DNA from: an uncultured bacterium
GTDB lineage: Bacteria; Omnitrophota; Omnitrophia; Omnitrophales; Abzuiibacteriaceae
Assembly (NCBI GenBank): GCA_964387845.1
Contig: CAYLXA010000001.1
Coordinates: 320,001-384,000 of the forward strand
DNA length: 64,000 bases
Direction: 5' to 3'
In this document: piece by piece, positions 1-64,000 of the stretch
Numbering within the stretch: position 1 is the first letter of the stretch
How the letters are laid out: every line of letters begins with the position of its first letter
The notes under the pieces: model-generated
What the model was told of the DNA's origin: nothing
Database searches by the model: none
The model's input: the letters and a program-made list of their open reading frames with translations, nothing else
Translations under genes and position numbers: made by a program

Positions 1-1958
1 GGGAGGATAAACTTTTGAACAAAATCAGCGTAGGTAAAATTGAAACTTAAGAGAACCACATTCGCCAAAAGCCACGTGATAAAAATACTAATGGGAAAGC
101 CAAACCGTGAAAGACTTAGCTGCATAAGTGCCTGTTTAATGCTTGATAAAAAATGAGCTGCGAGTGGATAGGTTTTGGGGAATAGAAGCATTAAAATCAA
201 GGATCCCGACATTGCGGCTATCCCGTAAAATAAAAATGGAATAGCTTTCATCCCGATTTTTAATAGATGCTTCCGCTTTGCATCCGGGCTCCCGTTCTTG
301 AGTCTAGATTCAGCATGAATGACATCCCCGGTTACCCGCAATTCCGACCGAGGCGCGGTTGGCGACAAGTGCAATTCCGAGCGCGGCTCTGCGCTTGCGG
401 CAAACTCGTCAGGAATGACCGGCGATTCCAATAAGATATCCGATACATAATCGGCAGCAGTGCGGCGAACAACCGGGTCGGAATCACCAGCAGCAATAGC
501 CATAACGGAAACAGCGCGCCAGTCGTGGTGGCGCGTTTGGTACAAGTAATCAAGTAAATTCAGAAGTTTGATTTTAAATTTTTGGAGATGCGGGTTTGGG
601 GTGCTTGATCCCGATTGAAGTTCCAGAGCTTCTGAAAATGTGGCAAACAAAATATCGGGCGATACTTCATACAAAGAAAATTTTGAGTCGTAAGCCAGCA
701 AATGTTCAATTCGGTCGATGATTGCAAAATTTCCACTTTGATATGCATTATAGAAATTGATCATGATTTGGCCCGCAACAATTCGCTGAACTAATTTTGA
801 AACTTCCCCGCCCGTTACTTTAAAATAATATTTTTTTCTGGCTTTGAGCCCATCCAATTCGAATAACTCCCGCAGATTTTCTTCCACTTCCCTCTTGATT
901 CTTTCAAATTCTATCCTTTTTTCAGAAAGAACATCTTCGAGCGGTTTTTGAGCGGCTTCCAAATTTTCCGTGGCTGGTATTTTCAGCTTTGGTTCTTTTT
1001 GGCCGGGCTGAGTAGAAAACTGAGAACACCCGACCGAAGCTAGTCCGATTAAAGAGAACAACTGAATCAATTTCAATATTTTGAATGCGCGCAGCTCTGA
1101 GGATTGAGATATTTTTGTGTAAACTTGAAAACTGGAGGAGCTATCCGGATGGATCTTGACTGTAACGCGTGAAAAATCGGGAGATGAAAAATAAGGCATC
1201 AATTCATGCTCAACGCCATAGTTGACCAATTTTCCGCCGGCTTTGAGATTTCTTTTGATCGTACTGGCTAGCCGCGCACGATTAGCTGTGCCATAACTAT
1301 AATAATAGACAATATCAGCTTGCTGCAAAAGCGCGGTCCAGCGCGTGTCATTAAAATCTCCGCGCAAAAATTCTACTTGGCCTTTTTTGATAATCCCGCG
1401 CTCCTCGGCCACAGAAAGTAACCGGAGACTGTCTGCGTAGAGATCCGGATCATATTCGATGCCGGTGATTTTTAAATTCGGATAACGGTGAGCAAGCATC
1501 AATGCATAAGCGCCCTGGCCATGGCCCAAGTCCACCATGGTAACCGGCTGGTCATGCGGGATCGGAAATTTTTCGACCGTTGCATTTATCGAATCAAGCC
1601 GGGTCTGTAGGTGAACGCCTTTTTCCGTGCGCCGGAGCTGAGCTGAGCTAAAATCAACTCCGGAATTTCGGAACAAAAGGCCGAGCACTTCCCTTGGATC
1701 CCTGGCCAATTCGACTGCTCGCAATTCCGAGCGCGGCTGAGTGTTTAATTTAACTGTGCCGCGGGCGATGGTGGGTAAATCCAGATCCAGAATACCGCCA
1801 TGCTGATTGGCTAAGCGATGGACTCCGACGGTGGTGAAATTATTTTTGAAGGATTCCGCGATCACAGACGAATCGCCGTAAGCGATCGTGCTGGTAACTG
1901 AAAAGGTAAGGACAAGTGTCAGAGCAACACTTTTTAAAAGATATGAGTTTAACTTCAC
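1..1958 (-). CDS. Partial ORF running off the window start (over 650 codons). N-terminal signal-peptide-like segment, then a class I SAM-dependent methyltransferase-like domain, then a long C-terminal region with a lipobox-like hydrophobic segment. Possibly composite.
   Basis: Hand translation of the minus strand shows an open frame from a GTG near 1958 to position 1 with no stop. This is consistent with the ORF track listing no ORF here, because the frame has no in-window stop. The translation carries a glycine-rich MTase motif I-like segment (VDLGHGQGAYALMLA) and starts with MKLNSYLLKSVALTLVLTFS. Confidence 0.4.
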   Translation of the reverse strand, partial: MKLNSYLLKSVALTLVLTFSVTSTIAYGDSSVIAESFKNNFTTVGVHRLANQHGGILDLDLPTIARGTVKLNTQPRSELRAVELARDPREVLGLLFRNSGVDFSSAQLRRTEKGVHLQTRLDSINATVEKFPIPHDQPVTMVDLGHGQGAYALMLAHRYPNLKITGIEYDPDLYADSLRLLSVAEERGIIKKGQVEFLRGDFNDTRWTALLQQADIVYYYSYGTANRARLASTIKRNLKAGGKLVNYGVEHELMPYFSSPDFSRVTVKIHPDSSSSFQVYTKISQSSELRAFKILKLIQLFSLIGLASVGCSQFSTQPGQKEPKLKIPATENLEAAQKPLEDVLSEKRIEFERIKREVEENLRELFELDGLKARKKYYFKVTGGEVSKLVQRIVAGQIMINFYNAYQSGNFAIIDRIEHLLAYDSKFSLYEVSPDILFATFSEALELQSGSSTPNPHLQKFKIKLLNLLDYLYQTRHHDWRAVSVMAIAAGDSDPVVRRTAADYVSDILLESPVIPDEFAASAEPRSELHLSPTAPRSELRVTGDVIHAESRLKNGSPDAKRKHLLKIGMKAIPFLFYGIAAMSGSLILMLLFPKTYPLAAHFLSSIKQALMQLSLSRFGFPISIFITWLLANVVLLSFNFTYADFVQKFIL

Positions 1959-2084
1959 AGTTTGAGCGAGCTGCCTTTCAAAATCGGGAATGGATAGATA
2001 ATATCACAGATAAACTGATTTTCAAGTATAAGAGGGTTTTAATATAAAATAAGAAGATATATATAGAACTAATAAGTTCTATTA

Positions 2085-3578
2085 TTATCTGTTGGAAAGG
2101 GCTTCGACAAGCGCTTTTCCCTTGTGAAGCGTCTCTTGATACTCTGCGGCGGGTTTTGAATCATGCACAATACCGGCGCCGACTTGGAAGTAACCCTTTT
2201 GCTGATTAATCACGATTGTGCGGATCACAATGTTGAGATCCAGATCACCATCAAAACCAAAATAGCCAATGGAGCCGGTATAAATCCCGCGTTTGAAAGG
2301 TTCCAGCTCTTCGATAATTTCCATACAGCGAATCTTTGGGCATCCCGTGATAGTTCCGCCCGGGAACATCGCGCGTACCAAATCAAATTGATCCGCATCA
2401 TCACGAAGCTCGCCCTTTACGTTTGAGACAATGTGCACAACGTGTGAATATTCCTCAAGCGCCATCATCTCGCTCACGCGCACCGTGTGCGGCTTGCACA
2501 CGCGCCCCAAATCATTGCGTTCCAGATCTACTAGCATAATGTGCTCGGCGCGCTCTTTATCATTTGAGATAAGTTCACTGCGCAGTTTCTGATTTTGCAC
2601 TGCCGTTTTCCCGCGCGGCCGGGTCCCTGCAATCGGGCGCGTTTCGCACGCACTTCCCCGCTTTTTGATGAGGCGCTCCGGCGAAGAGCTAATCACCTGC
2701 AAATCGCCGAGACGAAAGAAACTGGAAAAAGGTGACGGATTGATATCCCGCAAACGTTCATAGAGTTTCTCAGAACTTCCTGAGAAATCAAACGAGAACC
2801 GCTGTGAAAGATTGGCTTGATAAATATCGCCTGCCTCTATGTAATCTTTGCCTTTTTTGACAATCGCTTCGAATTTTGATTTTTGAATATCAGATTTAAA
2901 ATTCTGAATTTGTATTTGTCCATTTTGATAAAGCGTTTGATTGAGTTTCGAGAGAGTCTCTTGAATCCAATTTTGACTTTCACTTAGCTGATCCTCAAAA
3001 CTCTTTCTCTCGGAAGGCATTAAATTGCTGATGAGATAAATCGCTTTCTTTGATTCATCGTAAGCGATCAAATTTCGGATGAATAGGAAAACAGCTTCAT
3101 CCAGTTTTTGGTCATTCTTCGCCCGGTTGGGCAGGCGTTCAAAATCCCACGCCAAATCATAGGAAAAATAACCAACCGCGCCGCCTAAAAATTCAGGGCC
3201 GGCGTTCCATTTTCTTCCGCGATAAGTTTTAAAGAGCTTGCGCATTTCCAGAAGAAAATCACCGCGTTTTTTTACGACCCTCACCCTGCCCTCTCCCTCA
3301 GGGAGAGGGAAACGCGAAGCGTGGGTGAGGGATTTTTCGATCGAAATATTTTTACCCTGCTTTCGCAAGATTAAAAACGGGTCGCTGGCCATATAGGAAA
3401 ATGTACCGGTTTTCTGGTGAAAGCGCGCGCTATCCAGGATAAACGAATTTTCGGAAGACTGGATCCTGCGGAAAGTTTCCCAGGAACTCAACGAAGCGGG
3501 GATTTTTTGGATCAGCGGAACAATGAAGCCTTTTTGGAAATATTTTCGAAGTGTCGTGATGGGCAGAACGTTATTCAT
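2085..3578 (-). CDS. Chorismate-binding enzyme, anthranilate synthase component I / aminodeoxychorismate synthase (TrpE/PabB) family.
   Basis: The 497 aa translation has the conserved C-terminal chorismate-binding core (MLVDLERNDLGRVC…, PGGTITGCPKIRCMEII, GIYTGSIGYFGFDGDLDLNIVIRT). It contains an in-frame copy of the CCCTCACCC/CCCTCTCCC repeat (see 3278–3331) that encodes PLPEGEGRVRV. Confidence 0.75.
   Translation of the reverse strand: MNNVLPITTLRKYFQKGFIVPLIQKIPASLSSWETFRRIQSSENSFILDSARFHQKTGTFSYMASDPFLILRKQGKNISIEKSLTHASRFPLPEGEGRVRVVKKRGDFLLEMRKLFKTYRGRKWNAGPEFLGGAVGYFSYDLAWDFERLPNRAKNDQKLDEAVFLFIRNLIAYDESKKAIYLISNLMPSERKSFEDQLSESQNWIQETLSKLNQTLYQNGQIQIQNFKSDIQKSKFEAIVKKGKDYIEAGDIYQANLSQRFSFDFSGSSEKLYERLRDINPSPFSSFFRLGDLQVISSSPERLIKKRGSACETRPIAGTRPRGKTAVQNQKLRSELISNDKERAEHIMLVDLERNDLGRVCKPHTVRVSEMMALEEYSHVVHIVSNVKGELRDDADQFDLVRAMFPGGTITGCPKIRCMEIIEELEPFKRGIYTGSIGYFGFDGDLDLNIVIRTIVINQQKGYFQVGAGIVHDSKPAAEYQETLHKGKALVEALSNR
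3278..3331. repeat. Family-1 nested palindromic repeat (ccctcaccc…ccctctccc tca gggagaggg…gggtgaggg), in frame inside the PabB-like CDS.
   Basis: Read directly: ccctcaccctgccctctccctcagggagagggaaacgcgaagcgtgggtgaggg. The same unit recurs at 8835–8900, 26927–27013 and 50755–50812. Confidence 0.8.
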
Positions 3579-4887
3579 GCCGGTACATCAAAAACCCTGA
3601 GCCCAACTTCGGGTAAAAATAAGTAGACTTTTGCGGCATCAATTCTCCCGAAGCGCAAATAGCCTGCATCACTTTGGCTTCAATCGGCGGCACAATCACA
3701 GCCGCGTCAAACTTCTTGGAGCGTACGCCTTCGAGTGCCTCATCCGAAAAGCGCGTGTATTCGAGAAAATGCTCGAGATTTTTATCATCAACACCAAGAT
3801 GTTTCAAAACCAAATGTGAAACCTGCGCGACTTCAAGCCGGTACCAAATGTCGGGTTTTCCGGCCGGCATCTCCGCGCGTGCTTTTTGAATGTCTTTGAT
3901 TTTAAATAAAATCGATTCACCGGGAAAACAAACCGCGAAAGCGTCCCTGATTTTTCCCTGCGCGAGTTCTTTTACTTCCGTCTCGGAAATTTTTCTCGAG
4001 TCAAATAAGGGCGAAAGGATTTGCGACAATTCTGACGCGCTTACTTTTTTGATGTTCTTGAGCTGCCGATGGATGGGAAAAATTAAAAGCCCTTCATCTT
4101 CCAATTCCACAAGCCCCATTAAGCAATAATCGGAAGGCTGCAAGCTGCCAGCTTCAGGCTTCAAGCTTGAAGTTTGCAATTTGGAGCCTGCAGCTTGAAG
4201 CTTGCGGCTTGCGGCTTGTTCTTGGCTATAGCGCAAAGCGGTTTCATAACGGTGATGGCCATCCGCGATTAAAACCTGCTTATCGGAAAACATTTTTGAA
4301 ATCTGCGTTTTGTCGGATGAATCCGAAACCGCCCAAAGTTTGTGCGCTTCACCGTCAGAAAATTTAAATTCGTATAACGGTTTTTGTTTCTCAAATTTCT
4401 TTCTCAGTTCCTGGGCGGTTCTTTCAGAATCTTGATAAAGCCCATAAACCGGCGAAATGTTGGTTTTGATTGCTGAGAGCAGCTTGAACCGATCTTCCTT
4501 CGGGCCGGAATGCGTTTTTTCGTGCGGCAAAATCACTTTTGATTCAAAAGGCTCCACTTGAAACAGACCAAAAATCACGACGCGCGTCTTGATGCGGCCC
4601 GATTCTGGGTCTTTGAAGATGGTTTCGTAAAGATAAAAACTCTCTTTTGTGTCTTTTTCGAGAATTTGCTTCCTCAGCCATTCGTTCAGAAATTCAGAAG
4701 CTTTTTGATATTTCACACTCGCATCTTCTTTACCGTATTCGATACGAATGATGTTGTAGGGACTTTTACCGTAAAGCGCTTCCTGCTCGGCAGGTGAAAT
4801 AATATCGTAAGGCGGAGCAACCACTTGATCCATTTTGACGGACCCGGAATTGTAACGCAGTGCGCGGAAAGGTTTGATAATAGCCAT
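3571..4887 (-). CDS. DUF1015 family protein (conserved hypothetical).
   Basis: The N-terminus, MAIIKPFRALRYN…VVAPPYDIISPAEQEALY, matches the characteristic DUF1015 start. It carries an in-frame low-complexity insertion (KLQAAGSKLQTSSLKPEAGSLQP) encoded by the family-6 repeat at 4136–4225. It overlaps the PabB-like gene by 8 nt. Confidence 0.6.
   Translation of the reverse strand: MAIIKPFRALRYNSGSVKMDQVVAPPYDIISPAEQEALYGKSPYNIIRIEYGKEDASVKYQKASEFLNEWLRKQILEKDTKESFYLYETIFKDPESGRIKTRVVIFGLFQVEPFESKVILPHEKTHSGPKEDRFKLLSAIKTNISPVYGLYQDSERTAQELRKKFEKQKPLYEFKFSDGEAHKLWAVSDSSDKTQISKMFSDKQVLIADGHHRYETALRYSQEQAASRKLQAAGSKLQTSSLKPEAGSLQPSDYCLMGLVELEDEGLLIFPIHRQLKNIKKVSASELSQILSPLFDSRKISETEVKELAQGKIRDAFAVCFPGESILFKIKDIQKARAEMPAGKPDIWYRLEVAQVSHLVLKHLGVDDKNLEHFLEYTRFSDEALEGVRSKKFDAAVIVPPIEAKVMQAICASGELMPQKSTYFYPKLGSGFLMYRHE
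4136..4225. repeat. Family-6 repeat (gcttgaagc / gcctgcagc / ttcaggcttcaagc units), in frame inside the DUF1015 CDS.
   Basis: Read directly: caagctgccagcttcaggcttcaagcttgaagtttgcaatttggagcctgcagcttgaagcttgcggcttgcggcttg. A related copy lies at 53690–53790. Confidence 0.65.
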
Positions 4888-4892
4888 ATTAA

Positions 4893-4976
4893 CGTAAATT
4901 CAAATCTCAAATTTCAAAATAATTTTGATATTTGAAATTTGAATTTGTTTTGAGATTTGATATTTGAATTTTGAAA
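4893..4976. repeat. Family-5 AT-rich palindromic repeat (aaattcaaatctcaaatttcaaaat … attttgaaatt), intergenic.
   Basis: It shares the motif taaattcaaatctcaaatttcaaaat and tttgatatttgaaatttgaattt with 54108–54212. It lies between the csaA-like stop and the DUF1015 start. Confidence 0.7.
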
Positions 4977-5321
4977 TTACTTAACAATTGCTCCAGACGG
5001 TAAATCTTTTTCGGGAGTTAGAAATGCGAGACTTGAATCCGTGCTTGCGGCCAGCAGCATGCCTTGTGATTCAACGCCGCGGATCACGGCCGGAGCCAGA
5101 TTTTTCACCACCACGATTTTTTTACCGACCAGCTCTTCAGGTTTATAGAATTGTTTAATACCGGCCACGATGGTCCGTTGCTCATCGGCAATCTTAATCC
5201 TCAAAACCCACAAACGGTCGGCGTTGGGATGCGGCTCCACTGCCAGGATTTCGGCCACCCGCAGCTCCAGCTTCTTAAAATCATCGTATGTAATGGTTTC
5301 AGTCGTCATTTGAGCCGCCAT
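4977..5321 (-). CDS. tRNA-binding domain protein (CsaA / Trbp111 / MetRS C-terminal-like).
   Basis: The core MAAQMTTETITYDDFKKLELRVAEILAVEPHPNADRLWVLRIK…VVVKNLAPAVIRGVESQGMLLAA is typical of the OB-fold tRNA-binding family. The track ORF extends a further 49 codons upstream across a structured inverted repeat, which is probably not translated. The start was placed at MAAQM by codon arithmetic. Confidence 0.65.
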   Translation of the reverse strand: MAAQMTTETITYDDFKKLELRVAEILAVEPHPNADRLWVLRIKIADEQRTIVAGIKQFYKPEELVGKKIVVVKNLAPAVIRGVESQGMLLAASTDSSLAFLTPEKDLPSGAIVK

Positions 5322-5361
5322 TCTATCACTAACCAAATAACGGTGGCAAGAAGGCTTCTCT

Positions 5362-5515
5362 AGCAGTATGGGATATCTCTTCCGGCACCAGCAGTTCGCA
5401 AGCTCCTGCGGCTTGCGCCTGCCTGCGCGCTCGCCCGTTGAACCCGCCGAAAAGCATGGCGGGGCCAAGCTTCAACGGGCTCCGCGAGCTGCCTTTAGAG
5501 ATATCCCATACTGCT
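5362..5515. repeat. Long-range perfect inverted repeat (agcagtatgggatatctct / agagatatcccatactgct) enclosing ~115 bp of GC-rich, internally palindromic sequence.
   Basis: The arms sit at 5362–5380 and 5497–5515. The interior contains cccgttgaa…ttcaacggg and gcaagc…gcttgc sub-hairpins. Confidence 0.7.
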
Positions 5516-5607
5516 TTACTTTAATAGCGGAAAACAGAAAATCGTTAAAGCTTACCTTCGGAGGGAATAATTTGCCGAATGCGGCTCACGGAACCACGAG
5601 GAGCTAG

Positions 5608-5690
5608 GCCCCCCGACTCTATTTCGCAAAGCGAGACAGCGGGGGTCCGAGTGGTGAGTGCGCAGGCGGCTTGACGCCGCAGCCCGTCAC
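5608..5690. repeat. Family-2 repeat (ccccc…tttcgcaaagcgagacagcgggggtccgag…gcgcaggcgg).
   Basis: It aligns by eye with 8965–9045 (ttcgcaaagcgaggcagcgggggtctgaag…gcgcaggcgg). Confidence 0.7.
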
Positions 5691-5892
5691 CTACATTGAA
5701 TTTCCTATTGAAGGTGAGGGCTGTCCCAATTCACCTATGAATAAACGTCTTAAGGCTTTAATGATAATTGGGACTGGAACGGCCGAAGTGCCGGTGCCGG
5801 CAGACAATCCTTGCCGGTGCTTAATAAAGATGGAAAACTAGTTTATTGTTGTAAGTTATTATAAATAAATGACTTATGGAATATAGTTTTTC

Positions 5893-5920
5893 TTGTCAGG
5901 TAGCGAAAAAATGATAGAAT
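5893..5920 (+). promoter_or_regulatory. Candidate sigma70-type promoter for ino1 (TTGTCA, 16 nt spacer, TAGAAT).
   Basis: The hexamers were read directly about 70 nt upstream of the TTG start. An SD-like aaagggagag lies immediately upstream of the start. Confidence 0.35.
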
Positions 5921-5987
5921 ATCGGTCTCATTTTTGACTTTGTATCCGCGAATGTGGCCCTCAGTAAGCGTCTAAAGGGAGAGAAAA

Positions 5988-7097
5988 TTGGGAAAGATTA
6001 AAATAGCAGTCGTCGGTGTCGGGAATTGCTGCGCTTCCCTGGTCCAGGGAATCGAGTTCTACCGCCATCAAAACGGCACCATTGCCAAGAGCCGTGAGCA
6101 TCTGGGTTTGATGCATTATAACCTAGGCGGCTACTTACCGGAAGACATCGAAATCGTCGCTGCGTTTGATATCGATAAACGTAAGGTCGGTGAACGCCTT
6201 GATGTCGCGCTAAAAGCCAAGCCCAATAATGTGCTCGAGCTTTTCGGCGATATTCCCCGCAGCCGTGTCGTGGTTCAAATGGGAACCGTGTTGGATGGGT
6301 ATTCGGAACACATGTCAGAATATCCTGTTGATCGCACATTTGTCCTCGCGAAACAAAAACCTGCCAATGTAGAACGCGTTCTGAAAGAGAGCGGCGCTGA
6401 AATTCTTTTGAATTATTTACCGGTTGGATCCGAGGAAGCCACACAATTCTACGCGGAAGCTTGCCTCAAAACGGGCGTGAGCTTCATTAATTGCATGCCT
6501 TCCTTTATTGTTTCAGATCCCAAATGGTCAAAGCGTTTTGAAGATAAGCGAATTCCCGTGATTGGCGATGATATTAAGGCTCAGCTGGGTGCTACAATTG
6601 TTCACCGCACGCTTGCGAAATTGTTTGCAGACCGCGGCGTCAAGATTGACCGCACCTATCAATTAAATACCGGCGGCAACACTGACTTTTTGAATATGCT
6701 CAACCGCAAACGCCTGGCATCCAAGCGCATTTCAAAGACGGAAGCCGTCCAAAGCCAGCTCGAAATTCCGCTGGATGAGGAAAATATTCACATCGGGCCT
6801 TCGGATTATGTCGCGTGGCAGAACGACAACAAAGTTTGTTATTTGCGCATGGAAGGCCGCGGATTTGCCGGTTTCCCGGTGAATGTCGAACTCAGGCTTT
6901 CTGTGGAAGATTCCCCCAATAGCGCCGGTGTCGCGATCGATGCGATCCGCTGCTGCAAGCTCGCGCGTGAACGCAATATCGGCGGGCCGCTCGTTTCAAT
7001 TTCAGCTTACGCGATGAAACATCCGCCGAAACAACTTCCCGATACCCAAGCCCGTGAACTCGTCGAAAAGTTCATCCAAGGCACTTGCCAGCGCTAA
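5988..7097 (+). CDS. ino1: myo-Inositol-1-phosphate synthase (inositol-3-phosphate synthase).
   Basis: MGKIKIAVVGVGNCCASLVQGIEFY… with an NAD-binding GxGxxG motif and the size (369 aa) typical of bacterial/archaeal MIPS. It has a TTG start. Confidence 0.85.
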   Translation: MGKIKIAVVGVGNCCASLVQGIEFYRHQNGTIAKSREHLGLMHYNLGGYLPEDIEIVAAFDIDKRKVGERLDVALKAKPNNVLELFGDIPRSRVVVQMGTVLDGYSEHMSEYPVDRTFVLAKQKPANVERVLKESGAEILLNYLPVGSEEATQFYAEACLKTGVSFINCMPSFIVSDPKWSKRFEDKRIPVIGDDIKAQLGATIVHRTLAKLFADRGVKIDRTYQLNTGGNTDFLNMLNRKRLASKRISKTEAVQSQLEIPLDEENIHIGPSDYVAWQNDNKVCYLRMEGRGFAGFPVNVELRLSVEDSPNSAGVAIDAIRCCKLARERNIGGPLVSISAYAMKHPPKQLPDTQARELVEKFIQGTCQR

Positions 7098-7098
7098 C

Positions 7099-7340
7099 CC
7101 GTCATTGCGAGGCGCTTAAATTGTCGCCGAAGCAATCTACGTTTTAAGCTTTGAAGAAGCCCTTCGCTCAGTGAATTCAACGTGAGAAATCTATTTGCTT
7201 AGGCATTGGAACACCTTCCACCGTTCCTACAATACTTAACGCTGTAGGCCGTCGGCTTTCCAACGCCTTCACACATGATTTCTCTCTCACGAATTCAATT
7301 CGCTTCGGCGCTTCTTCAAAGCTTTCCGCGCCACCCGCAT
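7099..7340. repeat. Family-3 palindromic element, expanded ~240 bp form (MITE-like). Outer arms gtcattgcgag…cgaagcaatctacgtt / gcttcggcg…; centre palindromic around 7230.
   Basis: The left end at 7099–7160 matches 14625–14665, and the right end at 7303–7340 matches the right half of the short copy. The inner ~140 bp is itself an imperfect palindrome (cctacaatacttaacgctgtagg). Confidence 0.6.
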
Positions 7341-7377
7341 CTAAATCCTAAGGCCGCAAATTGCGACCTTAGAATTT

Positions 7378-7917
7378 CTACCCAATCTTCCCGGGCCGAT
7401 GCGGATCCATCTCAAAACCAATCGCATCCGTAGTCGGCGGCGCCAAAAGCGGCCTAATCATTTTGAACAATCTCTGCAAAGCTCTGTCGTGATCGAGCAG
7501 AACCTTCTCAATTTCATCCAATCGTCCGTGCAGAATTTGATTCAGGTTGAAAACTTCTCTCAATCTCACAAAAGCACGGATCACGTAAACGCTCATACGG
7601 ACAGCTCGGTCACTGTTTAAAATGTTGGCTGCCATTAACGCCCCGTGTTCTGTGAAAGCAAAAGGAAGATACCGATCGCCACCCCGACCCTCTTTCTTTG
7701 AGGTCACAATCTGTGACCTCAAAAATTCTGCTTCCTCCAGAGTAAGCTGAAACATGAAATCTGCCGGAAAACGGCTTCGGTTACGTTTGACAGCTTGATT
7801 GAATGCTTTTGTGCTCACCCCATAAAGCTCCGCTAAGTCACGGTCAAGAATAACGCTCTGACTCCGGATGATGAGAACACGATTTTCTACAGCTAATTTA
7901 GGACCTCTTTTAGACAT
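7378..7917 (-). CDS. ORF6N domain protein (KilA-N-related, phage antirepressor-like DNA-binding family).
   Basis: ILDRDLAELYGVSTKAFNQAVKRNRSRFPADFMFQLTLEE is the hallmark ORF6N N-terminal block. Confidence 0.7.
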   Translation of the reverse strand: MSKRGPKLAVENRVLIIRSQSVILDRDLAELYGVSTKAFNQAVKRNRSRFPADFMFQLTLEEAEFLRSQIVTSKKEGRGGDRYLPFAFTEHGALMAANILNSDRAVRMSVYVIRAFVRLREVFNLNQILHGRLDEIEKVLLDHDRALQRLFKMIRPLLAPPTTDAIGFEMDPHRPGKIG

Positions 7918-8070
7918 GAAACACCCCTCTTATTGGTTTTAAATGGAGGGGGGATTTTAATTTTGTTTTTTACTGCGGGAGATATGGAATTATATATAAC
8001 TTTTACGATTAATCAACACTCAACTTCTAGCCTGTCCCCTTAGAAGGTGCCTGGCACTTTTTTTATGAGA

Positions 8071-8739
8071 TCAAATGACCCCTTTCATTAATGTTTCTTT
8101 AACTTTCTTGGCATTTTTTAGTCCTTCGTCAATCAAAGAAATAAAATACTCAATTTCTCCATTTAAAGTACTAGGATAAAAATCTCCAACCCGACAGCAT
8201 CCTTCACAAATTCCATCCATAGCTTGAACGTAAGCGGTTTCAGCAAATGTAAGCCATTCACGCGTTTCATTCCATGTTTCCTTCCCATCATGAGTACGCC
8301 AGGGGAAATTATGAACACGTTGAATATTCCGATGAGGATTTATCTTGTCACTAATATCTTTTATTTTTTCCTCGTACTCATCAAAATGAGATAAAAACTC
8401 TTTTCGTTGTTGTTTTAACCTATCTTTTGAGAAAGTCTGTCTTTCTAATTTTAGTTCAATATTTTCTTCTGAAACTTCTTTGCTTTTTTGCATTAAATTC
8501 CATAAACTAGCTTCACTAGAACGACCAAAAATCTTTCCTAAAGCGAGAATGTACTTTGTTTCCAAAGCATCTCGAATAAAGCTGAATAAGCCACCAAATT
8601 CTCGTTCAAATCCTTCTGATTGAACAAGCCCGTTATTCCATTTGAATAATAAAGCATGGAAAATGTTAGCCTCGCAAAGATCTCTGCTTACACAGGTTTC
8701 TATTACCTTCAGTGAATCTTGAACTTCATCCATCATCAA
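8071..8739 (-). CDS. Hypothetical protein, 222 aa, in an AT-rich (compositionally atypical) gene. It has an Rx5H motif (HRNIQRVH), so it may be a HEPN-like nuclease or abortive-infection-type protein.
   Basis: The ORF is visibly more AT-rich than its neighbours. Predicted product is largely helical. No family was recognised with confidence. It is co-directional with, and immediately upstream of, the ORF6N gene. Confidence 0.5.
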   Translation of the reverse strand: MMMDEVQDSLKVIETCVSRDLCEANIFHALLFKWNNGLVQSEGFEREFGGLFSFIRDALETKYILALGKIFGRSSEASLWNLMQKSKEVSEENIELKLERQTFSKDRLKQQRKEFLSHFDEYEEKIKDISDKINPHRNIQRVHNFPWRTHDGKETWNETREWLTFAETAYVQAMDGICEGCCRVGDFYPSTLNGEIEYFISLIDEGLKNAKKVKETLMKGVI

Positions 8740-8834
8740 CCTCCAATAAATTCATGATTCTGTACCAATTATAAAAGCATTCATATTTTATGCCCCCAAT
8801 TCGCAGAAGACAACCTGGTTCTCGAAATAGAACG

Positions 8835-8900
8835 CCCTCACCCCCTCCGGGCCTAAGGCCCGATAGGGCCGGAGGCTCACCCTACCCCTCTCCCAAAGGG
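8835..8900. repeat. Family-1 nested palindromic repeat (ccctcaccccctccgggcc…ggccggaggctcaccctacccctctcccaaagggagaggg).
   Basis: Read directly. It shares the ccctcaccc and ccctctccc-NNN-gggagaggg cores. Confidence 0.75.
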
Positions 8901-8964
8901 AGAGGGAAAAACAAAGGAAGAATCTGGCTTTGTGGAGGCGGCTCTCGGAATCCTTCAGAGCTTG

Positions 8965-9045
8965 GTCCCCCACCGTTTTGTTTCGCAAAGCGAGGCAGCG
9001 GGGGTCTGAAGGATGAGAGCGCAGGCGGTCGAGCCCGCGGGAGGC
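8965..9045. repeat. Family-2 repeat (second copy).
   Basis: ggtcccccaccgttttgtttcgcaaagcgaggcagcgggggtctgaaggatgagagcgcaggcggtcgagcccgcg aligns with 5608–5690. Confidence 0.7.
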
Positions 9046-9081
9046 GAGAACCGCCGGCGCCGGAACAAAGCTAGATTCTGA

Positions 9082-9963
9082 CTAAATTAGTGCTAATCCG
9101 ATTAATTTGTAAATAAGGCGCGCGACGAGGAAATTGGGGGCGTGAAGCTTTTCTATCGGTGATAATTCCATGACATCAAAACCAACAATTTTTCGTGACT
9201 TGGCGATTTCCCTAAAAAGCGCCATGGCTTCATGCCACAAAAGACCGTTGGGTTCCGGTGTTCCGGTTGCGGGCATAATCGAAGGGTCAAAACCATCTAC
9301 ATCGATCGTAATATAAACTTCATCCGTTAAATTGGTCAGCGCGGTGTGAATCCAATCTTGAATTGCCATCTTTTTGATTTCGTGCGCGTATAAAATGTTT
9401 ACGTTTTGCTTCTTGGCGACCCTGATTTGATCCGGTGAAATGCTGCGGATACCGACTTGCGAAAGCGGGCACTTTCCTGCAATGCGCGCCGCAATTGAGG
9501 CGTGCGAATAAGGCGTTCCCTCATAAGAATCGCGCAAATCCGCGTGAGCGTCGATCTGCAGAACGGACATTTTGGGATATTTCTTCAAGTGTGATTTGAT
9601 TAACGCGCTTGAAATAGAATGTTCACCGCCGATTCCGACCAGGAATTTATTTTCCGAGAGAATTTCATCCGATCGCTTTTCCAATCTTTCGATAAATTGC
9701 TTCGGGTCTTTTTCCTTTGCGGCAGGTTTGAAGCTTGGAAGTGTCGCAATCGATACCTTTTTACATGTTTCAACACCCAATTCCTCATCGTAATACTCCA
9801 CATAACGAGAAGCATCAATAACAGCTTTGGGGCCGCGGGATGTGCCTTTTCCGTAAGAGACCGTTCCTTCATAAGGAACCGGCAAAACAGCAACTTTGGA
9901 TTTGGTGTAAGCGGGTTCGGGATCCTGGCCTAAAAAGTTAAATGGGGCTTTTTCGTGCTGCAT
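9082..9963 (-). CDS. speB: Agmatinase (arginase/ureohydrolase family).
   Basis: The manganese-binding motifs GGEHSIS, DAHADL and SIDVDGFDP are present, and the size is 293 aa. It is adjacent to the pyruvoyl arginine decarboxylase gene. Confidence 0.8.
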   Translation of the reverse strand: MQHEKAPFNFLGQDPEPAYTKSKVAVLPVPYEGTVSYGKGTSRGPKAVIDASRYVEYYDEELGVETCKKVSIATLPSFKPAAKEKDPKQFIERLEKRSDEILSENKFLVGIGGEHSISSALIKSHLKKYPKMSVLQIDAHADLRDSYEGTPYSHASIAARIAGKCPLSQVGIRSISPDQIRVAKKQNVNILYAHEIKKMAIQDWIHTALTNLTDEVYITIDVDGFDPSIMPATGTPEPNGLLWHEAMALFREIAKSRKIVGFDVMELSPIEKLHAPNFLVARLIYKLIGLALI

Positions 9964-10013
9964 AGGTAATCCTTCGAGAAACTCAGGATGAGTGGGTCAG
10001 CAAGCTGACCTCC

Positions 10014-10559
10014 TCACACGATAAAAACGCAGGAAGCGAGAACGGTGGTCCAGCGGCCGTCTTTATCGCCTTCGGCGCTTTGCGTCACTTCCGTGGTACG
10101 GACGATTTGATTTGAAATTTTCCAGATTTCGCGCTTAGCGTCGTAACTAGAATCCGGATCAAACTTCACACCGGAGACCGTTGCCAACATTTCAGCCGCC
10201 AAGTCTTCGGCATAATCGCCCGTTTTTTTATCCGTCCAGCCGTAAGCGTGATGTTCTGACAAATAGCCGTGCTGGTTCGAGTCTTTTGGAATCGCAATGC
10301 CGACACTGGCTGAAATCAACCTGTTGGGCTCGTTCGTTGCATTGTCGCTCATCACGCAAAACACGATTTGGCCGGCTGAAAGATACTTCAAACCTTCTTT
10401 GCTCGGAATGATTTTGCAGTTGGGTGGGAAAATGCTCGATACTTTTACCAAATTATAGTTCGCAATACCGGCATCGCGCAGCGCAAGCTCAAAGCTGGCC
10501 AATTTTTCAAGATGAATGCCGACGCCTTTCGTCATAAAACATTTTTTGGGTAGAATCAC
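10014..10559 (-). CDS. pdaD: Pyruvoyl-dependent arginine decarboxylase.
   Basis: MILPKKCFMTKGVG…ALRDAGIANYNLVKVSSIFPP has the size (~180 aa) and N-terminal pattern of PdaD proenzymes, and it is adjacent to speB. Confidence 0.7.
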   Translation of the reverse strand: MILPKKCFMTKGVGIHLEKLASFELALRDAGIANYNLVKVSSIFPPNCKIIPSKEGLKYLSAGQIVFCVMSDNATNEPNRLISASVGIAIPKDSNQHGYLSEHHAYGWTDKKTGDYAEDLAAEMLATVSGVKFDPDSSYDAKREIWKISNQIVRTTEVTQSAEGDKDGRWTTVLASCVFIV

Positions 10560-10575
10560 GTTCGAGTCTCCTTAA

Positions 10576-11955
10576 TTAACGGTCCACAATATCGTCTGAA
10601 GCAACAATCGGAATCAAGCCGCCGTTCTGCATAATGTTAATCACAGTTTCATCGCCAAGTTTTGAAATACCGCCTGCGTATTTCCAATCAAACACAAAAG
10701 CGCCGACGCTCACGCGGCGATAAACCATCTCGAGTTTGTTATTCACGATGGCCGGAACGGTCATTTTGGGAACGCTCACATATTCCTGAATGATCCAATT
10801 GTTCTTGAGCGCCTTGTCGATCGCGGCGTTCCAATCTTCATCGCGTGTTTCGGCGCCGATCACGACATCGCCCCGGTTTCCGTAGCCGATGGTGGGTTTT
10901 AAAACCAAAGAATCCTTTTCATCTTTCAAAAAATCAATCAAATAGCTTTTCCGCCTGCCGTAAAAACGTTCGGCATCCGACACCTGGCGCGTCCACGGCA
11001 GATGATTTTGCTTAAACTCATTTTCTTTGTCCGTGAAATAACGGTCGTAATCGGGATTCGTTAAAATAGATATCAAGGCACGGCTCGAGGCGAGGCGCGA
11101 CCTTAAAGGATTAACCATGCACACCGCACGTTCACGGTAAGCCTTCAGAAAATCTTGGATTTCATCGGCTTTTTCGGCGAGCTCATGACAAACGACGCGG
11201 CGGTATACCAAATCAACCCTGAAATTACCATGATAAAGCTTTCCGGTCTTGAATTTAAGCTCTCTGGGGTCTGCAATGGTTGCCTTGTAGCCTTTGGACT
11301 CAAAAAATGCCTTTAGGATCTCAAATTCGGGGCGCGTGCGGACCGATTTCCAATCCACAATCGCAATATTGGGCGTCTCAAATCCGCCGAATTCCTCATA
11401 AGCGCTTAAAAGTGCCGAGAGAAGTCTCTCGAAGCGCTCTTCTTTCTTAAAATGAAACTCGGCAAAAAAATCTTTCAAATCCGGTGTTTCAAAAATGATT
11501 TTCTCAAGCTCATTGGCATAAGCCGTACCGGCCGGCGCATCGCAGTTGAGCTGAATAAACTTGAGTGCTTCGCCTTCTAAGAATCCATCCAGACGCATCA
11601 TCACGACATTGCGTGAATAACCGGGATCGATTTTGATTAATTCCTGGATTTCCGGCGTGTAGCGAAAGTGCTCCGCCACCACGGGATCCGTAAAATAAAG
11701 GTTGGTTGCTTTGTTGACAATGGAAAGAAAACTATCGGAAACCGTCCGAAGAATTTTTTCCTGCTTGGCCGTAATAAAATGCGGCTTCAGGAAAGCCGGA
11801 ACGATGAAGCGGCCGTACTTGATATTCTGCTTTTTGAGCTCTTCCTGGAAATGATTGATGGCTTTCGGGAAACTCTTTTCATGCGCCATCACGAATTGAT
11901 CGAAGGCGTAATCGATGCTTTTATTGGAATCAATGGATGAAGGTGTCCACGCCAT
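10576..11955 (-). CDS. ATP-grasp superfamily acid–amine ligase (glutathionylspermidine-synthase-like / circularly permuted ATP-grasp type).
   Basis: Its architecture and blocks (LVLKPTIGYGNRGDVVIG, ISILTNPDY…HLPWT) resemble YgiC/GspS-type ligases. It lies between sucD and pdaD, with 3–17 nt spacings. Confidence 0.4.
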   Translation of the reverse strand: MAWTPSSIDSNKSIDYAFDQFVMAHEKSFPKAINHFQEELKKQNIKYGRFIVPAFLKPHFITAKQEKILRTVSDSFLSIVNKATNLYFTDPVVAEHFRYTPEIQELIKIDPGYSRNVVMMRLDGFLEGEALKFIQLNCDAPAGTAYANELEKIIFETPDLKDFFAEFHFKKEERFERLLSALLSAYEEFGGFETPNIAIVDWKSVRTRPEFEILKAFFESKGYKATIADPRELKFKTGKLYHGNFRVDLVYRRVVCHELAEKADEIQDFLKAYRERAVCMVNPLRSRLASSRALISILTNPDYDRYFTDKENEFKQNHLPWTRQVSDAERFYGRRKSYLIDFLKDEKDSLVLKPTIGYGNRGDVVIGAETRDEDWNAAIDKALKNNWIIQEYVSVPKMTVPAIVNNKLEMVYRRVSVGAFVFDWKYAGGISKLGDETVINIMQNGGLIPIVASDDIVDR

Positions 11956-11958
11956 AGG

Positions 11959-12852
11959 TTATTTCTTTACCAGAATACCCGCTTCCTCAAGACGTTTCTG
12001 CATTGTATTGCCGATTTCGGCCGGGCTGTCTGCAACCGGAATTCCGAGTCCGCGCAACGTCTTGATTTTGTCAGCCGCAGTGCCGCTTCCTCCTGAAATA
12101 ATAGCACCTGCGTGGCCCATCCGCTTTCCGGGCGGTGCCGTTTGACCGGCTATAAAGGCAACGACCGGTTTTTTCATCTTTTTATTAATAAATTCTGCGG
12201 CCTTCTCCTCCGCCTCACCGCCGATTTCACCGATCATGAGCACGGCCTGCGTGCCGGGATCTTTCTCGAAAAGTTCGAGGCAATCAATAAAATTGGTTCC
12301 CAAAACAGGGTCTCCGCCGATTCCGATACAAGTCGATTGCCCAATACCGAGATTCGTGAGCTGCCAAACTGCTTCATAAGTGAGCGTTCCGCTGCGCGAA
12401 ACAACGCCGACAGCCCCGGCTTTATGAATATAGCCCGGCATAATGCCGATTTTGCAAGCACCCGGCGTGATGACACCCGGACAATTCGGTCCGATTAAAC
12501 GTACAGGCTTGCCCGCGAGTTTCTTTTTGACTTCGATCATATCTAATGTCGGAATGCCTTCTGTGATACACACCACAAGGCGAATTCCGCCGTCGGCAGC
12601 TTCTAAAATCGCGTCTTTGGCAAATTTTGCGGGAACATAAATAACACTCGCATCGGCTTTGGTGGCTTGAACGGCGTCTTTGACGGAATTAAAAACAGGA
12701 ATTTCATCAACCTTCTGGCCGCCTTTTCCGGGCGTGACGCCGCCGACAACTTTGGTGCCGTATTCCACCATCTGCTTAGCATGAAACGCGCCGTGCGTAC
12801 CGGTAATGCCCTGCACAATCACGCGCGTTTCGGAATTGACTAAAATAGACAT
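11959..12852 (-). CDS. sucD: Succinyl-CoA synthetase alpha subunit.
   Basis: [16 protein letters not shown]…, CoA-binding and phospho-His loop blocks (SRSGTLTYE), 297 aa. Confidence 0.9.
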
Positions 12853-14021
12853 TACTTCTTCCCTTGTGACGCCGCGACCACTTTTTTGGCAGCGTCCGTT
12901 AAATTTTCTGCGAGTGAAATATTGAGGCCCGAGCTCTTTAAAATCGCGAGGCCTTCTTTAACATTGGTGCCTTCGAGGCGAACGACAAGCGGCACTTTGA
13001 TCTGCACTTGCTTCGCCGCAGCCACGATTCCTTGCGCCACCACATCGCATTTCATGATCCCGCCAAAAATATTGACCAAAATGGCTTTTACATTCGGGTC
13101 CTGCAGGATGATTTTAAAAGCGGCCGATACTTTATCAACGCTCGCGCCGCCGCCCACGTCTAAAAAATTTGCCGGCTCTCCGCCGTGCAGCTTGATAAGA
13201 TCCATCGTCGCCATCGCAAGCCCGGCGCCGTTCACCATGCAGCCGATATTGCCGTCGAGGCCGACATAACTAAGATCAAATTTTTTAGCTTCCACTTCCC
13301 GTGCATCTTCTTGAGATGTGTCGCGCATTTCGGCAATTTCCGGATGCCGGAAAAGCGCATTATCATCGAAAACTGCTTTCGAATCGACGATAAACACATC
13401 GCCGCTTTCTAAAACGCCGAGCGGATTAATTTCCAGAAGAGAAATGTCCTTTTTAACAAACACCTGCGACAAAACCGAAATGATTTTGGCGATCTGCTTT
13501 TTCTGTGCTTCCGTTAGAGATGCTTTTTGAATCAGCTTCAAAGCATCGGCTTCCTTAACACCCGCCGCCGGATCAAAATGAAGCTTCATGATTTTATCCG
13601 GATGCGTTTTGGCGACTTCTTCTATGTCCATACCGCCCATTTCCGAAAAAACCACACACGGAAGTTCTTTTTCGCGATCCATCACGGCCGCCAAATAAAG
13701 TTCTTTTTTAAGAATACTCGCAGATTCTAATAATACAGAATTGATTGGCTGGCCCTTTCCGGCAGTCTGATATGTCACCAGCGATTTTCCGATAAGAGAC
13801 TGGGAAAACTCGAAAGCTTCTTTCACAGTCTTCACGATTTTAACGCCGCCGGCTTTTCCGCGGCCGCCGGCATGGACTTGGGCCTTCACAACCAGCGGCA
13901 ATTTGCCGATCGCGGCAATGTCGTTTTCCGACAAAGTGTCTTTGGTAAACACTTTCCCGGTCGGGACCGGAAGCCCTTCGGCTCTAAAAATTTCTTTGGC
14001 TTGATATTCGTGTACTTTCAT
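12852..14021 (-). CDS. sucC: Succinyl-CoA synthetase beta subunit (ADP-forming).
   Basis: [20 protein letters not shown]…, ATP-grasp N-domain, 389 aa. Its stop overlaps the sucD start. Confidence 0.9.
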
Positions 14022-14031
14022 TTTTTATCCA

Positions 14032-14100
14032 GTGTTAAGTTGTAAGTGATAAGTTTTAAGTTATTCAATTACTTACCACTTATAACTTATCACTTACCAC
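14032..14100. repeat. Family-4 heptad hairpin (tandem NNTAAGT heptamers on one arm, ACTTANN on the other).
   Basis: gtgttaagttgtaagtgataagttttaagt – tattcaatt – acttaccacttataacttatcacttaccac. It sits between the gamma-CA stop and the sucC start. Confidence 0.75.
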
Positions 14101-14104
14101 TATG

Positions 14105-14617
14105 TTACAAACTTACAAAACGTCCCCGCGCGTGTTCCGCTGCAAGCTGAGCGTACCGCTTGGCCCATTCGATCTGGCCTTTGACTTCTTTCTTGGTCAA
14201 TTTCCGCTTAAATTTAGCCGGCATTCCAAGATATAAACTCTCAGGTTTTACCTTCATCCCTTCCGTCACAAGCGCTCCGGCGCCCACGAGTGCGCCTTCG
14301 CCAATCACCGCGTCATTTAAAATAATCGCGCCCATTCCGATCAAGGCGCCCGATTTTACCGTACACGCATGCAAAATCACATTGTGCCCAACCACGCAAT
14401 AATCACCCACGTAACAGCCGCGCTCGCGCTCTAAATGTACGAGCGAGAGATCCTGAATGTTTGTGTATTTACCGATCACAATTTCATTAATGTCGCCGCG
14501 CAGCACCACGCCGGGCCAGATATTGGCATAATCCTTGAGCGTCACGCGCCCGATCACTTGCGCAGACGGATGAACCCAGACATTCTTCCCGAGTTTCGGC
14601 TTATAAGTAAAAGTCGT
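14105..14617 (-). CDS. Gamma-class carbonic anhydrase family / hexapeptide-repeat protein.
   Basis: Left-handed beta-helix hexapeptide repeats (VIGRVTL…, IWPGVVLRGDINEIVIGKYTNIQDLSLVH). The start was placed at MTTFTY because the upstream 11 codons fall inside the family-3 repeat. Confidence 0.65.
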   Translation of the reverse strand, partial: TTFTYKPKLGKNVWVHPSAQVIGRVTLKDYANIWPGVVLRGDINEIVIGKYTNIQDLSLVHLERERGCYVGDYCVVGHNVILHACTVKSGALIGMGAIILNDAVIGEGALVGAGALVTEGMKVKPESLYLGMPAKFKRKLTKKEVKGQIEWAKRYAQLAAEHARGRFVSL

Positions 14618-14624
14618 CATTGCG

Positions 14625-14702
14625 AGACATAGTGATTGGTGTCGAAGCAATCTACGTTCTGAGATTGCTTCGGCGAAGTTTTCAAAGCGCCTCGCAATGA
14701 CG
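14625..14702. repeat. Family-3 palindromic element, short form (gtcattgcgag…cgaagcaatctacgttctgagattgcttcg…ctcgcaatgac).
   Basis: It is a near-perfect palindrome read directly. Its left half is identical to 7100–7140. Confidence 0.75.
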
Positions 14703-14711
14703 GTATTTGCA

Positions 14712-15461
14712 TTATTTCTTCAAAAAATCCAATAGATTGACCGTGATCTGGCGGTTGACTTCGGCAATCGAAGTGACGAGCGGAATCTGCTTTGGGCAGG
14801 CCTTCACACAATTCTGCGCATTCCCACAATCTTCAATGCCGCCTTTTTCCATCAAAGCTTCTAAACGTTCTTTTTTCAGCACGGCGCCGGTCGGATGCGC
14901 ATTGAACAGCCTGACTTGGCTGATCACGGCAGCACCGACAAAATCCGAGCGGTCGTTAATCTGCGGACAAACTTCCATGCAGCAGCCGCAGGCAATACAG
15001 CGCGACAGTTCATAATTTTCGAGCGCTTGCTCGGGCTGAATCCGGGGCCCCGGCCCAAGCGCATAAGTTCCGTCAATCGGAACCCAGGTTTTTGTGCGTT
15101 TCAAACTTTTAAAAATGCGGCTTCGGTCGACCGCCAAATCACGCACGACCGGGAATTTGGTCATCGGTTCAATTGTGATTTCATCGCCCAAATGATCGAC
15201 GAGCGTTGAGCACGCCTGCCTGACTTTTCCGTTAATCACCATCGTGCACGTGCCGCACACTTCTTCAAGGCAGCTGGCTTCCCAGGTAATGACCGATGTT
15301 GCGCGGCCGTCAAAAGTTTTTGGATTTTTACGCAGATCCTGGAGGCACGTGATGATATTCATGTACGGGCGGTACTTGATTTTATACTCTTCCCAATACG
15401 GTTTCGTATTCGGCCCGTCCTGGCGCTTGATTTTGATTTTAATCGAATCAAATTTTGCCAT
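14712..15461 (-). CDS. sdhB: Succinate dehydrogenase / fumarate reductase iron–sulfur subunit.
   Basis: 2Fe-2S and 4Fe-4S cysteine clusters (CIACGCCMEVCP, CGNAQNCVKACPKQIP). Confidence 0.85.
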   Translation of the reverse strand: MAKFDSIKIKIKRQDGPNTKPYWEEYKIKYRPYMNIITCLQDLRKNPKTFDGRATSVITWEASCLEEVCGTCTMVINGKVRQACSTLVDHLGDEITIEPMTKFPVVRDLAVDRSRIFKSLKRTKTWVPIDGTYALGPGPRIQPEQALENYELSRCIACGCCMEVCPQINDRSDFVGAAVISQVRLFNAHPTGAVLKKERLEALMEKGGIEDCGNAQNCVKACPKQIPLVTSIAEVNRQITVNLLDFLKK

Positions 15462-17200
15462 TAATATTTCCGCTCTCGCGGCTCATAAAGTGATGTGTCT
15501 ACTTTTTCGTAACTTAATTCCGGAGCGTCCAGTTTATATTTTGCGATCGTGGTCTTGAGAAAATCTTTGTCGTTCCGGTCCGGAAATTCCGGCTTGTAAT
15601 GCGCGCCGCGGCTTTCATTGCGCTTTAAAGCGCCGATCGTGATCACGCGCGCAAGCTGAAGCATGTTGATCAGTTCCCGTGTAAACACAAGCGGCTGATT
15701 GGCCCAGTTTGACATGTCATGAATATTAACGTCATTTGTACGCTCAATCAGTTCAACTAATTTTTTATCCGTTTCCTCAAGCGTTTTGTTGACCCGGACA
15801 ACCGTCACATTATCCGTCATCACCTTTGCCATTTCTTCCCACAGCTGGTAAGGATTTTCTTTGCCGCGCGAGCGCATGACTTTTTCATTTAAATCTTTTT
15901 GCCTACTGACTTCCTCATCAAAAATTTTCTGGCTCGACGATTCAGAACTTTGCTCGAGCCCGCCCACATATTTCACAGCTGTTGTGGCCGCCACCGCGCC
16001 GCCATAAATGCACGACAACAAGGAATTTGCTCCGAGCCGGTTAGCGCCGTGATATTGATAATCGCACTCACCCGCCGCCAAAATACCTTTTACGTTTGTC
16101 ATGTGCTCGTCGTCGATATACATGCCGCCCATCGTGTAATGAACTGAGGGAAACACGCGCATCGGAACTTTGCGCGGATCGTCACCGACAAATTTTTCAT
16201 AAATTTCAATCACGCCGCCCAGTTTCGCTTCCAATGATTTGCGATCGAGATGCGAAATATCGAGATAGACGACATCTTTTCCGTCTAATCCGAGTTTCTG
16301 CTCACGGCAAACTTTGAAAATGGCGCGGCTTGCAATGTCGCGCGGCACGAGATTGCCGTATTTGGGATACATTTCTTCGAGAAAATACCAGGGTTTTCCA
16401 TTTTTATAAGTCCACACGCGCCCGCCTTCGCCGCGGATCGCCTCCGACATCAACCGGTTTTTATCTTCACCCGGAATCGCGGTCGGATGAACTTGAATGA
16501 ATTCGCCGTTTGCGTACCAAACACCTTGCTCAAAGAGCGCGCCCGCCGCGGAACCTGTGCAGATTGTAGAGTTGGTGCTGCGCCCATAAATCATCCCCAC
16601 GCCGCCCGTGGCCATCACAACCGCATCCGCGCGGAAAGCTTTGAGTTCGAGTGAAGCGAGATTGATCGCCGTAATTCCGCGCGCTACTTTTTGATCATCC
16701 AGAACAGCCGATAGAAATTCCCAGCCTTCATAGCGCGTGATAAGTCCGTCGGATTCAAAACGGCGGGTTTGTTCGTCGAGCGCGTAAAGCAGCTGTTGTC
16801 CTGTGGTGGCGCCTGCAAAAGCCGTCCGGTGAAACCGTGTGCCGCCGAAACGGCGGAAATCCAGCATGCCTTCGGCCGTCCGGTTAAACGGAACACCCAT
16901 CCGGTCAAACATGTGAACAATGCCGGGCGCTGCTTCGCACATGCCGAGCACAAGTTTTTGGTTTGCCAAAAAGTCGCCGCCGAAAATGGTTTCCTCAAAA
17001 TGAATGCGCGGCGAGTCGCCTTCACCTTTTGTATTGATAGAAGCATTGATGCCGCCTTGCGCGCATACAGAATGCGATCTTCGGCACGGAATAATGGAAA
17101 AAATATCAACCGCGAGGCCTTGCTCGGCCAGCTTTACGGCCGTCATCAGTCCCGCAAGACCGCCGCCAACTACGATGTATTTACCTTTCGCAACGCCCAT
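15461..17200 (-). CDS. sdhA: Succinate dehydrogenase / fumarate reductase flavoprotein subunit.
   Basis: FAD-binding GGGLAG N-terminus, RSHSVCAQGG (covalent FAD His), HYTMGG. Confidence 0.9.
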   Translation of the reverse strand: MGVAKGKYIVVGGGLAGLMTAVKLAEQGLAVDIFSIIPCRRSHSVCAQGGINASINTKGEGDSPRIHFEETIFGGDFLANQKLVLGMCEAAPGIVHMFDRMGVPFNRTAEGMLDFRRFGGTRFHRTAFAGATTGQQLLYALDEQTRRFESDGLITRYEGWEFLSAVLDDQKVARGITAINLASLELKAFRADAVVMATGGVGMIYGRSTNSTICTGSAAGALFEQGVWYANGEFIQVHPTAIPGEDKNRLMSEAIRGEGGRVWTYKNGKPWYFLEEMYPKYGNLVPRDIASRAIFKVCREQKLGLDGKDVVYLDISHLDRKSLEAKLGGVIEIYEKFVGDDPRKVPMRVFPSVHYTMGGMYIDDEHMTNVKGILAAGECDYQYHGANRLGANSLLSCIYGGAVAATTAVKYVGGLEQSSESSSQKIFDEEVSRQKDLNEKVMRSRGKENPYQLWEEMAKVMTDNVTVVRVNKTLEETDKKLVELIERTNDVNIHDMSNWANQPLVFTRELINMLQLARVITIGALKRNESRGAHYKPEFPDRNDKDFLKTTIAKYKLDAPELSYEKVDTSLYEPRERKY

Positions 17201-17815
17201 TTAGACTCTCACTAAGTGAATCAGCGAACTGAGGCCCATCGTGAAAACAATTACGCCAAGAAGCGCGGAAAACACGGCTGAGACTCTTTGTGATTTTGGC
17301 CCGACCGTAATGCCCCAGCTGATTGCAAATCCCCAAAGGCCGTTTGCAAAATGGAAACACACGGCAGCAAGACCAACGATGTAAAACCAAAATGTAAACG
17401 GATTCGCCATAAGTTCCTGCATCCGCGCAAAACTCACTTCCGTTCCGTAAAGCGCGTGCATAATGCGTGTTTCATAAACGTGGTACAAAATATAGGCAAA
17501 CGTAATCAAGCCCGTCCAGCGCTGAAGTACATAGAGAAAATTTTTTGTGTTCGGATAAGACGACAGGTTGGATTTTCCGCTAAACCAGACGTAGAAACCG
17601 TAACCGGCATGATACAAAATCGGAAGCGCGATAAAGATGATTTCAAGTGCAACCACAAACGGCAAACTTTGCAGGAATTCGATTTTTTCGTTGTAAGCTT
17701 CCGGGCCTTGTGTAATGAAGGAATTCGTGAACATGTGCTCCAGCAAAAAAGCGCCGATCGGAAATACGCCGGAAAGCGAGTGGAGCCTTCTAAGCCAGAA
17801 TGAGGATTTAGACAT
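17201..17815 (-). CDS. sdhC: Succinate dehydrogenase cytochrome b subunit (five-helix, dihaem type B-like).
   Basis: About 200 aa, five hydrophobic helices with conserved His residues. It sits immediately upstream of sdhA in the same strand block. Confidence 0.6.
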   Translation of the reverse strand: MSKSSFWLRRLHSLSGVFPIGAFLLEHMFTNSFITQGPEAYNEKIEFLQSLPFVVALEIIFIALPILYHAGYGFYVWFSGKSNLSSYPNTKNFLYVLQRWTGLITFAYILYHVYETRIMHALYGTEVSFARMQELMANPFTFWFYIVGLAAVCFHFANGLWGFAISWGITVGPKSQRVSAVFSALLGVIVFTMGLSSLIHLVRV

Positions 17816-17820
17816 TTTTC

Positions 17821-17910
17821 AGTCGTAAGTTGTAAGTGGTAAGTCGTAAGTTAATAAAATGGTAAGTTTTTGCTTCTTACTTACCACTTATCACTTACGA
17901 CTTACAACTG
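17821..17910. repeat. Family-4 heptad hairpin.
   Basis: cgtaagt tgtaagt ggtaagt cgtaagt … acttacc acttatc acttacg acttaca. The right arm begins at the mdh stop codon. Confidence 0.75.
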
Positions 17911-18831
17911 GAGTTTACCGATACTTTCTTTCACATGCGCAACCGACTTTTGAAGCGCTGCTTGATCAGCGGCAGAAATTTTAAGCTCGATCACTTTTCG
18001 GACGCCGCTTTTATCCAAACTCACCGGAACACCGCAATAAGTACCGGAAATTCCGTATTCACCGTTCAAAAGTACGCAGCACGGCAAAATTCGGCCTGAG
18101 TCATTCAAAATTGCTTCGACCATTGCAACTGCCGAACTTGACGGCGCATAATACGCGCTGCCTGTTTTAAGCAAATTCACAATTTCGATTCCGCCGTCGC
18201 GCGTGCGCTGATTAATTGCATCGATTCTTTCTTTCTTGATGAGCTGTGTAATCGGAACGCCGTTCACGGTCGAGAAATCAGGGACCGGAACCATCGAATC
18301 GCCGTGGCCGCCCAACACCATCGCGCGAACGTCTTTCGGTGATACTTTGAGTTCTTCGGCAATAAAATACGCATAACGCGAGGAATCCAGAACGCCCGCC
18401 ATACCGATCACGCGCTTTGAATCAAACCCTGATTTCTTCCACGCCAGATAAGCCATGACATCCAGCGGGTTTGTGACAATAACGAGAATTGCTTTTGGAG
18501 AATATTTGACAATTTCGGTGACGATACCGCCCACGATTTCGGCGTTTTTGGCCTGCAAATCATCACGGCTCATGCCGGGCTTTCGGGCGAGGCCTGCTGT
18601 GATCACAACGACGTCAGAATCTTTTGTATCAGCGTAGGAATTGGTGCCGACGATTTTGGTATCGAATTGCTCGAATGAGGAAGATTCCATCATATCAAGC
18701 GCTTTTCCCTGCGGCATTCCTTCAACCACATCGACTAAAACGACATCCGCCAATTCTTTTTCAAGGATTCTTTGAGCGCAAGTGGCTCCGACGAAACCTG
18801 CTCCGACTACGGTCACTTTTGAACGATTCAT
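17902..18831 (-). CDS. mdh: Malate dehydrogenase (LDH-like NAD-dependent type).
   Basis: KVTVVGAGFVGATCA Rossmann N-terminus, 309 aa, TNPLDVMAY block. Confidence 0.85.
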   Translation of the reverse strand: MNRSKVTVVGAGFVGATCAQRILEKELADVVLVDVVEGMPQGKALDMMESSSFEQFDTKIVGTNSYADTKDSDVVVITAGLARKPGMSRDDLQAKNAEIVGGIVTEIVKYSPKAILVIVTNPLDVMAYLAWKKSGFDSKRVIGMAGVLDSSRYAYFIAEELKVSPKDVRAMVLGGHGDSMVPVPDFSTVNGVPITQLIKKERIDAINQRTRDGGIEIVNLLKTGSAYYAPSSSAVAMVEAILNDSGRILPCCVLLNGEYGISGTYCGVPVSLDKSGVRKVIELKISAADQAALQKSVAHVKESIGKLQL

Positions 18832-18950
18832 ATAGACTCCAAGCTTAAAAGATGAGAAGAAACGCGTAAGCCAATATTATCTGTTATTTTGAAAAACATG
18901 CAAGAAGTTTTAGGTGTAGTAATTACGAGAAACAAAAGCAGAAATACAAA

Positions 18951-20150
18951 TTAACGGCCGGCGGCGAGAAGTAAATATCTTTGAAGATCGATCGGGTGCT
19001 GGCTGATGAGATTGTCCCACTGGCGGTGCGCGATTTCAAACTGTGCGCGGGCATCTTTCATTTTCTGGTGCGCCATTTCGTGAAAATCGTGCGAACGTTT
19101 ATCCCACTCATTGCGAATTACTTTTTGATATTCCATCGCGGCGCGCTCCCAAGTCACCAAACTGTGACGCAAATCTTCATAACGCTGCCGGAACACTTCG
19201 AAAACCGGCACCAACCCGTGATGATGCTCCGCGGTTTTTAAAAGATCGTGGGTTCTCTGATGTTCCGCCGCCAAACGCGCATGCAAAATCTGAAACCGAG
19301 AAACCGTTCTTAAATCATGCGTCAGCCCGACACGGCTTAAAAACGCGATCACCCATTTGCTCGGATCCCATTGATACCAACGAACGCCGTTGCGGTAATC
19401 CGACGGAAAACGGTGATGAAAATTGTGATAGCCTTCTCCGTAAGTCATCATCGCCACAAACCAATGGTCCTTCGCGGTTGCGTAAATATCGTACGTCGCC
19501 TTTCCGAACATGTGGCAGACAGAATTAATGCAGAACGTTGAATGATAAACAATTGTGATTCTGGCGCAAACCGCGAAAATAAACGCGCCGAGCGCGTGTC
19601 CTGTCATGGCGCCGATTGCAATGGGTAGTAAAATTCCGGATGTAAACGCCCAAAGTAAGAAATATTTGTGCTGATGCATCACGAGCTTGGATTTCTGAAG
19701 GTCTTTGACGTTATCAAAATTGTATTGGTGATGCCAGAAAATCAGCCAGCCGATGTGCGCGTAGAAAAAACCTTTTTTAATGCTGTAAGGGTCGTCATCC
19801 GTGTCCACATATTGATGATGATCGCGGTGCTGAGAAGCCCATTTGAGTGCCGATTGCTCGAAAGCGGCGGAACCAAAGAAGAGAAGTAAAAACTGAATAA
19901 TCGGATTTGCTTTGTAAGTCACATGGGCGAAAAGCCGGTGATAGCCAACCGTAATGCCTAAACCGCTGACCACCATATAAAAGGCAAACAGCCAAATTTC
20001 GGGCGCTGAAATACCATACTTATAGATGTAAATCGGTGCACCAATTAAGGTTACAAGCATCGTAATGGCGAAGAATATAATATTCTCCCAGACGTAACCC
20101 TTGGTGAGTTTGGCTTTCGGTGTCTCTTGCTTCATAGGATAAGTAGCCAT
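18951..20150 (-). CDS. Acyl-CoA (delta-9-type) fatty-acid desaturase, membrane-bound.
   Basis: Three histidine boxes (HRLFAH, HRDHHQY, HNFHHRF) and four TM segments. Confidence 0.8.
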   Translation of the reverse strand: MATYPMKQETPKAKLTKGYVWENIIFFAITMLVTLIGAPIYIYKYGISAPEIWLFAFYMVVSGLGITVGYHRLFAHVTYKANPIIQFLLLFFGSAAFEQSALKWASQHRDHHQYVDTDDDPYSIKKGFFYAHIGWLIFWHHQYNFDNVKDLQKSKLVMHQHKYFLLWAFTSGILLPIAIGAMTGHALGAFIFAVCARITIVYHSTFCINSVCHMFGKATYDIYATAKDHWFVAMMTYGEGYHNFHHRFPSDYRNGVRWYQWDPSKWVIAFLSRVGLTHDLRTVSRFQILHARLAAEHQRTHDLLKTAEHHHGLVPVFEVFRQRYEDLRHSLVTWERAAMEYQKVIRNEWDKRSHDFHEMAHQKMKDARAQFEIAHRQWDNLISQHPIDLQRYLLLAAGR

Positions 20151-20202
20151 ATTATCCAGTTTATCGGTCAGGATTGCAAGTTTTTTAGAAAAAAGACGGT
20201 TT

Positions 20203-22938
20203 TTAACCTGTGCTTTTCATGCCAAAAGCAATGCCATTTAGGGCTAATAAAAGCACGTCTTTTATCTGATTCTGGCGGACAGCACTTTGGTTTGTGCTCT
20301 TTTTTGATTCTTCTAAAAACCGGACTTGAAGAAAATTCAAGGGATCAACGTACGGATTCCGCAAACGAATTGACTCTTTGAGAACCGGATGAAACCCCAA
20401 TAAGTCGTCTTGCCCGGTAATTTCAAGAATTTGATCACAGCTCCGCGCATACTCTTCTTTGATCCGGCCGAAAATCTCAGACCGCACGGCCTCGGAATCC
20501 ACCAAAGCAGAATACCGTTCGGCAATATACATATCCGCTTTTGCGAGAGATACGCGCGCATTGTCAATCAACATATGAAAAAAGGGCCATTTTTGGTACA
20601 TTTCGCGAAGTTCGGCCAAACCTTTTTTGCCTGACTGCTTGATCTCCGCTTCAAGTGCATAGCCGATCCCATACCAGGCCGGTAAAATAAACCTCGACTG
20701 AACCCAGCTGAATACCCACGGAATCGCGCGCAGATCTTGAAATTCCCGCGAACGCTTGCGCGATGCCGGCCGTGAGCCGATCTGCGCAATCCCAAAAAGC
20801 TGAATAGGTGTTGCGGAATAAAAGAATTCTTTAAAACCGGGCGAATCAAAAACCAAATCGCGATAAAATCTGAGCGATGTTTGGCATAGTTCTTCCATCT
20901 TTTTCTCCCATTCGGCAATTTTACGGCTTCTTGCCCATTCATGCTTGCCGACTAAATTGGTCCAAATGACGGCAGTCGCCAGCTGCTCCAAATTTCTTTG
21001 CGCAATCATCAGGTTGGCATACTTCTGCGAAACGACTTCGCCCTGCTCCGTAATCCTGATCTTTCCGCCCACCGCCGCATACGGCTGCGCCAAAATGGCT
21101 TTATGCGACTGTCCGCCTCCGCGGTCGATGGTGCCGCCTTTGCCGTGGAAAAACCGGACGGCGACATTAAATTTCTCGGCCATTTCGACCATCCGCTTCT
21201 GTGCAAGGTACAACTTCCAATTCGCCGCAAAATATCCGCCGTCTTTGTTGCTATCCGAATAGCCGAACATGATTTCCTGCAAATTGCCTTGGCTTTGCAC
21301 ATAGGAACGGTAAAGCGGAAGTGAAAAAAGTTTTTGCATAATCAAATGAGCTTCTGCTAGCGATTCGATTTTTTCAAAAAGCGGCACAATCGCCAGACAG
21401 CTTTCAACGACTTTTTTGCCTTTAACTTTGATTAAGCCCGCACGAACCGCCAAATACATAAACCCAAGAATATCTTCGGGCTTTTCAGCCATGCTTAATA
21501 AATAATTCTTCACATAAGAGCGGCCCATTTTTTCCTGAATTTCTTTGATGAGCTCAAGCTGCCGGATGATATCTTTGGATTCGGCGGATAGCCGGCGCGC
21601 TTTTTTAAACTGCGCGTTTTTCTTCGTGATTGCGCCAATCAATTGCCCGGCGGTTGGTTCAAATCCGAAAAGCTCCTTGACCGCATGCATGATTTTCCGG
21701 CTGTCGTCCCGGAAATCCAAAGCGGCCAAATGAAAACCGAATACGCGCACCTGGCAAATTAAATTTTCTAAATCACCCGCCACCGCAAACCGGCCTTTGT
21801 TCTTCTGCAGACTTTCTTGAATAATCAAAAGATCCGCCAAGAATTCATCCGGCGATTGATACTGAACGGATTTTTGCTGATACGTGTTTGAAAGTTTTCG
21901 GTGAATAAAAGAAAGTTTTTTTCGATAGAGTTCGCTCGACTCATATTTGTCGAGTTCGGAAGCCAACTTGGGCATCAAGCGGCGGTCGTTGGCAAGCGAA
22001 GCCAAAAAGGAACGCCCGGCGCCGATCATTTGGTCTGATTGGCTGAATTTCAGCATCAGCGCTTCGCAAGCGTTCAGGTAGAGCGTAAAAATAAGCTCTC
22101 GGTGGCGCCTTGCGGTTTCTTCGGTCACCTGGCAAGTCACATTGGGATTACCGTCGCGGTCGGCACCGACCCAGGAGCCAAAACGCACCAGCGGCAAATC
22201 GCTGATTTTTCCCGTTGATTCATAAAATTCATCATGACTTTTTTGAACGATTCGATGAAAAGCCGGAATCAGGGGGAAAATGGTTTTCTCAAAGAAAAAG
22301 AGAGTTTGGTCCACTTCATCCAAAACCGAAACTTTTTTCGTGCGGGTTGGTTTTGTCTGCCATAAAATTTCGAGCAATTCCTTGATCTTTAATGTATGAG
22401 TTTCCTTTTCGAAATTGGTAGCGTCCGGGTGATTGATTTGAGACAAGCTCGACGCGATTTCTAGAATATGGCTCAGAATGGTCCGCCGTTTGACTTCGGT
22501 CGGGTGCGCCGTTAAAACCAATTCGATATCCAAGCGATTGACAAGCCGGCTGACTTTTCGCTCGGAAATTTTTCGCTTAGACAAATCATGAAATAGTTTC
22601 CGGACCGACATATGCTGCAGCTGATTGTGCTTATCATATGCGCGTAGGCGGCGGATTCTTTCTGCTTCTTCGGCGATATTCGCGAGCTGAAAATAAATGG
22701 TGAATGCGCGCGCGATTTTGTACGCTTCCGGCACACTGAGTGATTGAATCAGCCGCCTTTTTTTGGCAATGAACGCCGGCGCATGGCTCTTCCGGATTTG
22801 CTTCGCAAAATGCCGGATTTTCTCGATCTTATTTAATAACGCAACCCCCTCCTGATCCCGGATCACATCGCCCAGAATTTTTCCGAGAAACCGGACATCC
22901 TGCCGCAATAGACTGTTTGACATGTTTTTATTTCTCAT
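20203..22938 (-). CDS. ppc: Phosphoenolpyruvate carboxylase.
   Basis: 911 aa, with LVLTAHPTEVKRRT and the C-terminal …FHGKGGTIDRGGG / GYSDSNKDGG blocks. Confidence 0.9.
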   Translation of the reverse strand: MRNKNMSNSLLRQDVRFLGKILGDVIRDQEGVALLNKIEKIRHFAKQIRKSHAPAFIAKKRRLIQSLSVPEAYKIARAFTIYFQLANIAEEAERIRRLRAYDKHNQLQHMSVRKLFHDLSKRKISERKVSRLVNRLDIELVLTAHPTEVKRRTILSHILEIASSLSQINHPDATNFEKETHTLKIKELLEILWQTKPTRTKKVSVLDEVDQTLFFFEKTIFPLIPAFHRIVQKSHDEFYESTGKISDLPLVRFGSWVGADRDGNPNVTCQVTEETARRHRELIFTLYLNACEALMLKFSQSDQMIGAGRSFLASLANDRRLMPKLASELDKYESSELYRKKLSFIHRKLSNTYQQKSVQYQSPDEFLADLLIIQESLQKNKGRFAVAGDLENLICQVRVFGFHLAALDFRDDSRKIMHAVKELFGFEPTAGQLIGAITKKNAQFKKARRLSAESKDIIRQLELIKEIQEKMGRSYVKNYLLSMAEKPEDILGFMYLAVRAGLIKVKGKKVVESCLAIVPLFEKIESLAEAHLIMQKLFSLPLYRSYVQSQGNLQEIMFGYSDSNKDGGYFAANWKLYLAQKRMVEMAEKFNVAVRFFHGKGGTIDRGGGQSHKAILAQPYAAVGGKIRITEQGEVVSQKYANLMIAQRNLEQLATAVIWTNLVGKHEWARSRKIAEWEKKMEELCQTSLRFYRDLVFDSPGFKEFFYSATPIQLFGIAQIGSRPASRKRSREFQDLRAIPWVFSWVQSRFILPAWYGIGYALEAEIKQSGKKGLAELREMYQKWPFFHMLIDNARVSLAKADMYIAERYSALVDSEAVRSEIFGRIKEEYARSCDQILEITGQDDLLGFHPVLKESIRLRNPYVDPLNFLQVRFLEESKKSTNQSAVRQNQIKDVLLLALNGIAFGMKSTG

Positions 22939-24035
22939 AGATTAATCTTTGAACTTGGCTTGATTGAACGAATAAACAAAATGAAGATCGTCACGACTGT
23001 AATGGGTATTATAAATGCAAACATGATAGAACTAAAGATCGGCAGAGCGTCGTGTTGTGTCGATTGAAAAAGCAAATAACAAACATACGACACATAATAG
23101 CCGAAGAAAAGAGTCCCTTCCCATCTGGCAATCAAATGACCCGTAAAAAAAATGGGAAAGCAAGCAACAGATACTGCCACCATGACAGGTATGTCAAAAT
23201 TAAGCGCTGCTTTCGAAACTTGAATCCCCTCCGGAGCGAGCACAGCGGTTAAACCCACGACGGCAAGGATGTTATAAATATTCGAACCAACGATATTTCC
23301 TACCGCGATGTCACGCTCACCCCGCAATGTAGCAACAATAGATGTAGCGATTTCAGGCAAGCCGGTGCCAATCGCGACAACCGTGAGGCCTATCACGAGC
23401 TCGCTGATTCCAAAAAGTCTGGCAATCTGAACCGAACCATCCACAAACCATTTCGCCCCTAAAATTACGGCCAACAAACTTACAGCAATCCAGAGCAGCT
23501 TGGAAAAAATTATGGCTTTCTTGCTGTGGCTTGATGCTCTTTTTCCAAATTCCTTTTCATATTCCTCTTTGACTTGCCCAGCTTCTTTCTTGCTCATTTT
23601 TACGACAAACCAGGTATACAAAAAGATACCAGAAATCAGCAAAATACCGTCGAAACGGCCGATCGTTCCGTCCCATGCGGCAGCAAACAAAACACAAGAC
23701 ACCAGAATCATAACGGGAACATCCCAGCGCACAATCTGCTGAGCTACAAATAACGGAGCAATCATGGCGCAAGTCCCTAGAATTAGCAGCACATTCGATA
23801 TATTGCTTCCCACTACATTGCCGAGCGAAATATCAGATTGGCCGGAAAACCCGGTTTGAAGGCTCACAATGAGTTCGGGTGTGCTAGTTCCGTAAGCAAC
23901 CACCGTTAAACCAACCAACAAAGGCGAGATTCCCAATCGAACGGCAAGTTGCGATGAATGACGAACCAAAAGCTCAGCCCCTACAATGAGCAATCCAAGT
24001 CCGCCGCTTAAATAAAACCATGTTACGGCATTCAT
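22935..24035 (-). CDS. Sodium/calcium exchanger (CaCA family, YrbG-like).
   Basis: Two alpha-repeat motifs (GTSTPELIVSL… and GTGLPEIATSI) and about 10 TM helices. Confidence 0.7.
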   Translation of the reverse strand: MNAVTWFYLSGGLGLLIVGAELLVRHSSQLAVRLGISPLLVGLTVVAYGTSTPELIVSLQTGFSGQSDISLGNVVGSNISNVLLILGTCAMIAPLFVAQQIVRWDVPVMILVSCVLFAAAWDGTIGRFDGILLISGIFLYTWFVVKMSKKEAGQVKEEYEKEFGKRASSHSKKAIIFSKLLWIAVSLLAVILGAKWFVDGSVQIARLFGISELVIGLTVVAIGTGLPEIATSIVATLRGERDIAVGNIVGSNIYNILAVVGLTAVLAPEGIQVSKAALNFDIPVMVAVSVACFPIFFTGHLIARWEGTLFFGYYVSYVCYLLFQSTQHDALPIFSSIMFAFIIPITVVTIFILFIRSIKPSSKINL

Positions 24036-24038
24036 TAT

Positions 24039-25157
24039 TTATTTGCTCAATTTCGCGGCGGGAGGAGAAGAAGAAAGCCAGATAACAGCCGCAATGAAGA
24101 ACCCGGTCAAGAGCAAATTCAAGGCAAGGCTCATGCCGGCCAGTGCAATGGCAGAGCCGCTAATCCCGTAGCTTAAAGCAACCAATAAAACACCTGCACC
24201 GACTTCGCCGCGAGGGAACATCGCAACGCTTACCGCGATTCGCTCGCGGAGAGTTGCTTCTTTGCCGTAACAAAATATCGGAAAACATTTGCCCACATTT
24301 GAGAGCACCGTTAAAAGCAGGACATGGATCACGGCCATTCCGATTGTGATTTCTCCAAGCTGAACTTTGGGAAGCGAACACCCGACCAAAAACATGAAAC
24401 CCGCTTTAATCGTCGGATCCACCATCGATTCTATTTGCTGAGGCAAAGTTTGGCGCGAAGCAGCTTGCGGCGCATGATGATGGCCTGCATGAGGATGATA
24501 CAAAACACAACCCAGCACGAATGCCGGCAAAAGCACCTCAAGATGAACTCCGGCTACAATTTCTACAAGAGAGCAAATGGCTACTATAATGATCGAATAC
24601 AACAAAATCCAAAGATTGCCCACCGGGAATTTCAAACTATGCAAATACCGGTAAGCCAGAACCAAAAGAATGACAATAACGACTATGATCGCACCGAGTT
24701 CGGGTTTTGCGCCGACAATCATGATTTTCAGCGGAATCATTAACAAAATAGTATCTAAGTCATCAAAAATTGCCAATATTCGGACTTTTCGGAAGATCCA
24801 AGTCGCACCAAGACCTGCAGCTAATAACATCGTAAACAAAACGCCGGCTGAAGTTGGTGCCGCAAAACGCCCCGCCAGTAGAGATTCTTGCCAATCCATT
24901 CCAAAAATATATACAAAATATGCCGCGCAAAAAATCCATGGAAAAGCAGCGGCCGTGGCGGCAACCAAATAATCTGTGGCGTAGGATTTGAGATTATTTT
25001 TATCAATTGTAAATTCAAGCCCTACTTGAATCATGATGTAGGCCAGACAGGTCATCGTTACCGCGTATAACAGCCCCTGAACTTTGGCCAAATCAAGGAA
25101 TTGAGATATGCCCATCCCTAATACAAGTAATAGGCTGAAAATAAAAACTTTCTTCAT
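24039..25157 (-). CDS. Cation:proton antiporter family membrane protein.
   Basis: About 12 TM helices and CPA-like blocks. Family assignment is tentative. Confidence 0.45.
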   Translation of the reverse strand: MKKVFIFSLLLVLGMGISQFLDLAKVQGLLYAVTMTCLAYIMIQVGLEFTIDKNNLKSYATDYLVAATAAAFPWIFCAAYFVYIFGMDWQESLLAGRFAAPTSAGVLFTMLLAAGLGATWIFRKVRILAIFDDLDTILLMIPLKIMIVGAKPELGAIIVVIVILLVLAYRYLHSLKFPVGNLWILLYSIIIVAICSLVEIVAGVHLEVLLPAFVLGCVLYHPHAGHHHAPQAASRQTLPQQIESMVDPTIKAGFMFLVGCSLPKVQLGEITIGMAVIHVLLLTVLSNVGKCFPIFCYGKEATLRERIAVSVAMFPRGEVGAGVLLVALSYGISGSAIALAGMSLALNLLLTGFFIAAVIWLSSSPPAAKLSK

Positions 25158-25253
25158 TGTTACCCTGTCATGATTTTTAGATTACCACGGCACAAGCCGC
25201 ACAATTTATCAAATGCGCGGCGCGTCGTTACTAAAGCAAGCTTCTCAAAAAAT

Positions 25254-27038
25254 CTACGAACGAACTTTATGATAGCGGCTTCTTAATAGCAAGAGAAAAG
25301 CAACATCTGCCGCTACCACGGCGGAAACATACCCCACACCACCGCCGCCAAAACCATAACTATGAAGCCCGGCCGCTAAGACAAAATTCACGCCGTACCA
25401 GGCCATGATCACCGTCAAAAAGCAGACCGCGCACCAAAACGCGGTCGCGAATGAATCCAGCCAGCCGGCAGTTCGCCCATGCATAACCGCCAAATACGCA
25501 AGTAACGCAATCAAAGCCCAGGTTTCCTTCGGATCCCAGCCCCAAAACCGGCCCCATGAATAATTCGCCCAAACGCCGCCCAGGATTGTTCCGGCAGCGA
25601 GCAAAATAAGCCCAATTTGAAGCGAACGATAAAGAAAAGTAATAAGCTCATCTAACGTTTTATTATTTTTTTTCTTAAAAGCATAGTGAAACACAACCAC
25701 ATGCGCGACACCCCAATTGAGCAAAAACGCACCATAGCCGAGCGTAATCGTCAGCACATGAACTGTGAGCCAAAAATTGCTGCGCAAAACGGGAACCAAA
25801 GGCGAAATCGACTGGTCCAAAACCGCCGGTAAATTTTCGCTGATCAAGAGCGCCAGAATGGATACGGACGCTGCGATCATCGGAATCAAATAGGACCTGT
25901 AAAAAGCAAAAAGAATGAGCGAGAAAAGCACAACACTCCACGACACCCAAATGACTGACTCATACATGTTCGTCACGGGCGGACGCCCGGCGATTAAACA
26001 ACGCAGCACAAAACCCAACGTATGAACCGCAAAAGCCGCGGTAAAAAATGAGAAAGCGATTTTATTGGCGCGTTTTTTATTTCTCAGTGTCAGCCAGATC
26101 AGAAGGCTGCCTAAATAAATTGCCCATGCCGTATGAAACGGGCGAAATTTGAGATAGAAAAGCTCGTAATGAATCAACGTCCGGTCGATGATGATGTCGC
26201 GCGATTCCAGTAATTTTGTAAGCGCATTGGCGAAAAATGAAGCAGATACGCCGGCCATTTCGATTTTTTCATCCCGCAAGCGGCCGAGGAGAAATGAAAG
26301 TGAGTTACTCGCTTCCTTCACATTCGCCGCGGGATACATGGTTTCCAAAATGGAAATACCGTGATCGCTCGCAAGCCCCTCAAGCGGAACCCACCCCGCC
26401 TGTGGATCATCGGGATGCGGAATAAAGCCCGGCATTTCTCCGCGCCCGATAGCCTGAAACAGACGCGCTCTGCTTCCGAGTTCAATCATTGCCTTTTCGT
26501 ATTCGTTTAGTTTTTCTTTTCTGTCCTGCTTAGCCCTTACTTCACCTGTTCTTGCCGTAAAATTCAAATCGGCGAGAACAAGAGAAGGTGCGATTCTATT
26601 GTTTTCCAGATCCGCGGAGAAATCCTTTCGTAACTCGGGATTTGAAACAGGTAAAATAGCCTTCGCGCTCCAAATATCGGGGGCCGCAATCCATCGCCAC
26701 ACCAGTTCGGTTGGCTCCATTTTTTGAAAATGTGTTTTGCCGGTCATATAGAGGACGATTTCTTTCGCGAAACTCTCAAACGGCTTGACGCGGCCGCCCT
26801 GCTGAACCGGAATTCCACCCAAAACTTCGTGCGCATTACCTTCGGATTGATTGGCAAAGGATTGGGGCGAGAAAAACATCGCCAAGAGAATGACTAAAGA
26901 AAGACTGACAATAAATTTACAATACACCCCCTCACCCTTTCCCTCTCCCTGAGGGAGAGGGGAATTGTTTAACTCACTCCCTCTCCCGCTTGCGGGAGAG
27001 GGCTGGGGTGAGGGTTGATTATTTAGAAATTGTCTCAT
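25254..27038 (-). CDS. ccsA: Cytochrome c biogenesis protein CcsA (System II haem lyase subunit) with an N-terminal extension of about 280 aa.
   Basis: The C-terminal WWD domain (WGRFWGWDPKETWALIALLAY) and conserved His are present. The first ~37 codons of the track ORF are encoded by the family-1 repeat, so the true start is probably at GTG ~26927 or ATG ~26879. Either gives a signal-peptide-like N-terminus (YCKFIVSLSLVILLAMFFSPQSFA). Confidence 0.7.
   Translation of the reverse strand: MRQFLNNQPSPQPSPASGRGSELNNSPLPQGEGKGEGVYCKFIVSLSLVILLAMFFSPQSFANQSEGNAHEVLGGIPVQQGGRVKPFESFAKEIVLYMTGKTHFQKMEPTELVWRWIAAPDIWSAKAILPVSNPELRKDFSADLENNRIAPSLVLADLNFTARTGEVRAKQDRKEKLNEYEKAMIELGSRARLFQAIGRGEMPGFIPHPDDPQAGWVPLEGLASDHGISILETMYPAANVKEASNSLSFLLGRLRDEKIEMAGVSASFFANALTKLLESRDIIIDRTLIHYELFYLKFRPFHTAWAIYLGSLLIWLTLRNKKRANKIAFSFFTAAFAVHTLGFVLRCLIAGRPPVTNMYESVIWVSWSVVLFSLILFAFYRSYLIPMIAASVSILALLISENLPAVLDQSISPLVPVLRSNFWLTVHVLTITLGYGAFLLNWGVAHVVVFHYAFKKKNNKTLDELITFLYRSLQIGLILLAAGTILGGVWANYSWGRFWGWDPKETWALIALLAYLAVMHGRTAGWLDSFATAFWCAVCFLTVIMAWYGVNFVLAAGLHSYGFGGGGVGYVSAVVAADVAFLLLLRSRYHKVRS
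26927..27013. repeat. Family-1 nested palindromic repeat (two inner ccctctccc-loop-gggagaggg hairpins inside ccctcaccc…gggtgaggg).
   Basis: ccccctcaccctttccctctccctgagggagaggggaattgtttaactcactccctctcccgcttgcgggagagggctggggtgaggg. Confidence 0.8.
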
Positions 27039-28798
27039 TAGATTTTCCTCATTTTGGGGTCACTGGTCTTAAGCGTCGAATATTGTTTTAAATAGAATAA
27101 CAAAATAATTCCGACTATCATCACAATCGAACCCGCATATTTAACCGGGATACCGGGGTCGCGCGCAACTGTAAAGACGGAAATATCCGGCTCGCCGGGC
27201 GTCACTTGATACGCAGATTGATACACTTTGAAACTACGATGAACGAGCGGTTCATTCATCTGAATCAATTGATCGCGGCTGATTCCCTTCGCTACGTCTT
27301 TCAAAGTGACCTGGCTTTTGAAACTGGCGGGCCGGTTGGTGCCGGGATCCGTATCCATTAAAAAATCATTCAATTGAATCGTGAAGCCCAGCGGTTGCGT
27401 CTCAAGCCCATAAACAAAGTGCCAATCATGGCCGCCTAACTGAGTCCGTTCAACCTGGCCCTGCCGAAGCCATAAATTTTGAGATTCATTTCCGTCCGAT
27501 AGTTCGATTTGAATGACGCGAGTTGCGCCTGTGCGCTCTGAAGCGAGAGGAATCGGAGAAAATGAACGTTCTACTTCGGCATGATGATAAAAAGCATCAA
27601 CACTGAATTTAAAATCCATCCATCCGGTTTCAATTTGTTTGCCGATTTCGACAATGCCGTCCGTAAGCAAATCGCCCTTTTTAACTTGATAGCGCGGTAA
27701 ACCGTCCGGATTATAAATGAACCGAAGTTCGTTCTTTGAAGCCGCTTGATCCGCTTGGCCGGCCATTTTCATCGCAATCCGCATTCCGGAAGCGCTTGGC
27801 GCCATGCCATGCACAGTCGGAAAATCGGGAAAATTCGCGAAAATGGTATGCTGTTCGTTCAATCCATCGCCTTCCAAGATCAATTCCACCGCGGGGTTCC
27901 GCCACTCCTTGGAACGGTCAATCAATTTGTTTTGATCTACAATCGCATCACGCAAAATACGGTTGAGCTTAGCGCGGATTTTAGTGCCTTGAAGCGTAAA
28001 TGATTTTGGTTTGTCGGATTCCTTGATCGGAACCTGAATGATTTTACCCGATTTGAGCATAAATTCTAAATGCGCAAATTCATCTCCCGATTTTTTCTTC
28101 GGTTTCTCGATGTCAATCGGTTGGCGCGCAAAATGAATGACGGCGGCACCCATGGCTAGCTGATTTTTTTCGGGATTATCCAAGAAAAGCCAATCGTTGG
28201 TTTGCGCCATCGATCCGGATAGTGAAAATTGAATGGCGGGAGACCCTTTGGCGGATTCTTTGACAGATTCTCCCAAAACCGCTTTCGGGAAATCCTGCAA
28301 AACATGGATCTGAACGGAGCTTTTCGGCTTCAATTCCAATTTCCGGCGCCCGGACCACGGAAACACGCTTGGTTTATAATGCATGACAAAATGTTCTTTC
28401 AAATCGGGAGAGAAAATTTCAAGTATCGGATTCGCCAAAGTCATACGGCTTTCGGAATCGCCTTCCTGAATCGACACCTGCCCTTCAATCCCGAAACGCT
28501 GCGTGATCAAAGAACCAATGAGAATCAAGATGATTCCGAGATGGGTCAAAAGAAAACCGATGTGCTGCTTGCGCCACGGCCAACGGCTGATTGCGGATGC
28601 GGCTAAATTAATCGCCAGTAAAACCAAAACAATCGAAAACCAAGGAGTATAATAAATCAAGCGCTGGGCGGCTTCCGCACCGTGATACGACTCGATGAAG
28701 GTGCCGGCAGCCACAATAATCGCGACAGTTACAATAAGCAGAACCGCGCACCAAAGCGAAGCAAAAAATTTGAATAGGTCGGACAATAGATGATTCAT
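27038..28798 (-). CDS. resB: Cytochrome c biogenesis protein ResB/CcsB (System II).
   Basis: N-terminal TM pair, large periplasmic domain and C-terminal TM. The stop abuts the ccsA track start. Confidence 0.7.
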   Translation of the reverse strand: MNHLLSDLFKFFASLWCAVLLIVTVAIIVAAGTFIESYHGAEAAQRLIYYTPWFSIVLVLLAINLAASAISRWPWRKQHIGFLLTHLGIILILIGSLITQRFGIEGQVSIQEGDSESRMTLANPILEIFSPDLKEHFVMHYKPSVFPWSGRRKLELKPKSSVQIHVLQDFPKAVLGESVKESAKGSPAIQFSLSGSMAQTNDWLFLDNPEKNQLAMGAAVIHFARQPIDIEKPKKKSGDEFAHLEFMLKSGKIIQVPIKESDKPKSFTLQGTKIRAKLNRILRDAIVDQNKLIDRSKEWRNPAVELILEGDGLNEQHTIFANFPDFPTVHGMAPSASGMRIAMKMAGQADQAASKNELRFIYNPDGLPRYQVKKGDLLTDGIVEIGKQIETGWMDFKFSVDAFYHHAEVERSFSPIPLASERTGATRVIQIELSDGNESQNLWLRQGQVERTQLGGHDWHFVYGLETQPLGFTIQLNDFLMDTDPGTNRPASFKSQVTLKDVAKGISRDQLIQMNEPLVHRSFKVYQSAYQVTPGEPDISVFTVARDPGIPVKYAGSIVMIVGIILLFYLKQYSTLKTSDPKMRKI

Positions 28799-28898
28799 AA
28801 CAGTTTAAGATAAGGGGTAATTATACATGATTGGCATAGCACACGTCATTAGAAACCGAAATTAGTTTAAGCGGGAATTAATTAGACTGATTGAAGAA

Positions 28899-30986
28899 TC
28901 AGCCCCAAGCCAAGCTGATTTCGCAGGAAATTAAATGCGCAATGTAATCGCCAAATTCGGCGTTGGAATTGGCAAGATAGTAATAAAGTCCGTATTTTGG
29001 CTCAACAGTTACTTTTTCATTCACATTCCATTTCAAGCCCGCTTCCAAATCCAGTTTCCGATAATCAGATCCGATCGGCAAGCCTCTGGCAGTAAAATCA
29101 TTAAAATTATCAGCACGGGCATATTGCACCGATTGAATAAACGAAACATTTTCTTTCGGCATGTAGCTCGTACTCAATGTCCACGTATCCACATTCGCGT
29201 TAAAACCCGGCAGGTTACCGCTTAATGCGCCGGCGGCCGGAGTATTGGTGTTTGACATAAGCTTTGAATAGGAGCCCAGAATCATTACATTTTCAACGGG
29301 TTGCGATGTAAAATCAAAAATAAAATTATTTGAGGTTGTTTCCGTATCAACGCCTGCTAAATTTTCAATGTTCGTCCTGTAATTTGTATCGCGCCCGATA
29401 AACCGAAAAGACGGCTGAAGATATTTGGTTAATGTCAATGCCAACCTCATCATGAATTCATTAATATAGGTGTGCTGGCTGTCAAAAAATGCAGATTTTG
29501 AAACTCCTGATGAAACAGTTTCGTAAATATCATCGTAATCCGTCATTTTAAGAGTCCTTCGAAAATGCGAAGTAATCCGCACAAATGAAAACGGCGCTGC
29601 GTGCCCGCCTAAAGTCATCACGCCACGCTGGATGTTTGTAATCGTTTCGCGAATAAAAACTTCACTTGCACTCGCCCCCGACTGTCCGCCAACGCTATCC
29701 CGATTTTCAGACATCGGTAACCGGTCTTGTTCTAATTCCAATTCTGTATAAATAGCCGTCCGCGGAATCGCCGTAAATCTGGCCGTAATCCCTTGTCCCC
29801 ACCTGAAACCGCTCATACGCGTATCGCTGACGTCAAATCGGTTAATGCGATTATCGGGCGGATCTGTGGTCTCAACGTTATAAGTAGACTCTCCGCGGCG
29901 ATTTAAAAATTCTGACTTAACCTTTGCGCCGATATTGAACCATTTTGTGACCAGGGCCATCATATTAGCAACCCAGGTGTTGGAATGAAAATGGTTGGTT
30001 GCGATATTGCCAAAACGGTTTTCAGCATTTGCAAATGAACGCGGATTACCATTTTCGTCAAACTCTCGGATATCTTCCCATTCTTTGTTATGGATTTGTG
30101 CATATCGATACCCAGCCGAAGTGTACACTTTGTCCTTTAAAAACCACTTCGCGATTCCAAATATTGAGCTGAAAGTGTGTGCTTCCGGCTTTTGCTGCTG
30201 CTTTCTAATTAATTTATTACCAGCCGTAGCATCAGAGTCAGCGCCAAAATATTTCTCGACGCGTGTGTTATCGGATTTCACAATTTCAAATTTTTGCTCG
30301 CTTTTAAGTTCATAACCTTTAACGGTATGGTCGACTTTCAAGCCAAACGTATCCGCCACTTCGCTCACATCCTGATAGGAAGGCGCTATTTTCCGCGTCA
30401 CACCGCTCTGAACCACGTCTCCCCATGTTAATCTGGATTTTGCACCATTTTTAAATTCGCGCTCATACCCAATCATTACTTTTGGAAAATCCGGTATATC
30501 CAGCTCCGCTTCAACGCCGAAATGGCCGATGTCCAGTTCTAAATCTTTAACCGCGTCGCCAACCCGGAGTGTGTAGTCGCCCCGCGTTAGATTAAACGGA
30601 TGATAAACACCGCCCGTCCGGTCATAATATTTCCGGAACTCTTGGTAATCAAATTTGATTTGTCCCACTTCTTTTTTCTTGATGATGACAACGCCTTCGT
30701 AATCATTGTCCGCGGGGATTGCCTTGCCTTCCATTTTTACCGTAATATCATTCGGAAGCCTGTAAAAAGAATAAAATTCCTCAACGCCTGCGGCGTAATT
30801 GTTGCTCTTCCAATGATGCGCTCTGAATTTATCGGCTTCCCCGTCCACAAAAATATAACGGACCGGAAGAGGTGTGATATCAAGATGATTTTCTGAATTA
30901 TTTTCCGAAGCTGCGTATAGAGATTGAGTGACGGCCAAAGAGACATACGCTAAAACGAATATTAACTTCCAATATGAGCGTCTCAT
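28899..30986 (-). CDS. Outer-membrane beta-barrel protein (~695 aa) with a signal peptide; candidate porin component of a porin–cytochrome complex.
   Basis: MRRSYWKLIFVLAYVSLAVTQSLYA signal peptide, Y/G/T-rich amphipathic beta-strand pattern throughout. The start was chosen at the Met 58 codons into the track ORF. It has a consensus AGGAGG SD and begins 11 nt after the upstream cytochrome stop. Confidence 0.55.
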   Translation of the reverse strand: MRRSYWKLIFVLAYVSLAVTQSLYAASENNSENHLDITPLPVRYIFVDGEADKFRAHHWKSNNYAAGVEEFYSFYRLPNDITVKMEGKAIPADNDYEGVVIIKKKEVGQIKFDYQEFRKYYDRTGGVYHPFNLTRGDYTLRVGDAVKDLELDIGHFGVEAELDIPDFPKVMIGYEREFKNGAKSRLTWGDVVQSGVTRKIAPSYQDVSEVADTFGLKVDHTVKGYELKSEQKFEIVKSDNTRVEKYFGADSDATAGNKLIRKQQQKPEAHTFSSIFGIAKWFLKDKVYTSAGYRYAQIHNKEWEDIREFDENGNPRSFANAENRFGNIATNHFHSNTWVANMMALVTKWFNIGAKVKSEFLNRRGESTYNVETTDPPDNRINRFDVSDTRMSGFRWGQGITARFTAIPRTAIYTELELEQDRLPMSENRDSVGGQSGASASEVFIRETITNIQRGVMTLGGHAAPFSFVRITSHFRRTLKMTDYDDIYETVSSGVSKSAFFDSQHTYINEFMMRLALTLTKYLQPSFRFIGRDTNYRTNIENLAGVDTETTSNNFIFDFTSQPVENVMILGSYSKLMSNTNTPAAGALSGNLPGFNANVDTWTLSTSYMPKENVSFIQSVQYARADNFNDFTARGLPIGSDYRKLDLEAGLKWNVNEKVTVEPKYGLYYYLANSNAEFGDYIAHLISCEISLAWG

Positions 30987-30996
30987 GACGGCCTCC

Positions 30997-31779
30997 TTAA
31001 TATCGAAGATGATCGTCAAAATTGGAACCATGAACCGCCGTGTGGCACTTCGCGCTGAAGCAAGTGCCTTGCGCAAGGCGCGTAGCATGATTAGAACTTC
31101 CGATGAACGGAAAATTATCTTGTGTATGACAACGTAAACATAAATTACTGTCGCGGGCAATCAGCATTTTGTCAGTAATCGAGCCATGAACTTGATGACA
31201 TGTCGTGCAGCCTTCGCGCAGCGCTTCATGCTCCCACACAAACGGGCCGCGTTGTTCTTTATGACATTTAAAGCATGCTTCGTTGACATCTTCCATGGTT
31301 GTGGATGACCATGGCCTGACTTCCGGTCCGTGCGGACTATGGCAGTCCGAACAACTCATCTTTCCTTCGAGCACGGGATGGTGGTGCGGAAGATTAAATT
31401 CTACTTTTTTATCGGTATGACACGCAAAACAGACGGACGGATCTTTTCTGGGATTAATGATTTTCTTATCTTGGCTGGATTCTTTTAACTTATCATCCAT
31501 ATCGACATGTAGACTTCCGGGGCCATGACAAAGCTCGCAGCCTTGTACCGCCATATCTTTTCCGGGAATGCTGATACGGGAATGGGTCGAAAGTTCAAAC
31601 TCTTTGACTTCTTTTTCATGGCAAGCGGCGCAAGTATCCATACCGACATACTCCGCGCCTTCTATGTTATGAACTTCGAGAACTTTTTGGAGGGCTTCTT
31701 CGTCGTATTTGCAAGAAGTGACACTGAGAACGAGGGATAATACCGCAAAACTAACAAAAATGCTGGCTTTTTGATTCAT
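30997..31779 (-). CDS. Octaheme c-type cytochrome lipoprotein (seven CXXCH plus one CX4CH).
   Basis: Lipobox LSVTSC. Motifs: CAACH, CELCH, CFACH, CSDCH, CFKCH, CTTCH, CLRCH, CFSAKCH. Confidence 0.8.
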   Translation of the reverse strand: MNQKASIFVSFAVLSLVLSVTSCKYDEEALQKVLEVHNIEGAEYVGMDTCAACHEKEVKEFELSTHSRISIPGKDMAVQGCELCHGPGSLHVDMDDKLKESSQDKKIINPRKDPSVCFACHTDKKVEFNLPHHHPVLEGKMSCSDCHSPHGPEVRPWSSTTMEDVNEACFKCHKEQRGPFVWEHEALREGCTTCHQVHGSITDKMLIARDSNLCLRCHTQDNFPFIGSSNHATRLAQGTCFSAKCHTAVHGSNFDDHLRY

Positions 31780-31912
31780 GCTAGCGGTTTATGATTTGTG
31801 TTTGCGTACGAATTATATTGTTTTATTAAGAAATGACAATCGCTTTTATGGCAGTGAAATTATCGACATTTCCTGAAAAACTTTATGTGACATCTGTCAC
31901 TTAAATTGACGT

Positions 31913-33403
31913 TTATGCAGGGCCGCCGGTATGGCAATCCATGCACGATATTTCTTTCCATGATTCTTGATCGCCGTCGGGATGCTTAAATTCCAGCCCA
32001 TCTACCGAACTTTCCATAGCGCCAAATGGACCTTGAGCAATAATCCCGTGGCAAATTTTGCAATCATTTGAAATGATTTTACCCTGCGGGCTTTCATGCT
32101 TGCCGTCATGGCAACGGAAACAACCTGGCGCCATCATGTGCCCGATATTGTCCGGATACGCTTTCCAAGACACATTCATACCCGGGAAAAAGTTGGATTG
32201 ATAAATTTCAACAATGGCTTGAATAGAACGGTCTAACTTGTTTTTCTGATTCTGGAAAACTTCCGGATAATTATCCTCGTAAAATTTTTCCAACCGCGAC
32301 CGAATCTGAGCAGCCGCATCATCATGAGACTCGTATTTGCCGACCAAAACCTTGACGGCTTCGCGTTTCATATAAGGGAGCTCGGCGGCAATATCGCCTT
32401 TTCCCATTGCTTTATTGACAGACCTGGAAGGCGCTTCATATTGATGGCTGGGCCGATTGTGGCAATCGATGCAGTCCATTTTTCGGATTTCGCCTTGCGG
32501 CGGTTTGCTAGCAGAAAATTTTGACTCACTGTCTACAAAATATTCTTCGCGGCCATCCTCATAAACCACTTTGACCCATGGAATTATTTGACGTTTTTCG
32601 TCAGTTGAAACATAGTAAACTTTGTTCGCAGGGTTCACATGCCAATGGCTTCCATGCGCCTTTTCCCCGCCGCCCACATACATCAGCATGCGGGTGTTCC
32701 AAAGTGTGTTACTTTCGTCTGACATGAAATATTGATGATCCTTCTCAATGGCTCCAAAAAACTTCTCGGGCCAATGACAATGTTCGCATGTTTCTTGAGC
32801 GGGCCGTAAATTCTTGACCGGCGCCGGAATGGGTTTGGAATATTTCTTGAAAATAGATGAATAAATTTGATGGGCGCCGTTAATTTTAGACTTCAAATAA
32901 TAATCAGGCCCTGGGCCGACATGGCATTCAACGCAGGAAACGCGGGCATGCGGCGATTTGTGATACGCGGTAAATTCCGGATGCATGACTTGATGGCAGG
33001 TTTTTCCGCAAAATGTCACGGATTCCGAAAATTGATAAGCCTTGTAAGTTCCAAACATAGAAAAAATCAAGAAAACCGTGAAAAACCCAATGCCGATTAA
33101 CGCCCAGCGTTGATGGGCCGGATTATTAAAATCAATCTGCGGAAACTTGCGGACATAACCTCTTTTCCGGCGCGCCGAACGTTCCCGCCAAGCGCCAAAA
33201 AAAATTAAAAAAAGAGTGAGTATAAGGAAGGCCGGAAGCCCGACATAAGTGATGGATTGCGTGTAGGGATTAATTTCTTTTGAAAGGAATTCGAGGACAA
33301 TTAAAACTAAGATAGCAGAGAAAATGACAATGGAAAGAATTGCGCCGATAATGCTGAGCCAATTTTGAAAAAGGCTTTTGTTTGAATTTGGCAATTCAGA
33401 CAT
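31913..33403 (-). CDS. NapC/NirT-family inner-membrane multiheme cytochrome c (seven haems, ImcH-like quinol dehydrogenase candidate).
   Basis: Three N-terminal TM helices. Motifs: CGKTCH (CX3CH), CVECH, CEHCH, CIDCH, CFRCH, CKICH, CMDCH. Confidence 0.7.
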   Translation of the reverse strand: MSELPNSNKSLFQNWLSIIGAILSIVIFSAILVLIVLEFLSKEINPYTQSITYVGLPAFLILTLFLIFFGAWRERSARRKRGYVRKFPQIDFNNPAHQRWALIGIGFFTVFLIFSMFGTYKAYQFSESVTFCGKTCHQVMHPEFTAYHKSPHARVSCVECHVGPGPDYYLKSKINGAHQIYSSIFKKYSKPIPAPVKNLRPAQETCEHCHWPEKFFGAIEKDHQYFMSDESNTLWNTRMLMYVGGGEKAHGSHWHVNPANKVYYVSTDEKRQIIPWVKVVYEDGREEYFVDSESKFSASKPPQGEIRKMDCIDCHNRPSHQYEAPSRSVNKAMGKGDIAAELPYMKREAVKVLVGKYESHDDAAAQIRSRLEKFYEDNYPEVFQNQKNKLDRSIQAIVEIYQSNFFPGMNVSWKAYPDNIGHMMAPGCFRCHDGKHESPQGKIISNDCKICHGIIAQGPFGAMESSVDGLEFKHPDGDQESWKEISCMDCHTGGPA

Positions 33404-33440
33404 TTTTTACTTTTTTCCCGTATCGATACAGTGCCGACTG

Positions 33441-34004
33441 TTACGATTTCGGTTTTGGATGTGCAATCTTTGCTTGGCGCTCTTTGTAATCAAACGGCTT
33501 GTAGGTCGGGCTTTCCTGATTATGGCACTTCACGCACGTACTTTCATCCGGTAACAACAAACCATTTTCAATCGATGCCTGGCGGTCTTCCATAACACTT
33601 TTCTTCATATAATCCTTACCGGGCCCGTGACAGCTTTCGCAGGAAACACCTTCCTCTACCGGAATCGCATCAGAAACTTTTGTTTCGCCAAACCAATAAG
33701 CCGTTGAGTGGCATTTTAAACACTTGCCGCTGGTTTGAGGATCGCTAATACCTAATTTGGCAGCCGCTTCTTTCGCGGCGGGTGTGCCGAGTGTTTCAAA
33801 TGCTTTAGCATGCATGGATTCCTGCCAAATCCGGAATTGCTCACCTTCTTCCGGTTTTTTGTGGCACAGGGAACATTTTTTGGCTCCGATAAATTCATGT
33901 GCAGGCGCTGCTGCAAAAACAGGTTGATGGCTGAGAAAAAATACGGAAATAACAGCTAGGAAATATTTGAGAAAAATACCGGAATGAAACGAGTGCTTTG
34001 ACAT
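33441..34004 (-). CDS. Periplasmic tetraheme cytochrome c.
   Basis: Signal peptide (FLAVISVFFLSHQPVFAAA), then CSLCH, CLKCH, CESCH, CVKCH. The start was placed at the internal Met (MSKHSF) by codon arithmetic; the track ORF extends to 34076. Confidence 0.7.
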   Translation of the reverse strand: MSKHSFHSGIFLKYFLAVISVFFLSHQPVFAAAPAHEFIGAKKCSLCHKKPEEGEQFRIWQESMHAKAFETLGTPAAKEAAAKLGISDPQTSGKCLKCHSTAYWFGETKVSDAIPVEEGVSCESCHGPGKDYMKKSVMEDRQASIENGLLLPDESTCVKCHNQESPTYKPFDYKERQAKIAHPKPKS

Positions 34005-34277
34005 ATTTTGGTGGCTCCTGTTTAGCTTCCTACTTTGCACTCTTATATACGAAATGCCCGCTCGTGCATGTGACATTCATCACTGCCCCAGCGTAACTTT
34101 AAAACAAAAATCACACTCTAATTAGAACGCTGGGACTGGACTCATTTCCTCTAGACTCACGCTTTTCTCAATGAAAATGAGTCCTGCACGAATTTTATCA
34201 ATAAATGAAGATAGAAAGCAATTGCCAATAATTCTCACAAATTATCGTAATTTGCCGTCAATTTATGAAGAAAATAA

Positions 34278-34305
34278 TTGACCCATATCAGCGAAGTGCT
34301 AGAGT
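34278..34305 (+). promoter_or_regulatory. Candidate sigma70-type promoter (TTGACC, 16 nt spacer, TAGAGT) for the small Cys-rich protein gene. GGAGG SD at ~34320.
   Basis: Hexamers read directly. It lies in the AT-rich divergent region between the cytochrome operon and 34332. Confidence 0.35.
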
Positions 34306-34331
34306 AAACAAAAAGTTGAGGAGGTGCTCAC

Positions 34332-34658
34332 ATGCAAAGCGTGTTACTATTAATTGCTCTCGGTTTTGGCTTTAAAATATTCGCGGAAGCCAGTGAAAAG
34401 CAGAAAAAACCCATTAAACAGCTCGGCCGGTTGGTCGGTATTATCATCATGATTGTCAGCCTTTGCGGCGTTTTGTGCAGCATTTTCGCCTGCATGAAAG
34501 GCAGCCCCTGTGGTCCGGCGACGGCCGGCTATTGCCCTACTCATGGATCCGAAAAAGGAATGATGGGTTTCGGCCATTACGGGATGAAAAAGGATAAGGC
34601 GATGTGCCCCTTGTTTGGTTCAGCCGATAAGAATGCTGTTTCCGACGAGGCAAAATAA
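34332..34658 (+). CDS. Small two-TM, cysteine-rich membrane protein (hypothetical).
   Basis: 108 aa. Two hydrophobic helices, then CMKGSPCGPATAGYCPTHGSEK…MCPLFG. Strong SD. Confidence 0.45.
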   Translation: MQSVLLLIALGFGFKIFAEASEKQKKPIKQLGRLVGIIIMIVSLCGVLCSIFACMKGSPCGPATAGYCPTHGSEKGMMGFGHYGMKKDKAMCPLFGSADKNAVSDEAK

Positions 34659-34707
34659 CCCCTTATTTGCACTCATAACCTGGCTCAATACTGTTTATTC
34701 ATTTATG

Positions 34708-34737
34708 TTGACATCTGCAAATGAATCAGTAGTATAT
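34708..34737 (+). promoter_or_regulatory. Candidate sigma70 promoter (TTGACA, 16–18 nt spacer, TAGTAT/GTATAT). It drives either a ~90 nt small RNA or the long cspA leader.
   Basis: Consensus -35 at 34708–34713, -10 at ~34730–34737. Confidence 0.45.
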
Positions 34738-34791
34738 GAGCCAAGTTAGTTAATTGAACGAAGCTCTAAGGCCGGATAAAGTAATGTTTTA

Positions 34792-34830
34792 GCCCGCAAG
34801 CGCAATTAATGGCTCTGCGGGTTTTTTTTT
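34792..34830 (+). terminator. Intrinsic-terminator-like hairpin plus a 9-T run inside the cspA upstream region (attenuator or sRNA terminator).
   Basis: agcccgcaagcgcaattaatggctctgcgggttttttttt. Confidence 0.55.
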
Positions 34831-34919
34831 CGCCAAAAATCGTGGCGAATCCGCCATGCAGTTTGGCGGAATTTTTGAAAGCCCCTGCTTCTTATCGAAA
34901 TTGAAAGGAAAAAAAGAAA

Positions 34920-35126
34920 ATGGCACAAGGTACAGTCAAGTGGTTCAATAACGAAAAAGGTTATGGATTTATTGCTCCTTCATCTGGCGGAAAAGATGTG
35001 TTTGTTCATCATACCGCAATTCAAGGCGATGGTTACAAGACTTTGAATGAAGGCGAGCAAGTAAACTTTGAAGTCGTTAGCGGACCCAAAGGCGACCAAG
35101 CGTCTAACGTTGTCAGACAGCGTTAA
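34920..35126 (+). CDS. cspA: Cold-shock protein (CspA family).
   Basis: [20 protein letters not shown]…VFVHHTAIQ; RNP1/RNP2 motifs, 68 aa. Confidence 0.9.
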
Positions 35127-35151
35127 TTCGTCGTCACAATCTAGTAACATA

Positions 35152-35190
35152 AAACCCCGTTCTCTTAATTGAGGACGGGGTTTTATTTTT
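35152..35190 (+). terminator. Rho-independent terminator after cspA (probably bidirectional; also at the 3' end of the minus-strand 35183.. gene).
   Basis: aaaaccccgttctcttaattgaggacggggttttattttt. Confidence 0.7.
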
Positions 35191-36730
35191 CTTCAAACGA
35201 AAAAACTGTAAAGGCAGAGAGCTTAACGGAAGGGCTTTTCCAGGTATCGGCCGGCAACCCCGCTTTTTCGGAACAAAGCAGGTTCATAAATTCTTCTTTA
35301 TTTCCGTTCACATGTTCCCACACCTGCGGTAAAAAAAGACCTTTATTTCCATCTTTCTCGACAATCACGCCGCTTTGATTTGGAATGATGTCTTCGTGGC
35401 TCTTGATTTCTCGGATCGGCGAAAGTACGGAAATTTCGAACTTCACTTTCGAAAGCTCGCTCAAAGAAAGCTTCGCAAACCGGGGGTCCTGCGTTGCGGC
35501 AGCAATCGCGTAATCACGGACAGCTTGCAAAAGCGGTTTATCGGCATCCACGGTTCCGATGCAGCCGCGGAGTTCCCCGTTTTCCATCAATGTCACAAAC
35601 ACGGCGGACGGGACGGCAAGTTCGCCTTTTAAGGTTTTTGCGTCGATTTTTGTTTTCTCGCCGGATTTTAAATATTGCTCAACCGCCGAACGTGCTTCGG
35701 CTAAAAGTTTCTTTTGGCTCTCCGGAGAAACCGCAAATGCTTCCTCCGTTTTCAAACTGTGAAACGTTTGCGGCGAATCTTTTGTAAACATAACAGCGCC
35801 ATATCCGACTGTTTTGAGCGGCGTTCCGTATGGGCTGTCGGCGGAAGTGGCGTGATTCAAAACCGTTCCGCGCTTTGCGCCTAACTTGCGTGCCGCAGCC
35901 ATCACAGCAATCGTGGCGCCTTCGCCGCACAGTGTGACGTGAAGCTCCGGAATTTTCTTCGCCAAAATTTCTTCCGTTTTCTGCAAAAGCGCCTGCGCGT
36001 TCATGTCTTCGATGGTTTTTAGGATCAAAAGATCGGATTCATTGGCGTTTTTTGCGTGCGGATAATGCGCCATGTCGGTCGAGCCGATTAAAATCGTACG
36101 GATGCCTTCCGATTCATTTTCTTTGATAACATCAGCAATCACTTCTCCGATCCGTTCGGCCGTCGCCAAATCCGGATTGCCCATCACGATCGGGACAATT
36201 TTGAAATTTTGAAGGGTTTGCTGCAGAAACGGGATTTGTGTTTCGAGTGAATGTTCACCGCCATGCGCTTCCGGGTTGGCCTCCAAATCTTTTGAGCAGC
36301 TCAGAAGCTTCTGTGCCGTTTTTTCATCGACCGGAACATCGCCAAGCGGGCTTCTGAACGCGCCCTTCGGATACACCGCGCCGCCTTCAAGCGGATAAGA
36401 ATGCGCAAGCCCGAGCAAAATAACGGTATCAATTTTTCGGCCTTCGATTTGTTTATACACATGCGCCGCAACGGGGCCGGAAAACACGAAACCGGCATGC
36501 GGTGCGAGAAACGCGACAGATTTACCTTGCGTGTCAACTTTTCGGGCAGCATCCAGAAGAACCTTGATCATTCTCTGAAGCTCTTCCGGCTCAGCGGGAT
36601 AAAACTGATCGGCAACGGCGGGTTCTCGGATCATGTTGGCATTTTCCATGGCGTAAGCACTCGGGGAAATAAAACTCAAACAAACTGCTAAAATAAAAAA
36701 GCAAACACTTTCATTTCGAAAGTGCTTCAT
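35183..36730 (-). CDS. Fused AmmeMemoRadiSam system protein B (MEMO1-like) + protein A (AMMECR1 domain), with an N-terminal signal peptide.
   Basis: The N-terminal half has MEMO-like blocks (DQFYPAEPEEL…, FLAPHAGFVFSGPVAAHVY). The C-terminal half has the AMMECR1 LRGCIG motif (GELRGCIGTV). The signal peptide is VCFFILAVCLSFISPSAYA. The start was placed at MKHFR. No adjacent radical SAM gene. Confidence 0.6.
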   Translation of the reverse strand: MKHFRNESVCFFILAVCLSFISPSAYAMENANMIREPAVADQFYPAEPEELQRMIKVLLDAARKVDTQGKSVAFLAPHAGFVFSGPVAAHVYKQIEGRKIDTVILLGLAHSYPLEGGAVYPKGAFRSPLGDVPVDEKTAQKLLSCSKDLEANPEAHGGEHSLETQIPFLQQTLQNFKIVPIVMGNPDLATAERIGEVIADVIKENESEGIRTILIGSTDMAHYPHAKNANESDLLILKTIEDMNAQALLQKTEEILAKKIPELHVTLCGEGATIAVMAAARKLGAKRGTVLNHATSADSPYGTPLKTVGYGAVMFTKDSPQTFHSLKTEEAFAVSPESQKKLLAEARSAVEQYLKSGEKTKIDAKTLKGELAVPSAVFVTLMENGELRGCIGTVDADKPLLQAVRDYAIAAATQDPRFAKLSLSELSKVKFEISVLSPIREIKSHEDIIPNQSGVIVEKDGNKGLFLPQVWEHVNGNKEEFMNLLCSEKAGLPADTWKSPSVKLSAFTVFSFEEK

Positions 36731-37259
36731 TCTTCTTATCAGACGCTTTGCCCGGCTCTTCCGATTGCATCCAATGCTTAATCGTATCCGGCATCGGCGG
36801 CGATTCCTGCCAACTGCCGAGAAGCGCCAGGACTTGAGGTGTCGGCACATTCCCTTTCGGGCTTCTGAAAAGGCCCTTTACATACCCAACGGCCATGCAT
36901 TTTCCGTCGTGAATGAATGACTGCTTGATGAAAATCCATTTGTGGTCCCAGCAGATTACGCGGCTCACAAGCTGATAGCGCTGAAATAATTTTAAGGAAC
37001 GCTTGTAACGAACGTTGACGGATGCCACAAGCGGCGCCAGATGATTTTTCCGGCAGATTTCGCCGAAACCCATGCGAAGAATAATATCGTAACGGCCCAA
37101 ATCCATCACCGTCAAATAGCGGCCGTTGTTCATGTGGAAATAAATATCGAGATCGTTTGGGAAAACCCAAAGCGTTAAAACAGACGGATCGGATACTTTG
37201 AGAGGCTTTCTGAAAAATGAGGCGATTTTAACAAGCAGAATCCGGAAGAGTAGATTCAT
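36711..37259 (-). CDS. Hotdog-fold thioesterase-like protein.
   Basis: 182 aa with a 4HBT-like pattern (YFHMNNGRYLTVMDLGRYD…). Tentative. Confidence 0.4.
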   Translation of the reverse strand: MNLLFRILLVKIASFFRKPLKVSDPSVLTLWVFPNDLDIYFHMNNGRYLTVMDLGRYDIILRMGFGEICRKNHLAPLVASVNVRYKRSLKLFQRYQLVSRVICWDHKWIFIKQSFIHDGKCMAVGYVKGLFRSPKGNVPTPQVLALLGSWQESPPMPDTIKHWMQSEEPGKASDKKNEALSK

Positions 37260-37269
37260 TGCACGGGCA

Positions 37270-39531
37270 TTACTTCCCCTTCATTAAATTCAGCGCGCTG
37301 CCGGCCTTAAACCAGGCGACCTGCTCCTGTGTAAAAGAATGCACGAGCGGCGCGTTTTCGGTTTCGCCGTTTGCGTGCATAATCACAAGCTCCAGCAAAC
37401 TTTTGGGCGCCAAAATATCAACGCCTTCGATGCTGATGCGGTCATCCGCTTTGATTTTGTCATAATCAGACGGGTTTTTGAACTTAAGCGGCAGGAGGCC
37501 CTGCTTTTTTAAATTCGTTTCATGAATCCGCGCAAAACTTTTTGCAATCACGGCTGCGCAGCCCAAATACCGCGGGCTCATCGCGGCATGTTCGCGGCTT
37601 GAGCCTTCACCATAATTTTCATCGCCGACCACAACCCAACGGAGGTTATTCTTTTTATAATCGCGCGCCACTTCCGCCGGTGTCATTTTAGTACCCTTTT
37701 GAAGCTGATTCAGGGCTGTGCCTTGCGCACCGGAAAAATCATTGTTGGCTCCGAGAAACATGTTGTCTGAAATTTTATCCAGATGGCCTCGATATTTGAG
37801 CCATGGCCCGGCTGGCGAAATATGGTCCGTCGTACATTTCCCCTTCGCTTTGAGCAGCACCGGAAGATTTTCGAAATCGCTTTCCTTCCAGGGCTTAAAC
37901 GGCTCCAATTTCTGGAGGCGCTCGCTTTGCGCATCGATTGAAACTTGCACAAAAATTCTCTCTTTTTCGGAGAGCGGCGCCAGAAATCCCGCTTCGCCTG
38001 CGGCAAATCCGCTGGAAGGAAGTTCCGGTGCTTCGGGCGGCGTCAAAAGTATTTCCTTTCCGCCGGTTTTGATTTTGTCTTTAAGCGGATTGAAATCGAG
38101 GCGGCCTGCCAGTGCATAGGCCGTCACGATTTCGGGCGAGGCGATAAAAGCCAGAGTTTCGGGATTACTATCGTTTCTCGCAGGAAAATTACGGTTAAAG
38201 GATGTAATGATCGAATTTTTCTCGCCTTTTTTGATATCGTCACGTTTCCACTGGCCAATGCAGGGGCCGCAGGCATTTGCAAGAACCGTTCCGCCGATTT
38301 CTTCTAAGGCCTGAAGCTGGCCGTCTCGCTTAATGGTGTTTTGAATTTGGTCGGATCCCGGCGTGATTAAAAAGTAGCACTGGGCTTTAATGCCGGCTTC
38401 ACGGGCCTGTTCGGCCACCTGCGCAGCGCGGCCGATATCTTCATAAGAAGAATTGGTACAACTGCCGATGAGCGCAGCTTTGATCATCGCCGGATAACCT
38501 TTTTCTTTCACGTCCTTCGCCATCTCGGAAACCGGGCGTGCCAAATCCGGCGTATGTGGGCCCACAACATGCGGCTCTAGCGCGGACAAATCAATTTCAA
38601 TCACTTCGTCATAATAAAGTTCCGGGTTTTTATCGATTTCAGGATCTGCAGTCAGAAATTTTTTGTGCTGCTCGGCGATATCCGCAATTTCTTTGCGTTT
38701 TGTGCTGCGCAAATAAGTTACCATTCGCGAATCAAACGGAAAAACAGAAGTCGTTGCGCCCAGCTCTGCGCCCATATTGGCGATTGTGCCTTTTCCGGTA
38801 CAGCTGATAGACTGCGCGCCGGATCCAAAGTATTCGACGATCTTATCCGTTCCGCCTTTCGTTGTTAAAATCCCACAAAGTTTCAAAATCACGTCCTTGG
38901 CAGAAGCCCAGCCGTTCAATTTTCCCTTTAAATGAACGCCTATCAACTTCGGGCATTTGACTTCCCAGCTGAGGCCCGACATCACATCGGCTGCATCCGC
39001 GCCGCCGACACCGATCGCCAGCATGCCAAGGCCGCCTGCATTCGGCGTGTGGGAATCCGTCCCGATCATCAACCCGCCGGGAAACGCATAGTTTTCGAGC
39101 ACAACTTGATGAATAATCCCCGCGCCGGGTTTCCAAAATCCGATCCCGTAACGCTGCGCTGCGGTTTTCAGGAATTCGTAGACTTCCTTATTGGTTTGGA
39201 CTGCATTGAGCGTGTCTTCTGCGGCACCGATCCGGGCTTGGATCAAATGATCACAATGAATGGTTGTAGGAACCGCGACGGAATTGCGCTGAGCCAGCAT
39301 GAATTGCAGGATTGCCATTTGCGCTGTCGCATCCTGCATTGCCACGCGGTCCGGCCTGAGTGAAAGATAGCTTTCGCCGCGCACGAAATCCTGGGATTTG
39401 AGATCTGTCACGTGCGTTGCCAGGATTTTTTCGGTAAGCGTGAGCGGCCGGGCTAATTTTTTTCTGAGAAAATCAACTTTACCTTCGGCAGTTGCCAAAA
39501 GGCTCTTAATCATAAAAAGCGCATCGCTCAT
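37270..39531 (-). CDS. acn: Aconitate hydratase (mitochondrial-type AcnA, ~750 aa).
   Basis: Fe–S cluster cysteines (…GSCTNSS…, ANACGPCIGQW) and a C-terminal swivel domain with the SREHAA motif. Confidence 0.9.
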   Translation of the reverse strand: MSDALFMIKSLLATAEGKVDFLRKKLARPLTLTEKILATHVTDLKSQDFVRGESYLSLRPDRVAMQDATAQMAILQFMLAQRNSVAVPTTIHCDHLIQARIGAAEDTLNAVQTNKEVYEFLKTAAQRYGIGFWKPGAGIIHQVVLENYAFPGGLMIGTDSHTPNAGGLGMLAIGVGGADAADVMSGLSWEVKCPKLIGVHLKGKLNGWASAKDVILKLCGILTTKGGTDKIVEYFGSGAQSISCTGKGTIANMGAELGATTSVFPFDSRMVTYLRSTKRKEIADIAEQHKKFLTADPEIDKNPELYYDEVIEIDLSALEPHVVGPHTPDLARPVSEMAKDVKEKGYPAMIKAALIGSCTNSSYEDIGRAAQVAEQAREAGIKAQCYFLITPGSDQIQNTIKRDGQLQALEEIGGTVLANACGPCIGQWKRDDIKKGEKNSIITSFNRNFPARNDSNPETLAFIASPEIVTAYALAGRLDFNPLKDKIKTGGKEILLTPPEAPELPSSGFAAGEAGFLAPLSEKERIFVQVSIDAQSERLQKLEPFKPWKESDFENLPVLLKAKGKCTTDHISPAGPWLKYRGHLDKISDNMFLGANNDFSGAQGTALNQLQKGTKMTPAEVARDYKKNNLRWVVVGDENYGEGSSREHAAMSPRYLGCAAVIAKSFARIHETNLKKQGLLPLKFKNPSDYDKIKADDRISIEGVDILAPKSLLELVIMHANGETENAPLVHSFTQEQVAWFKAGSALNLMKGK

Positions 39532-39544
39532 AAATGGTCCTTTA

Positions 39545-39597
39545 GAAATAGAAAACCGCAGAGAGGAATATCTCTGCGGTTTCTATTTTACAACAAA
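39545..39597 (-). terminator. Long perfect hairpin (agaaatagaaaaccgcagagag / ctctgcggtttctattt) downstream of the TIGR04073-like gene.
   Basis: Read directly. It lies between the 39604 stop and the aconitase start. Confidence 0.4.
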
Positions 39598-39603
39598 ATC
39601 TGC

Positions 39604-39951
39604 TTATTTACAGCAGTCTAATACGATGCCGCCTTCCGGAAGCGGAATATCGACTGTTGTCAGCGGGAAAGTCACCAAATGAAGTGCGCCGCCAACCGTG
39701 TCTGCGATACCGTTCCAAAGCCCGCGTCCAACCCCTTCAATGAAGTTGCCGCCGCTTTTTGCAGCTTCGTAGGGCTCGGTGAAGATTTCGCTCCATCCAA
39801 GCACCACATTGGATAACCCATAAGTGAACTTATGGAACGCTTTCTTGCCGTATGAAGAATCGGCTTTGTTCCATGCGCTCATATCAGCAGCAAATGCTGA
39901 TGAGCTTAGGATTAATAAGCAAAGAACAAAAACTGCTATTTTTTTCATCAT
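39604..39951 (-). CDS. Exosortase-system-associated small secreted protein (TIGR04073-like).
   Basis: Signal peptide MMKKIAVFVLCLLILSSSAFA and the K…YGLSNVVLGWSEIFTEP block. A paralogue lies at 48295–48960. Confidence 0.5.
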   Translation of the reverse strand: MMKKIAVFVLCLLILSSSAFAADMSAWNKADSSYGKKAFHKFTYGLSNVVLGWSEIFTEPYEAAKSGGNFIEGVGRGLWNGIADTVGGALHLVTFPLTTVDIPLPEGGIVLDCCK

Positions 39952-40030
39952 GTTAACTTCCTCCTTGTGGTGGGGTTGCCACCAATTTTGTGTCTTTATA
40001 TATCGGAAGGGGGTCAAACGAACTCAAGCA

Positions 40031-40252
40031 CTAAAAACTGAGGGCAAGTTTCTTAAAGAATTCAATACCTGCAGGATAGACGTAAAGTATTATAATAAAA
40101 CAAGTTGGGATTAATATAAGCCAATTGATTAGGAGGCGGGTTTGAGGATTTTTGACCCGGATAGGCAAAATAGTGGATAAGGTAAGAGCCAGAGCAGCGA
40201 TCAGAGCCAAAACCCACGGATTAGATAAAATTTCATTCATTTGACACCTCAA
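40031..40252 (-). CDS. Small two-TM membrane protein (hypothetical).
   Basis: 73 aa hydrophobic ORF just downstream of dinB. Confidence 0.3.
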   Translation of the reverse strand: MRCQMNEILSNPWVLALIAALALTLSTILPIRVKNPQTRLLINWLILIPTCFIIILYVYPAGIEFFKKLALSF

Positions 40253-41336
40253 AAAGTTCGGCCTGAACCGCCTCAGCCGGCATCTCCCCCAATTCCCGAA
40301 GCCCGCTTAAACCCAACCCCAACAGTCTAACCGGTTTTTTGCCTGCCAGGGTCTTTTTTTGAAGAAGTTCGGCCGCTATTTGATAAATCTCGCGCCAGTT
40401 TTTGGGCTCATGCTGAAGGGTAAACGACCTGGTAATCAGCTCAAAATCATGATATTTCACCTTCAAAACCACCGTCCGGCCCATCCTGCCCTCTTGTTTG
40501 AGCTCGCTGAAAATATATTCCGCGTATTCTTCAAGCTTTGAACGAAGCGGCGCAAGTGCGGTGATATTTTTCTCGAACGTCTCTTCCGTGCTGAATTGCT
40601 TTGATTCCGTATAAGGCTCGACTTCCCGCTCATCGATTCCCTGCGCCGTTTGATAAAGCCAGCGGCCGGTTTTCCCGAATTTATTGATTAAGAACGAGAT
40701 ATCGGCACCGGCAAGCTCTCCGCAGGTTTTGATTCCCAGGCCCAAAAGCCGTGCTTCTGTTTTGGGGCCAACACCCGGAATCTTTCGGACCGGTAAATCT
40801 TCAAGAAAGCTCGTAATCTGATCGGGCCGAATCACAGTCAGTCCGTCCGGTTTTTTAAAATCAGAGGCGACTTTCGCCAAAAATAAATTAGGCGCTACAC
40901 CGGCAGACGCTGTCAGCTTGGTTACGGCAAAAATATTCTGCTTGATTAGTGACGCGATCACTTTCGGATCCTGGATATTTAATTTATGCTTCGTAACATC
41001 CAAATACGCTTCGTCAAGAGACATGGCTTCCATGAGATCAGTGTGCTGATGCAGAATTGACATGACTTGATCGGATGCTTTCCGATATTTTTCGAAATGA
41101 GGCCTGACAAATATCGCTTGCGGGCAAAGCCGGCGCGCTTGAGCTGCCGGCATCGCGGAGTGAATCCCGAATTTGCGCGCTTCATAAGAAGCCGTACTGA
41201 CCACGCCGCGGCCGAAAGGATCGCCGCCCACCACAACCGGTTTTCCGCGTAATTTTGGATTATCGCGTTGCTCGACAGACGCGAAAAACGCGTCCATATC
41301 AATGTGAATAATTTTTCTAGGCCAGATGGTCTTCAA
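40233..41336 (-). CDS. dinB: DNA polymerase IV (Y-family).
   Basis: IIHIDMDAFFASVEQRDNPKLRGKPVVVGG, 367 aa. Confidence 0.85.
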   Translation of the reverse strand: MKTIWPRKIIHIDMDAFFASVEQRDNPKLRGKPVVVGGDPFGRGVVSTASYEARKFGIHSAMPAAQARRLCPQAIFVRPHFEKYRKASDQVMSILHQHTDLMEAMSLDEAYLDVTKHKLNIQDPKVIASLIKQNIFAVTKLTASAGVAPNLFLAKVASDFKKPDGLTVIRPDQITSFLEDLPVRKIPGVGPKTEARLLGLGIKTCGELAGADISFLINKFGKTGRWLYQTAQGIDEREVEPYTESKQFSTEETFEKNITALAPLRSKLEEYAEYIFSELKQEGRMGRTVVLKVKYHDFELITRSFTLQHEPKNWREIYQIAAELLQKKTLAGKKPVRLLGLGLSGLRELGEMPAEAVQAELFEVSNE

Positions 41337-41352
41337 AGGAAGGTAATGCTAA

Positions 41353-41553
41353 TTAATCGTTTCTTAATTCGCCGCTTGCTACTTTTTGATTATGACGGTC
41401 AACCGCTTCATTGTAACCGTCAACCGACTGTTTGGCTTGATTGGCAATTTCGGGATGGTCTTCAAGATACTTTTCGGAAGCTTTCGCTATCCAAACAACC
41501 AAAATAATGACAATTAAAATCGAGATACCGACGCATATCCAAAATTGTTTCAT
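41353..41553 (-). CDS. Small membrane-anchored protein (hypothetical).
   Basis: 66 aa, N-terminal TM helix. Weak. Confidence 0.25.
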   Translation of the reverse strand: MKQFWICVGISILIVIILVVWIAKASEKYLEDHPEIANQAKQSVDGYNEAVDRHNQKVASGELRND

Positions 41554-41626
41554 AACGATCTCTCCGAAAGTAAAAGAATAATAGCATACTCATGGTTTTC
41601 CTGCAAAATCTAAGTTATAATTCGCC

Positions 41627-42634
41627 ATGCTTGTTCTAAAAACTCTTAAGCTAGACTCTCCCGCGATCCAATCTCCCATGGCGGGCTGCACAGACCTTGC
41701 GTTTCGCCTGATCGGACGCCAGCATGGGATGGAGCTTGCCTTCTGTGAAATGCTTTCATCGGAAGCGCTGATCCGAGACACCAAAGAGACTTACGAATTA
41801 ATGAAGCGCCTGCCGGAAGATAAGCCGCTCGGAGCGCAGATCGTAGGTGATAAACCGGCCTCGATGGCAGAGGCGGCGGCAAAACTCGAATCACTCGGGT
41901 TTGACATCATCGACATGAACCTCGGCTGCCCCGTTCCCAAAATCACATCCAAAGGCGGCGGCTCGGCGCTTCTCGTTAAGCCGGACCTTGCGAAAAAAAT
42001 TTTTGATGCTGTCGTGAGAGCCGTTAAAAATGTACCGGTCAGTGTCAAAGTCAGAGCTGGATATGAAGACGCCTCCGGAAAAGAAGCTGTCCTGATTGCC
42101 AAACTCGCGGAAGATGCCGGAATTTCGGCGGTAAGCGTTCATGGCCGCACGCGCGCACAGCGTTACGTCGGCCCTGCAGACTGGAGCACGATCACCAAAG
42201 TCAAGGAAGCCGTGAAAATCCCCGTGATCGGAAACGGTGATATATTTTCGTGGCACAATGCGGTCAAAATGAGGCAAGAAACAAACTGCGACGCCGTCAT
42301 GGTCAGCCGCGGCGGGCTTGGAAATCCCTGGATTTACAAACAAATCAAAGCGGCATTGTCGGGCGAGCCGGTCCCGAATGACCCGACCTTCGAAGAATTA
42401 AAAGAAACGCTCCTCAAACATATGGAGCTTGAAGTGGAGCACTACGGAGAACATTTCGGGCTTCTGCAAATGCGCAAAGTCGCGTGCTGGTTTTTCGATG
42501 AAATGCACGGGGTGTCGGAATTCCGGAAGCAGATTAATGTGTGTTCTGATTTGAATTTGATGCGGGAATTAATCGCAAAATTCGATCCACGAATTTCCGC
42601 ACATGCCGCTCAACCCAGGTCAGCTCTTCATTAA
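41627..42634 (+). CDS. dus: tRNA-dihydrouridine synthase.
   Basis: SPMAGCTDLAFR…, TIM-barrel FMN blocks (DMNLGCPVPK, VKVRAG, SVHGRTR). Confidence 0.8.
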   Translation: MLVLKTLKLDSPAIQSPMAGCTDLAFRLIGRQHGMELAFCEMLSSEALIRDTKETYELMKRLPEDKPLGAQIVGDKPASMAEAAAKLESLGFDIIDMNLGCPVPKITSKGGGSALLVKPDLAKKIFDAVVRAVKNVPVSVKVRAGYEDASGKEAVLIAKLAEDAGISAVSVHGRTRAQRYVGPADWSTITKVKEAVKIPVIGNGDIFSWHNAVKMRQETNCDAVMVSRGGLGNPWIYKQIKAALSGEPVPNDPTFEELKETLLKHMELEVEHYGEHFGLLQMRKVACWFFDEMHGVSEFRKQINVCSDLNLMRELIAKFDPRISAHAAQPRSALH

Positions 42635-43874
42635 TCGATAAATAAGGCAAAATCAGAAGAATCGAAAGCGAAAACAGCGCTGAAATCAAAATCAGCGGTT
42701 TCAGTCCGATGATAGTAAACAGAAACCCGCCCAAAACGTCGGAACCCATCAAACCTAAGTTTAGAAATGACGACAAAAACGCAAACACCGTTCCGCCGGC
42801 GTATAAGGGTGATACTTTTGCGGCCAAATTGAGAACTGCCAAGTACATAACCGCCTGAATTGCCGCAAGTAAAAATGTAGAAATAATGGTAATCTGCCGG
42901 GCAGCGCTCGGATTGCCGACGACAAACGGCGTGAAATAAATATAATAAAATAAAGTCACCGCAACGCCGAGAAAAATCGCAAGTACCAGCAGTTTCCGAA
43001 TGGGATATTCGGAAAATTTCCGGCCGAAAATAATAGCACCGATCAGGCTTGAAAAACCTGCCACCGCCTGAACCAGCCCCAAAAATTCGCCGTCGAATTT
43101 CAAAACATCCACTGAATAATAAAAGAAAGGTGACCCGAATGACGGTGAAAAGTTCCACAAAAAGAAAAAGGCCGCCAGCAGCCACAAATCTCTTTTCCGG
43201 AAAAGTTCTTTCAGGTGTGAATAATCCATTTTCTCAAGCCGGTCTGCTTTTTCTTCTTTGATTAAGAAAAAGGCCAGGACTGCGGTGATCAGCGGAAAAA
43301 TGGCGGTGATTTGAAAGATCGATTGATATGAAATGGTACCGCGCCGGGCTTGCTCCGAAATATAGCCGCCGAAAAGTGCGGTGAAAATGATTGCCGTGTA
43401 AACCGCCGACCACTGGATAGATTGAAACTTCCCCGTCAAATTAAACGGCTTGCCGCTTTCTACCATCAATCCGTCCGTCACGACATCCTGAAATGCGTAA
43501 GCCATGTACGAAAACGTGATGAAAGCCAATAAAATCAGCGCGCTGTATTGTTTGAGGGAAGCGAGAAAAATCCAAATGCAGCAAGCGACCAAAGAGGCTG
43601 CAATCAAGTAAGACTTCCGGCGGTAGCCGAAAATCGGATACGAATCCGAAAAATAGCCCCAAAGCGGTTTGATCACCCAAGCCAGGACGATGACAGCTTG
43701 AAAATACGACATGCCGGCCGGCGTAATATTCAGGACCTCTTTTAATAAAAATTTAATGGCTAAATTCGGGAGCGCCGCCAATCCGTTCGTTGAAAAAAAG
43801 TAGACGGCGGAAAAGAGAATGCAAAACTTCAGGTAGGTTTTCTTATCCATCAATCTAGCGGCGGGCGCCCTCAA
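42534..43874 (-). CDS. Folate-biopterin transporter (BT1/FBT) family MFS transporter.
   Basis: 12 TM segments with an FBT-like N-terminal block (LAIKFLLKEVLNITPAG…VIKPLWGYFSD). Its 3' end overlaps dus convergently by ~100 bp. Confidence 0.55.
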   Translation of the reverse strand: MRAPAARLMDKKTYLKFCILFSAVYFFSTNGLAALPNLAIKFLLKEVLNITPAGMSYFQAVIVLAWVIKPLWGYFSDSYPIFGYRRKSYLIAASLVACCIWIFLASLKQYSALILLAFITFSYMAYAFQDVVTDGLMVESGKPFNLTGKFQSIQWSAVYTAIIFTALFGGYISEQARRGTISYQSIFQITAIFPLITAVLAFFLIKEEKADRLEKMDYSHLKELFRKRDLWLLAAFFFLWNFSPSFGSPFFYYSVDVLKFDGEFLGLVQAVAGFSSLIGAIIFGRKFSEYPIRKLLVLAIFLGVAVTLFYYIYFTPFVVGNPSAARQITIISTFLLAAIQAVMYLAVLNLAAKVSPLYAGGTVFAFLSSFLNLGLMGSDVLGGFLFTIIGLKPLILISALFSLSILLILPYLSINEELTWVERHVRKFVDRILRLIPASNSNQNTH

Positions 43875-46026
43875 GTGCCCGCACTGCGGGAAGGTACATT
43901 TTTTCGATGTATTCGATCAGCATCCGCTCCATCGAAAAATCCTGCATCATCGTCTTCATAGAATCTTTCATCATCTTGACCCAGCCGGGCGAATAAGAAA
44001 GCTTCTTCGGCCGTTCAAAGTAAAGCGGCAGGACCGTATTCTCAAGCAACTGGAACAGTTCTTTGCGATCCTTCTCGCCGCTTGCTTCATCGCCTGAGCC
44101 GAAAATCCAGCCGTTTTCACCATGCCGGACCCCTTCGGCAACCCAGCCGTCCGAAATTGAAATATTCAGAATTCCATTGGCGCCTGCTTTCATACCGCTT
44201 GTGCCGCTGGCTTCCAACGGGCGAATCGGGTTGTTGAGCCAAACATCAACACCTGATACCAGCCGCCTGGCAAGTGCAATATCATAACCCTCCACAAACA
44301 TAATTTGAGCCTTAAACTTGCGCTGCTGAGCCCGCTTCCGAAGACGGCTTGATATTTCATAGATATGCTTGATCTGATCGCGGCCTTGATAATTGTTGGG
44401 GTGCGGTTTCCCGGCAAAAATAATATGCACCGGCTGTCCATATTTTTTGTATGCGTTTTCCAAAAATGAAAAAAGGCGTTCTTCATCGTCGAGAAAAAAT
44501 GTGATGCGTTTATACCCCGCGAAGCGGCGCGCAAAACCGATCACAAATGCATTTGGATCAAGAAGCGCATGAATTACGTCCGCGACTTCCTCGGGACTTT
44601 TGTTGGCACGCAGCAAATGATAGGCTAGTCTTTCGCGAAGCTCCACGATCATGCGCTCTTTCCGGTATAAATGGACTTTCCACAACACTTCATCGTCGAT
44701 GGAATTGATTTTTGCCGGCCCGCCTGCCTTATCGACAATTCCTTGAATCTCGGGAGATGTCCAATATGGAATATGAACGCCGTTTGTGATCGAATCAATC
44801 GGCGGCGTAAAAGATTTTCCGTCTTGATTGCCCCAGGCGTAATGCCACATCTTTCGGCATACCTCTCCGTGCAGCTTGCTGACACCATTTCTAAAAACAC
44901 CGGAAAATAAAAGAGATAGTTTGGTCATGTCGAATTCGTCTTTTTCGTTCCGCGCACAATTAAAAATAACTTCCTGTTCATCGGGTGATAAAAATTTAGC
45001 CAAGTAAGGCCCAAGCTGGCGGCGGACGAGCGCTTCATTGAAACGTTCATTACCTTCCGGAACCGGCGTATGGGTTGTGAAACCGATGATTTTTGCGGCG
45101 CGCTCGCGCGCTTCTTGAAATGGCAAATGATCGTTTGCCATGATCTGCCGGATTACTTCGAAAGCGGCAAACGCAACGTGGCCTTCGTTTAAATGATAAA
45201 CCGCAGGCTGATATCCGGCTGCTTCGAGTGCCCGGACACCGCCGATCCCGAGCACGAGCTCCTGCTCAATGCGGCGTTTGCGCTCATCATCGTATTGCTT
45301 TTCAGATGCATAAAGGCGCCTCGATAAATGCCTGTCGTGAACCGGATTTTGGCTGACGTTTGTATCGAGCAGCAAAAGCTCGACGCGGCCGACGCGCACT
45401 TTCCACACTTTGGCGTAAACAATCCGGTCATCGACTGTGATATCGATAAGCAAATCCTCTGTCGTGCCTTTTCGTTTAACTGCTTCAAGCGGCAAATATT
45501 CCCTCACGTGTGCACGCGGCGGAACAATGGAATCATAAGCCACCTGCATTTCGCCTTCATCCGTCACCTTTTGCTCGTAATATCCCTGAAGATAAAAAAG
45601 CCCGACAGCAACGAGCTTAATGCCCAAGTCACTTGCGCCGCGGACATGGTCACCCGAAAGGATTCCGAGGCCGCCGGAATAAATTTTGAGCGTATCAAAA
45701 CCGTACTCCATTGAAAAATAGGCCACGGTTTTATCTTTTAATTCGGGATAACGTTCGGAAACAATTGTTTTGGATGGATTGATATATTTTTGATACTCGT
45801 CTTTGACTTTCTCGAAAGTTCTTTGGTAGGACTTGTCGATCACAAGTTCGGCAAAACGTTTTTCATAATGAATCGGATTTTCGGCGCGAAGTGCTAAAAA
45901 ACGGTAGGGATTTTTATTGGCAAGCGACCAAATGTGCGGGCTGAAGCCGTGGAAAAGCTGTTTGGCGTCCGGACTCCACTCATTCCAAAGATTAGAAGCA
46001 ATTTCTTTTAGAAAGCGGTCCATCAA
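43855..46026 (-). CDS. glgP: Alpha-glucan phosphorylase (GT35, GlgP/MalP-like with DUF3417-type N-terminus).
   Basis: PLP-lysine motif EASGTSGMKAGANG, 723 aa. Confidence 0.85.
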   Translation of the reverse strand: MMDRFLKEIASNLWNEWSPDAKQLFHGFSPHIWSLANKNPYRFLALRAENPIHYEKRFAELVIDKSYQRTFEKVKDEYQKYINPSKTIVSERYPELKDKTVAYFSMEYGFDTLKIYSGGLGILSGDHVRGASDLGIKLVAVGLFYLQGYYEQKVTDEGEMQVAYDSIVPPRAHVREYLPLEAVKRKGTTEDLLIDITVDDRIVYAKVWKVRVGRVELLLLDTNVSQNPVHDRHLSRRLYASEKQYDDERKRRIEQELVLGIGGVRALEAAGYQPAVYHLNEGHVAFAAFEVIRQIMANDHLPFQEARERAAKIIGFTTHTPVPEGNERFNEALVRRQLGPYLAKFLSPDEQEVIFNCARNEKDEFDMTKLSLLFSGVFRNGVSKLHGEVCRKMWHYAWGNQDGKSFTPPIDSITNGVHIPYWTSPEIQGIVDKAGGPAKINSIDDEVLWKVHLYRKERMIVELRERLAYHLLRANKSPEEVADVIHALLDPNAFVIGFARRFAGYKRITFFLDDEERLFSFLENAYKKYGQPVHIIFAGKPHPNNYQGRDQIKHIYEISSRLRKRAQQRKFKAQIMFVEGYDIALARRLVSGVDVWLNNPIRPLEASGTSGMKAGANGILNISISDGWVAEGVRHGENGWIFGSGDEASGEKDRKELFQLLENTVLPLYFERPKKLSYSPGWVKMMKDSMKTMMQDFSMERMLIEYIEKMYLPAVRALEGARR

Positions 46027-46047
46027 AACTCGAAGGTTAGAATGAAA

Positions 46048-47145
46048 TCAGATTCTGACTTTTGTTTGAATCTTTTCGATAATGGCCTGCGCCATTTCTT
46101 TGGTGCCGACTGCCGTCGGGTCATCACGATTTTGTTTCAAATCATAGGTAACGCTCTTTCCTTCACGAATGACAGCTGCTACCGCATTTTCAAGTTTTTT
46201 TGCGGCTTCTTCTTCACCGAGATGCTGCAGCATCAAAACGCCTGACAGAATAACAGCGGTTGGGTTTACTTTGTTCAAGCCCGCATATTTCGGCGCAGAA
46301 CCATGCGTCGCTTCAAAAATCGCCGCGCCGCCGATTCCAATGTTAGCGCCCGGCGCAATCCCGAGCCCGCCGATAAGCCCCGCGCAAACGTCCGAAATAA
46401 TATCACCATAGAGATTCGGGAGCACGATTACATCATACAGCTCGGGTTTTTGAACGAGCTGCATGCACATATTGTCCACAATCCGGTCTTCAAATTCGAT
46501 ATTGGGATATTTTTTTGCCACTTCGCGCGAAACTTCAAGCCACAAACCGTCCGAATACTTCATGATGTTAGCTTTATGGACAGACGTCACTTTTTTGCGC
46601 TTATACTTCACGGCATAATCAAAAGCAAATTTGACGATACGCTCCGTTCCGGAAACAGAGATGGGCTTAATGCTCACGCCTGAATCCGGGCGAATCGGCT
46701 GCTTGGAAAGAGACGAGCAAAGATCGAGAACCTGCTTTGCTTCCGGCGTTCCCTTCTGGAACTCGATGCCGGCGTATAAATCTTCAGTATTTTCACGGAC
46801 AATTACCAAATCGATGTTTTTATATTTGGAACGGACGCCTTCATAAGATTTACAGGGACGAAGGCAAGCAAACAGGTCAAACTTTTTGCGGAGTGCTACA
46901 TTGACGGAACGAAAACCTTTTCCGACCGGGGTTGTAATGGGCGCTTTGATGGCAACTTTGTTCTTTTCGATGGATTTGAGAAGTTCATCGGGAAGCGGCG
47001 TTCCCACCTTCTCCATAATATCGACGCCGGCTTCTTGGATATCCCAATTGATTTTGACGCCCGTCGCATCAATGCAGCGCTTAGCAGCTTCGGCAAGCTC
47101 AGGGCCCGTTCCATCACCGCGGATGAGTGTAATATCGTAAGCCAT
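46048..47145 (-). CDS. NAD-dependent isocitrate dehydrogenase (isocitrate/isopropylmalate dehydrogenase family).
   Basis: [11 protein letters not shown]-terminus and NLYGDIISD block. The start was placed at MAYDITL. TCA-cycle gene context. Confidence 0.65.
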
Positions 47146-47229
47146 TTTTAATTTCCCTTCTCTTGCATGAATTGCTATGATGAGCGCTTCGGAAAGTGAA
47201 ATCGTAACAAATCTATGCGGGTATTTCAA

Positions 47230-47390
47230 CAGATTATCCGCCTACGCAGAAAATACTTTTGTCAGCCTGCGTAGGACGGATCCTACGAAGCTCCGCTGCT
47301 ATAGACGGAGCGTAGTAGGATTACCATTGCTTCGGCGGATTCCGCCGACAAGTAAGGTATCACGGGCCTTAAGCCCGCGAGGCTTCATAT
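47230..47390. repeat. Stack of three or four consecutive hairpins (cctacgcag…ctgcgtagg; atcctacgaagctccg…cggagcgtagtaggat; cggcggattccgccg).
   Basis: Read directly in the 160 nt divergent spacer between the IDH gene and suhB. Confidence 0.55.
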
Positions 47391-48204
47391 GAATAAAATA
47401 AAGACGACGTTAGAAAAAGCATTGCTCGCAGGCGGCGTTTTGGTTGAGAAAGCTTTTTATCAGCCAAAGAAAATCGAGTACAAAAGCCGCGCGAATTTAG
47501 TCACCGAAACGGATAAAGCAGCCGAACGAAAAATTTTGGACGTGATTTTGAATATATTTCCAAATCATACGATCCTCGCCGAAGAAACCGAGAGTAGAAA
47601 TCCGAAGTTTACATCGAATACTTTTATCAATCCGAATCCAAAATCCGCAAAATGGATCATTGATCCGATTGACGGAACGACCAACTTTGCGCACGGTCTT
47701 GCCCTGGTTAGTGTCAGTATTGGTTTTGAAGAAAACGGCGTTTTAAAATTAGGCGGCGTTTGGAATCCAATTTTGAAAGAAATGTTCTTCGCCGAAAAAG
47801 GAAAAGGCGCTTACTTAAATGGTAAACGGATCAGCGTATCAAAAACGCCCAAATTAGAATCGTCGCTGCTCGTCACCGGTTTTCCGTACGACAAATCCCG
47901 CTATACGCACAACACAATCATGAATGTGATGAAAGAATTTTTACTAGCATCGCACGGCATCCGCCGGCTCGGCTCAGCCGCAATTGACCTATGTTATGTT
48001 GCCTGCGGGCGCTTCGACGGTTATTGGGAATCCAAGCTTCAGCCCTGGGATCAGGCGGCAGGTGCATTAATCGCAGAAGAAGCCGGGGCGAAACTTTCTA
48101 ACTTTAAAGGAAAGCGTTACAGCATTTACGAGCAAGAAACGCTCGCGACAAACGGCAAAATTCATTCGGAGATGTTGAAGGTATTGAAGAAGTTGTGGAA
48201 ATAA
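47389..48204 (+). CDS. suhB: Inositol monophosphatase family protein.
   Basis: WIIDPIDGTTNFAHG and WDQAAG motifs. Confidence 0.85.
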   Translation: MNKIKTTLEKALLAGGVLVEKAFYQPKKIEYKSRANLVTETDKAAERKILDVILNIFPNHTILAEETESRNPKFTSNTFINPNPKSAKWIIDPIDGTTNFAHGLALVSVSIGFEENGVLKLGGVWNPILKEMFFAEKGKGAYLNGKRISVSKTPKLESSLLVTGFPYDKSRYTHNTIMNVMKEFLLASHGIRRLGSAAIDLCYVACGRFDGYWESKLQPWDQAAGALIAEEAGAKLSNFKGKRYSIYEQETLATNGKIHSEMLKVLKKLWK

Positions 48205-48290
48205 CTTAGTGCTAAGGGGTAAGTGATAAGTGGTAAGTAGAAAAACGATTTTACTTATCGCTTAGCACTTACCACTTATCACTCGTTAGT
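48205..48290. repeat. Family-4 heptad hairpin (convergent gene ends).
   Basis: cttagtgctaaggggtaagtgataagtggtaagtag … tacttatcgcttagcacttaccacttatcactcgttag. Confidence 0.75.
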
Positions 48291-48294
48291 CGAA

Positions 48295-48960
48295 TTAAAC
48301 GTTCGCTGCTAAATCAGACCACGGATATTCGCCGGTCCAATGATAACCGGGATTATCCACGTGATTTGGTACCAAGCATCCGTAGATGTTGCCCAAACCA
48401 TACACCATGCGGCTCCACCAGAACCACACGCCTTTTCCGATACCTTTGACCACATTGCCTTCTTTGCTTCCCTTGACAATCTGGCCCGGAACTTCCACGA
48501 TGCCCGTAAGGCCGTTGGCGAAACCATGTATCAATTTTCTGCCGTAAGGCTTCACGCCTTCTTTTAGATTCGGCTTGAAAATACTGTACGCGGTTCCCCA
48601 TTCCCACGAACGTTCGGCGTCAAACGGAATACCAACGCCCTGGTTGGATGCGGGGCTGGCAGCCCAGAATCCAAATAGCTCGGTGAATCCTGAAACTTCG
48701 CGGCCGGCAAAATGGCCAAAACCTTTGAAAAATCCAAGAATAGTGCCGACTGCTTTTGAAGCTGGTTTATTCTTGATCACACTCAAGCCTGTGTCATATC
48801 CTTTGTAAATCTGCACCGGTACTTCAACAATACCTGTGACGATATCAATGACACCGCGGACAGCTCGCTGACCCATTCCTTCGACAATTGGGCCTGCGCT
48901 AGCAATTCCGCACGGCAATACTAGTGAAAGTGCAAAAACAAGCGCAATAACTCTACGCAT
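48295..48960 (-). CDS. Exosortase-system-associated secreted protein (TIGR04073-like), internal tandem duplication of the domain.
   Basis: Signal peptide, then two repeats of the V/KxxxGxxNxxTGIVEVPxQI block (RAVRGVIDIVTGIVEVPVQI and KLIHGFANGLTGIVEVPGQI). Confidence 0.5.
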   Translation of the reverse strand: MRRVIALVFALSLVLPCGIASAGPIVEGMGQRAVRGVIDIVTGIVEVPVQIYKGYDTGLSVIKNKPASKAVGTILGFFKGFGHFAGREVSGFTELFGFWAASPASNQGVGIPFDAERSWEWGTAYSIFKPNLKEGVKPYGRKLIHGFANGLTGIVEVPGQIVKGSKEGNVVKGIGKGVWFWWSRMVYGLGNIYGCLVPNHVDNPGYHWTGEYPWSDLAANV

Positions 48961-49149
48961 GTTTCCTCCTCTTGGTTGGTTAATGAGTTAAATATAATCA
49001 GACCGTTTAATATTTTAAGATAAAGCCGGCCTACCTTAAATGACGGCTTTACGGCGCAAAACTTGAAAGAAAGGATTTTATGCTTTGATGACAACACTTA
49101 ATTCTTTACTTAATAAAAAGGCGGATTTTATCGTTATAGTAAGCTGACT

Positions 49150-50751
49150 ATGACATCTCTAAATAACCTAAAATCAGACGGAATCGAAATTAAAGGCGCT
49201 CTTACGCCTGCCTTCTCCGAAATCCTAACGCCTGAAGCCGTCAAATTTGTTGCGAGCCTTGAAAAAAAATTTGGGGCCCGTCGGCTTGAATTATTAGAAA
49301 AGCGCAAGGTCAGGCAAGCAGAAATCAACGCCGGCAAAATGCCGGACTTTCTAAGCGAAACCAAATCCGTCCGCGACAGCGACTGGAAAGTTGCACCGAT
49401 CCCGAAAGACCTCCTCGAACGCAAAGTCGAAATCACAGGGCCCGTGGAACGCAAAATGATGATTAATGCGCTTAATTCCGGCGCCAATGTGTTCATGGCC
49501 GATTTCGAAGATTCCAACTCACCGACTTGGCAGAACAACATCGAGGGGCATATAAATTTGCGCGACGCCGTCAATCGTACGATATCATTCAAAAACCCTG
49601 ACGGAAAAGAATACCAACTGAACGATAAAATCGCGACTTTGCTGGTTCGGCCGCGCGGCTGGCATTTAAACGAGAAACACATGACTGTGAGCGGCAAAGA
49701 AATCTCCGCTTCCTTGTTTGATTTTGGGTTTTTCTTTTTCCATAACGCGAAAACTTTGATCCAAAAAGGAACAGGCCCCTATTTTTATTTACCCAAAATG
49801 GAAAGCCACTTGGAAGCGCGTTTGTGGAATGATGTGTTTAATTTCGCACAGGATGAAATCAAAATCCCGCGCAGCTCAATTCGCGCGACGGTTTTGATTG
49901 AAACCATCTTAGCTTCGTTCGAAATGGATGAAATTTTGTACGAACTGAAAGATCACTCCGCAGGCCTCAATTGCGGACGCTGGGATTATATTTTCAGCTT
50001 CATCAAGAAATTCCGAGAGAAACCGGATTTCCTGCTTCCCGACCGTGCGCAAGTGACAATGGATAAGGCTTTCCTGAAGGCCTATGTCGAACTTTTGATC
50101 AAAACATGCCACCGCCGCGGCATTCACGCGATGGGCGGCATGGCGGCACAGATTCCTATTAAATCTGACCCCATTGCCAATGAAGCGGCGCTCGAAAAGG
50201 TCCGTCAGGACAAGCTTCGCGAAGTAAAAGCTGGCCACGACGGCACTTGGGTTGCGCATCCGGGACTTATTCCGATCGCCATGGATGCCTTCAATCAAAA
50301 TATGAAAGGTGCTAATCAATTAAATGTCGCACGTTCCGAAGTTCAAATTACGGCAAAAGATTTGCTCACCGTTCCAAAAGGCGATATCACCGAAGCCGGC
50401 CTCCGCAAAAATGTGAATGTCGGAATTCTCTACATCGAATCGTGGCTGCGCGGCTTGGGATGTGTACCACTTTATTACTTGATGGAAGACGCTGCAACTG
50501 CGGAAATCTCGCGCACGCAAGTGTGGCAATGGATCCGGCATCACGCGAAAATGACAAACGGTGTTCAAGTGACAGCTGAGTTGGTACAGAAAATCGTGAA
50601 GGAAGAACTTGCCGATATGGAAAAATCGGTTGGTGTTGAGAAATTTAAATCCGGAAAATTTAAACTTGCTTCAGAAATTTTCTACGAAATGAGTACTCGA
50701 AAAGAATGTCCTGACTTTTTAACGATCGAAGCTTATAAACATTTAGATTAA
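49150..50751 (+). CDS. aceB: Malate synthase A.
   Basis: 533 aa with malate synthase A blocks (…DFEDS…, catalytic Arg/Asp region GLNCGRWDYIFS). Confidence 0.9.
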   Translation: MTSLNNLKSDGIEIKGALTPAFSEILTPEAVKFVASLEKKFGARRLELLEKRKVRQAEINAGKMPDFLSETKSVRDSDWKVAPIPKDLLERKVEITGPVERKMMINALNSGANVFMADFEDSNSPTWQNNIEGHINLRDAVNRTISFKNPDGKEYQLNDKIATLLVRPRGWHLNEKHMTVSGKEISASLFDFGFFFFHNAKTLIQKGTGPYFYLPKMESHLEARLWNDVFNFAQDEIKIPRSSIRATVLIETILASFEMDEILYELKDHSAGLNCGRWDYIFSFIKKFREKPDFLLPDRAQVTMDKAFLKAYVELLIKTCHRRGIHAMGGMAAQIPIKSDPIANEAALEKVRQDKLREVKAGHDGTWVAHPGLIPIAMDAFNQNMKGANQLNVARSEVQITAKDLLTVPKGDITEAGLRKNVNVGILYIESWLRGLGCVPLYYLMEDAATAEISRTQVWQWIRHHAKMTNGVQVTAELVQKIVKEELADMEKSVGVEKFKSGKFKLASEIFYEMSTRKECPDFLTIEAYKHLD

Positions 50752-50754
50752 CTT

Positions 50755-50812
50755 CCCTCACCCCTCCCTCTCCCTCAGGGAGAGGGATAAAGGGAGAGGG
50801 GAATTAAGGGAG
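50755..50812. repeat. Family-1 palindromic repeat filling the aceB–aceA spacer.
   Basis: ccctcacccctccctctccctcagggagagggataaagggagaggggaattaagggag. Confidence 0.8.
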
Positions 50813-50817
50813 ACGCC

Positions 50818-52125
50818 ATGCAAAATATACCGCACATAATGGAAAAAGATAAATTCATTCAATGGCTCCATGCCGAATGGAAGAACGAGTCCCGCTGGAA
50901 AGGCATTGTCAGACCTTACAGCGCTGAAGACGTTTGGAAATTAAAAGGGAGTGTTTACCGGATTCATTCACTCGCGAAGGCAGGCGCCAAACGGCTTTGG
51001 TCGCTTTTCAGCGAAGAAAAATATGTGAACACGCTGAGCGCCATCACCGGCAACCAGGCCATTCAGCAAGTGAAGGCCGGCCTCAAGGCGATTTACGTCA
51101 GCGGATGGCAAGTCGCGGCAGACGGCAATAATTCCCTGCGCATGTACCCCGATCAAAGCCTTTATCCTTCGGACAGCGTTCCTTATTTATTAAAACGCAT
51201 CAACCATTCATTGATACGAGCTGACCAAATCCACCACTTAAAGGGCGACAATTCTATTTATTGGATGGCGCCTCTTGTGGCCGATGCCGAAGCCGGATTC
51301 GGCGGTCCCTTAAATGCCTTTGAAGTGATGAAGATGATGATTGAAGAAGGCGCTGCGGGCGTTCACTTTGAAGATCAGCTTGCGTCCGTTAAGAAGTGCG
51401 GCCATTTGGGCGGAAAAGTGCTGGTGCCGACGCGTGAATTTATTACCAAATTGATTGCCGCCCGGCTCGCAGCAGATACTTCCGGTGTCGCCACGATTTT
51501 AGTCGCAAGGACCGACGCACACAGCGCTTCCCTTTTGACGAGCGACATTGATCCTAACGACACACCCTTCATCGATAAAAAGAAGGAGCGCACGCATGAA
51601 GGCTTTTATCATGTGAAAGCCGGGCTTGAACAAGCCATCGCGCGCGCGCTGGCCTATGCGCCTTATGCAGATTTGCTGTGGTTTGAAACTTCAACACCGG
51701 ATTTAAAAGAGGCGAAGGAATTTGCGGAAGCGATTCATAAAAAATTCCCTGGAAAATATTTGGCTTACAACTGTTCGCCCTCATTTAATTGGCGCGCCAA
51801 ACTCGATGAAAAAACAATCGCCAAATTCCAGAGCGCACTCGGCGATATGGGTTACAAATTCCAGTTTGTAACTCTGTCAGCATTCCACGCGCTCAACTAC
51901 AGCATGTTCAGCCTCGCAAAAGGCTATAAAGAATCGGGGATGGCGGCTTATTCGAAATTGCAAGAAGCGGAATTCGATGCGGAAAAACTGGGCTACGAAG
52001 CTATCAAGCACCAAGAATTTGTGGGAACAGGCTATTTTGACGCAGTTACTGATGTTGCTTCACAAGGCACCGGCTCGACGCAAGCGATGAAAGGCTCCAC
52101 CGAAGCCGAGCAGTTTCATAAGTAG
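50818..52125 (+). CDS. aceA: Isocitrate lyase.
   Basis: Signature KKCGHLGGK, 435 aa. Confidence 0.9.
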
Positions 52126-52129
52126 AGCG

Positions 52130-53632
52130 CTACTTCCTCAAAAACTCACACAACAGACGCACGCCGTAGCCGGTGGCGCCGCGGAAGTTGTAAGGACGCG
52201 CGGAATCAACCCATGCGGTTCCCGCGATATCGAGATGCGCCCATGATTTACAATCCACAAATGCTTCGAGGAATTTCGCGGCTGTGATGGTTCCGCCGTA
52301 GCCGGAGCCGGCATTTAGAATGTCTGAATGGTGTCCCTTGATAATGTCGAAATACTCTTCCCACATCGGAAGCTGCCACAAGCGCTCGCCGACCGACTCG
52401 CCTGTTTTAATGAGCTGATCAATCAACTTTTGATCATTGCCCATCACGCCGGCACATTTGTCGGCAAGCGCCACAACGCAGGCGCCCGTCAAGGTCGCAA
52501 GGTCAATCATGGCTTTCGGTTTGTAATTTTCGCAGGCGTAAATCAATGCATCCGCCAGAATCAAACGGCCTTCAGCGTCGGTGTTGATGATTTCAACCGA
52601 TTTTCCGTTGTTGTAAGTGATGATATCGCCCGGACGCGACGCGGTTCCGCTCGGCATATTTTCAACCAAGGGCGTGATGCCGACTACATGCACATGCGGC
52701 TTCAATTTGGCAAGCGCAAGCATGGTTCCCGCAACAGTTGCAGCACCCGACATATCGTATTTCATTTTTTCCATGTCTTTCGACGGCTTAATTGAAATGC
52801 CGCCCGAATCAAAACACACGCCTTTGCCGACTAAGCAAACAGTTCCTTTATTTTTATAGGATGCACCGTATTCGATAATCATAAATCGAGGCGCCTCTGA
52901 GGAACCTTGGCAAACCGCGATCACACCGGCCATTTTGCGGCGCTTGATTTCGGCCTCTTCCATCACTTTAACTTTAAGTCCTGCTTTTCGCGCAGCCTCA
53001 CTGGCCTTGGCGGCAAATGCTTTTGGCGAGATCACATTCGCGGGTTCGTTAATCAAATTACGCGTAAAATTGACGGATTCGGCAATCACCTGCGCACGCT
53101 TCAAACCTTCTTCAACAGTTTTCGCGCTTTTCTTTTGTTCATAAATGATTGTGACTTCTTCAACGGAAAGCTTGGGATCGTCTTTCTTCTTCTGCAGATA
53201 TTTATCAAACTTATAATCGGCGAGTAAAAATGTCTCCGGAATTAATTCGGAAACTTGGTTAAGGCTCAATTTTCCGGAAACAAACTGATCAGCAATAATC
53301 ACAACCGATTTTGCCTTTTGGCTTTTTGCTAAACCCAACAAACTACCGATCGCGCGGCGCAATGTTTCAATTTTAAGCGACTCTTTCTTCCCTAACCCGA
53401 CAAACAAAACGTCGCTCGCGGCTTTGTAGGCATTAGTTCCGTAGGAAGGCAAGGTTTCGCAGCATTTACCCTCAAAACGCTTCTTCTGGATCGCGCGGCT
53501 CAGCGCTTCATAAGCTACCGGGTCAATGTCTTTTAAAGATTTAGGGGGTTGTTTGGCGCCTTCAAAAAGGGCTACGATTAATAGATCGGAGGGTTTTCTT
53601 TTGTCGGTTAAATGGCTGGCTGCGATTTTCAT
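52130..53632 (-). CDS. pepA: Leucyl aminopeptidase (M17 family).
   Basis: NTDAEGRLILADAL signature. The start was placed at MKIAASH. Confidence 0.85.
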   Translation of the reverse strand: MKIAASHLTDKRKPSDLLIVALFEGAKQPPKSLKDIDPVAYEALSRAIQKKRFEGKCCETLPSYGTNAYKAASDVLFVGLGKKESLKIETLRRAIGSLLGLAKSQKAKSVVIIADQFVSGKLSLNQVSELIPETFLLADYKFDKYLQKKKDDPKLSVEEVTIIYEQKKSAKTVEEGLKRAQVIAESVNFTRNLINEPANVISPKAFAAKASEAARKAGLKVKVMEEAEIKRRKMAGVIAVCQGSSEAPRFMIIEYGASYKNKGTVCLVGKGVCFDSGGISIKPSKDMEKMKYDMSGAATVAGTMLALAKLKPHVHVVGITPLVENMPSGTASRPGDIITYNNGKSVEIINTDAEGRLILADALIYACENYKPKAMIDLATLTGACVVALADKCAGVMGNDQKLIDQLIKTGESVGERLWQLPMWEEYFDIIKGHHSDILNAGSGYGGTITAAKFLEAFVDCKSWAHLDIAGTAWVDSARPYNFRGATGYGVRLLCEFLRK

Positions 53633-53689
53633 GACGTTCCTTTCTCCTAAAACAAGATGAAATAATAGGTAAAATAACGACTGCGCATT

Positions 53690-53790
53690 ATACAAGCTAC
53701 AGGCCACAAGCTACAAGCTTAAAAGCCTGAAGCTTGCAGCCTGTGGCTTGAGACTTGAGGCTTGAAGCCTGCAGCCTGAAGCAATGCTTG
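53690..53790. repeat. Family-6 repeat (gcctgaagcttgcagcctg / cttgaagcctgcagcctgaagc), intergenic copy.
   Basis: Related to 4136–4225. It lies upstream of rpmB. Confidence 0.6.
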
Positions 53791-53849
53791 CACTTAAAGA
53801 GGCTTTCACGTATAATGCACGCTCTTTGACGAAAGGAATAGGATTTATC

Positions 53850-54107
53850 ATGCAAAAGTGCGCAGTTTGTGAAAAAGGCCCCATCAGCGGCAACTCCATT
53901 GCCCGCCGTGGTATGGCCAAGAAAAAAGGCGGGGTCGGTAAGAAAATTACAGGGATTAAACGCCGCCGGTTTTTACCGAATCTTCAGCGTGTTAAGGCCA
54001 TTATTGGCAACGGGACAGTTCGCCGAATTTGGGTTTGTTCGGCTTGCCTTCAGGCCGGAAGAGTTAAAAAAGCGGTTTCCCGGAAATCACTCCAAACCGT
54101 AGCTTAA
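53850..54107 (+). CDS. rpmB: 50S ribosomal protein L28.
   Basis: MQKCAVCEKGPISGNSIARRG…RRFLPNLQ. The start was moved to the internal Met at codon 23 of the track ORF. Confidence 0.75.
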   Translation: MQKCAVCEKGPISGNSIARRGMAKKKGGVGKKITGIKRRRFLPNLQRVKAIIGNGTVRRIWVCSACLQAGRVKKAVSRKSLQTVA

Positions 54108-54212
54108 ATTCAAATCTCAAATTTCAAAATTCAAAATAATTCAAATTACTAAATTCCAAATTGAAACATTTGAATTTAGAATTTGTTTTGATATTTGAAA
54201 TTTGAATTTAAA
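54108..54212. repeat. Family-5 AT-rich palindromic repeat (second copy), between convergent rpmB and recJ.
   Basis: taaattcaaatctcaaatttcaaaat…ttgatatttgaaatttgaattt. Confidence 0.7.
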
Positions 54213-55881
54213 ATTGTCTCAAATCTTTCACTTCCAGAACGACTGACTCGATTCCATCCCATTCTTTTAATTTCGGGGAATATACAATTTCATAAGCCCC
54301 GCTCTCAGGGATCTGCTTAGGTTGAGGGTCTTTCTGTGTCCAATTGGCTTCAAACGTCGCACCATCAGCGCTCACCCACCAACGCAACGTTTGCGGGCTT
54401 GCCTGCGTAATTTTGGTTTTGGTCTGAACATTCCGAGTTAAAAATGACGGCCGCGGATTTCCGGCGCCGAAAGGCTCAAATAATTCGATTTCGCGCAAAA
54501 CCGTCGGCGTTAAATCCGAAAATAAAATTTCGAGATCATACCGAATTGATTTAGTGAAAATCACCGGCGGAATTTGCGCTGCATACTCATTGATCTTTTG
54601 CCTGAAATTCCGCAACTCACCCTCTAATATCGAAAAACCGGCTGCCAGCTCATGGCCTCCGAACTCTTCCACGTGATCTTTGCTGAACTCAAGCGCTTCG
54701 AATAAATGAAATCCGCGCACGGAGCGGCCCGATGCCTTCCCTTTTCCATTTTCAAGCGCGATCACCAGGCTCGGGCGGTTGAAACGTTCGACCAAACGCT
54801 GCGCCACAATTCCAATCACGCCCTGATGCCAGCCTTCGGACCAAATGACAATGACTTTATCGCGGTTAAAATTAATTTCCTTCTCAACTTTTGCTATCGC
54901 CTGCCTTAAAACTTCGCGTTCTTCCTGCTGGCGTGCTTTATTTTCAGTATCCAATAATTTTGCAAGCTCATCGGCTCTTTGTTCGTCCTGAGAAATCAAA
55001 AGCTCGAGCGCTTTATCGCCCGAACTCATGCGCCCGCTGGCATTAATTCTGGGCCCAAGCATAAATCCGAGATGCGCGGAATTGATCTTGCGGGATTTGA
55101 TCTTTGCCACATTGCAAAGCTTTGATAATCCGACAGAATTTCTTTTGGATATCAATTCCATGCCGAATTTAACGATCAAACGGTTTTCATCCACAAGCGG
55201 CGCCACATCGCAAATCGATGAAAGCGCGGCCAAATCCAGAAGCGAAAGCGCAAAGCGGCCCACAAGCGCCTGCGACAATTTAAACGCAAGCCCCGCTGCG
55301 GAAAGCTCCTTAAATGGATACTGGCAGCCTTCCTGAAGTGGATTAATGATTGCGAAAGCTTCGGGCAAATTCCCGCCGTGAATCTGGTGGTGATCAATCA
55401 CAATCGAATCGATGCCGGCGTTTTTTGCGGTTTTGACTTCGTCAATCGCGGTGATGCCGCAATCTACCGTGATGATGAGCTTGGTGCCGTTTTGTGTCGC
55501 GGCTTGAACAGCATCTTCGCTGACCCCGTAGCCGTCTTTCTTGCGGTGCGGAATGAACGTATAAAATTTAGCACCGAGCTTCTTCAGGGTCAGCGCCATA
55601 ATCGCAGCGCCCGTCACGCCGTCTACGTCATAATCGCCGTGAACCATGATGAGCTCTTTGCGCTCGGCAGCCTGCAGAATGCGTTTCGAAGCTTCTTTAA
55701 CACCCTTCATTAAAAAAGGGTCATAAAATTGATCGAGTGCGGGAAATAAAAATTTGGAGGAGGCGGCTTCCGTATGAATCGATCGGAGCGCGAGTAATTT
55801 CGTAACAAGCGGTGAATACGACAGGGTTTCGGACGGTAAAGCAGAGCCGGAAACTTCTTTTTGCTGCCAAATGGTATGCAT
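54208..55881 (-). CDS. recJ: Single-stranded-DNA-specific exonuclease RecJ.
   Basis: DHH motifs (HGDYDVDGVTG, DHH at VIDHHQ), 557 aa. Confidence 0.85.
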   Translation of the reverse strand: MHTIWQQKEVSGSALPSETLSYSPLVTKLLALRSIHTEAASSKFLFPALDQFYDPFLMKGVKEASKRILQAAERKELIMVHGDYDVDGVTGAAIMALTLKKLGAKFYTFIPHRKKDGYGVSEDAVQAATQNGTKLIITVDCGITAIDEVKTAKNAGIDSIVIDHHQIHGGNLPEAFAIINPLQEGCQYPFKELSAAGLAFKLSQALVGRFALSLLDLAALSSICDVAPLVDENRLIVKFGMELISKRNSVGLSKLCNVAKIKSRKINSAHLGFMLGPRINASGRMSSGDKALELLISQDEQRADELAKLLDTENKARQQEEREVLRQAIAKVEKEINFNRDKVIVIWSEGWHQGVIGIVAQRLVERFNRPSLVIALENGKGKASGRSVRGFHLFEALEFSKDHVEEFGGHELAAGFSILEGELRNFRQKINEYAAQIPPVIFTKSIRYDLEILFSDLTPTVLREIELFEPFGAGNPRPSFLTRNVQTKTKITQASPQTLRWWVSADGATFEANWTQKDPQPKQIPESGAYEIVYSPKLKEWDGIESVVLEVKDLRQF

Positions 55882-55889
55882 TTTTTCAG

Positions 55890-55960
55890 CGCTAAGTGAT
55901 AAGTGGTAAGTGTTAAGTAAATCGAATGACTTAACACTTATGACTTACCACTTATCACTA
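55890..55960. repeat. Family-4 heptad hairpin.
   Basis: gctaagtgataagtggtaagtgttaagt … acttaacacttatgacttaccacttatcac. Confidence 0.75.
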
Positions 55961-58228
55961 ACTTTTAGAGGATGAATCCACCACGAGCGGCCCGGCAACA
56001 AACACGGTCGAGTAAACACCGATTGCAAAACCGACTAATAAAATAAACGAAAAATCATTCAGCGCGGGCCCGCCGAACAAGAAAATAGAGCTCACGACCA
56101 ATAAAGTCGTCACGGTTGTGAGCAAACTTCGCGCAAACGTTTGATTGATGCTGAGATTAAACACTTCGGCAATCGACAGTTTGCGCATCGATTTTAAATT
56201 TTCGCGCGCACGGTCATAAATAACGATCGTATCATTGACCGAAAAACCGATGATGGTCAAAATCGCGGCGATCGTCTGCAGAGAAATTTCGCGGCCGCTC
56301 AACAAATAAATTCCGAGTGCAATTGTGGCGTCGTGAAAAACCATTAAAGTCGCGAAAATACCGAACCTAAAATTAAACCGGTACCAAATATAAACCAGAA
56401 TCAAAAGCAGTGAAAGCGCGATGGCTTTGACGCCTTTTGTAAACAATTCCTTGCCGGCTGCAGGTCCCAAAACGTCAGACCTTCTGACCTCAAAATTTCC
56501 GGCACCGACCGATTGAGTCAGGGCATCAAAAATCGGTTTTGAATCTTCGTTTTTAGACCGAATGATGATCATATTGTCCGCAGGATCGCCGTAACGCTGA
56601 AGCTGGGCCGTCGTGACGCCTGATTGCTCAAGTGCGCTGCGGATTTTTGAAAGATCAGGAGCCGAATTCAACTTAATTTCCTGTAAAGATCCGCCCGTAA
56701 AATCAATGCCCAGGTTCTGCTCTTCGCGAGTAATAATCACAAACAAGCTGACACCGATTAAAACCGCAGATAAAATGTAGCCGATGAACCGTTTTCCGAT
56801 CCAATCAAAAGTCGGCTGCTTAATAAGCTCTATCATATGAAGATTGAGATTGCTTTTGCCGCGCGTTAAAACGTCAAAAATGACGCGCGTCAAAAAGAGC
56901 GCCGTAAAAAGACTCGCCACAAGGCCGAGTATGAGCGTCACCGAGAAACCCCGGATTGGGCCCGAGCCGAACCATAAAAGAATCGCGGCAGCCAAAATTG
57001 TGGTCGCGTTGGAATCAAAAATTGCGGAAAACGCTTTGTGATAGCCCGCGGAAATCACGGAACGAACGGCTTTTCCGAGCTTCATTTCTTCGCGCATGCG
57101 TTCATTGATGAGCACATTCGCGTCGACAGCCATGCCGATCGTTAAAATGATACCGGCAATACCTGGCAGCGTGAGCGACACATTGAACGCCGCAAGCAGC
57201 CCGATCAAAATAAATAAATTGGTCAGCACTGCGAAACTGGCGATAAAACCGGAGACGCGGTAATAAATGAGCATAAATAAAATGACGAGAATTGCACCGC
57301 CGATCGATGCTTTAATGCCTTTTTCAATTGAATCTCGGCCGAGCGTGGGGCCGATTGTGCGCTGTTCAATCACCTTCACCGGAGCAGGCAAGGCGCCGGC
57401 CCTGAGAACCAGCGCAAGGTCGCTGGCCTGAGCGTTGGTGAAATTGCCGGAAATCTGGCCTTTACCGCCCGGAATCCGGTCGCGGATAACAGGCGCCGAG
57501 CGTACTTTACCGTCCAAAACAATCGCAAGCCGGCGGCCGATATTGCGGAATGTAACATCATCAAAAATTTTAGCACCTTCCCCGTCGAGCTGAAACTCCA
57601 CGACCGGCTGGCCGTATTGATCAAAACCGACGGACGCGCTTTCCAAATGTTCGCCGGTCAAAACCGGTGCTTCTTCCAATAGAACCGATTCACTCGGACG
57701 CTGGTCTTCTTCCAGCTCCGCCAACTCGTAACCTGAAGGCATTGCAGCAGGAATTGATTCGGCGACTTTTTCAACTTCGGCTTTTGCGGAATCGGCAGGA
57801 TTTTCTTGAGGTTTCTCATCCGCTTTTTCGGGATTTGCAGCCGCAATGGCTTGCCTTAAGAGTGCATCATCATCGCTGACAAGTTTGAATTCCAAATGCG
57901 CCGTTTGCGAAACAATGTCGCGTGCACGCAATTCATCGGTAAGGCCAGGCAGCTGGACCACAATTTCTTCGCGGCCCTGCCTCGTGATACTGGGTTCGCG
58001 GACGCCGAATTGATCAACGCGGTTCCGGATAATTTCAACGGCACGGTCAATGGCGCCTTCGTGCTGTTTTTCCGGCAGCTTCTCCGTATCAACGCGCAGT
58101 AATAAGTGGATACCGCCTTTTAAATCAAGGCCGAGATGGATTTTTTCTTGAGGTGGGTAAGCTGCCCACAAACATCCGCCGATCACGGCGAGTATCAGAA
58201 TGACTTTCCATTTAAAATTTTTATCCAT
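55958..58228 (-). CDS. secDF: Protein translocase subunit SecDF (fused).
   Basis: 756 aa; SecD periplasmic domain followed by two six-TM bundles. Confidence 0.9.
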   Translation of the reverse strand: MDKNFKWKVILILAVIGGCLWAAYPPQEKIHLGLDLKGGIHLLLRVDTEKLPEKQHEGAIDRAVEIIRNRVDQFGVREPSITRQGREEIVVQLPGLTDELRARDIVSQTAHLEFKLVSDDDALLRQAIAAANPEKADEKPQENPADSAKAEVEKVAESIPAAMPSGYELAELEEDQRPSESVLLEEAPVLTGEHLESASVGFDQYGQPVVEFQLDGEGAKIFDDVTFRNIGRRLAIVLDGKVRSAPVIRDRIPGGKGQISGNFTNAQASDLALVLRAGALPAPVKVIEQRTIGPTLGRDSIEKGIKASIGGAILVILFMLIYYRVSGFIASFAVLTNLFILIGLLAAFNVSLTLPGIAGIILTIGMAVDANVLINERMREEMKLGKAVRSVISAGYHKAFSAIFDSNATTILAAAILLWFGSGPIRGFSVTLILGLVASLFTALFLTRVIFDVLTRGKSNLNLHMIELIKQPTFDWIGKRFIGYILSAVLIGVSLFVIITREEQNLGIDFTGGSLQEIKLNSAPDLSKIRSALEQSGVTTAQLQRYGDPADNMIIIRSKNEDSKPIFDALTQSVGAGNFEVRRSDVLGPAAGKELFTKGVKAIALSLLLILVYIWYRFNFRFGIFATLMVFHDATIALGIYLLSGREISLQTIAAILTIIGFSVNDTIVIYDRARENLKSMRKLSIAEVFNLSINQTFARSLLTTVTTLLVVSSIFLFGGPALNDFSFILLVGFAIGVYSTVFVAGPLVVDSSSKS

Positions 58229-58231
58229 GAT

Positions 58232-58504
58232 TTACTTCCTCATATCGCTGACATGGGTGCGCAAAATTTCAAGCTTTGATTCACCTTCTCCGACTTTTAT
58301 GACAACATAGTCATCTTGAAGCGTATGGATAGTTCCGATGATACCGCCGGCCGTGACGACTTTGTCGCCCTTTTTCAGGCCCTTGATCATGTTCTGGTGC
58401 TCTTTTTGCTTCTTTTGCTGCGGGCGTATTAATAGGAAGTAAAAAATAACAAAAATAAAAATCATCGGCGCGAAGGCCATGATCGGATTTGCCTGCTGCT
58501 CCAT
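58232..58504 (-). CDS. yajC: Preprotein translocase subunit YajC.
   Basis: 90 aa, single TM, then …KGDKVVTAGGIIGTI…. Confidence 0.8.
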   Translation of the reverse strand: MEQQANPIMAFAPMIFIFVIFYFLLIRPQQKKQKEHQNMIKGLKKGDKVVTAGGIIGTIHTLQDDYVVIKVGEGESKLEILRTHVSDMRK

Positions 58505-58516
58505 TTTAAAGTCCTT

Positions 58517-60036
<1,520 letters not shown>

Positions 60037-60042
60037 TTTTTC

Positions 60043-60118
60043 AGTTGTAAGTCGTAAGTGGCAAGTGTTAAGTTGATTGATTAACTTAGCACTTACAACT
60101 TACCACTTATCACTCGTT
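60043..60118. repeat. Family-4 heptad hairpin.
   Basis: ttgtaagtcgtaagtggcaagtgttaagt … acttagcacttacaacttaccacttatcactcgtta. Its terminal motif is identical to the copy at 48205–48290. Confidence 0.75.
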
Positions 60119-60120
60119 AA

Positions 60121-61191
60121 TCAAATAATCAGCATCGCATCGCCATAGGAATAAAACCGGTAACGATTTTGAATGGCTGTTTGATACGCCTGTTTTAAAT
60201 TTTCAACACCGCAAAATGCCGACACGAGCATGAGCAGCGTTGTCTTCGGTAAATGAAAGTTTGTGATCATCGCATCCACGATTTTAAATTCATACGGCGG
60301 ATAAATAAACAAGTTTGTATCGCCCCGCTTTGGCTCCACTTCGCACGGAATTGAATTTTTGGCGGCCGATTCGAGCGTCCGGACAACCGTTGTACCGCAG
60401 GCAATGACACGCCGGCCGGCAGTTTTGGCGAAATTAATGAGCTCCGCGGTTTCATCCGGAATTTCAAAATATTCCGAATGCATTTGATGCTGCTCGATTT
60501 GGTCGTGAGCAACCGGCTGAAATGTTCCGTAGCCGACATGCAGTGTCACATAAGCAATTTGAATTCCTTTCGCTTCGATTTTTTTCAAAAGCGCTTCATC
60601 AAAATGAAGGCCGGCTGTCGGGCTTGCAACCGCACCCGGCTTACGCGCAAAAACCGTTTGATAAAGATCGCGGTCAATTTCGGAATCGGGCCTATCGATA
60701 TAAGGCGGCAGCGGCACGCAGCCGATTTTATCGAGCTTTGTCTTTAAATCTCCTGTACCCTGAAATTCGAGATGGCGAATTCCGGTTGTGCCGTCAGCCG
60801 AATCTAAGACTTTTGCTTTTAGTTCAATTCCATCTGCAGAAAAATTCAAAACATGAGTTTCTTTCACGCGGCCCGAAGGTTTGAGCAGCGCTTCCCATCG
60901 ATTGTTGCCTTGGTCTTTCAGCAAAAGCACTTCGACCGATCCGCCGGATTCTTTTTTGGCAAAAAGCCGTGCCGGCAGAACTTTGGTGTCGTTTAGAATC
61001 AAAAGATCGCCAGGAATCAAATAATCGAGAAGATTTGAAAAATGGCGATGCTCGATTTTGCCGCCTTCGCGGCCCAAAACCAAAAGCCGGGCTGCGGAAC
61101 GTTCCGGATTGGCTTCTTGCGCAATCAACTCCTGCGGTAAAGCGTAATCGAAATCGCTTAATTTCAGCGGATAGCGTTTAGCGGATAGCAT
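60121..61191 (-). CDS. queA: S-adenosylmethionine:tRNA ribosyltransferase-isomerase.
   Basis: DFDYALPQELIAQ N-terminus, 356 aa. Confidence 0.9.
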   Translation of the reverse strand: MLSAKRYPLKLSDFDYALPQELIAQEANPERSAARLLVLGREGGKIEHRHFSNLLDYLIPGDLLILNDTKVLPARLFAKKESGGSVEVLLLKDQGNNRWEALLKPSGRVKETHVLNFSADGIELKAKVLDSADGTTGIRHLEFQGTGDLKTKLDKIGCVPLPPYIDRPDSEIDRDLYQTVFARKPGAVASPTAGLHFDEALLKKIEAKGIQIAYVTLHVGYGTFQPVAHDQIEQHQMHSEYFEIPDETAELINFAKTAGRRVIACGTTVVRTLESAAKNSIPCEVEPKRGDTNLFIYPPYEFKIVDAMITNFHLPKTTLLMLVSAFCGVENLKQAYQTAIQNRYRFYSYGDAMLII

Positions 61192-61350
61192 ATAGGAAAG
61201 AAAGGTGTTTCATAAATAAAACATTTTTTGGTCGATTTTTTTGATTTTTTTCTATACGCTGTACGCTATCCGCTACTCATAACGCGCCCGCCCCACAGGG
61301 GCTGGCGCTTAACTTTGATAAATAACCGTCTTGAAATCCTAGAGTAGTTA

Positions 61351-61424
<74 letters not shown>

Positions 61425-61581
61425 ATAGCTACATTATATTGCTATTTGATTATTAATAAAAGCTATGCGCCAGTCCTGACTACATCAGAAAAGATTTTCA
61501 AAGTCAGGGCGGGCGACAACTTACATGGCACTTGCACCGATGCGCAAGTGCCTGTAGTGCGAGGGTCAATGATACCCTCGC

Positions 61582-62835
61582 CTACAGGTCTAACAACTCA
61601 GACAACTTATCAATTCCCTTCTCAGCCATCGAGACAAGGCCTTCCGATTTATACATTTTCTTATAAGAACTGCCGGGATAATAAAATTCGGTGATTTCTT
61701 TGTAGGTTTTGCCGAAATCCGACATGTTTTTGGCCCCCCACTGGCAAAACCCGACACCGTGCCCCCATCCGAAACCTTCGATACGAATCTCGCCGCCTTG
61801 AAGCGACAGCTTGGCTTTTGTGCTGCGAATCACTTCCGGCCCGACGAACACACGAAAATCATTCGCCATTAACTTCAAAACGCCTTTTTCATGGTCAATC
61901 ACGGCAAATTTGGCGCGCCCGGAGTCATCATAATCTCTAAATTCGATATTCGAAATCGGGCTCATGGTGTAACCGCGCGCCGCAATCTTGGATTCGATTT
62001 CCTTTAATGAAACTGAATTTTGCCAATGATAATGCTTGGTTCCGACACAATAAGGGCACGGCGTTCCTTCAAGCACTTGATTACGTTCAATCCGCCACAC
62101 ATTTTCCGCGCGCGTTGTGTGTCCGCCGCAGCAAGAATGAAAAAAAGCCGGGAATATGTTTCCCTTAAAAGTGAGCACTTCCCCGCGCGTCGCATCCACC
62201 GCCATACTTGTGTTTACTTTTTCCGTGCTTTTTCCTTTATAAACCTGGCTCATGACATCCGACTCCAAAAAATAAAGATCTTTTTGTTTATCAAGCGACC
62301 GGAAAAGCGCGTAGGTCCTTGAAATAACGGCATGCGCTTTCAAAACTTCCTGTGACCACTCAGGATTCGCTTCCCAGGGCAAAACGCCCTTGATGTAATT
62401 TTCGATATCAATTTCATTGATAACCATTAGTTTTCCGCTTTGATCCCGCACGATGTGCAAATGGTCGCGGTATTCGCGGTTTTTATTGATTTTGAAATAG
62501 CCATGATCGGTGGAGATGCGGATATGCGATCCGGCGTAAAACCTGGAACCGACTTCAATGCCGCCTGCAGCTGGTTTCACCAAAACATCGGGCATCGAGT
62601 TGCCGCGCCCAATCATTAAAAAAGACGGCATTTTGGAAATTGTGTACGGAAAAGGCGTCGACAAGCTGAAACTATTTTGATCGCGCAAAATCGCGACTTT
62701 GACATAAAAAGGCTCCGGAATTGTTACGGGAAACAGGATAGAGGAACGCAAAAGCGGGGTTTCCTGCGGAATCGTAGCGCCAAACTGTAAAACAATTAAG
62801 AAAACGGCCAGAGCTCCCTTTGCCAGTTTTTTCAT
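61582..62835 (-). CDS. SpoIID/LytB domain protein (peptidoglycan lytic / amidase-enhancer family).
   Basis: Signal peptide; SpoIID blocks (EEYLKGVLPWEANPEW…, GFGWGHGVGFCQWGA). Confidence 0.8.
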   Translation of the reverse strand: MKKLAKGALAVFLIVLQFGATIPQETPLLRSSILFPVTIPEPFYVKVAILRDQNSFSLSTPFPYTISKMPSFLMIGRGNSMPDVLVKPAAGGIEVGSRFYAGSHIRISTDHGYFKINKNREYRDHLHIVRDQSGKLMVINEIDIENYIKGVLPWEANPEWSQEVLKAHAVISRTYALFRSLDKQKDLYFLESDVMSQVYKGKSTEKVNTSMAVDATRGEVLTFKGNIFPAFFHSCCGGHTTRAENVWRIERNQVLEGTPCPYCVGTKHYHWQNSVSLKEIESKIAARGYTMSPISNIEFRDYDDSGRAKFAVIDHEKGVLKLMANDFRVFVGPEVIRSTKAKLSLQGGEIRIEGFGWGHGVGFCQWGAKNMSDFGKTYKEITEFYYPGSSYKKMYKSEGLVSMAEKGIDKLSELLDL

Positions 62836-62882
62836 ACTGACAACTTATCCGCTAAAAAGATAAATTTCAAGGCAAAAGATGT

Positions 62883-63437
62883 TTAAACTTTGGCTATGAG
62901 GACAGCGTGATGATTTTCGAGGACGTCTTTCGTTTCTTGAAGGCCAAGCTGGTGGATGGGGTAAGAACAAAGCCCGATGCACGGAAATTGATGAATGATA
63001 GACTGGCCCTTTCGTTCATATTCGCGGAGCTCGGGCCATAAATGCGGCTTGAAACCGCTGCCGTCCCCTGCGGCTCGGACAATTTTAAATCCTTTTTGAA
63101 GCGCTTCGGCAACTTTCTTTTGATACTTTTCCAAAACTAAATCACCATCAAAGGTTTCGCCGTCGCCATACCAGGCAATGTGGGGCACAATTTCGAAACC
63201 GCCTGCGAGTGAATGTTCATGAAAATTCCGGAGCTGGCCTGAAATAATTTCGCGCGCATGCTTGACTGTCATGTAATCGGGAACAACCCAAAAGCAAAAA
63301 TTTCCCTTATCGATGCCGGCCTGCCAATACGGCAGCAATACTTTGATAAGGTCTTCTTGGGTTTTGTAAAATTGGTAGAAATGTTTGCCAGGCGCTACAT
63401 CATGCAGCAAATCAAAGTCGTCAGTGAACGGGACCAT
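62883..63437 (-). CDS. MEDS domain protein (putative sensory/regulatory domain).
   Basis: The GKHFYQFYKTQEDLIKVLLPYWQAGIDKGNFCFWV pattern resembles the MEDS N-terminal block. Tentative. Confidence 0.45.
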   Translation of the reverse strand: MVPFTDDFDLLHDVAPGKHFYQFYKTQEDLIKVLLPYWQAGIDKGNFCFWVVPDYMTVKHAREIISGQLRNFHEHSLAGGFEIVPHIAWYGDGETFDGDLVLEKYQKKVAEALQKGFKIVRAAGDGSGFKPHLWPELREYERKGQSIIHQFPCIGLCSYPIHQLGLQETKDVLENHHAVLIAKV

Positions 63438-63578
63438 TTTATTTTGGCGGTTGAGAGTTTTTATCTATATTTAAATAGTAGCACTCCTAGCATCAAATAC
63501 TAGGACGCGCAATAAATTATCGTAAGTTATTTATTTACAATAGCTTACGCATACTTAAAGAACCACCACAGATACAAT

Positions 63579-63626
63579 ACAAAAACAAAATGCCCGAGCT
63601 TATGAGATATAAACTCGGGCATTTGT
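63579..63626 (-). terminator. Rho-independent terminator (stem gcccgag/ctcgggc) downstream of the 63652 gene.
   Basis: aaaatgcccgagcttatgagatataaactcgggcattt. The minus-strand reading is followed by a T-rich tract. Confidence 0.5.
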
Positions 63627-63651
63627 CAAAGACTGGCGTAGAGTTCGAAGC

Positions 63652-63987
63652 TTACTTAATCACTGATGAGCCGCTGGGAAGATAAGCCTTCAACTTATCC
63701 CAGGTTTTCTTGCCGACAACACCATCCGCATGGAGTCCGTTGTCCTGCTGAAAGCGGCGGACAGCTTCGCGGCTTGTAGAACCGATTTCACCGTCAATCG
63801 CCCCGTCATAATAACCGGCCGCTTTTAAAGCTTGCTGAATGTCGGCTGCCGGAAGTTCAAATCCGGAAGGTGTCCGGTACATAATCGATCCGCCGCGAGA
63901 AGCAGAAACAGGCTTTGAACCAAAAAAGGACGGCCGCTGCTGATTTTGAGCGTCCAACCGTGCGACTTCACCGGACAAAGTCGTCAC
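63652..63987 (-). CDS. Peptidoglycan-binding domain (PG_binding_1) protein; may extend beyond the window end.
   Basis: LKAAGYYDGAIDGEIGSTSREAVRRFQQDNGLHADGVVGKKTW. GTG start. The frame is still open at 64000. Confidence 0.55.
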   Translation of the reverse strand: MTTLSGEVARLDAQNQQRPSFFGSKPVSASRGGSIMYRTPSGFELPAADIQQALKAAGYYDGAIDGEIGSTSREAVRRFQQDNGLHADGVVGKKTWDKLKAYLPSGSSVIK

Positions 63988-64000
63988 TTGAGCTTGTAAA

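Follow-up and report, generated by a model that had tools for sequence, protein, structure and literature searches.

The window analysed here, a stretch of 64 kb from an uncultivated Omnitrophota bacterium, carries six co-directional minus-strand genes between positions 25254 and 34076 which encode, in transcription order, (i) a c554-family tetrahaem cytochrome, (ii) an ImcH-type inner-membrane cytochrome, (iii) an MtrA/DmsE-family octahaem cytochrome, (iv) an outer-membrane β-barrel, (v) ResB, and (vi) CcsA (Table 1). All six open reading frames are present where the first-pass annotation had placed them, and the motif counts and family matches agree with the cytochrome, ResB and CcsA content it had given. 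The three cytochromes comprise 19 sites for haem attachment in total, and no other stop-to-stop frame of at least 60 codons across the 64 kb contains a CXXCH motif, so the clustering of haem genes is not due to chance. The genes are adjacent and on the same strand, with intergenic gaps of 37, 133, 10, 100 and -1 nt in transcription order. The tightly spaced operon described earlier may nevertheless consist of three transcription units, since the minus strand has its two best sigma-70-like matches in the 133-nt and 100-nt gaps; that all six genes belong to one operon is unproven. Such matches are not enriched across the region overall (21 found versus 16.6 expected).

Table 1. Genes and sequence features of the cluster, in transcription order
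Feature	Coordinates	Strand	Details
Periplasmic tetrahaem cytochrome c, c554 family	33441..34076	-	4 CXXCH; PF13435, E 1.2e-17
ImcH-type inner-membrane multihaem cytochrome	31913..33403	-	496 aa; PF03264 (NapC/NirT N-terminal region), E 6.7e-12
Promoter-like site	31812..31839	-	TTGTCA-16-TATAAT, 11/12; upstream of the octahaem gene, in the 133-nt gap; consensus match only
MtrA/DmsE-family octahaem cytochrome	30997..31779	-	7 CXXCH and terminal CX4CH; TIGR03508
MtrB-like outer-membrane β-barrel	28899..30986	-	695 aa; signal peptide; ~26 strands, plug-less (structure model)
Promoter-like site	28820..28849	-	ATGACG-18-TATAAT, 10/12; upstream of resB, in the 100-nt gap; consensus match only
ResB (CcsB), System II cytochrome c maturation	27038..28798	-	PF05140, E 6.6e-26; TM segments at both ends
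CcsA with ~270-aa N-terminal extension	25254..27038	-	PF01578, E 2.6e-32
Two tandem REP-like palindromes	26935..27010	.	CCCTCTCCC-N-GGGAGAGGG; within the annotated 5' end of ccsA

The first two genes encode the candidate inner-membrane and periplasmic carriers. The tetrahaem protein matches cytochrome c554 from N. europaea (1bvb) with an E-value of 4e-12, and its description as a periplasmic tetrahaem cytochrome holds, but the true start is probably ATG 34004 rather than 34076, favoured by an AGGAG 10 nt upstream and by the signal peptide that follows it, giving a product of 187 aa. Its gene also lies directly upstream of the ImcH-like gene in eight related loci. The ImcH-like protein displays three N-terminal hydrophobic segments (3 TM), followed by a CX3CH at residue 132 and six CXXCH motifs, with a match to NrfH (2j7a_C) at E 5e-4. 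CX3CH is a hallmark of ImcH (PMC6295460), and the spacing of motifs and TM segments agrees with that of published ImcH homologues, three from Omnitrophica among them (PMC6295460, tables); the initial assignment as a NapC/NirT-type, seven-haem, ImcH-like cytochrome is thus right at the level of architecture. Geobacter ImcH shares the three TM segments, the CX3CH plus six CXXCH and a length of ~500 aa. The protein is a putative entry point interacting with quinol or quinone. Whereas PMC6295460 reports finding no mtrAB or mtoAB genes adjoining imcH, here an MtrAB-like pair adjoins the ImcH-like gene.

The octahaem cytochrome aligns to MtrA (6R2Q_A) with an E-value of 2.9e-41, and scores 175.7 bits against TIGR03508 (DmsE/MtrA family), under the cut-off of 192.2. 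In this alignment, the first two haems of the query pair with the first two of MtrA, and its haems 3-8 with haems 5-10. All eight haem motifs and eight further histidines are invariant among 38 loci, the pattern expected of eight bis-His electron-transfer haems; the last site is CX4CH in 119 of the 120 top homologues. A nitrite or hydroxylamine reductase was considered for these cytochromes and rejected, given the MtrA match and the eight motifs paired with eight histidines; Pfam- and NCBIfam-type searches returned no above-threshold NrfA or HAO match, and no CXXCK site was seen on reading the translations. The earlier label of octahaem lipoprotein is accurate for the eight motifs and for this protein, which carries the lipobox VTSC (Cys23), but does not extend to the family: a cysteine occupies that position in only ~11% of the 38 homologues, which points to a lineage-specific lipoprotein feature. 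The stand-alone structure model of the cytochrome is of low confidence (pLDDT 45).

The barrel is modelled with high confidence (pLDDT 89.4), in keeping with its first-pass assignment as an outer-membrane β-barrel. The signal peptide is followed at once by the first strand (residue 34), both plug and TonB-box domains are absent, and the best structural match is MtrB, which aligns over 552 residues compared to ~430 for receptors. At the sequence level it matches neither MtrB nor PioB, the protein having no Pfam or NCBIfam match, including PF11854 (MtrB_PioB). Among its relatives, PF11854 is matched by 1 of 43 and 5 of 43, the one match inspected being out of register, and a profile of the barrel family does not recover MtrB from PDB sequences.

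This missing family assignment, together with the generic OMP_b-brl model matched by six barrel relatives, would also suit a barrel that serves as an ordinary porin for solutes or as a receptor, and whose only tie to a purely periplasmic electron-transfer or reductase chain is gene proximity. We consider this very improbable. An empty 26-strand barrel lacking plug and TonB box would be a very large open pore. The barrel ATG 30986 lies 10 nt past the octahaem TAA, with a strong Shine-Dalgarno sequence, AAGGAGG, overlapping that stop, in line with the translational coupling proposed earlier. The synteny is kept in related genomes: in 39 of the 39 related loci with enough upstream DNA, nearly all from Omnitrophota MAGs, the gene immediately preceding the barrel gene encodes the octahaem cytochrome. 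Pairwise identities of octahaem and barrel co-vary (Spearman rho 0.79; 528 pairs), compared to 0.22 for octahaem and ImcH and 0.03 for barrel and ImcH. In addition, among more distant relatives of the barrel, 28 of 43 are fused at the N-terminus to a monohaem PSCyt1 domain, which indicates that the superfamily is generally associated with cytochromes. An unrelated porin with no cytochrome partner was accordingly rejected, on the plug-less ~26-strand model and the invariable pairing.

The neighbourhood of the octahaem-barrel pair recurs as well. ImcH (15), CbcL-like (12), ResB/CcsA (12) and hemA (10) genes are its frequent neighbours in 22 well-flanked related loci. A CbcL-like gene, absent from the window, is present in the sister species (L001), a difference that counts against the reading given below.

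ResB, linked to conduit genes in 17 related loci, and CcsA represent System II by their Pfam families and adjacent genes, and the WWD-type motif WGWDPKE is visible in the CcsA translation, which scores 161.5 bits against TIGR03144 (cut-off 187.6). To our knowledge, none of the described mtr, mto, pio and ext clusters has a Ccs pair embedded among its conduit genes. The ccsA start is uncertain, ATG 27038 overlapping the resB stop and GTG 26927 being an alternative. The first ~37 codons of the frame consist of the two REP-like palindromes and may be noncoding; further copies of the palindrome occur near 3289, 8886 and 50766, and L001, an 83%-identical relative, has an unrelated N-terminus at that position. 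The ~270-aa extension, a departure from usual System II, has no family match and aligns in the CcsA of relatives.

The first-pass annotation had regarded the pair as a private haem lyase. Since linkage of ResB/CcsA, and often of hemA, recurs in relatives, this remains unproven, and the arrangement fits general, perhaps the only, maturation genes equally well. A dedicated, substrate-specific lyase for the octahaem CX4CH and the ImcH CX3CH, similar to Wolinella NrfI/CcsA1, would be compatible with the role proposed below for the cluster. In its favour stand the near-constant CX4CH of the octahaem homologues, the CX3CH typical of ImcH, the proximity of ResB/CcsA genes (within 10 kb) in 12 of the 22 well-flanked loci, and the conserved extra N-terminal region of the CcsA proteins there, always 526-594 aa long. 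Such specialization nevertheless appears unlikely. The housekeeping haem-synthesis gene hemA (GluTR) is linked just as often (10/22), which suggests that the island may gather general haem and cytochrome genes; ten type-B octahaem-barrel loci lack nearby Ccs genes, yet eight of their ten octahaem frames retain CX4CH; and in other bacteria, sites of the CX3CH and CX4CH types receive their haem from general systems.

Taken together, the cluster probably encodes a trans-outer-membrane electron conduit of the MtrAB/MtoAB type, along with the cytochrome that feeds it from the inner membrane and the machinery for haem attachment. The MtrA homology, the MtrB-like fold, the conserved pairing and the co-variation lend support to the porin-cytochrome logic put forward at the outset. 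In the proposed mechanism, (i) the ImcH-type cytochrome, held in the inner membrane by a three-helix anchor, would trade electrons with the quinone pool; (ii) the soluble c554-like tetrahaem cytochrome would ferry them across the periplasm; (iii) the octahaem cytochrome, threaded in the barrel, would conduct them through the outer membrane, delivering them to, or taking them from, a substrate unable to enter the cell; and (iv) ResB/CcsA would put haem on the three cytochromes. Because the cluster encodes no MtrC-like surface cytochrome, the octahaem cytochrome may react with the substrate directly at its exposed end, a mechanism also proposed for MtoAB and PioAB.

The same progression from quinol oxidase to periplasmic cytochrome to porin-cytochrome complex is found in the Geobacter Pcc (OmaB-OmbB-OmcB) and Ext systems, and OmaB has eight haems, like the octahaem cytochrome here; however, homology and strand count assign the outer-membrane pair to the Mtr type rather than the Pcc type (~20 strands are predicted for OmbB), and an OmcB-like lipoprotein cytochrome is missing from the cluster. 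Another close counterpart is MtrAB of Shewanella MtrCAB (6R2Q), with a homologous periplasm-facing MtrA, a plug-less ~700-aa partner barrel of ~26 strands, and adjacent genes in the order A then B. It differs in its ten haems, two of which, from the N-terminal module, are missing here, where the last site is CX4CH; in a barrel recognized by PF11854; in the presence of MtrC; and in its inner-membrane partner, CymA rather than an ImcH type. The lipobox of the cytochrome in this lineage and the phylum, Omnitrophota, also set the locus apart; in a survey for which mtrC was a requirement, only three phyla had MtrCAB (PMC8805035). Eight haems would make a shorter wire than the ten of MtrA, a point against the conduit reading, since such a wire might fall short of spanning the barrel.

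The same machine could run in reverse, with electrons from extracellular Fe(II), a mineral, a cathode or a partner cell passing from the octahaem cytochrome through the c554-like shuttle to ImcH as a quinone reductase, a direction that we regard as possible, if the less likely one. MtoAB and PioAB, from the Fe(II)-oxidizing Sideroxydans and Rhodopseudomonas, have a two-component layout with no surface MtrC/OmcA-like cytochrome. That layout, discussed in PMC8805035, is also seen here, where neither the cluster nor the whole window encodes such a protein, and so tells against a settled direction; the likeness extends to the MtrA-like and MtrB-like components in the order A then B, and to an inner-membrane multihaem cytochrome interacting with quinones, of CbcL/MtoC type in relatives of the window (PMC6295460). 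On the other hand, MtoA and PioA are decahaem proteins, MtoB and PioB are members of the Pfam MtrB_PioB family, and the partner here is ImcH in a heterotrophic context. Uptake would also suit the paralogous octahaem-barrel loci of Omnitrophota (L005 and L008) linked to multicopper oxidases. Likewise, the pairing of the c554-like cytochrome with a NapC/NirT-related membrane cytochrome, whose gene directly follows, resembles the CycA (cytochrome c554)-CycB (cM552) pair, which feeds the quinone pool in ammonia oxidizers and again leaves the direction less settled, although an HAO-like catalytic octahaem is lacking and the membrane partner is of the seven-haem, 3-TM ImcH type, not a tetrahaem cM552. 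Against uptake, quinol oxidation by Fe(III) reducers is to date the only process in which ImcH homologues have been implicated (PMC6295460), CbcL-like quinol oxidases are present in relatives as well, and the 64 kb contain genes of an oxidative TCA cycle, the glyoxylate shunt and SDH but none for carbon fixation; these points are not decisive, because Mtr-type conduits are reversible.

Outward flow is somewhat favoured, since ImcH, joined by CbcL in relatives, is a Geobacter-type quinol oxidase, and since the cluster lies amid genes of the TCA cycle, the glyoxylate shunt and succinate dehydrogenase (aconitase, IDH, SDH, succinyl-CoA synthetase, MDH, PEPC, isocitrate lyase and malate synthase). 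The conduit, a divergent and previously undescribed Omnitrophota version of Shewanella-type MtrAB, would then serve respiration, delivering electrons derived from acetate or the TCA cycle to Fe(III), Mn(IV), humics or a partner.

All six co-directional minus-strand genes that the first-pass annotation had placed at 25254-34076 are present in the open reading frame listing and its translations, and their 19 haem sites are packed into three neighbouring genes. Such packing is not a product of chance, given that CXXCH is absent outside the cluster in all stop-to-stop reading frames of at least 60 codons of the 64 kb. The intergenic gaps, in transcription order, measure 37, 133, 10, 100, and -1 nt. 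The translational coupling described earlier for the octahaem cytochrome and the outer-membrane barrel was recovered, the barrel ATG lying 10 nt past the octahaem TAA with an AAGGAGG overlapping the stop, whereas the single tightly spaced operon is less certain: the two best sigma-70-like matches of the minus strand fall exactly inside the 133-nt and 100-nt gaps, and no Shine-Dalgarno sequence is visible before the octahaem gene or resB. The cluster may thus comprise three transcription units, including (i) tetrahaem-ImcH, (ii) octahaem-barrel, and (iii) resB-ccsA. For the tetrahaem gene, the more likely start is the ATG at 34004, with AGGAG 10 nt upstream and a predicted signal peptide after it. 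An Rfam search of the cluster returned no match.

Features of the window and their coordinates
Feature	Coordinates	Strand	Description
Tetrahaem cytochrome gene	33441-34076	-	211 aa as ORF; four CXXCH
ImcH-like cytochrome gene	31913-33403	-	496 aa; three N-terminal hydrophobic segments; CX3CH at residue 132; six CXXCH
Octahaem cytochrome gene	30997-31779	-	260 aa; seven CXXCH and a terminal CX4CH (CFSAKCH)
Barrel gene	28899-30986	-	695 aa; signal peptide; haem motif absent
resB	27038-28798	-	586 aa
ccsA	25254-27038	-	594 aa
ImcH-octahaem spacer	31780-31912		133 nt
Small divergent ORF	34332-34658	+	108 aa; upstream of the cluster
Na+/H+ exchanger, Na+/Ca2+ exchanger, and PEP carboxylase genes	20203-25157		
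TCA-dense stretches, including succinate dehydrogenase	10576-22938, 37270-39531, 46048-52125		
Malate synthase gene	49150-50751		glyoxylate shunt
Isocitrate lyase gene	50818-52125		glyoxylate shunt
REP-like elements	~3274-3325, ~8871-8922, 26935-27010, ~50751-50815		two copies at 26935-27010

The octahaem protein falls in the DmsE/MtrA family. Against PDB sequences, it matches MtrA of the Shewanella Mtr complex (6r2q_A) with an E value of 2.9e-41 in two co-linear stretches spanning residues 23-254, a full-length similarity, and it scores 175.7 bits with TIGR03508, just below the curated cut-off of 192.2. The ten CXXCH sites expected of the TIGR03508 decahaem family (MtrA/DmsE/MtoA/PioA) are not found, the protein having eight sites, a count common to 85 of the 120 best homologues, with one extra N-terminal site in 34. 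The haem-by-haem alignment pairs octahaem haems 1-2 with MtrA haems 1-2 and haems 3-8 with MtrA haems 5-10, and thus identifies a relative of MtrA minus two haems of the N-terminal module. Over 38 related loci, every one of the eight haem motifs is invariant, and so are exactly eight additional histidines, the number that eight bis-His electron-transfer haems would require; bis-His haems throughout the protein are thereby suggested. Of the 120 best homologues, 119 keep the CX4CH site (C[FW]SA.CH...HGSN), for which MtrA has a CXXCH instead. The earlier description of the octahaem as a lipoprotein applies to the sub-lineage of the window, where a lipobox is present, but not to the family, since the cysteine occurs in ~11% of 38 aligned homologues; those with it include the proteins of L001 (the sister species), L010, and L037, and most other octahaems have an ordinary, MtrA-like signal peptide. 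A stand-alone AlphaFold model of the protein reached a pLDDT of only 45 and was discarded.

A nitrite or hydroxylamine reductase module (NrfA, HAO/ONR), named in the first-pass annotation as the competing identity of the cytochromes, was rejected, the catalytic-subunit signature being absent: no NrfA or HAO family matched above threshold, PF02335 scored 23.0 against a threshold of 24.1 bits on the tetrahaem protein, NrfB/NrfH-like modules were also sub-threshold, and no CXXCK was seen in the cluster translations.

The sequence link between the barrel and MtrB is weak. No Pfam or NCBIfam model matches it, and PF11854, the model of the MtrB/PioB family against which a profile search had been proposed, gives nothing even at E ≤ 1, so that membership by sequence fails. 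The same model matches 1 of 43 close and 5 of 43 distant relatives, the match of the homologue P0055 (30.3 bits) being out of register; the barrel family profile searched against PDB sequences does not find MtrB (6r2q_B), and P0055 likewise retrieves only noise. The homologue search gathered 69 proteins, and all those with a phylum-level taxon name belong to Candidatus Omnitrophica/Omnitrophota. The AlphaFold2 model, built with 43 homologues and confident (pLDDT 89.4), displays 26 long strands and one short hairpin that start directly past the signal peptide, with the plug domain absent, and bears out the barrel topology anticipated in the first pass. Foldseek ranks 6r2q_B first (E 4.4e-11), with a modest lead over other folds, as is usual for barrels, so that MtrB is the closest solved fold of this plug-less barrel of ~26 strands. 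Homology with MtrB rests on fold and context rather than on sequence; the protein is probably a remote relative of MtrB and would work like it. Readings as an autotransporter, a TonB-dependent receptor, or LptD were set aside in view of the missing passenger or plug domain, the longer alignment with MtrB, and the invariant cytochrome partner.

This partnership was examined in 47 related loci, 38 of them returned by a scan of GTDB species representatives, with the window proteins as queries for scoring. About half of the GTDB-scan records are named Omnitrophota/Omnitrophica; the remainder consists for the most part of uncultured MAGs whose names are generic or auto-assigned (chiefly 'uncultured bacterium' and Planctomycetales/Planctomycetia) and includes one Syntrophales MAG at 25% identity; the species of the window is not among the representatives, as the best match is just 51% identical. 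In 39 loci, 900 nt or more of DNA is available upstream of the barrel gene, and in every one of them the gene directly before it encodes the octahaem. The synteny check thereby upholds the pairing, and the unrelated porin or autotransporter without a cytochrome partner, against which the first reading had been set, does not describe this family. Pairwise identities of the octahaem and the barrel are correlated (Spearman 0.79, 528 pairs; shared ancestry inflates the p-values), whereas those of ImcH correlate at 0.22 with the octahaem and at 0.03 with the barrel, which indicates that octahaem and barrel evolve as one unit and that the inner-membrane module is exchangeable. The octahaem would be inserted inside the barrel, for which the invariant adjacency and this co-variation are indirect support. 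A natural octahaem-barrel fusion was not found, the fusion search having returned just low-complexity or PSCyt1 extensions.

The 496-aa protein was rightly called ImcH-like at the level of architecture: its hydrophobic segments (10-45, 49-74, and 99-120) precede the CX3CH, and the CXXCH motifs at 157, 206, 311, 428, 448, and 487 are spaced almost identically to those of published homologues, three of them from Omnitrophica, for example 129/153/202/311/428/448/488 (PMC6295460). The published ImcH proteins (Geobacter GSU3259 family) comprise three transmembrane helices, a CX3CH by the third helix, and six CXXCH in 495-519 aa (PMC6295460). Sequence searches match the NapC/NirT N-terminal region only (PF03264, E 6.7e-12; NrfH, E 5e-4). 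The tetrahaem protein, with its four CXXCH, is of the cytochrome c554 type, scoring 65.1 bits with PF13435 (cut-off 20.8) and matching Nitrosomonas cytochrome c554 (1bvb) with an E value of 4.2e-12. Three ImcH and three CbcL homologues have been listed for Omnitrophica, and mtrAB or mtoAB genes next to imcH were stated not to be found (Zhong & Shi 2018, PMC6295460), an absence to which the cluster of the window is a counter-example.

In the 22 loci flanked by 5 kb or more on either side, the pair is linked to (i) an ImcH-like gene in 15, (ii) a CbcL-like gene, encoding a multihaem protein that ends or begins in a fused dihaem cytochrome b domain, in 12, (iii) ResB/CcsA in 12, (iv) hemA (glutamyl-tRNA reductase) in 10, and (v) a c554-like tetrahaem gene in 6, the latter, wherever found, just upstream of the ImcH-like gene. 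A second, mutually exclusive locus type (type B) comprises ten loci (L005, L008, L013, L016, L017, L027, L034, L038, L039, and L044), in which a small Aq_1264_TM (PF27139) membrane protein precedes the pair; no linkage to ImcH, Ccs, or hemA was scored in any of the ten, and L005 and L008 also contain a multicopper oxidase and a CarboxypepD_reg protein. In many loci of the other type (A), a nine-haem cytochrome of ~410-650 aa is encoded within a few kb after the barrel gene (L009, L012, L015, L018, L023, L024, L025, L033, L035, and L043), directly after it in about half. In L009, Rieske and cytochrome b genes come next. Such a cytochrome may serve as an additional partner in the periplasm or at the surface, one that the lineage of the window does not have.

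The closest relative, L001, shares the flanks of the window and a barrel protein 93% identical, with 80-84% nucleotide identity. Between its ImcH and octahaem genes, L001 has at 7108-9063 a CbcL-like gene of 651 aa (11 CXXCH and a Ni_hydr_CYTB domain), which is cleanly missing in the window, where only the spacer lies. Conversely, the exchanger and PEP carboxylase genes at 20203-25157 of the window are missing at the corresponding position in L001. Just one stretch of the flanks is alignable between the two at the DNA level. A horizontal-transfer island was considered and rejected, the base composition being unremarkable and the same housekeeping genes, by gene calls, flanking the L001 cluster. 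The small divergent ORF, without a Pfam match, encodes two hydrophobic stretches, one at the N-terminus and one at residues ~33-55, and a tail rich in Cys (CGVLCSIFAC..SPCGP..YCP..MCP); L001 has a 112-aa gene in the equivalent place and orientation.

ResB and CcsA form a System II maturation pair, as judged from PF05140 (91.6 bits), PF01578 (112.6 bits), and the WWD-type haem-handling motif WGWDPKE in the CcsA translation; with TIGR03144, CcsA scores 161.5 bits, under the equivalog cut-off of 187.6. In the window and in all related loci, CcsA comprises 526-594 aa, with a conserved N-terminal extension of ~270 residues after one transmembrane segment. This extension (residues ~50-330 in the window) matches nothing in Pfam or NCBIfam and, as a database query by itself, retrieves one hit, and local comparison aligns it in relatives (L004, L006, L007, L009, L012, and others). 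The bundling of a haem lyase with the conduit is real and conserved in relatives, but the 'private' character ascribed to it in the first pass does not follow from these 64 kb. In favour of a lyase dedicated to this conduit are the invariant CX4CH and CX3CH sites and the conserved CcsA extension, yet it seems unlikely: the comparable frequency of hemA suggests a general haem/cytochrome island, and the type-B loci, without nearby Ccs genes, keep the CX4CH in 8 of 10 octahaem ORFs.

REP-like palindromes of the pattern CCCTCACCC..CCCTCTCCC-N3-5-GGGAGAGGG are scattered in the window, and the first ~37 codons of ccsA consist of two of them, the sequence at this place in L001 being unrelated. The two tandem copies open the ORF in frame and yield an N-terminus 'PSPQPSPASGRGS...SPLPQGEGKGEG' that the sister species does not have.

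The barrel also belongs to a wider superfamily, an exhaustive profile search of the representative library having returned 914 cluster representatives at E ≤ 1e-3 and 402 at E ≤ 1e-30. Among the 43 distant relatives, defined as the lowest-scoring full-length hits of this search, 28, mostly of ~800 aa, have the barrel fused at its N-terminus to one or two monohaem cytochrome c domains of the PSCyt1 type (PF07635) (within P0268-P0328, alignment A2). These fusions indicate that the superfamily is generally cytochrome-associated and thereby support the conduit reading. In the sole PSCyt1-fusion locus examined (L048, 6001-8487), no multihaem gene is adjacent and the fusion stands alone. The PSCyt1-barrel proteins may represent a Cyc2-like 'fused cytochrome-porin' on a much larger, MtrB-like barrel.

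Taken together, homology, fold, and invariant pairing support the interpretation of the first-pass annotation, namely that the cluster is an Mtr-type porin-cytochrome conduit, for which we infer direction, substrate, and physical insertion. What sets it apart are the eight haems, the last of them at a CX4CH, a barrel that present MtrB models do not recognise, the ImcH neighbour, and the co-located maturation and haem-synthesis genes. The Geobacter Pcc system (OmaB-OmbB-OmcB), whose porin OmbB has ~20 strands, differs from the window both in the barrel, with ~26 strands in 695 aa, and in its outer-surface lipoprotein multihaem cytochrome, which has no counterpart here, a further cytochrome gene being absent in the window. 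In the literature, the main survey records for Omnitrophia just 'metal-reducing cytochromes', FeGenie having matched cytochromes of Desulfovibrio ferrophilus in 10 of 23 species (Seymour et al. 2023, PMC10066038), MtrCAB is reported in three phyla, Omnitrophota not among them (Baker et al. 2022, PMC8805035), and a deep-mine study places Omnitrophica among taxa with iron-cycling genes; full-text searches on MtrB, porin-cytochromes, or multihaem proteins in Omnitrophota/Omnitrophica brought up no description of the octahaem-barrel module.

In the most economical mechanism, quinol would first reduce the ImcH-type cytochrome, from which the c554-like periplasmic shuttle would take electrons and pass them to the octahaem inside the barrel and on to an external acceptor, with ResB/CcsA maturing the cytochromes. 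The neighbouring genes encode aconitase, isocitrate dehydrogenase, succinate dehydrogenase, succinyl-CoA synthetase, malate dehydrogenase, PEP carboxylase, isocitrate lyase, and malate synthase, a predicted gene complement for heterotrophic respiration with the capacity to oxidise acetate. The glyoxylate shunt was found in none of 176 complete Omnitrophota genomes and sdhA/B in 2 of 176 (2026 preprint), so that the lineage of the window is metabolically atypical for its phylum. On indirect evidence, outward electron flow is somewhat the likelier direction: ImcH, and CbcL in relatives, are quinol oxidases of the Geobacter type, and the carbon-metabolism context is oxidative. Two features would fit inward flow instead. 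The Fe(II) oxidisers' MtoAB and PioAB share the two-component layout without MtrC, and the c554/NapC-NirT pairing resembles CycA/CycB, which reduce quinone in ammonia oxidisers. Conduits of the Mtr type are reversible, as discussed in PMC8805035.

The principle of the porin-cytochrome conduit is already known and unchanged by this cluster. A broader reading, which we regard as improbable in its entirety, would join (i) an Omnitrophota-specific wire, made of an MtrA relative that has eight haems and an end haem invariably at CX4CH, inside a barrel beyond current MtrB models, (ii) mostly ultra-small, possibly host-attached cells that would need no surface cytochrome to trade electrons directly with a mineral or a partner cell, (iii) ResB and the extended CcsA as a lyase specialised for CX4CH/CX3CH, and (iv) the same barrel superfamily giving rise to stand-alone PSCyt1-barrel fusions in related phyla. 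If it were true, Cyc2 would be joined by the PSCyt1-barrel as a second 'fused cytochrome-porin' design of independent origin. The cluster raises testable questions as to whether the eight haems span the barrel, what role the CX4CH end haem plays, and how specific the lyase is. As standard MtrB models miss the barrel, surveys of extracellular electron transfer that use PF11854 or mtrC adjacency would under-count the module. For the uncultivated Omnitrophota, whose energy metabolism is known just from gene catalogues, a concrete conserved module is thereby defined, the octahaem-barrel pair of ~40 loci, with ImcH, CbcL-like, c554-like, ResB/CcsA, and hemA genes frequent nearby.
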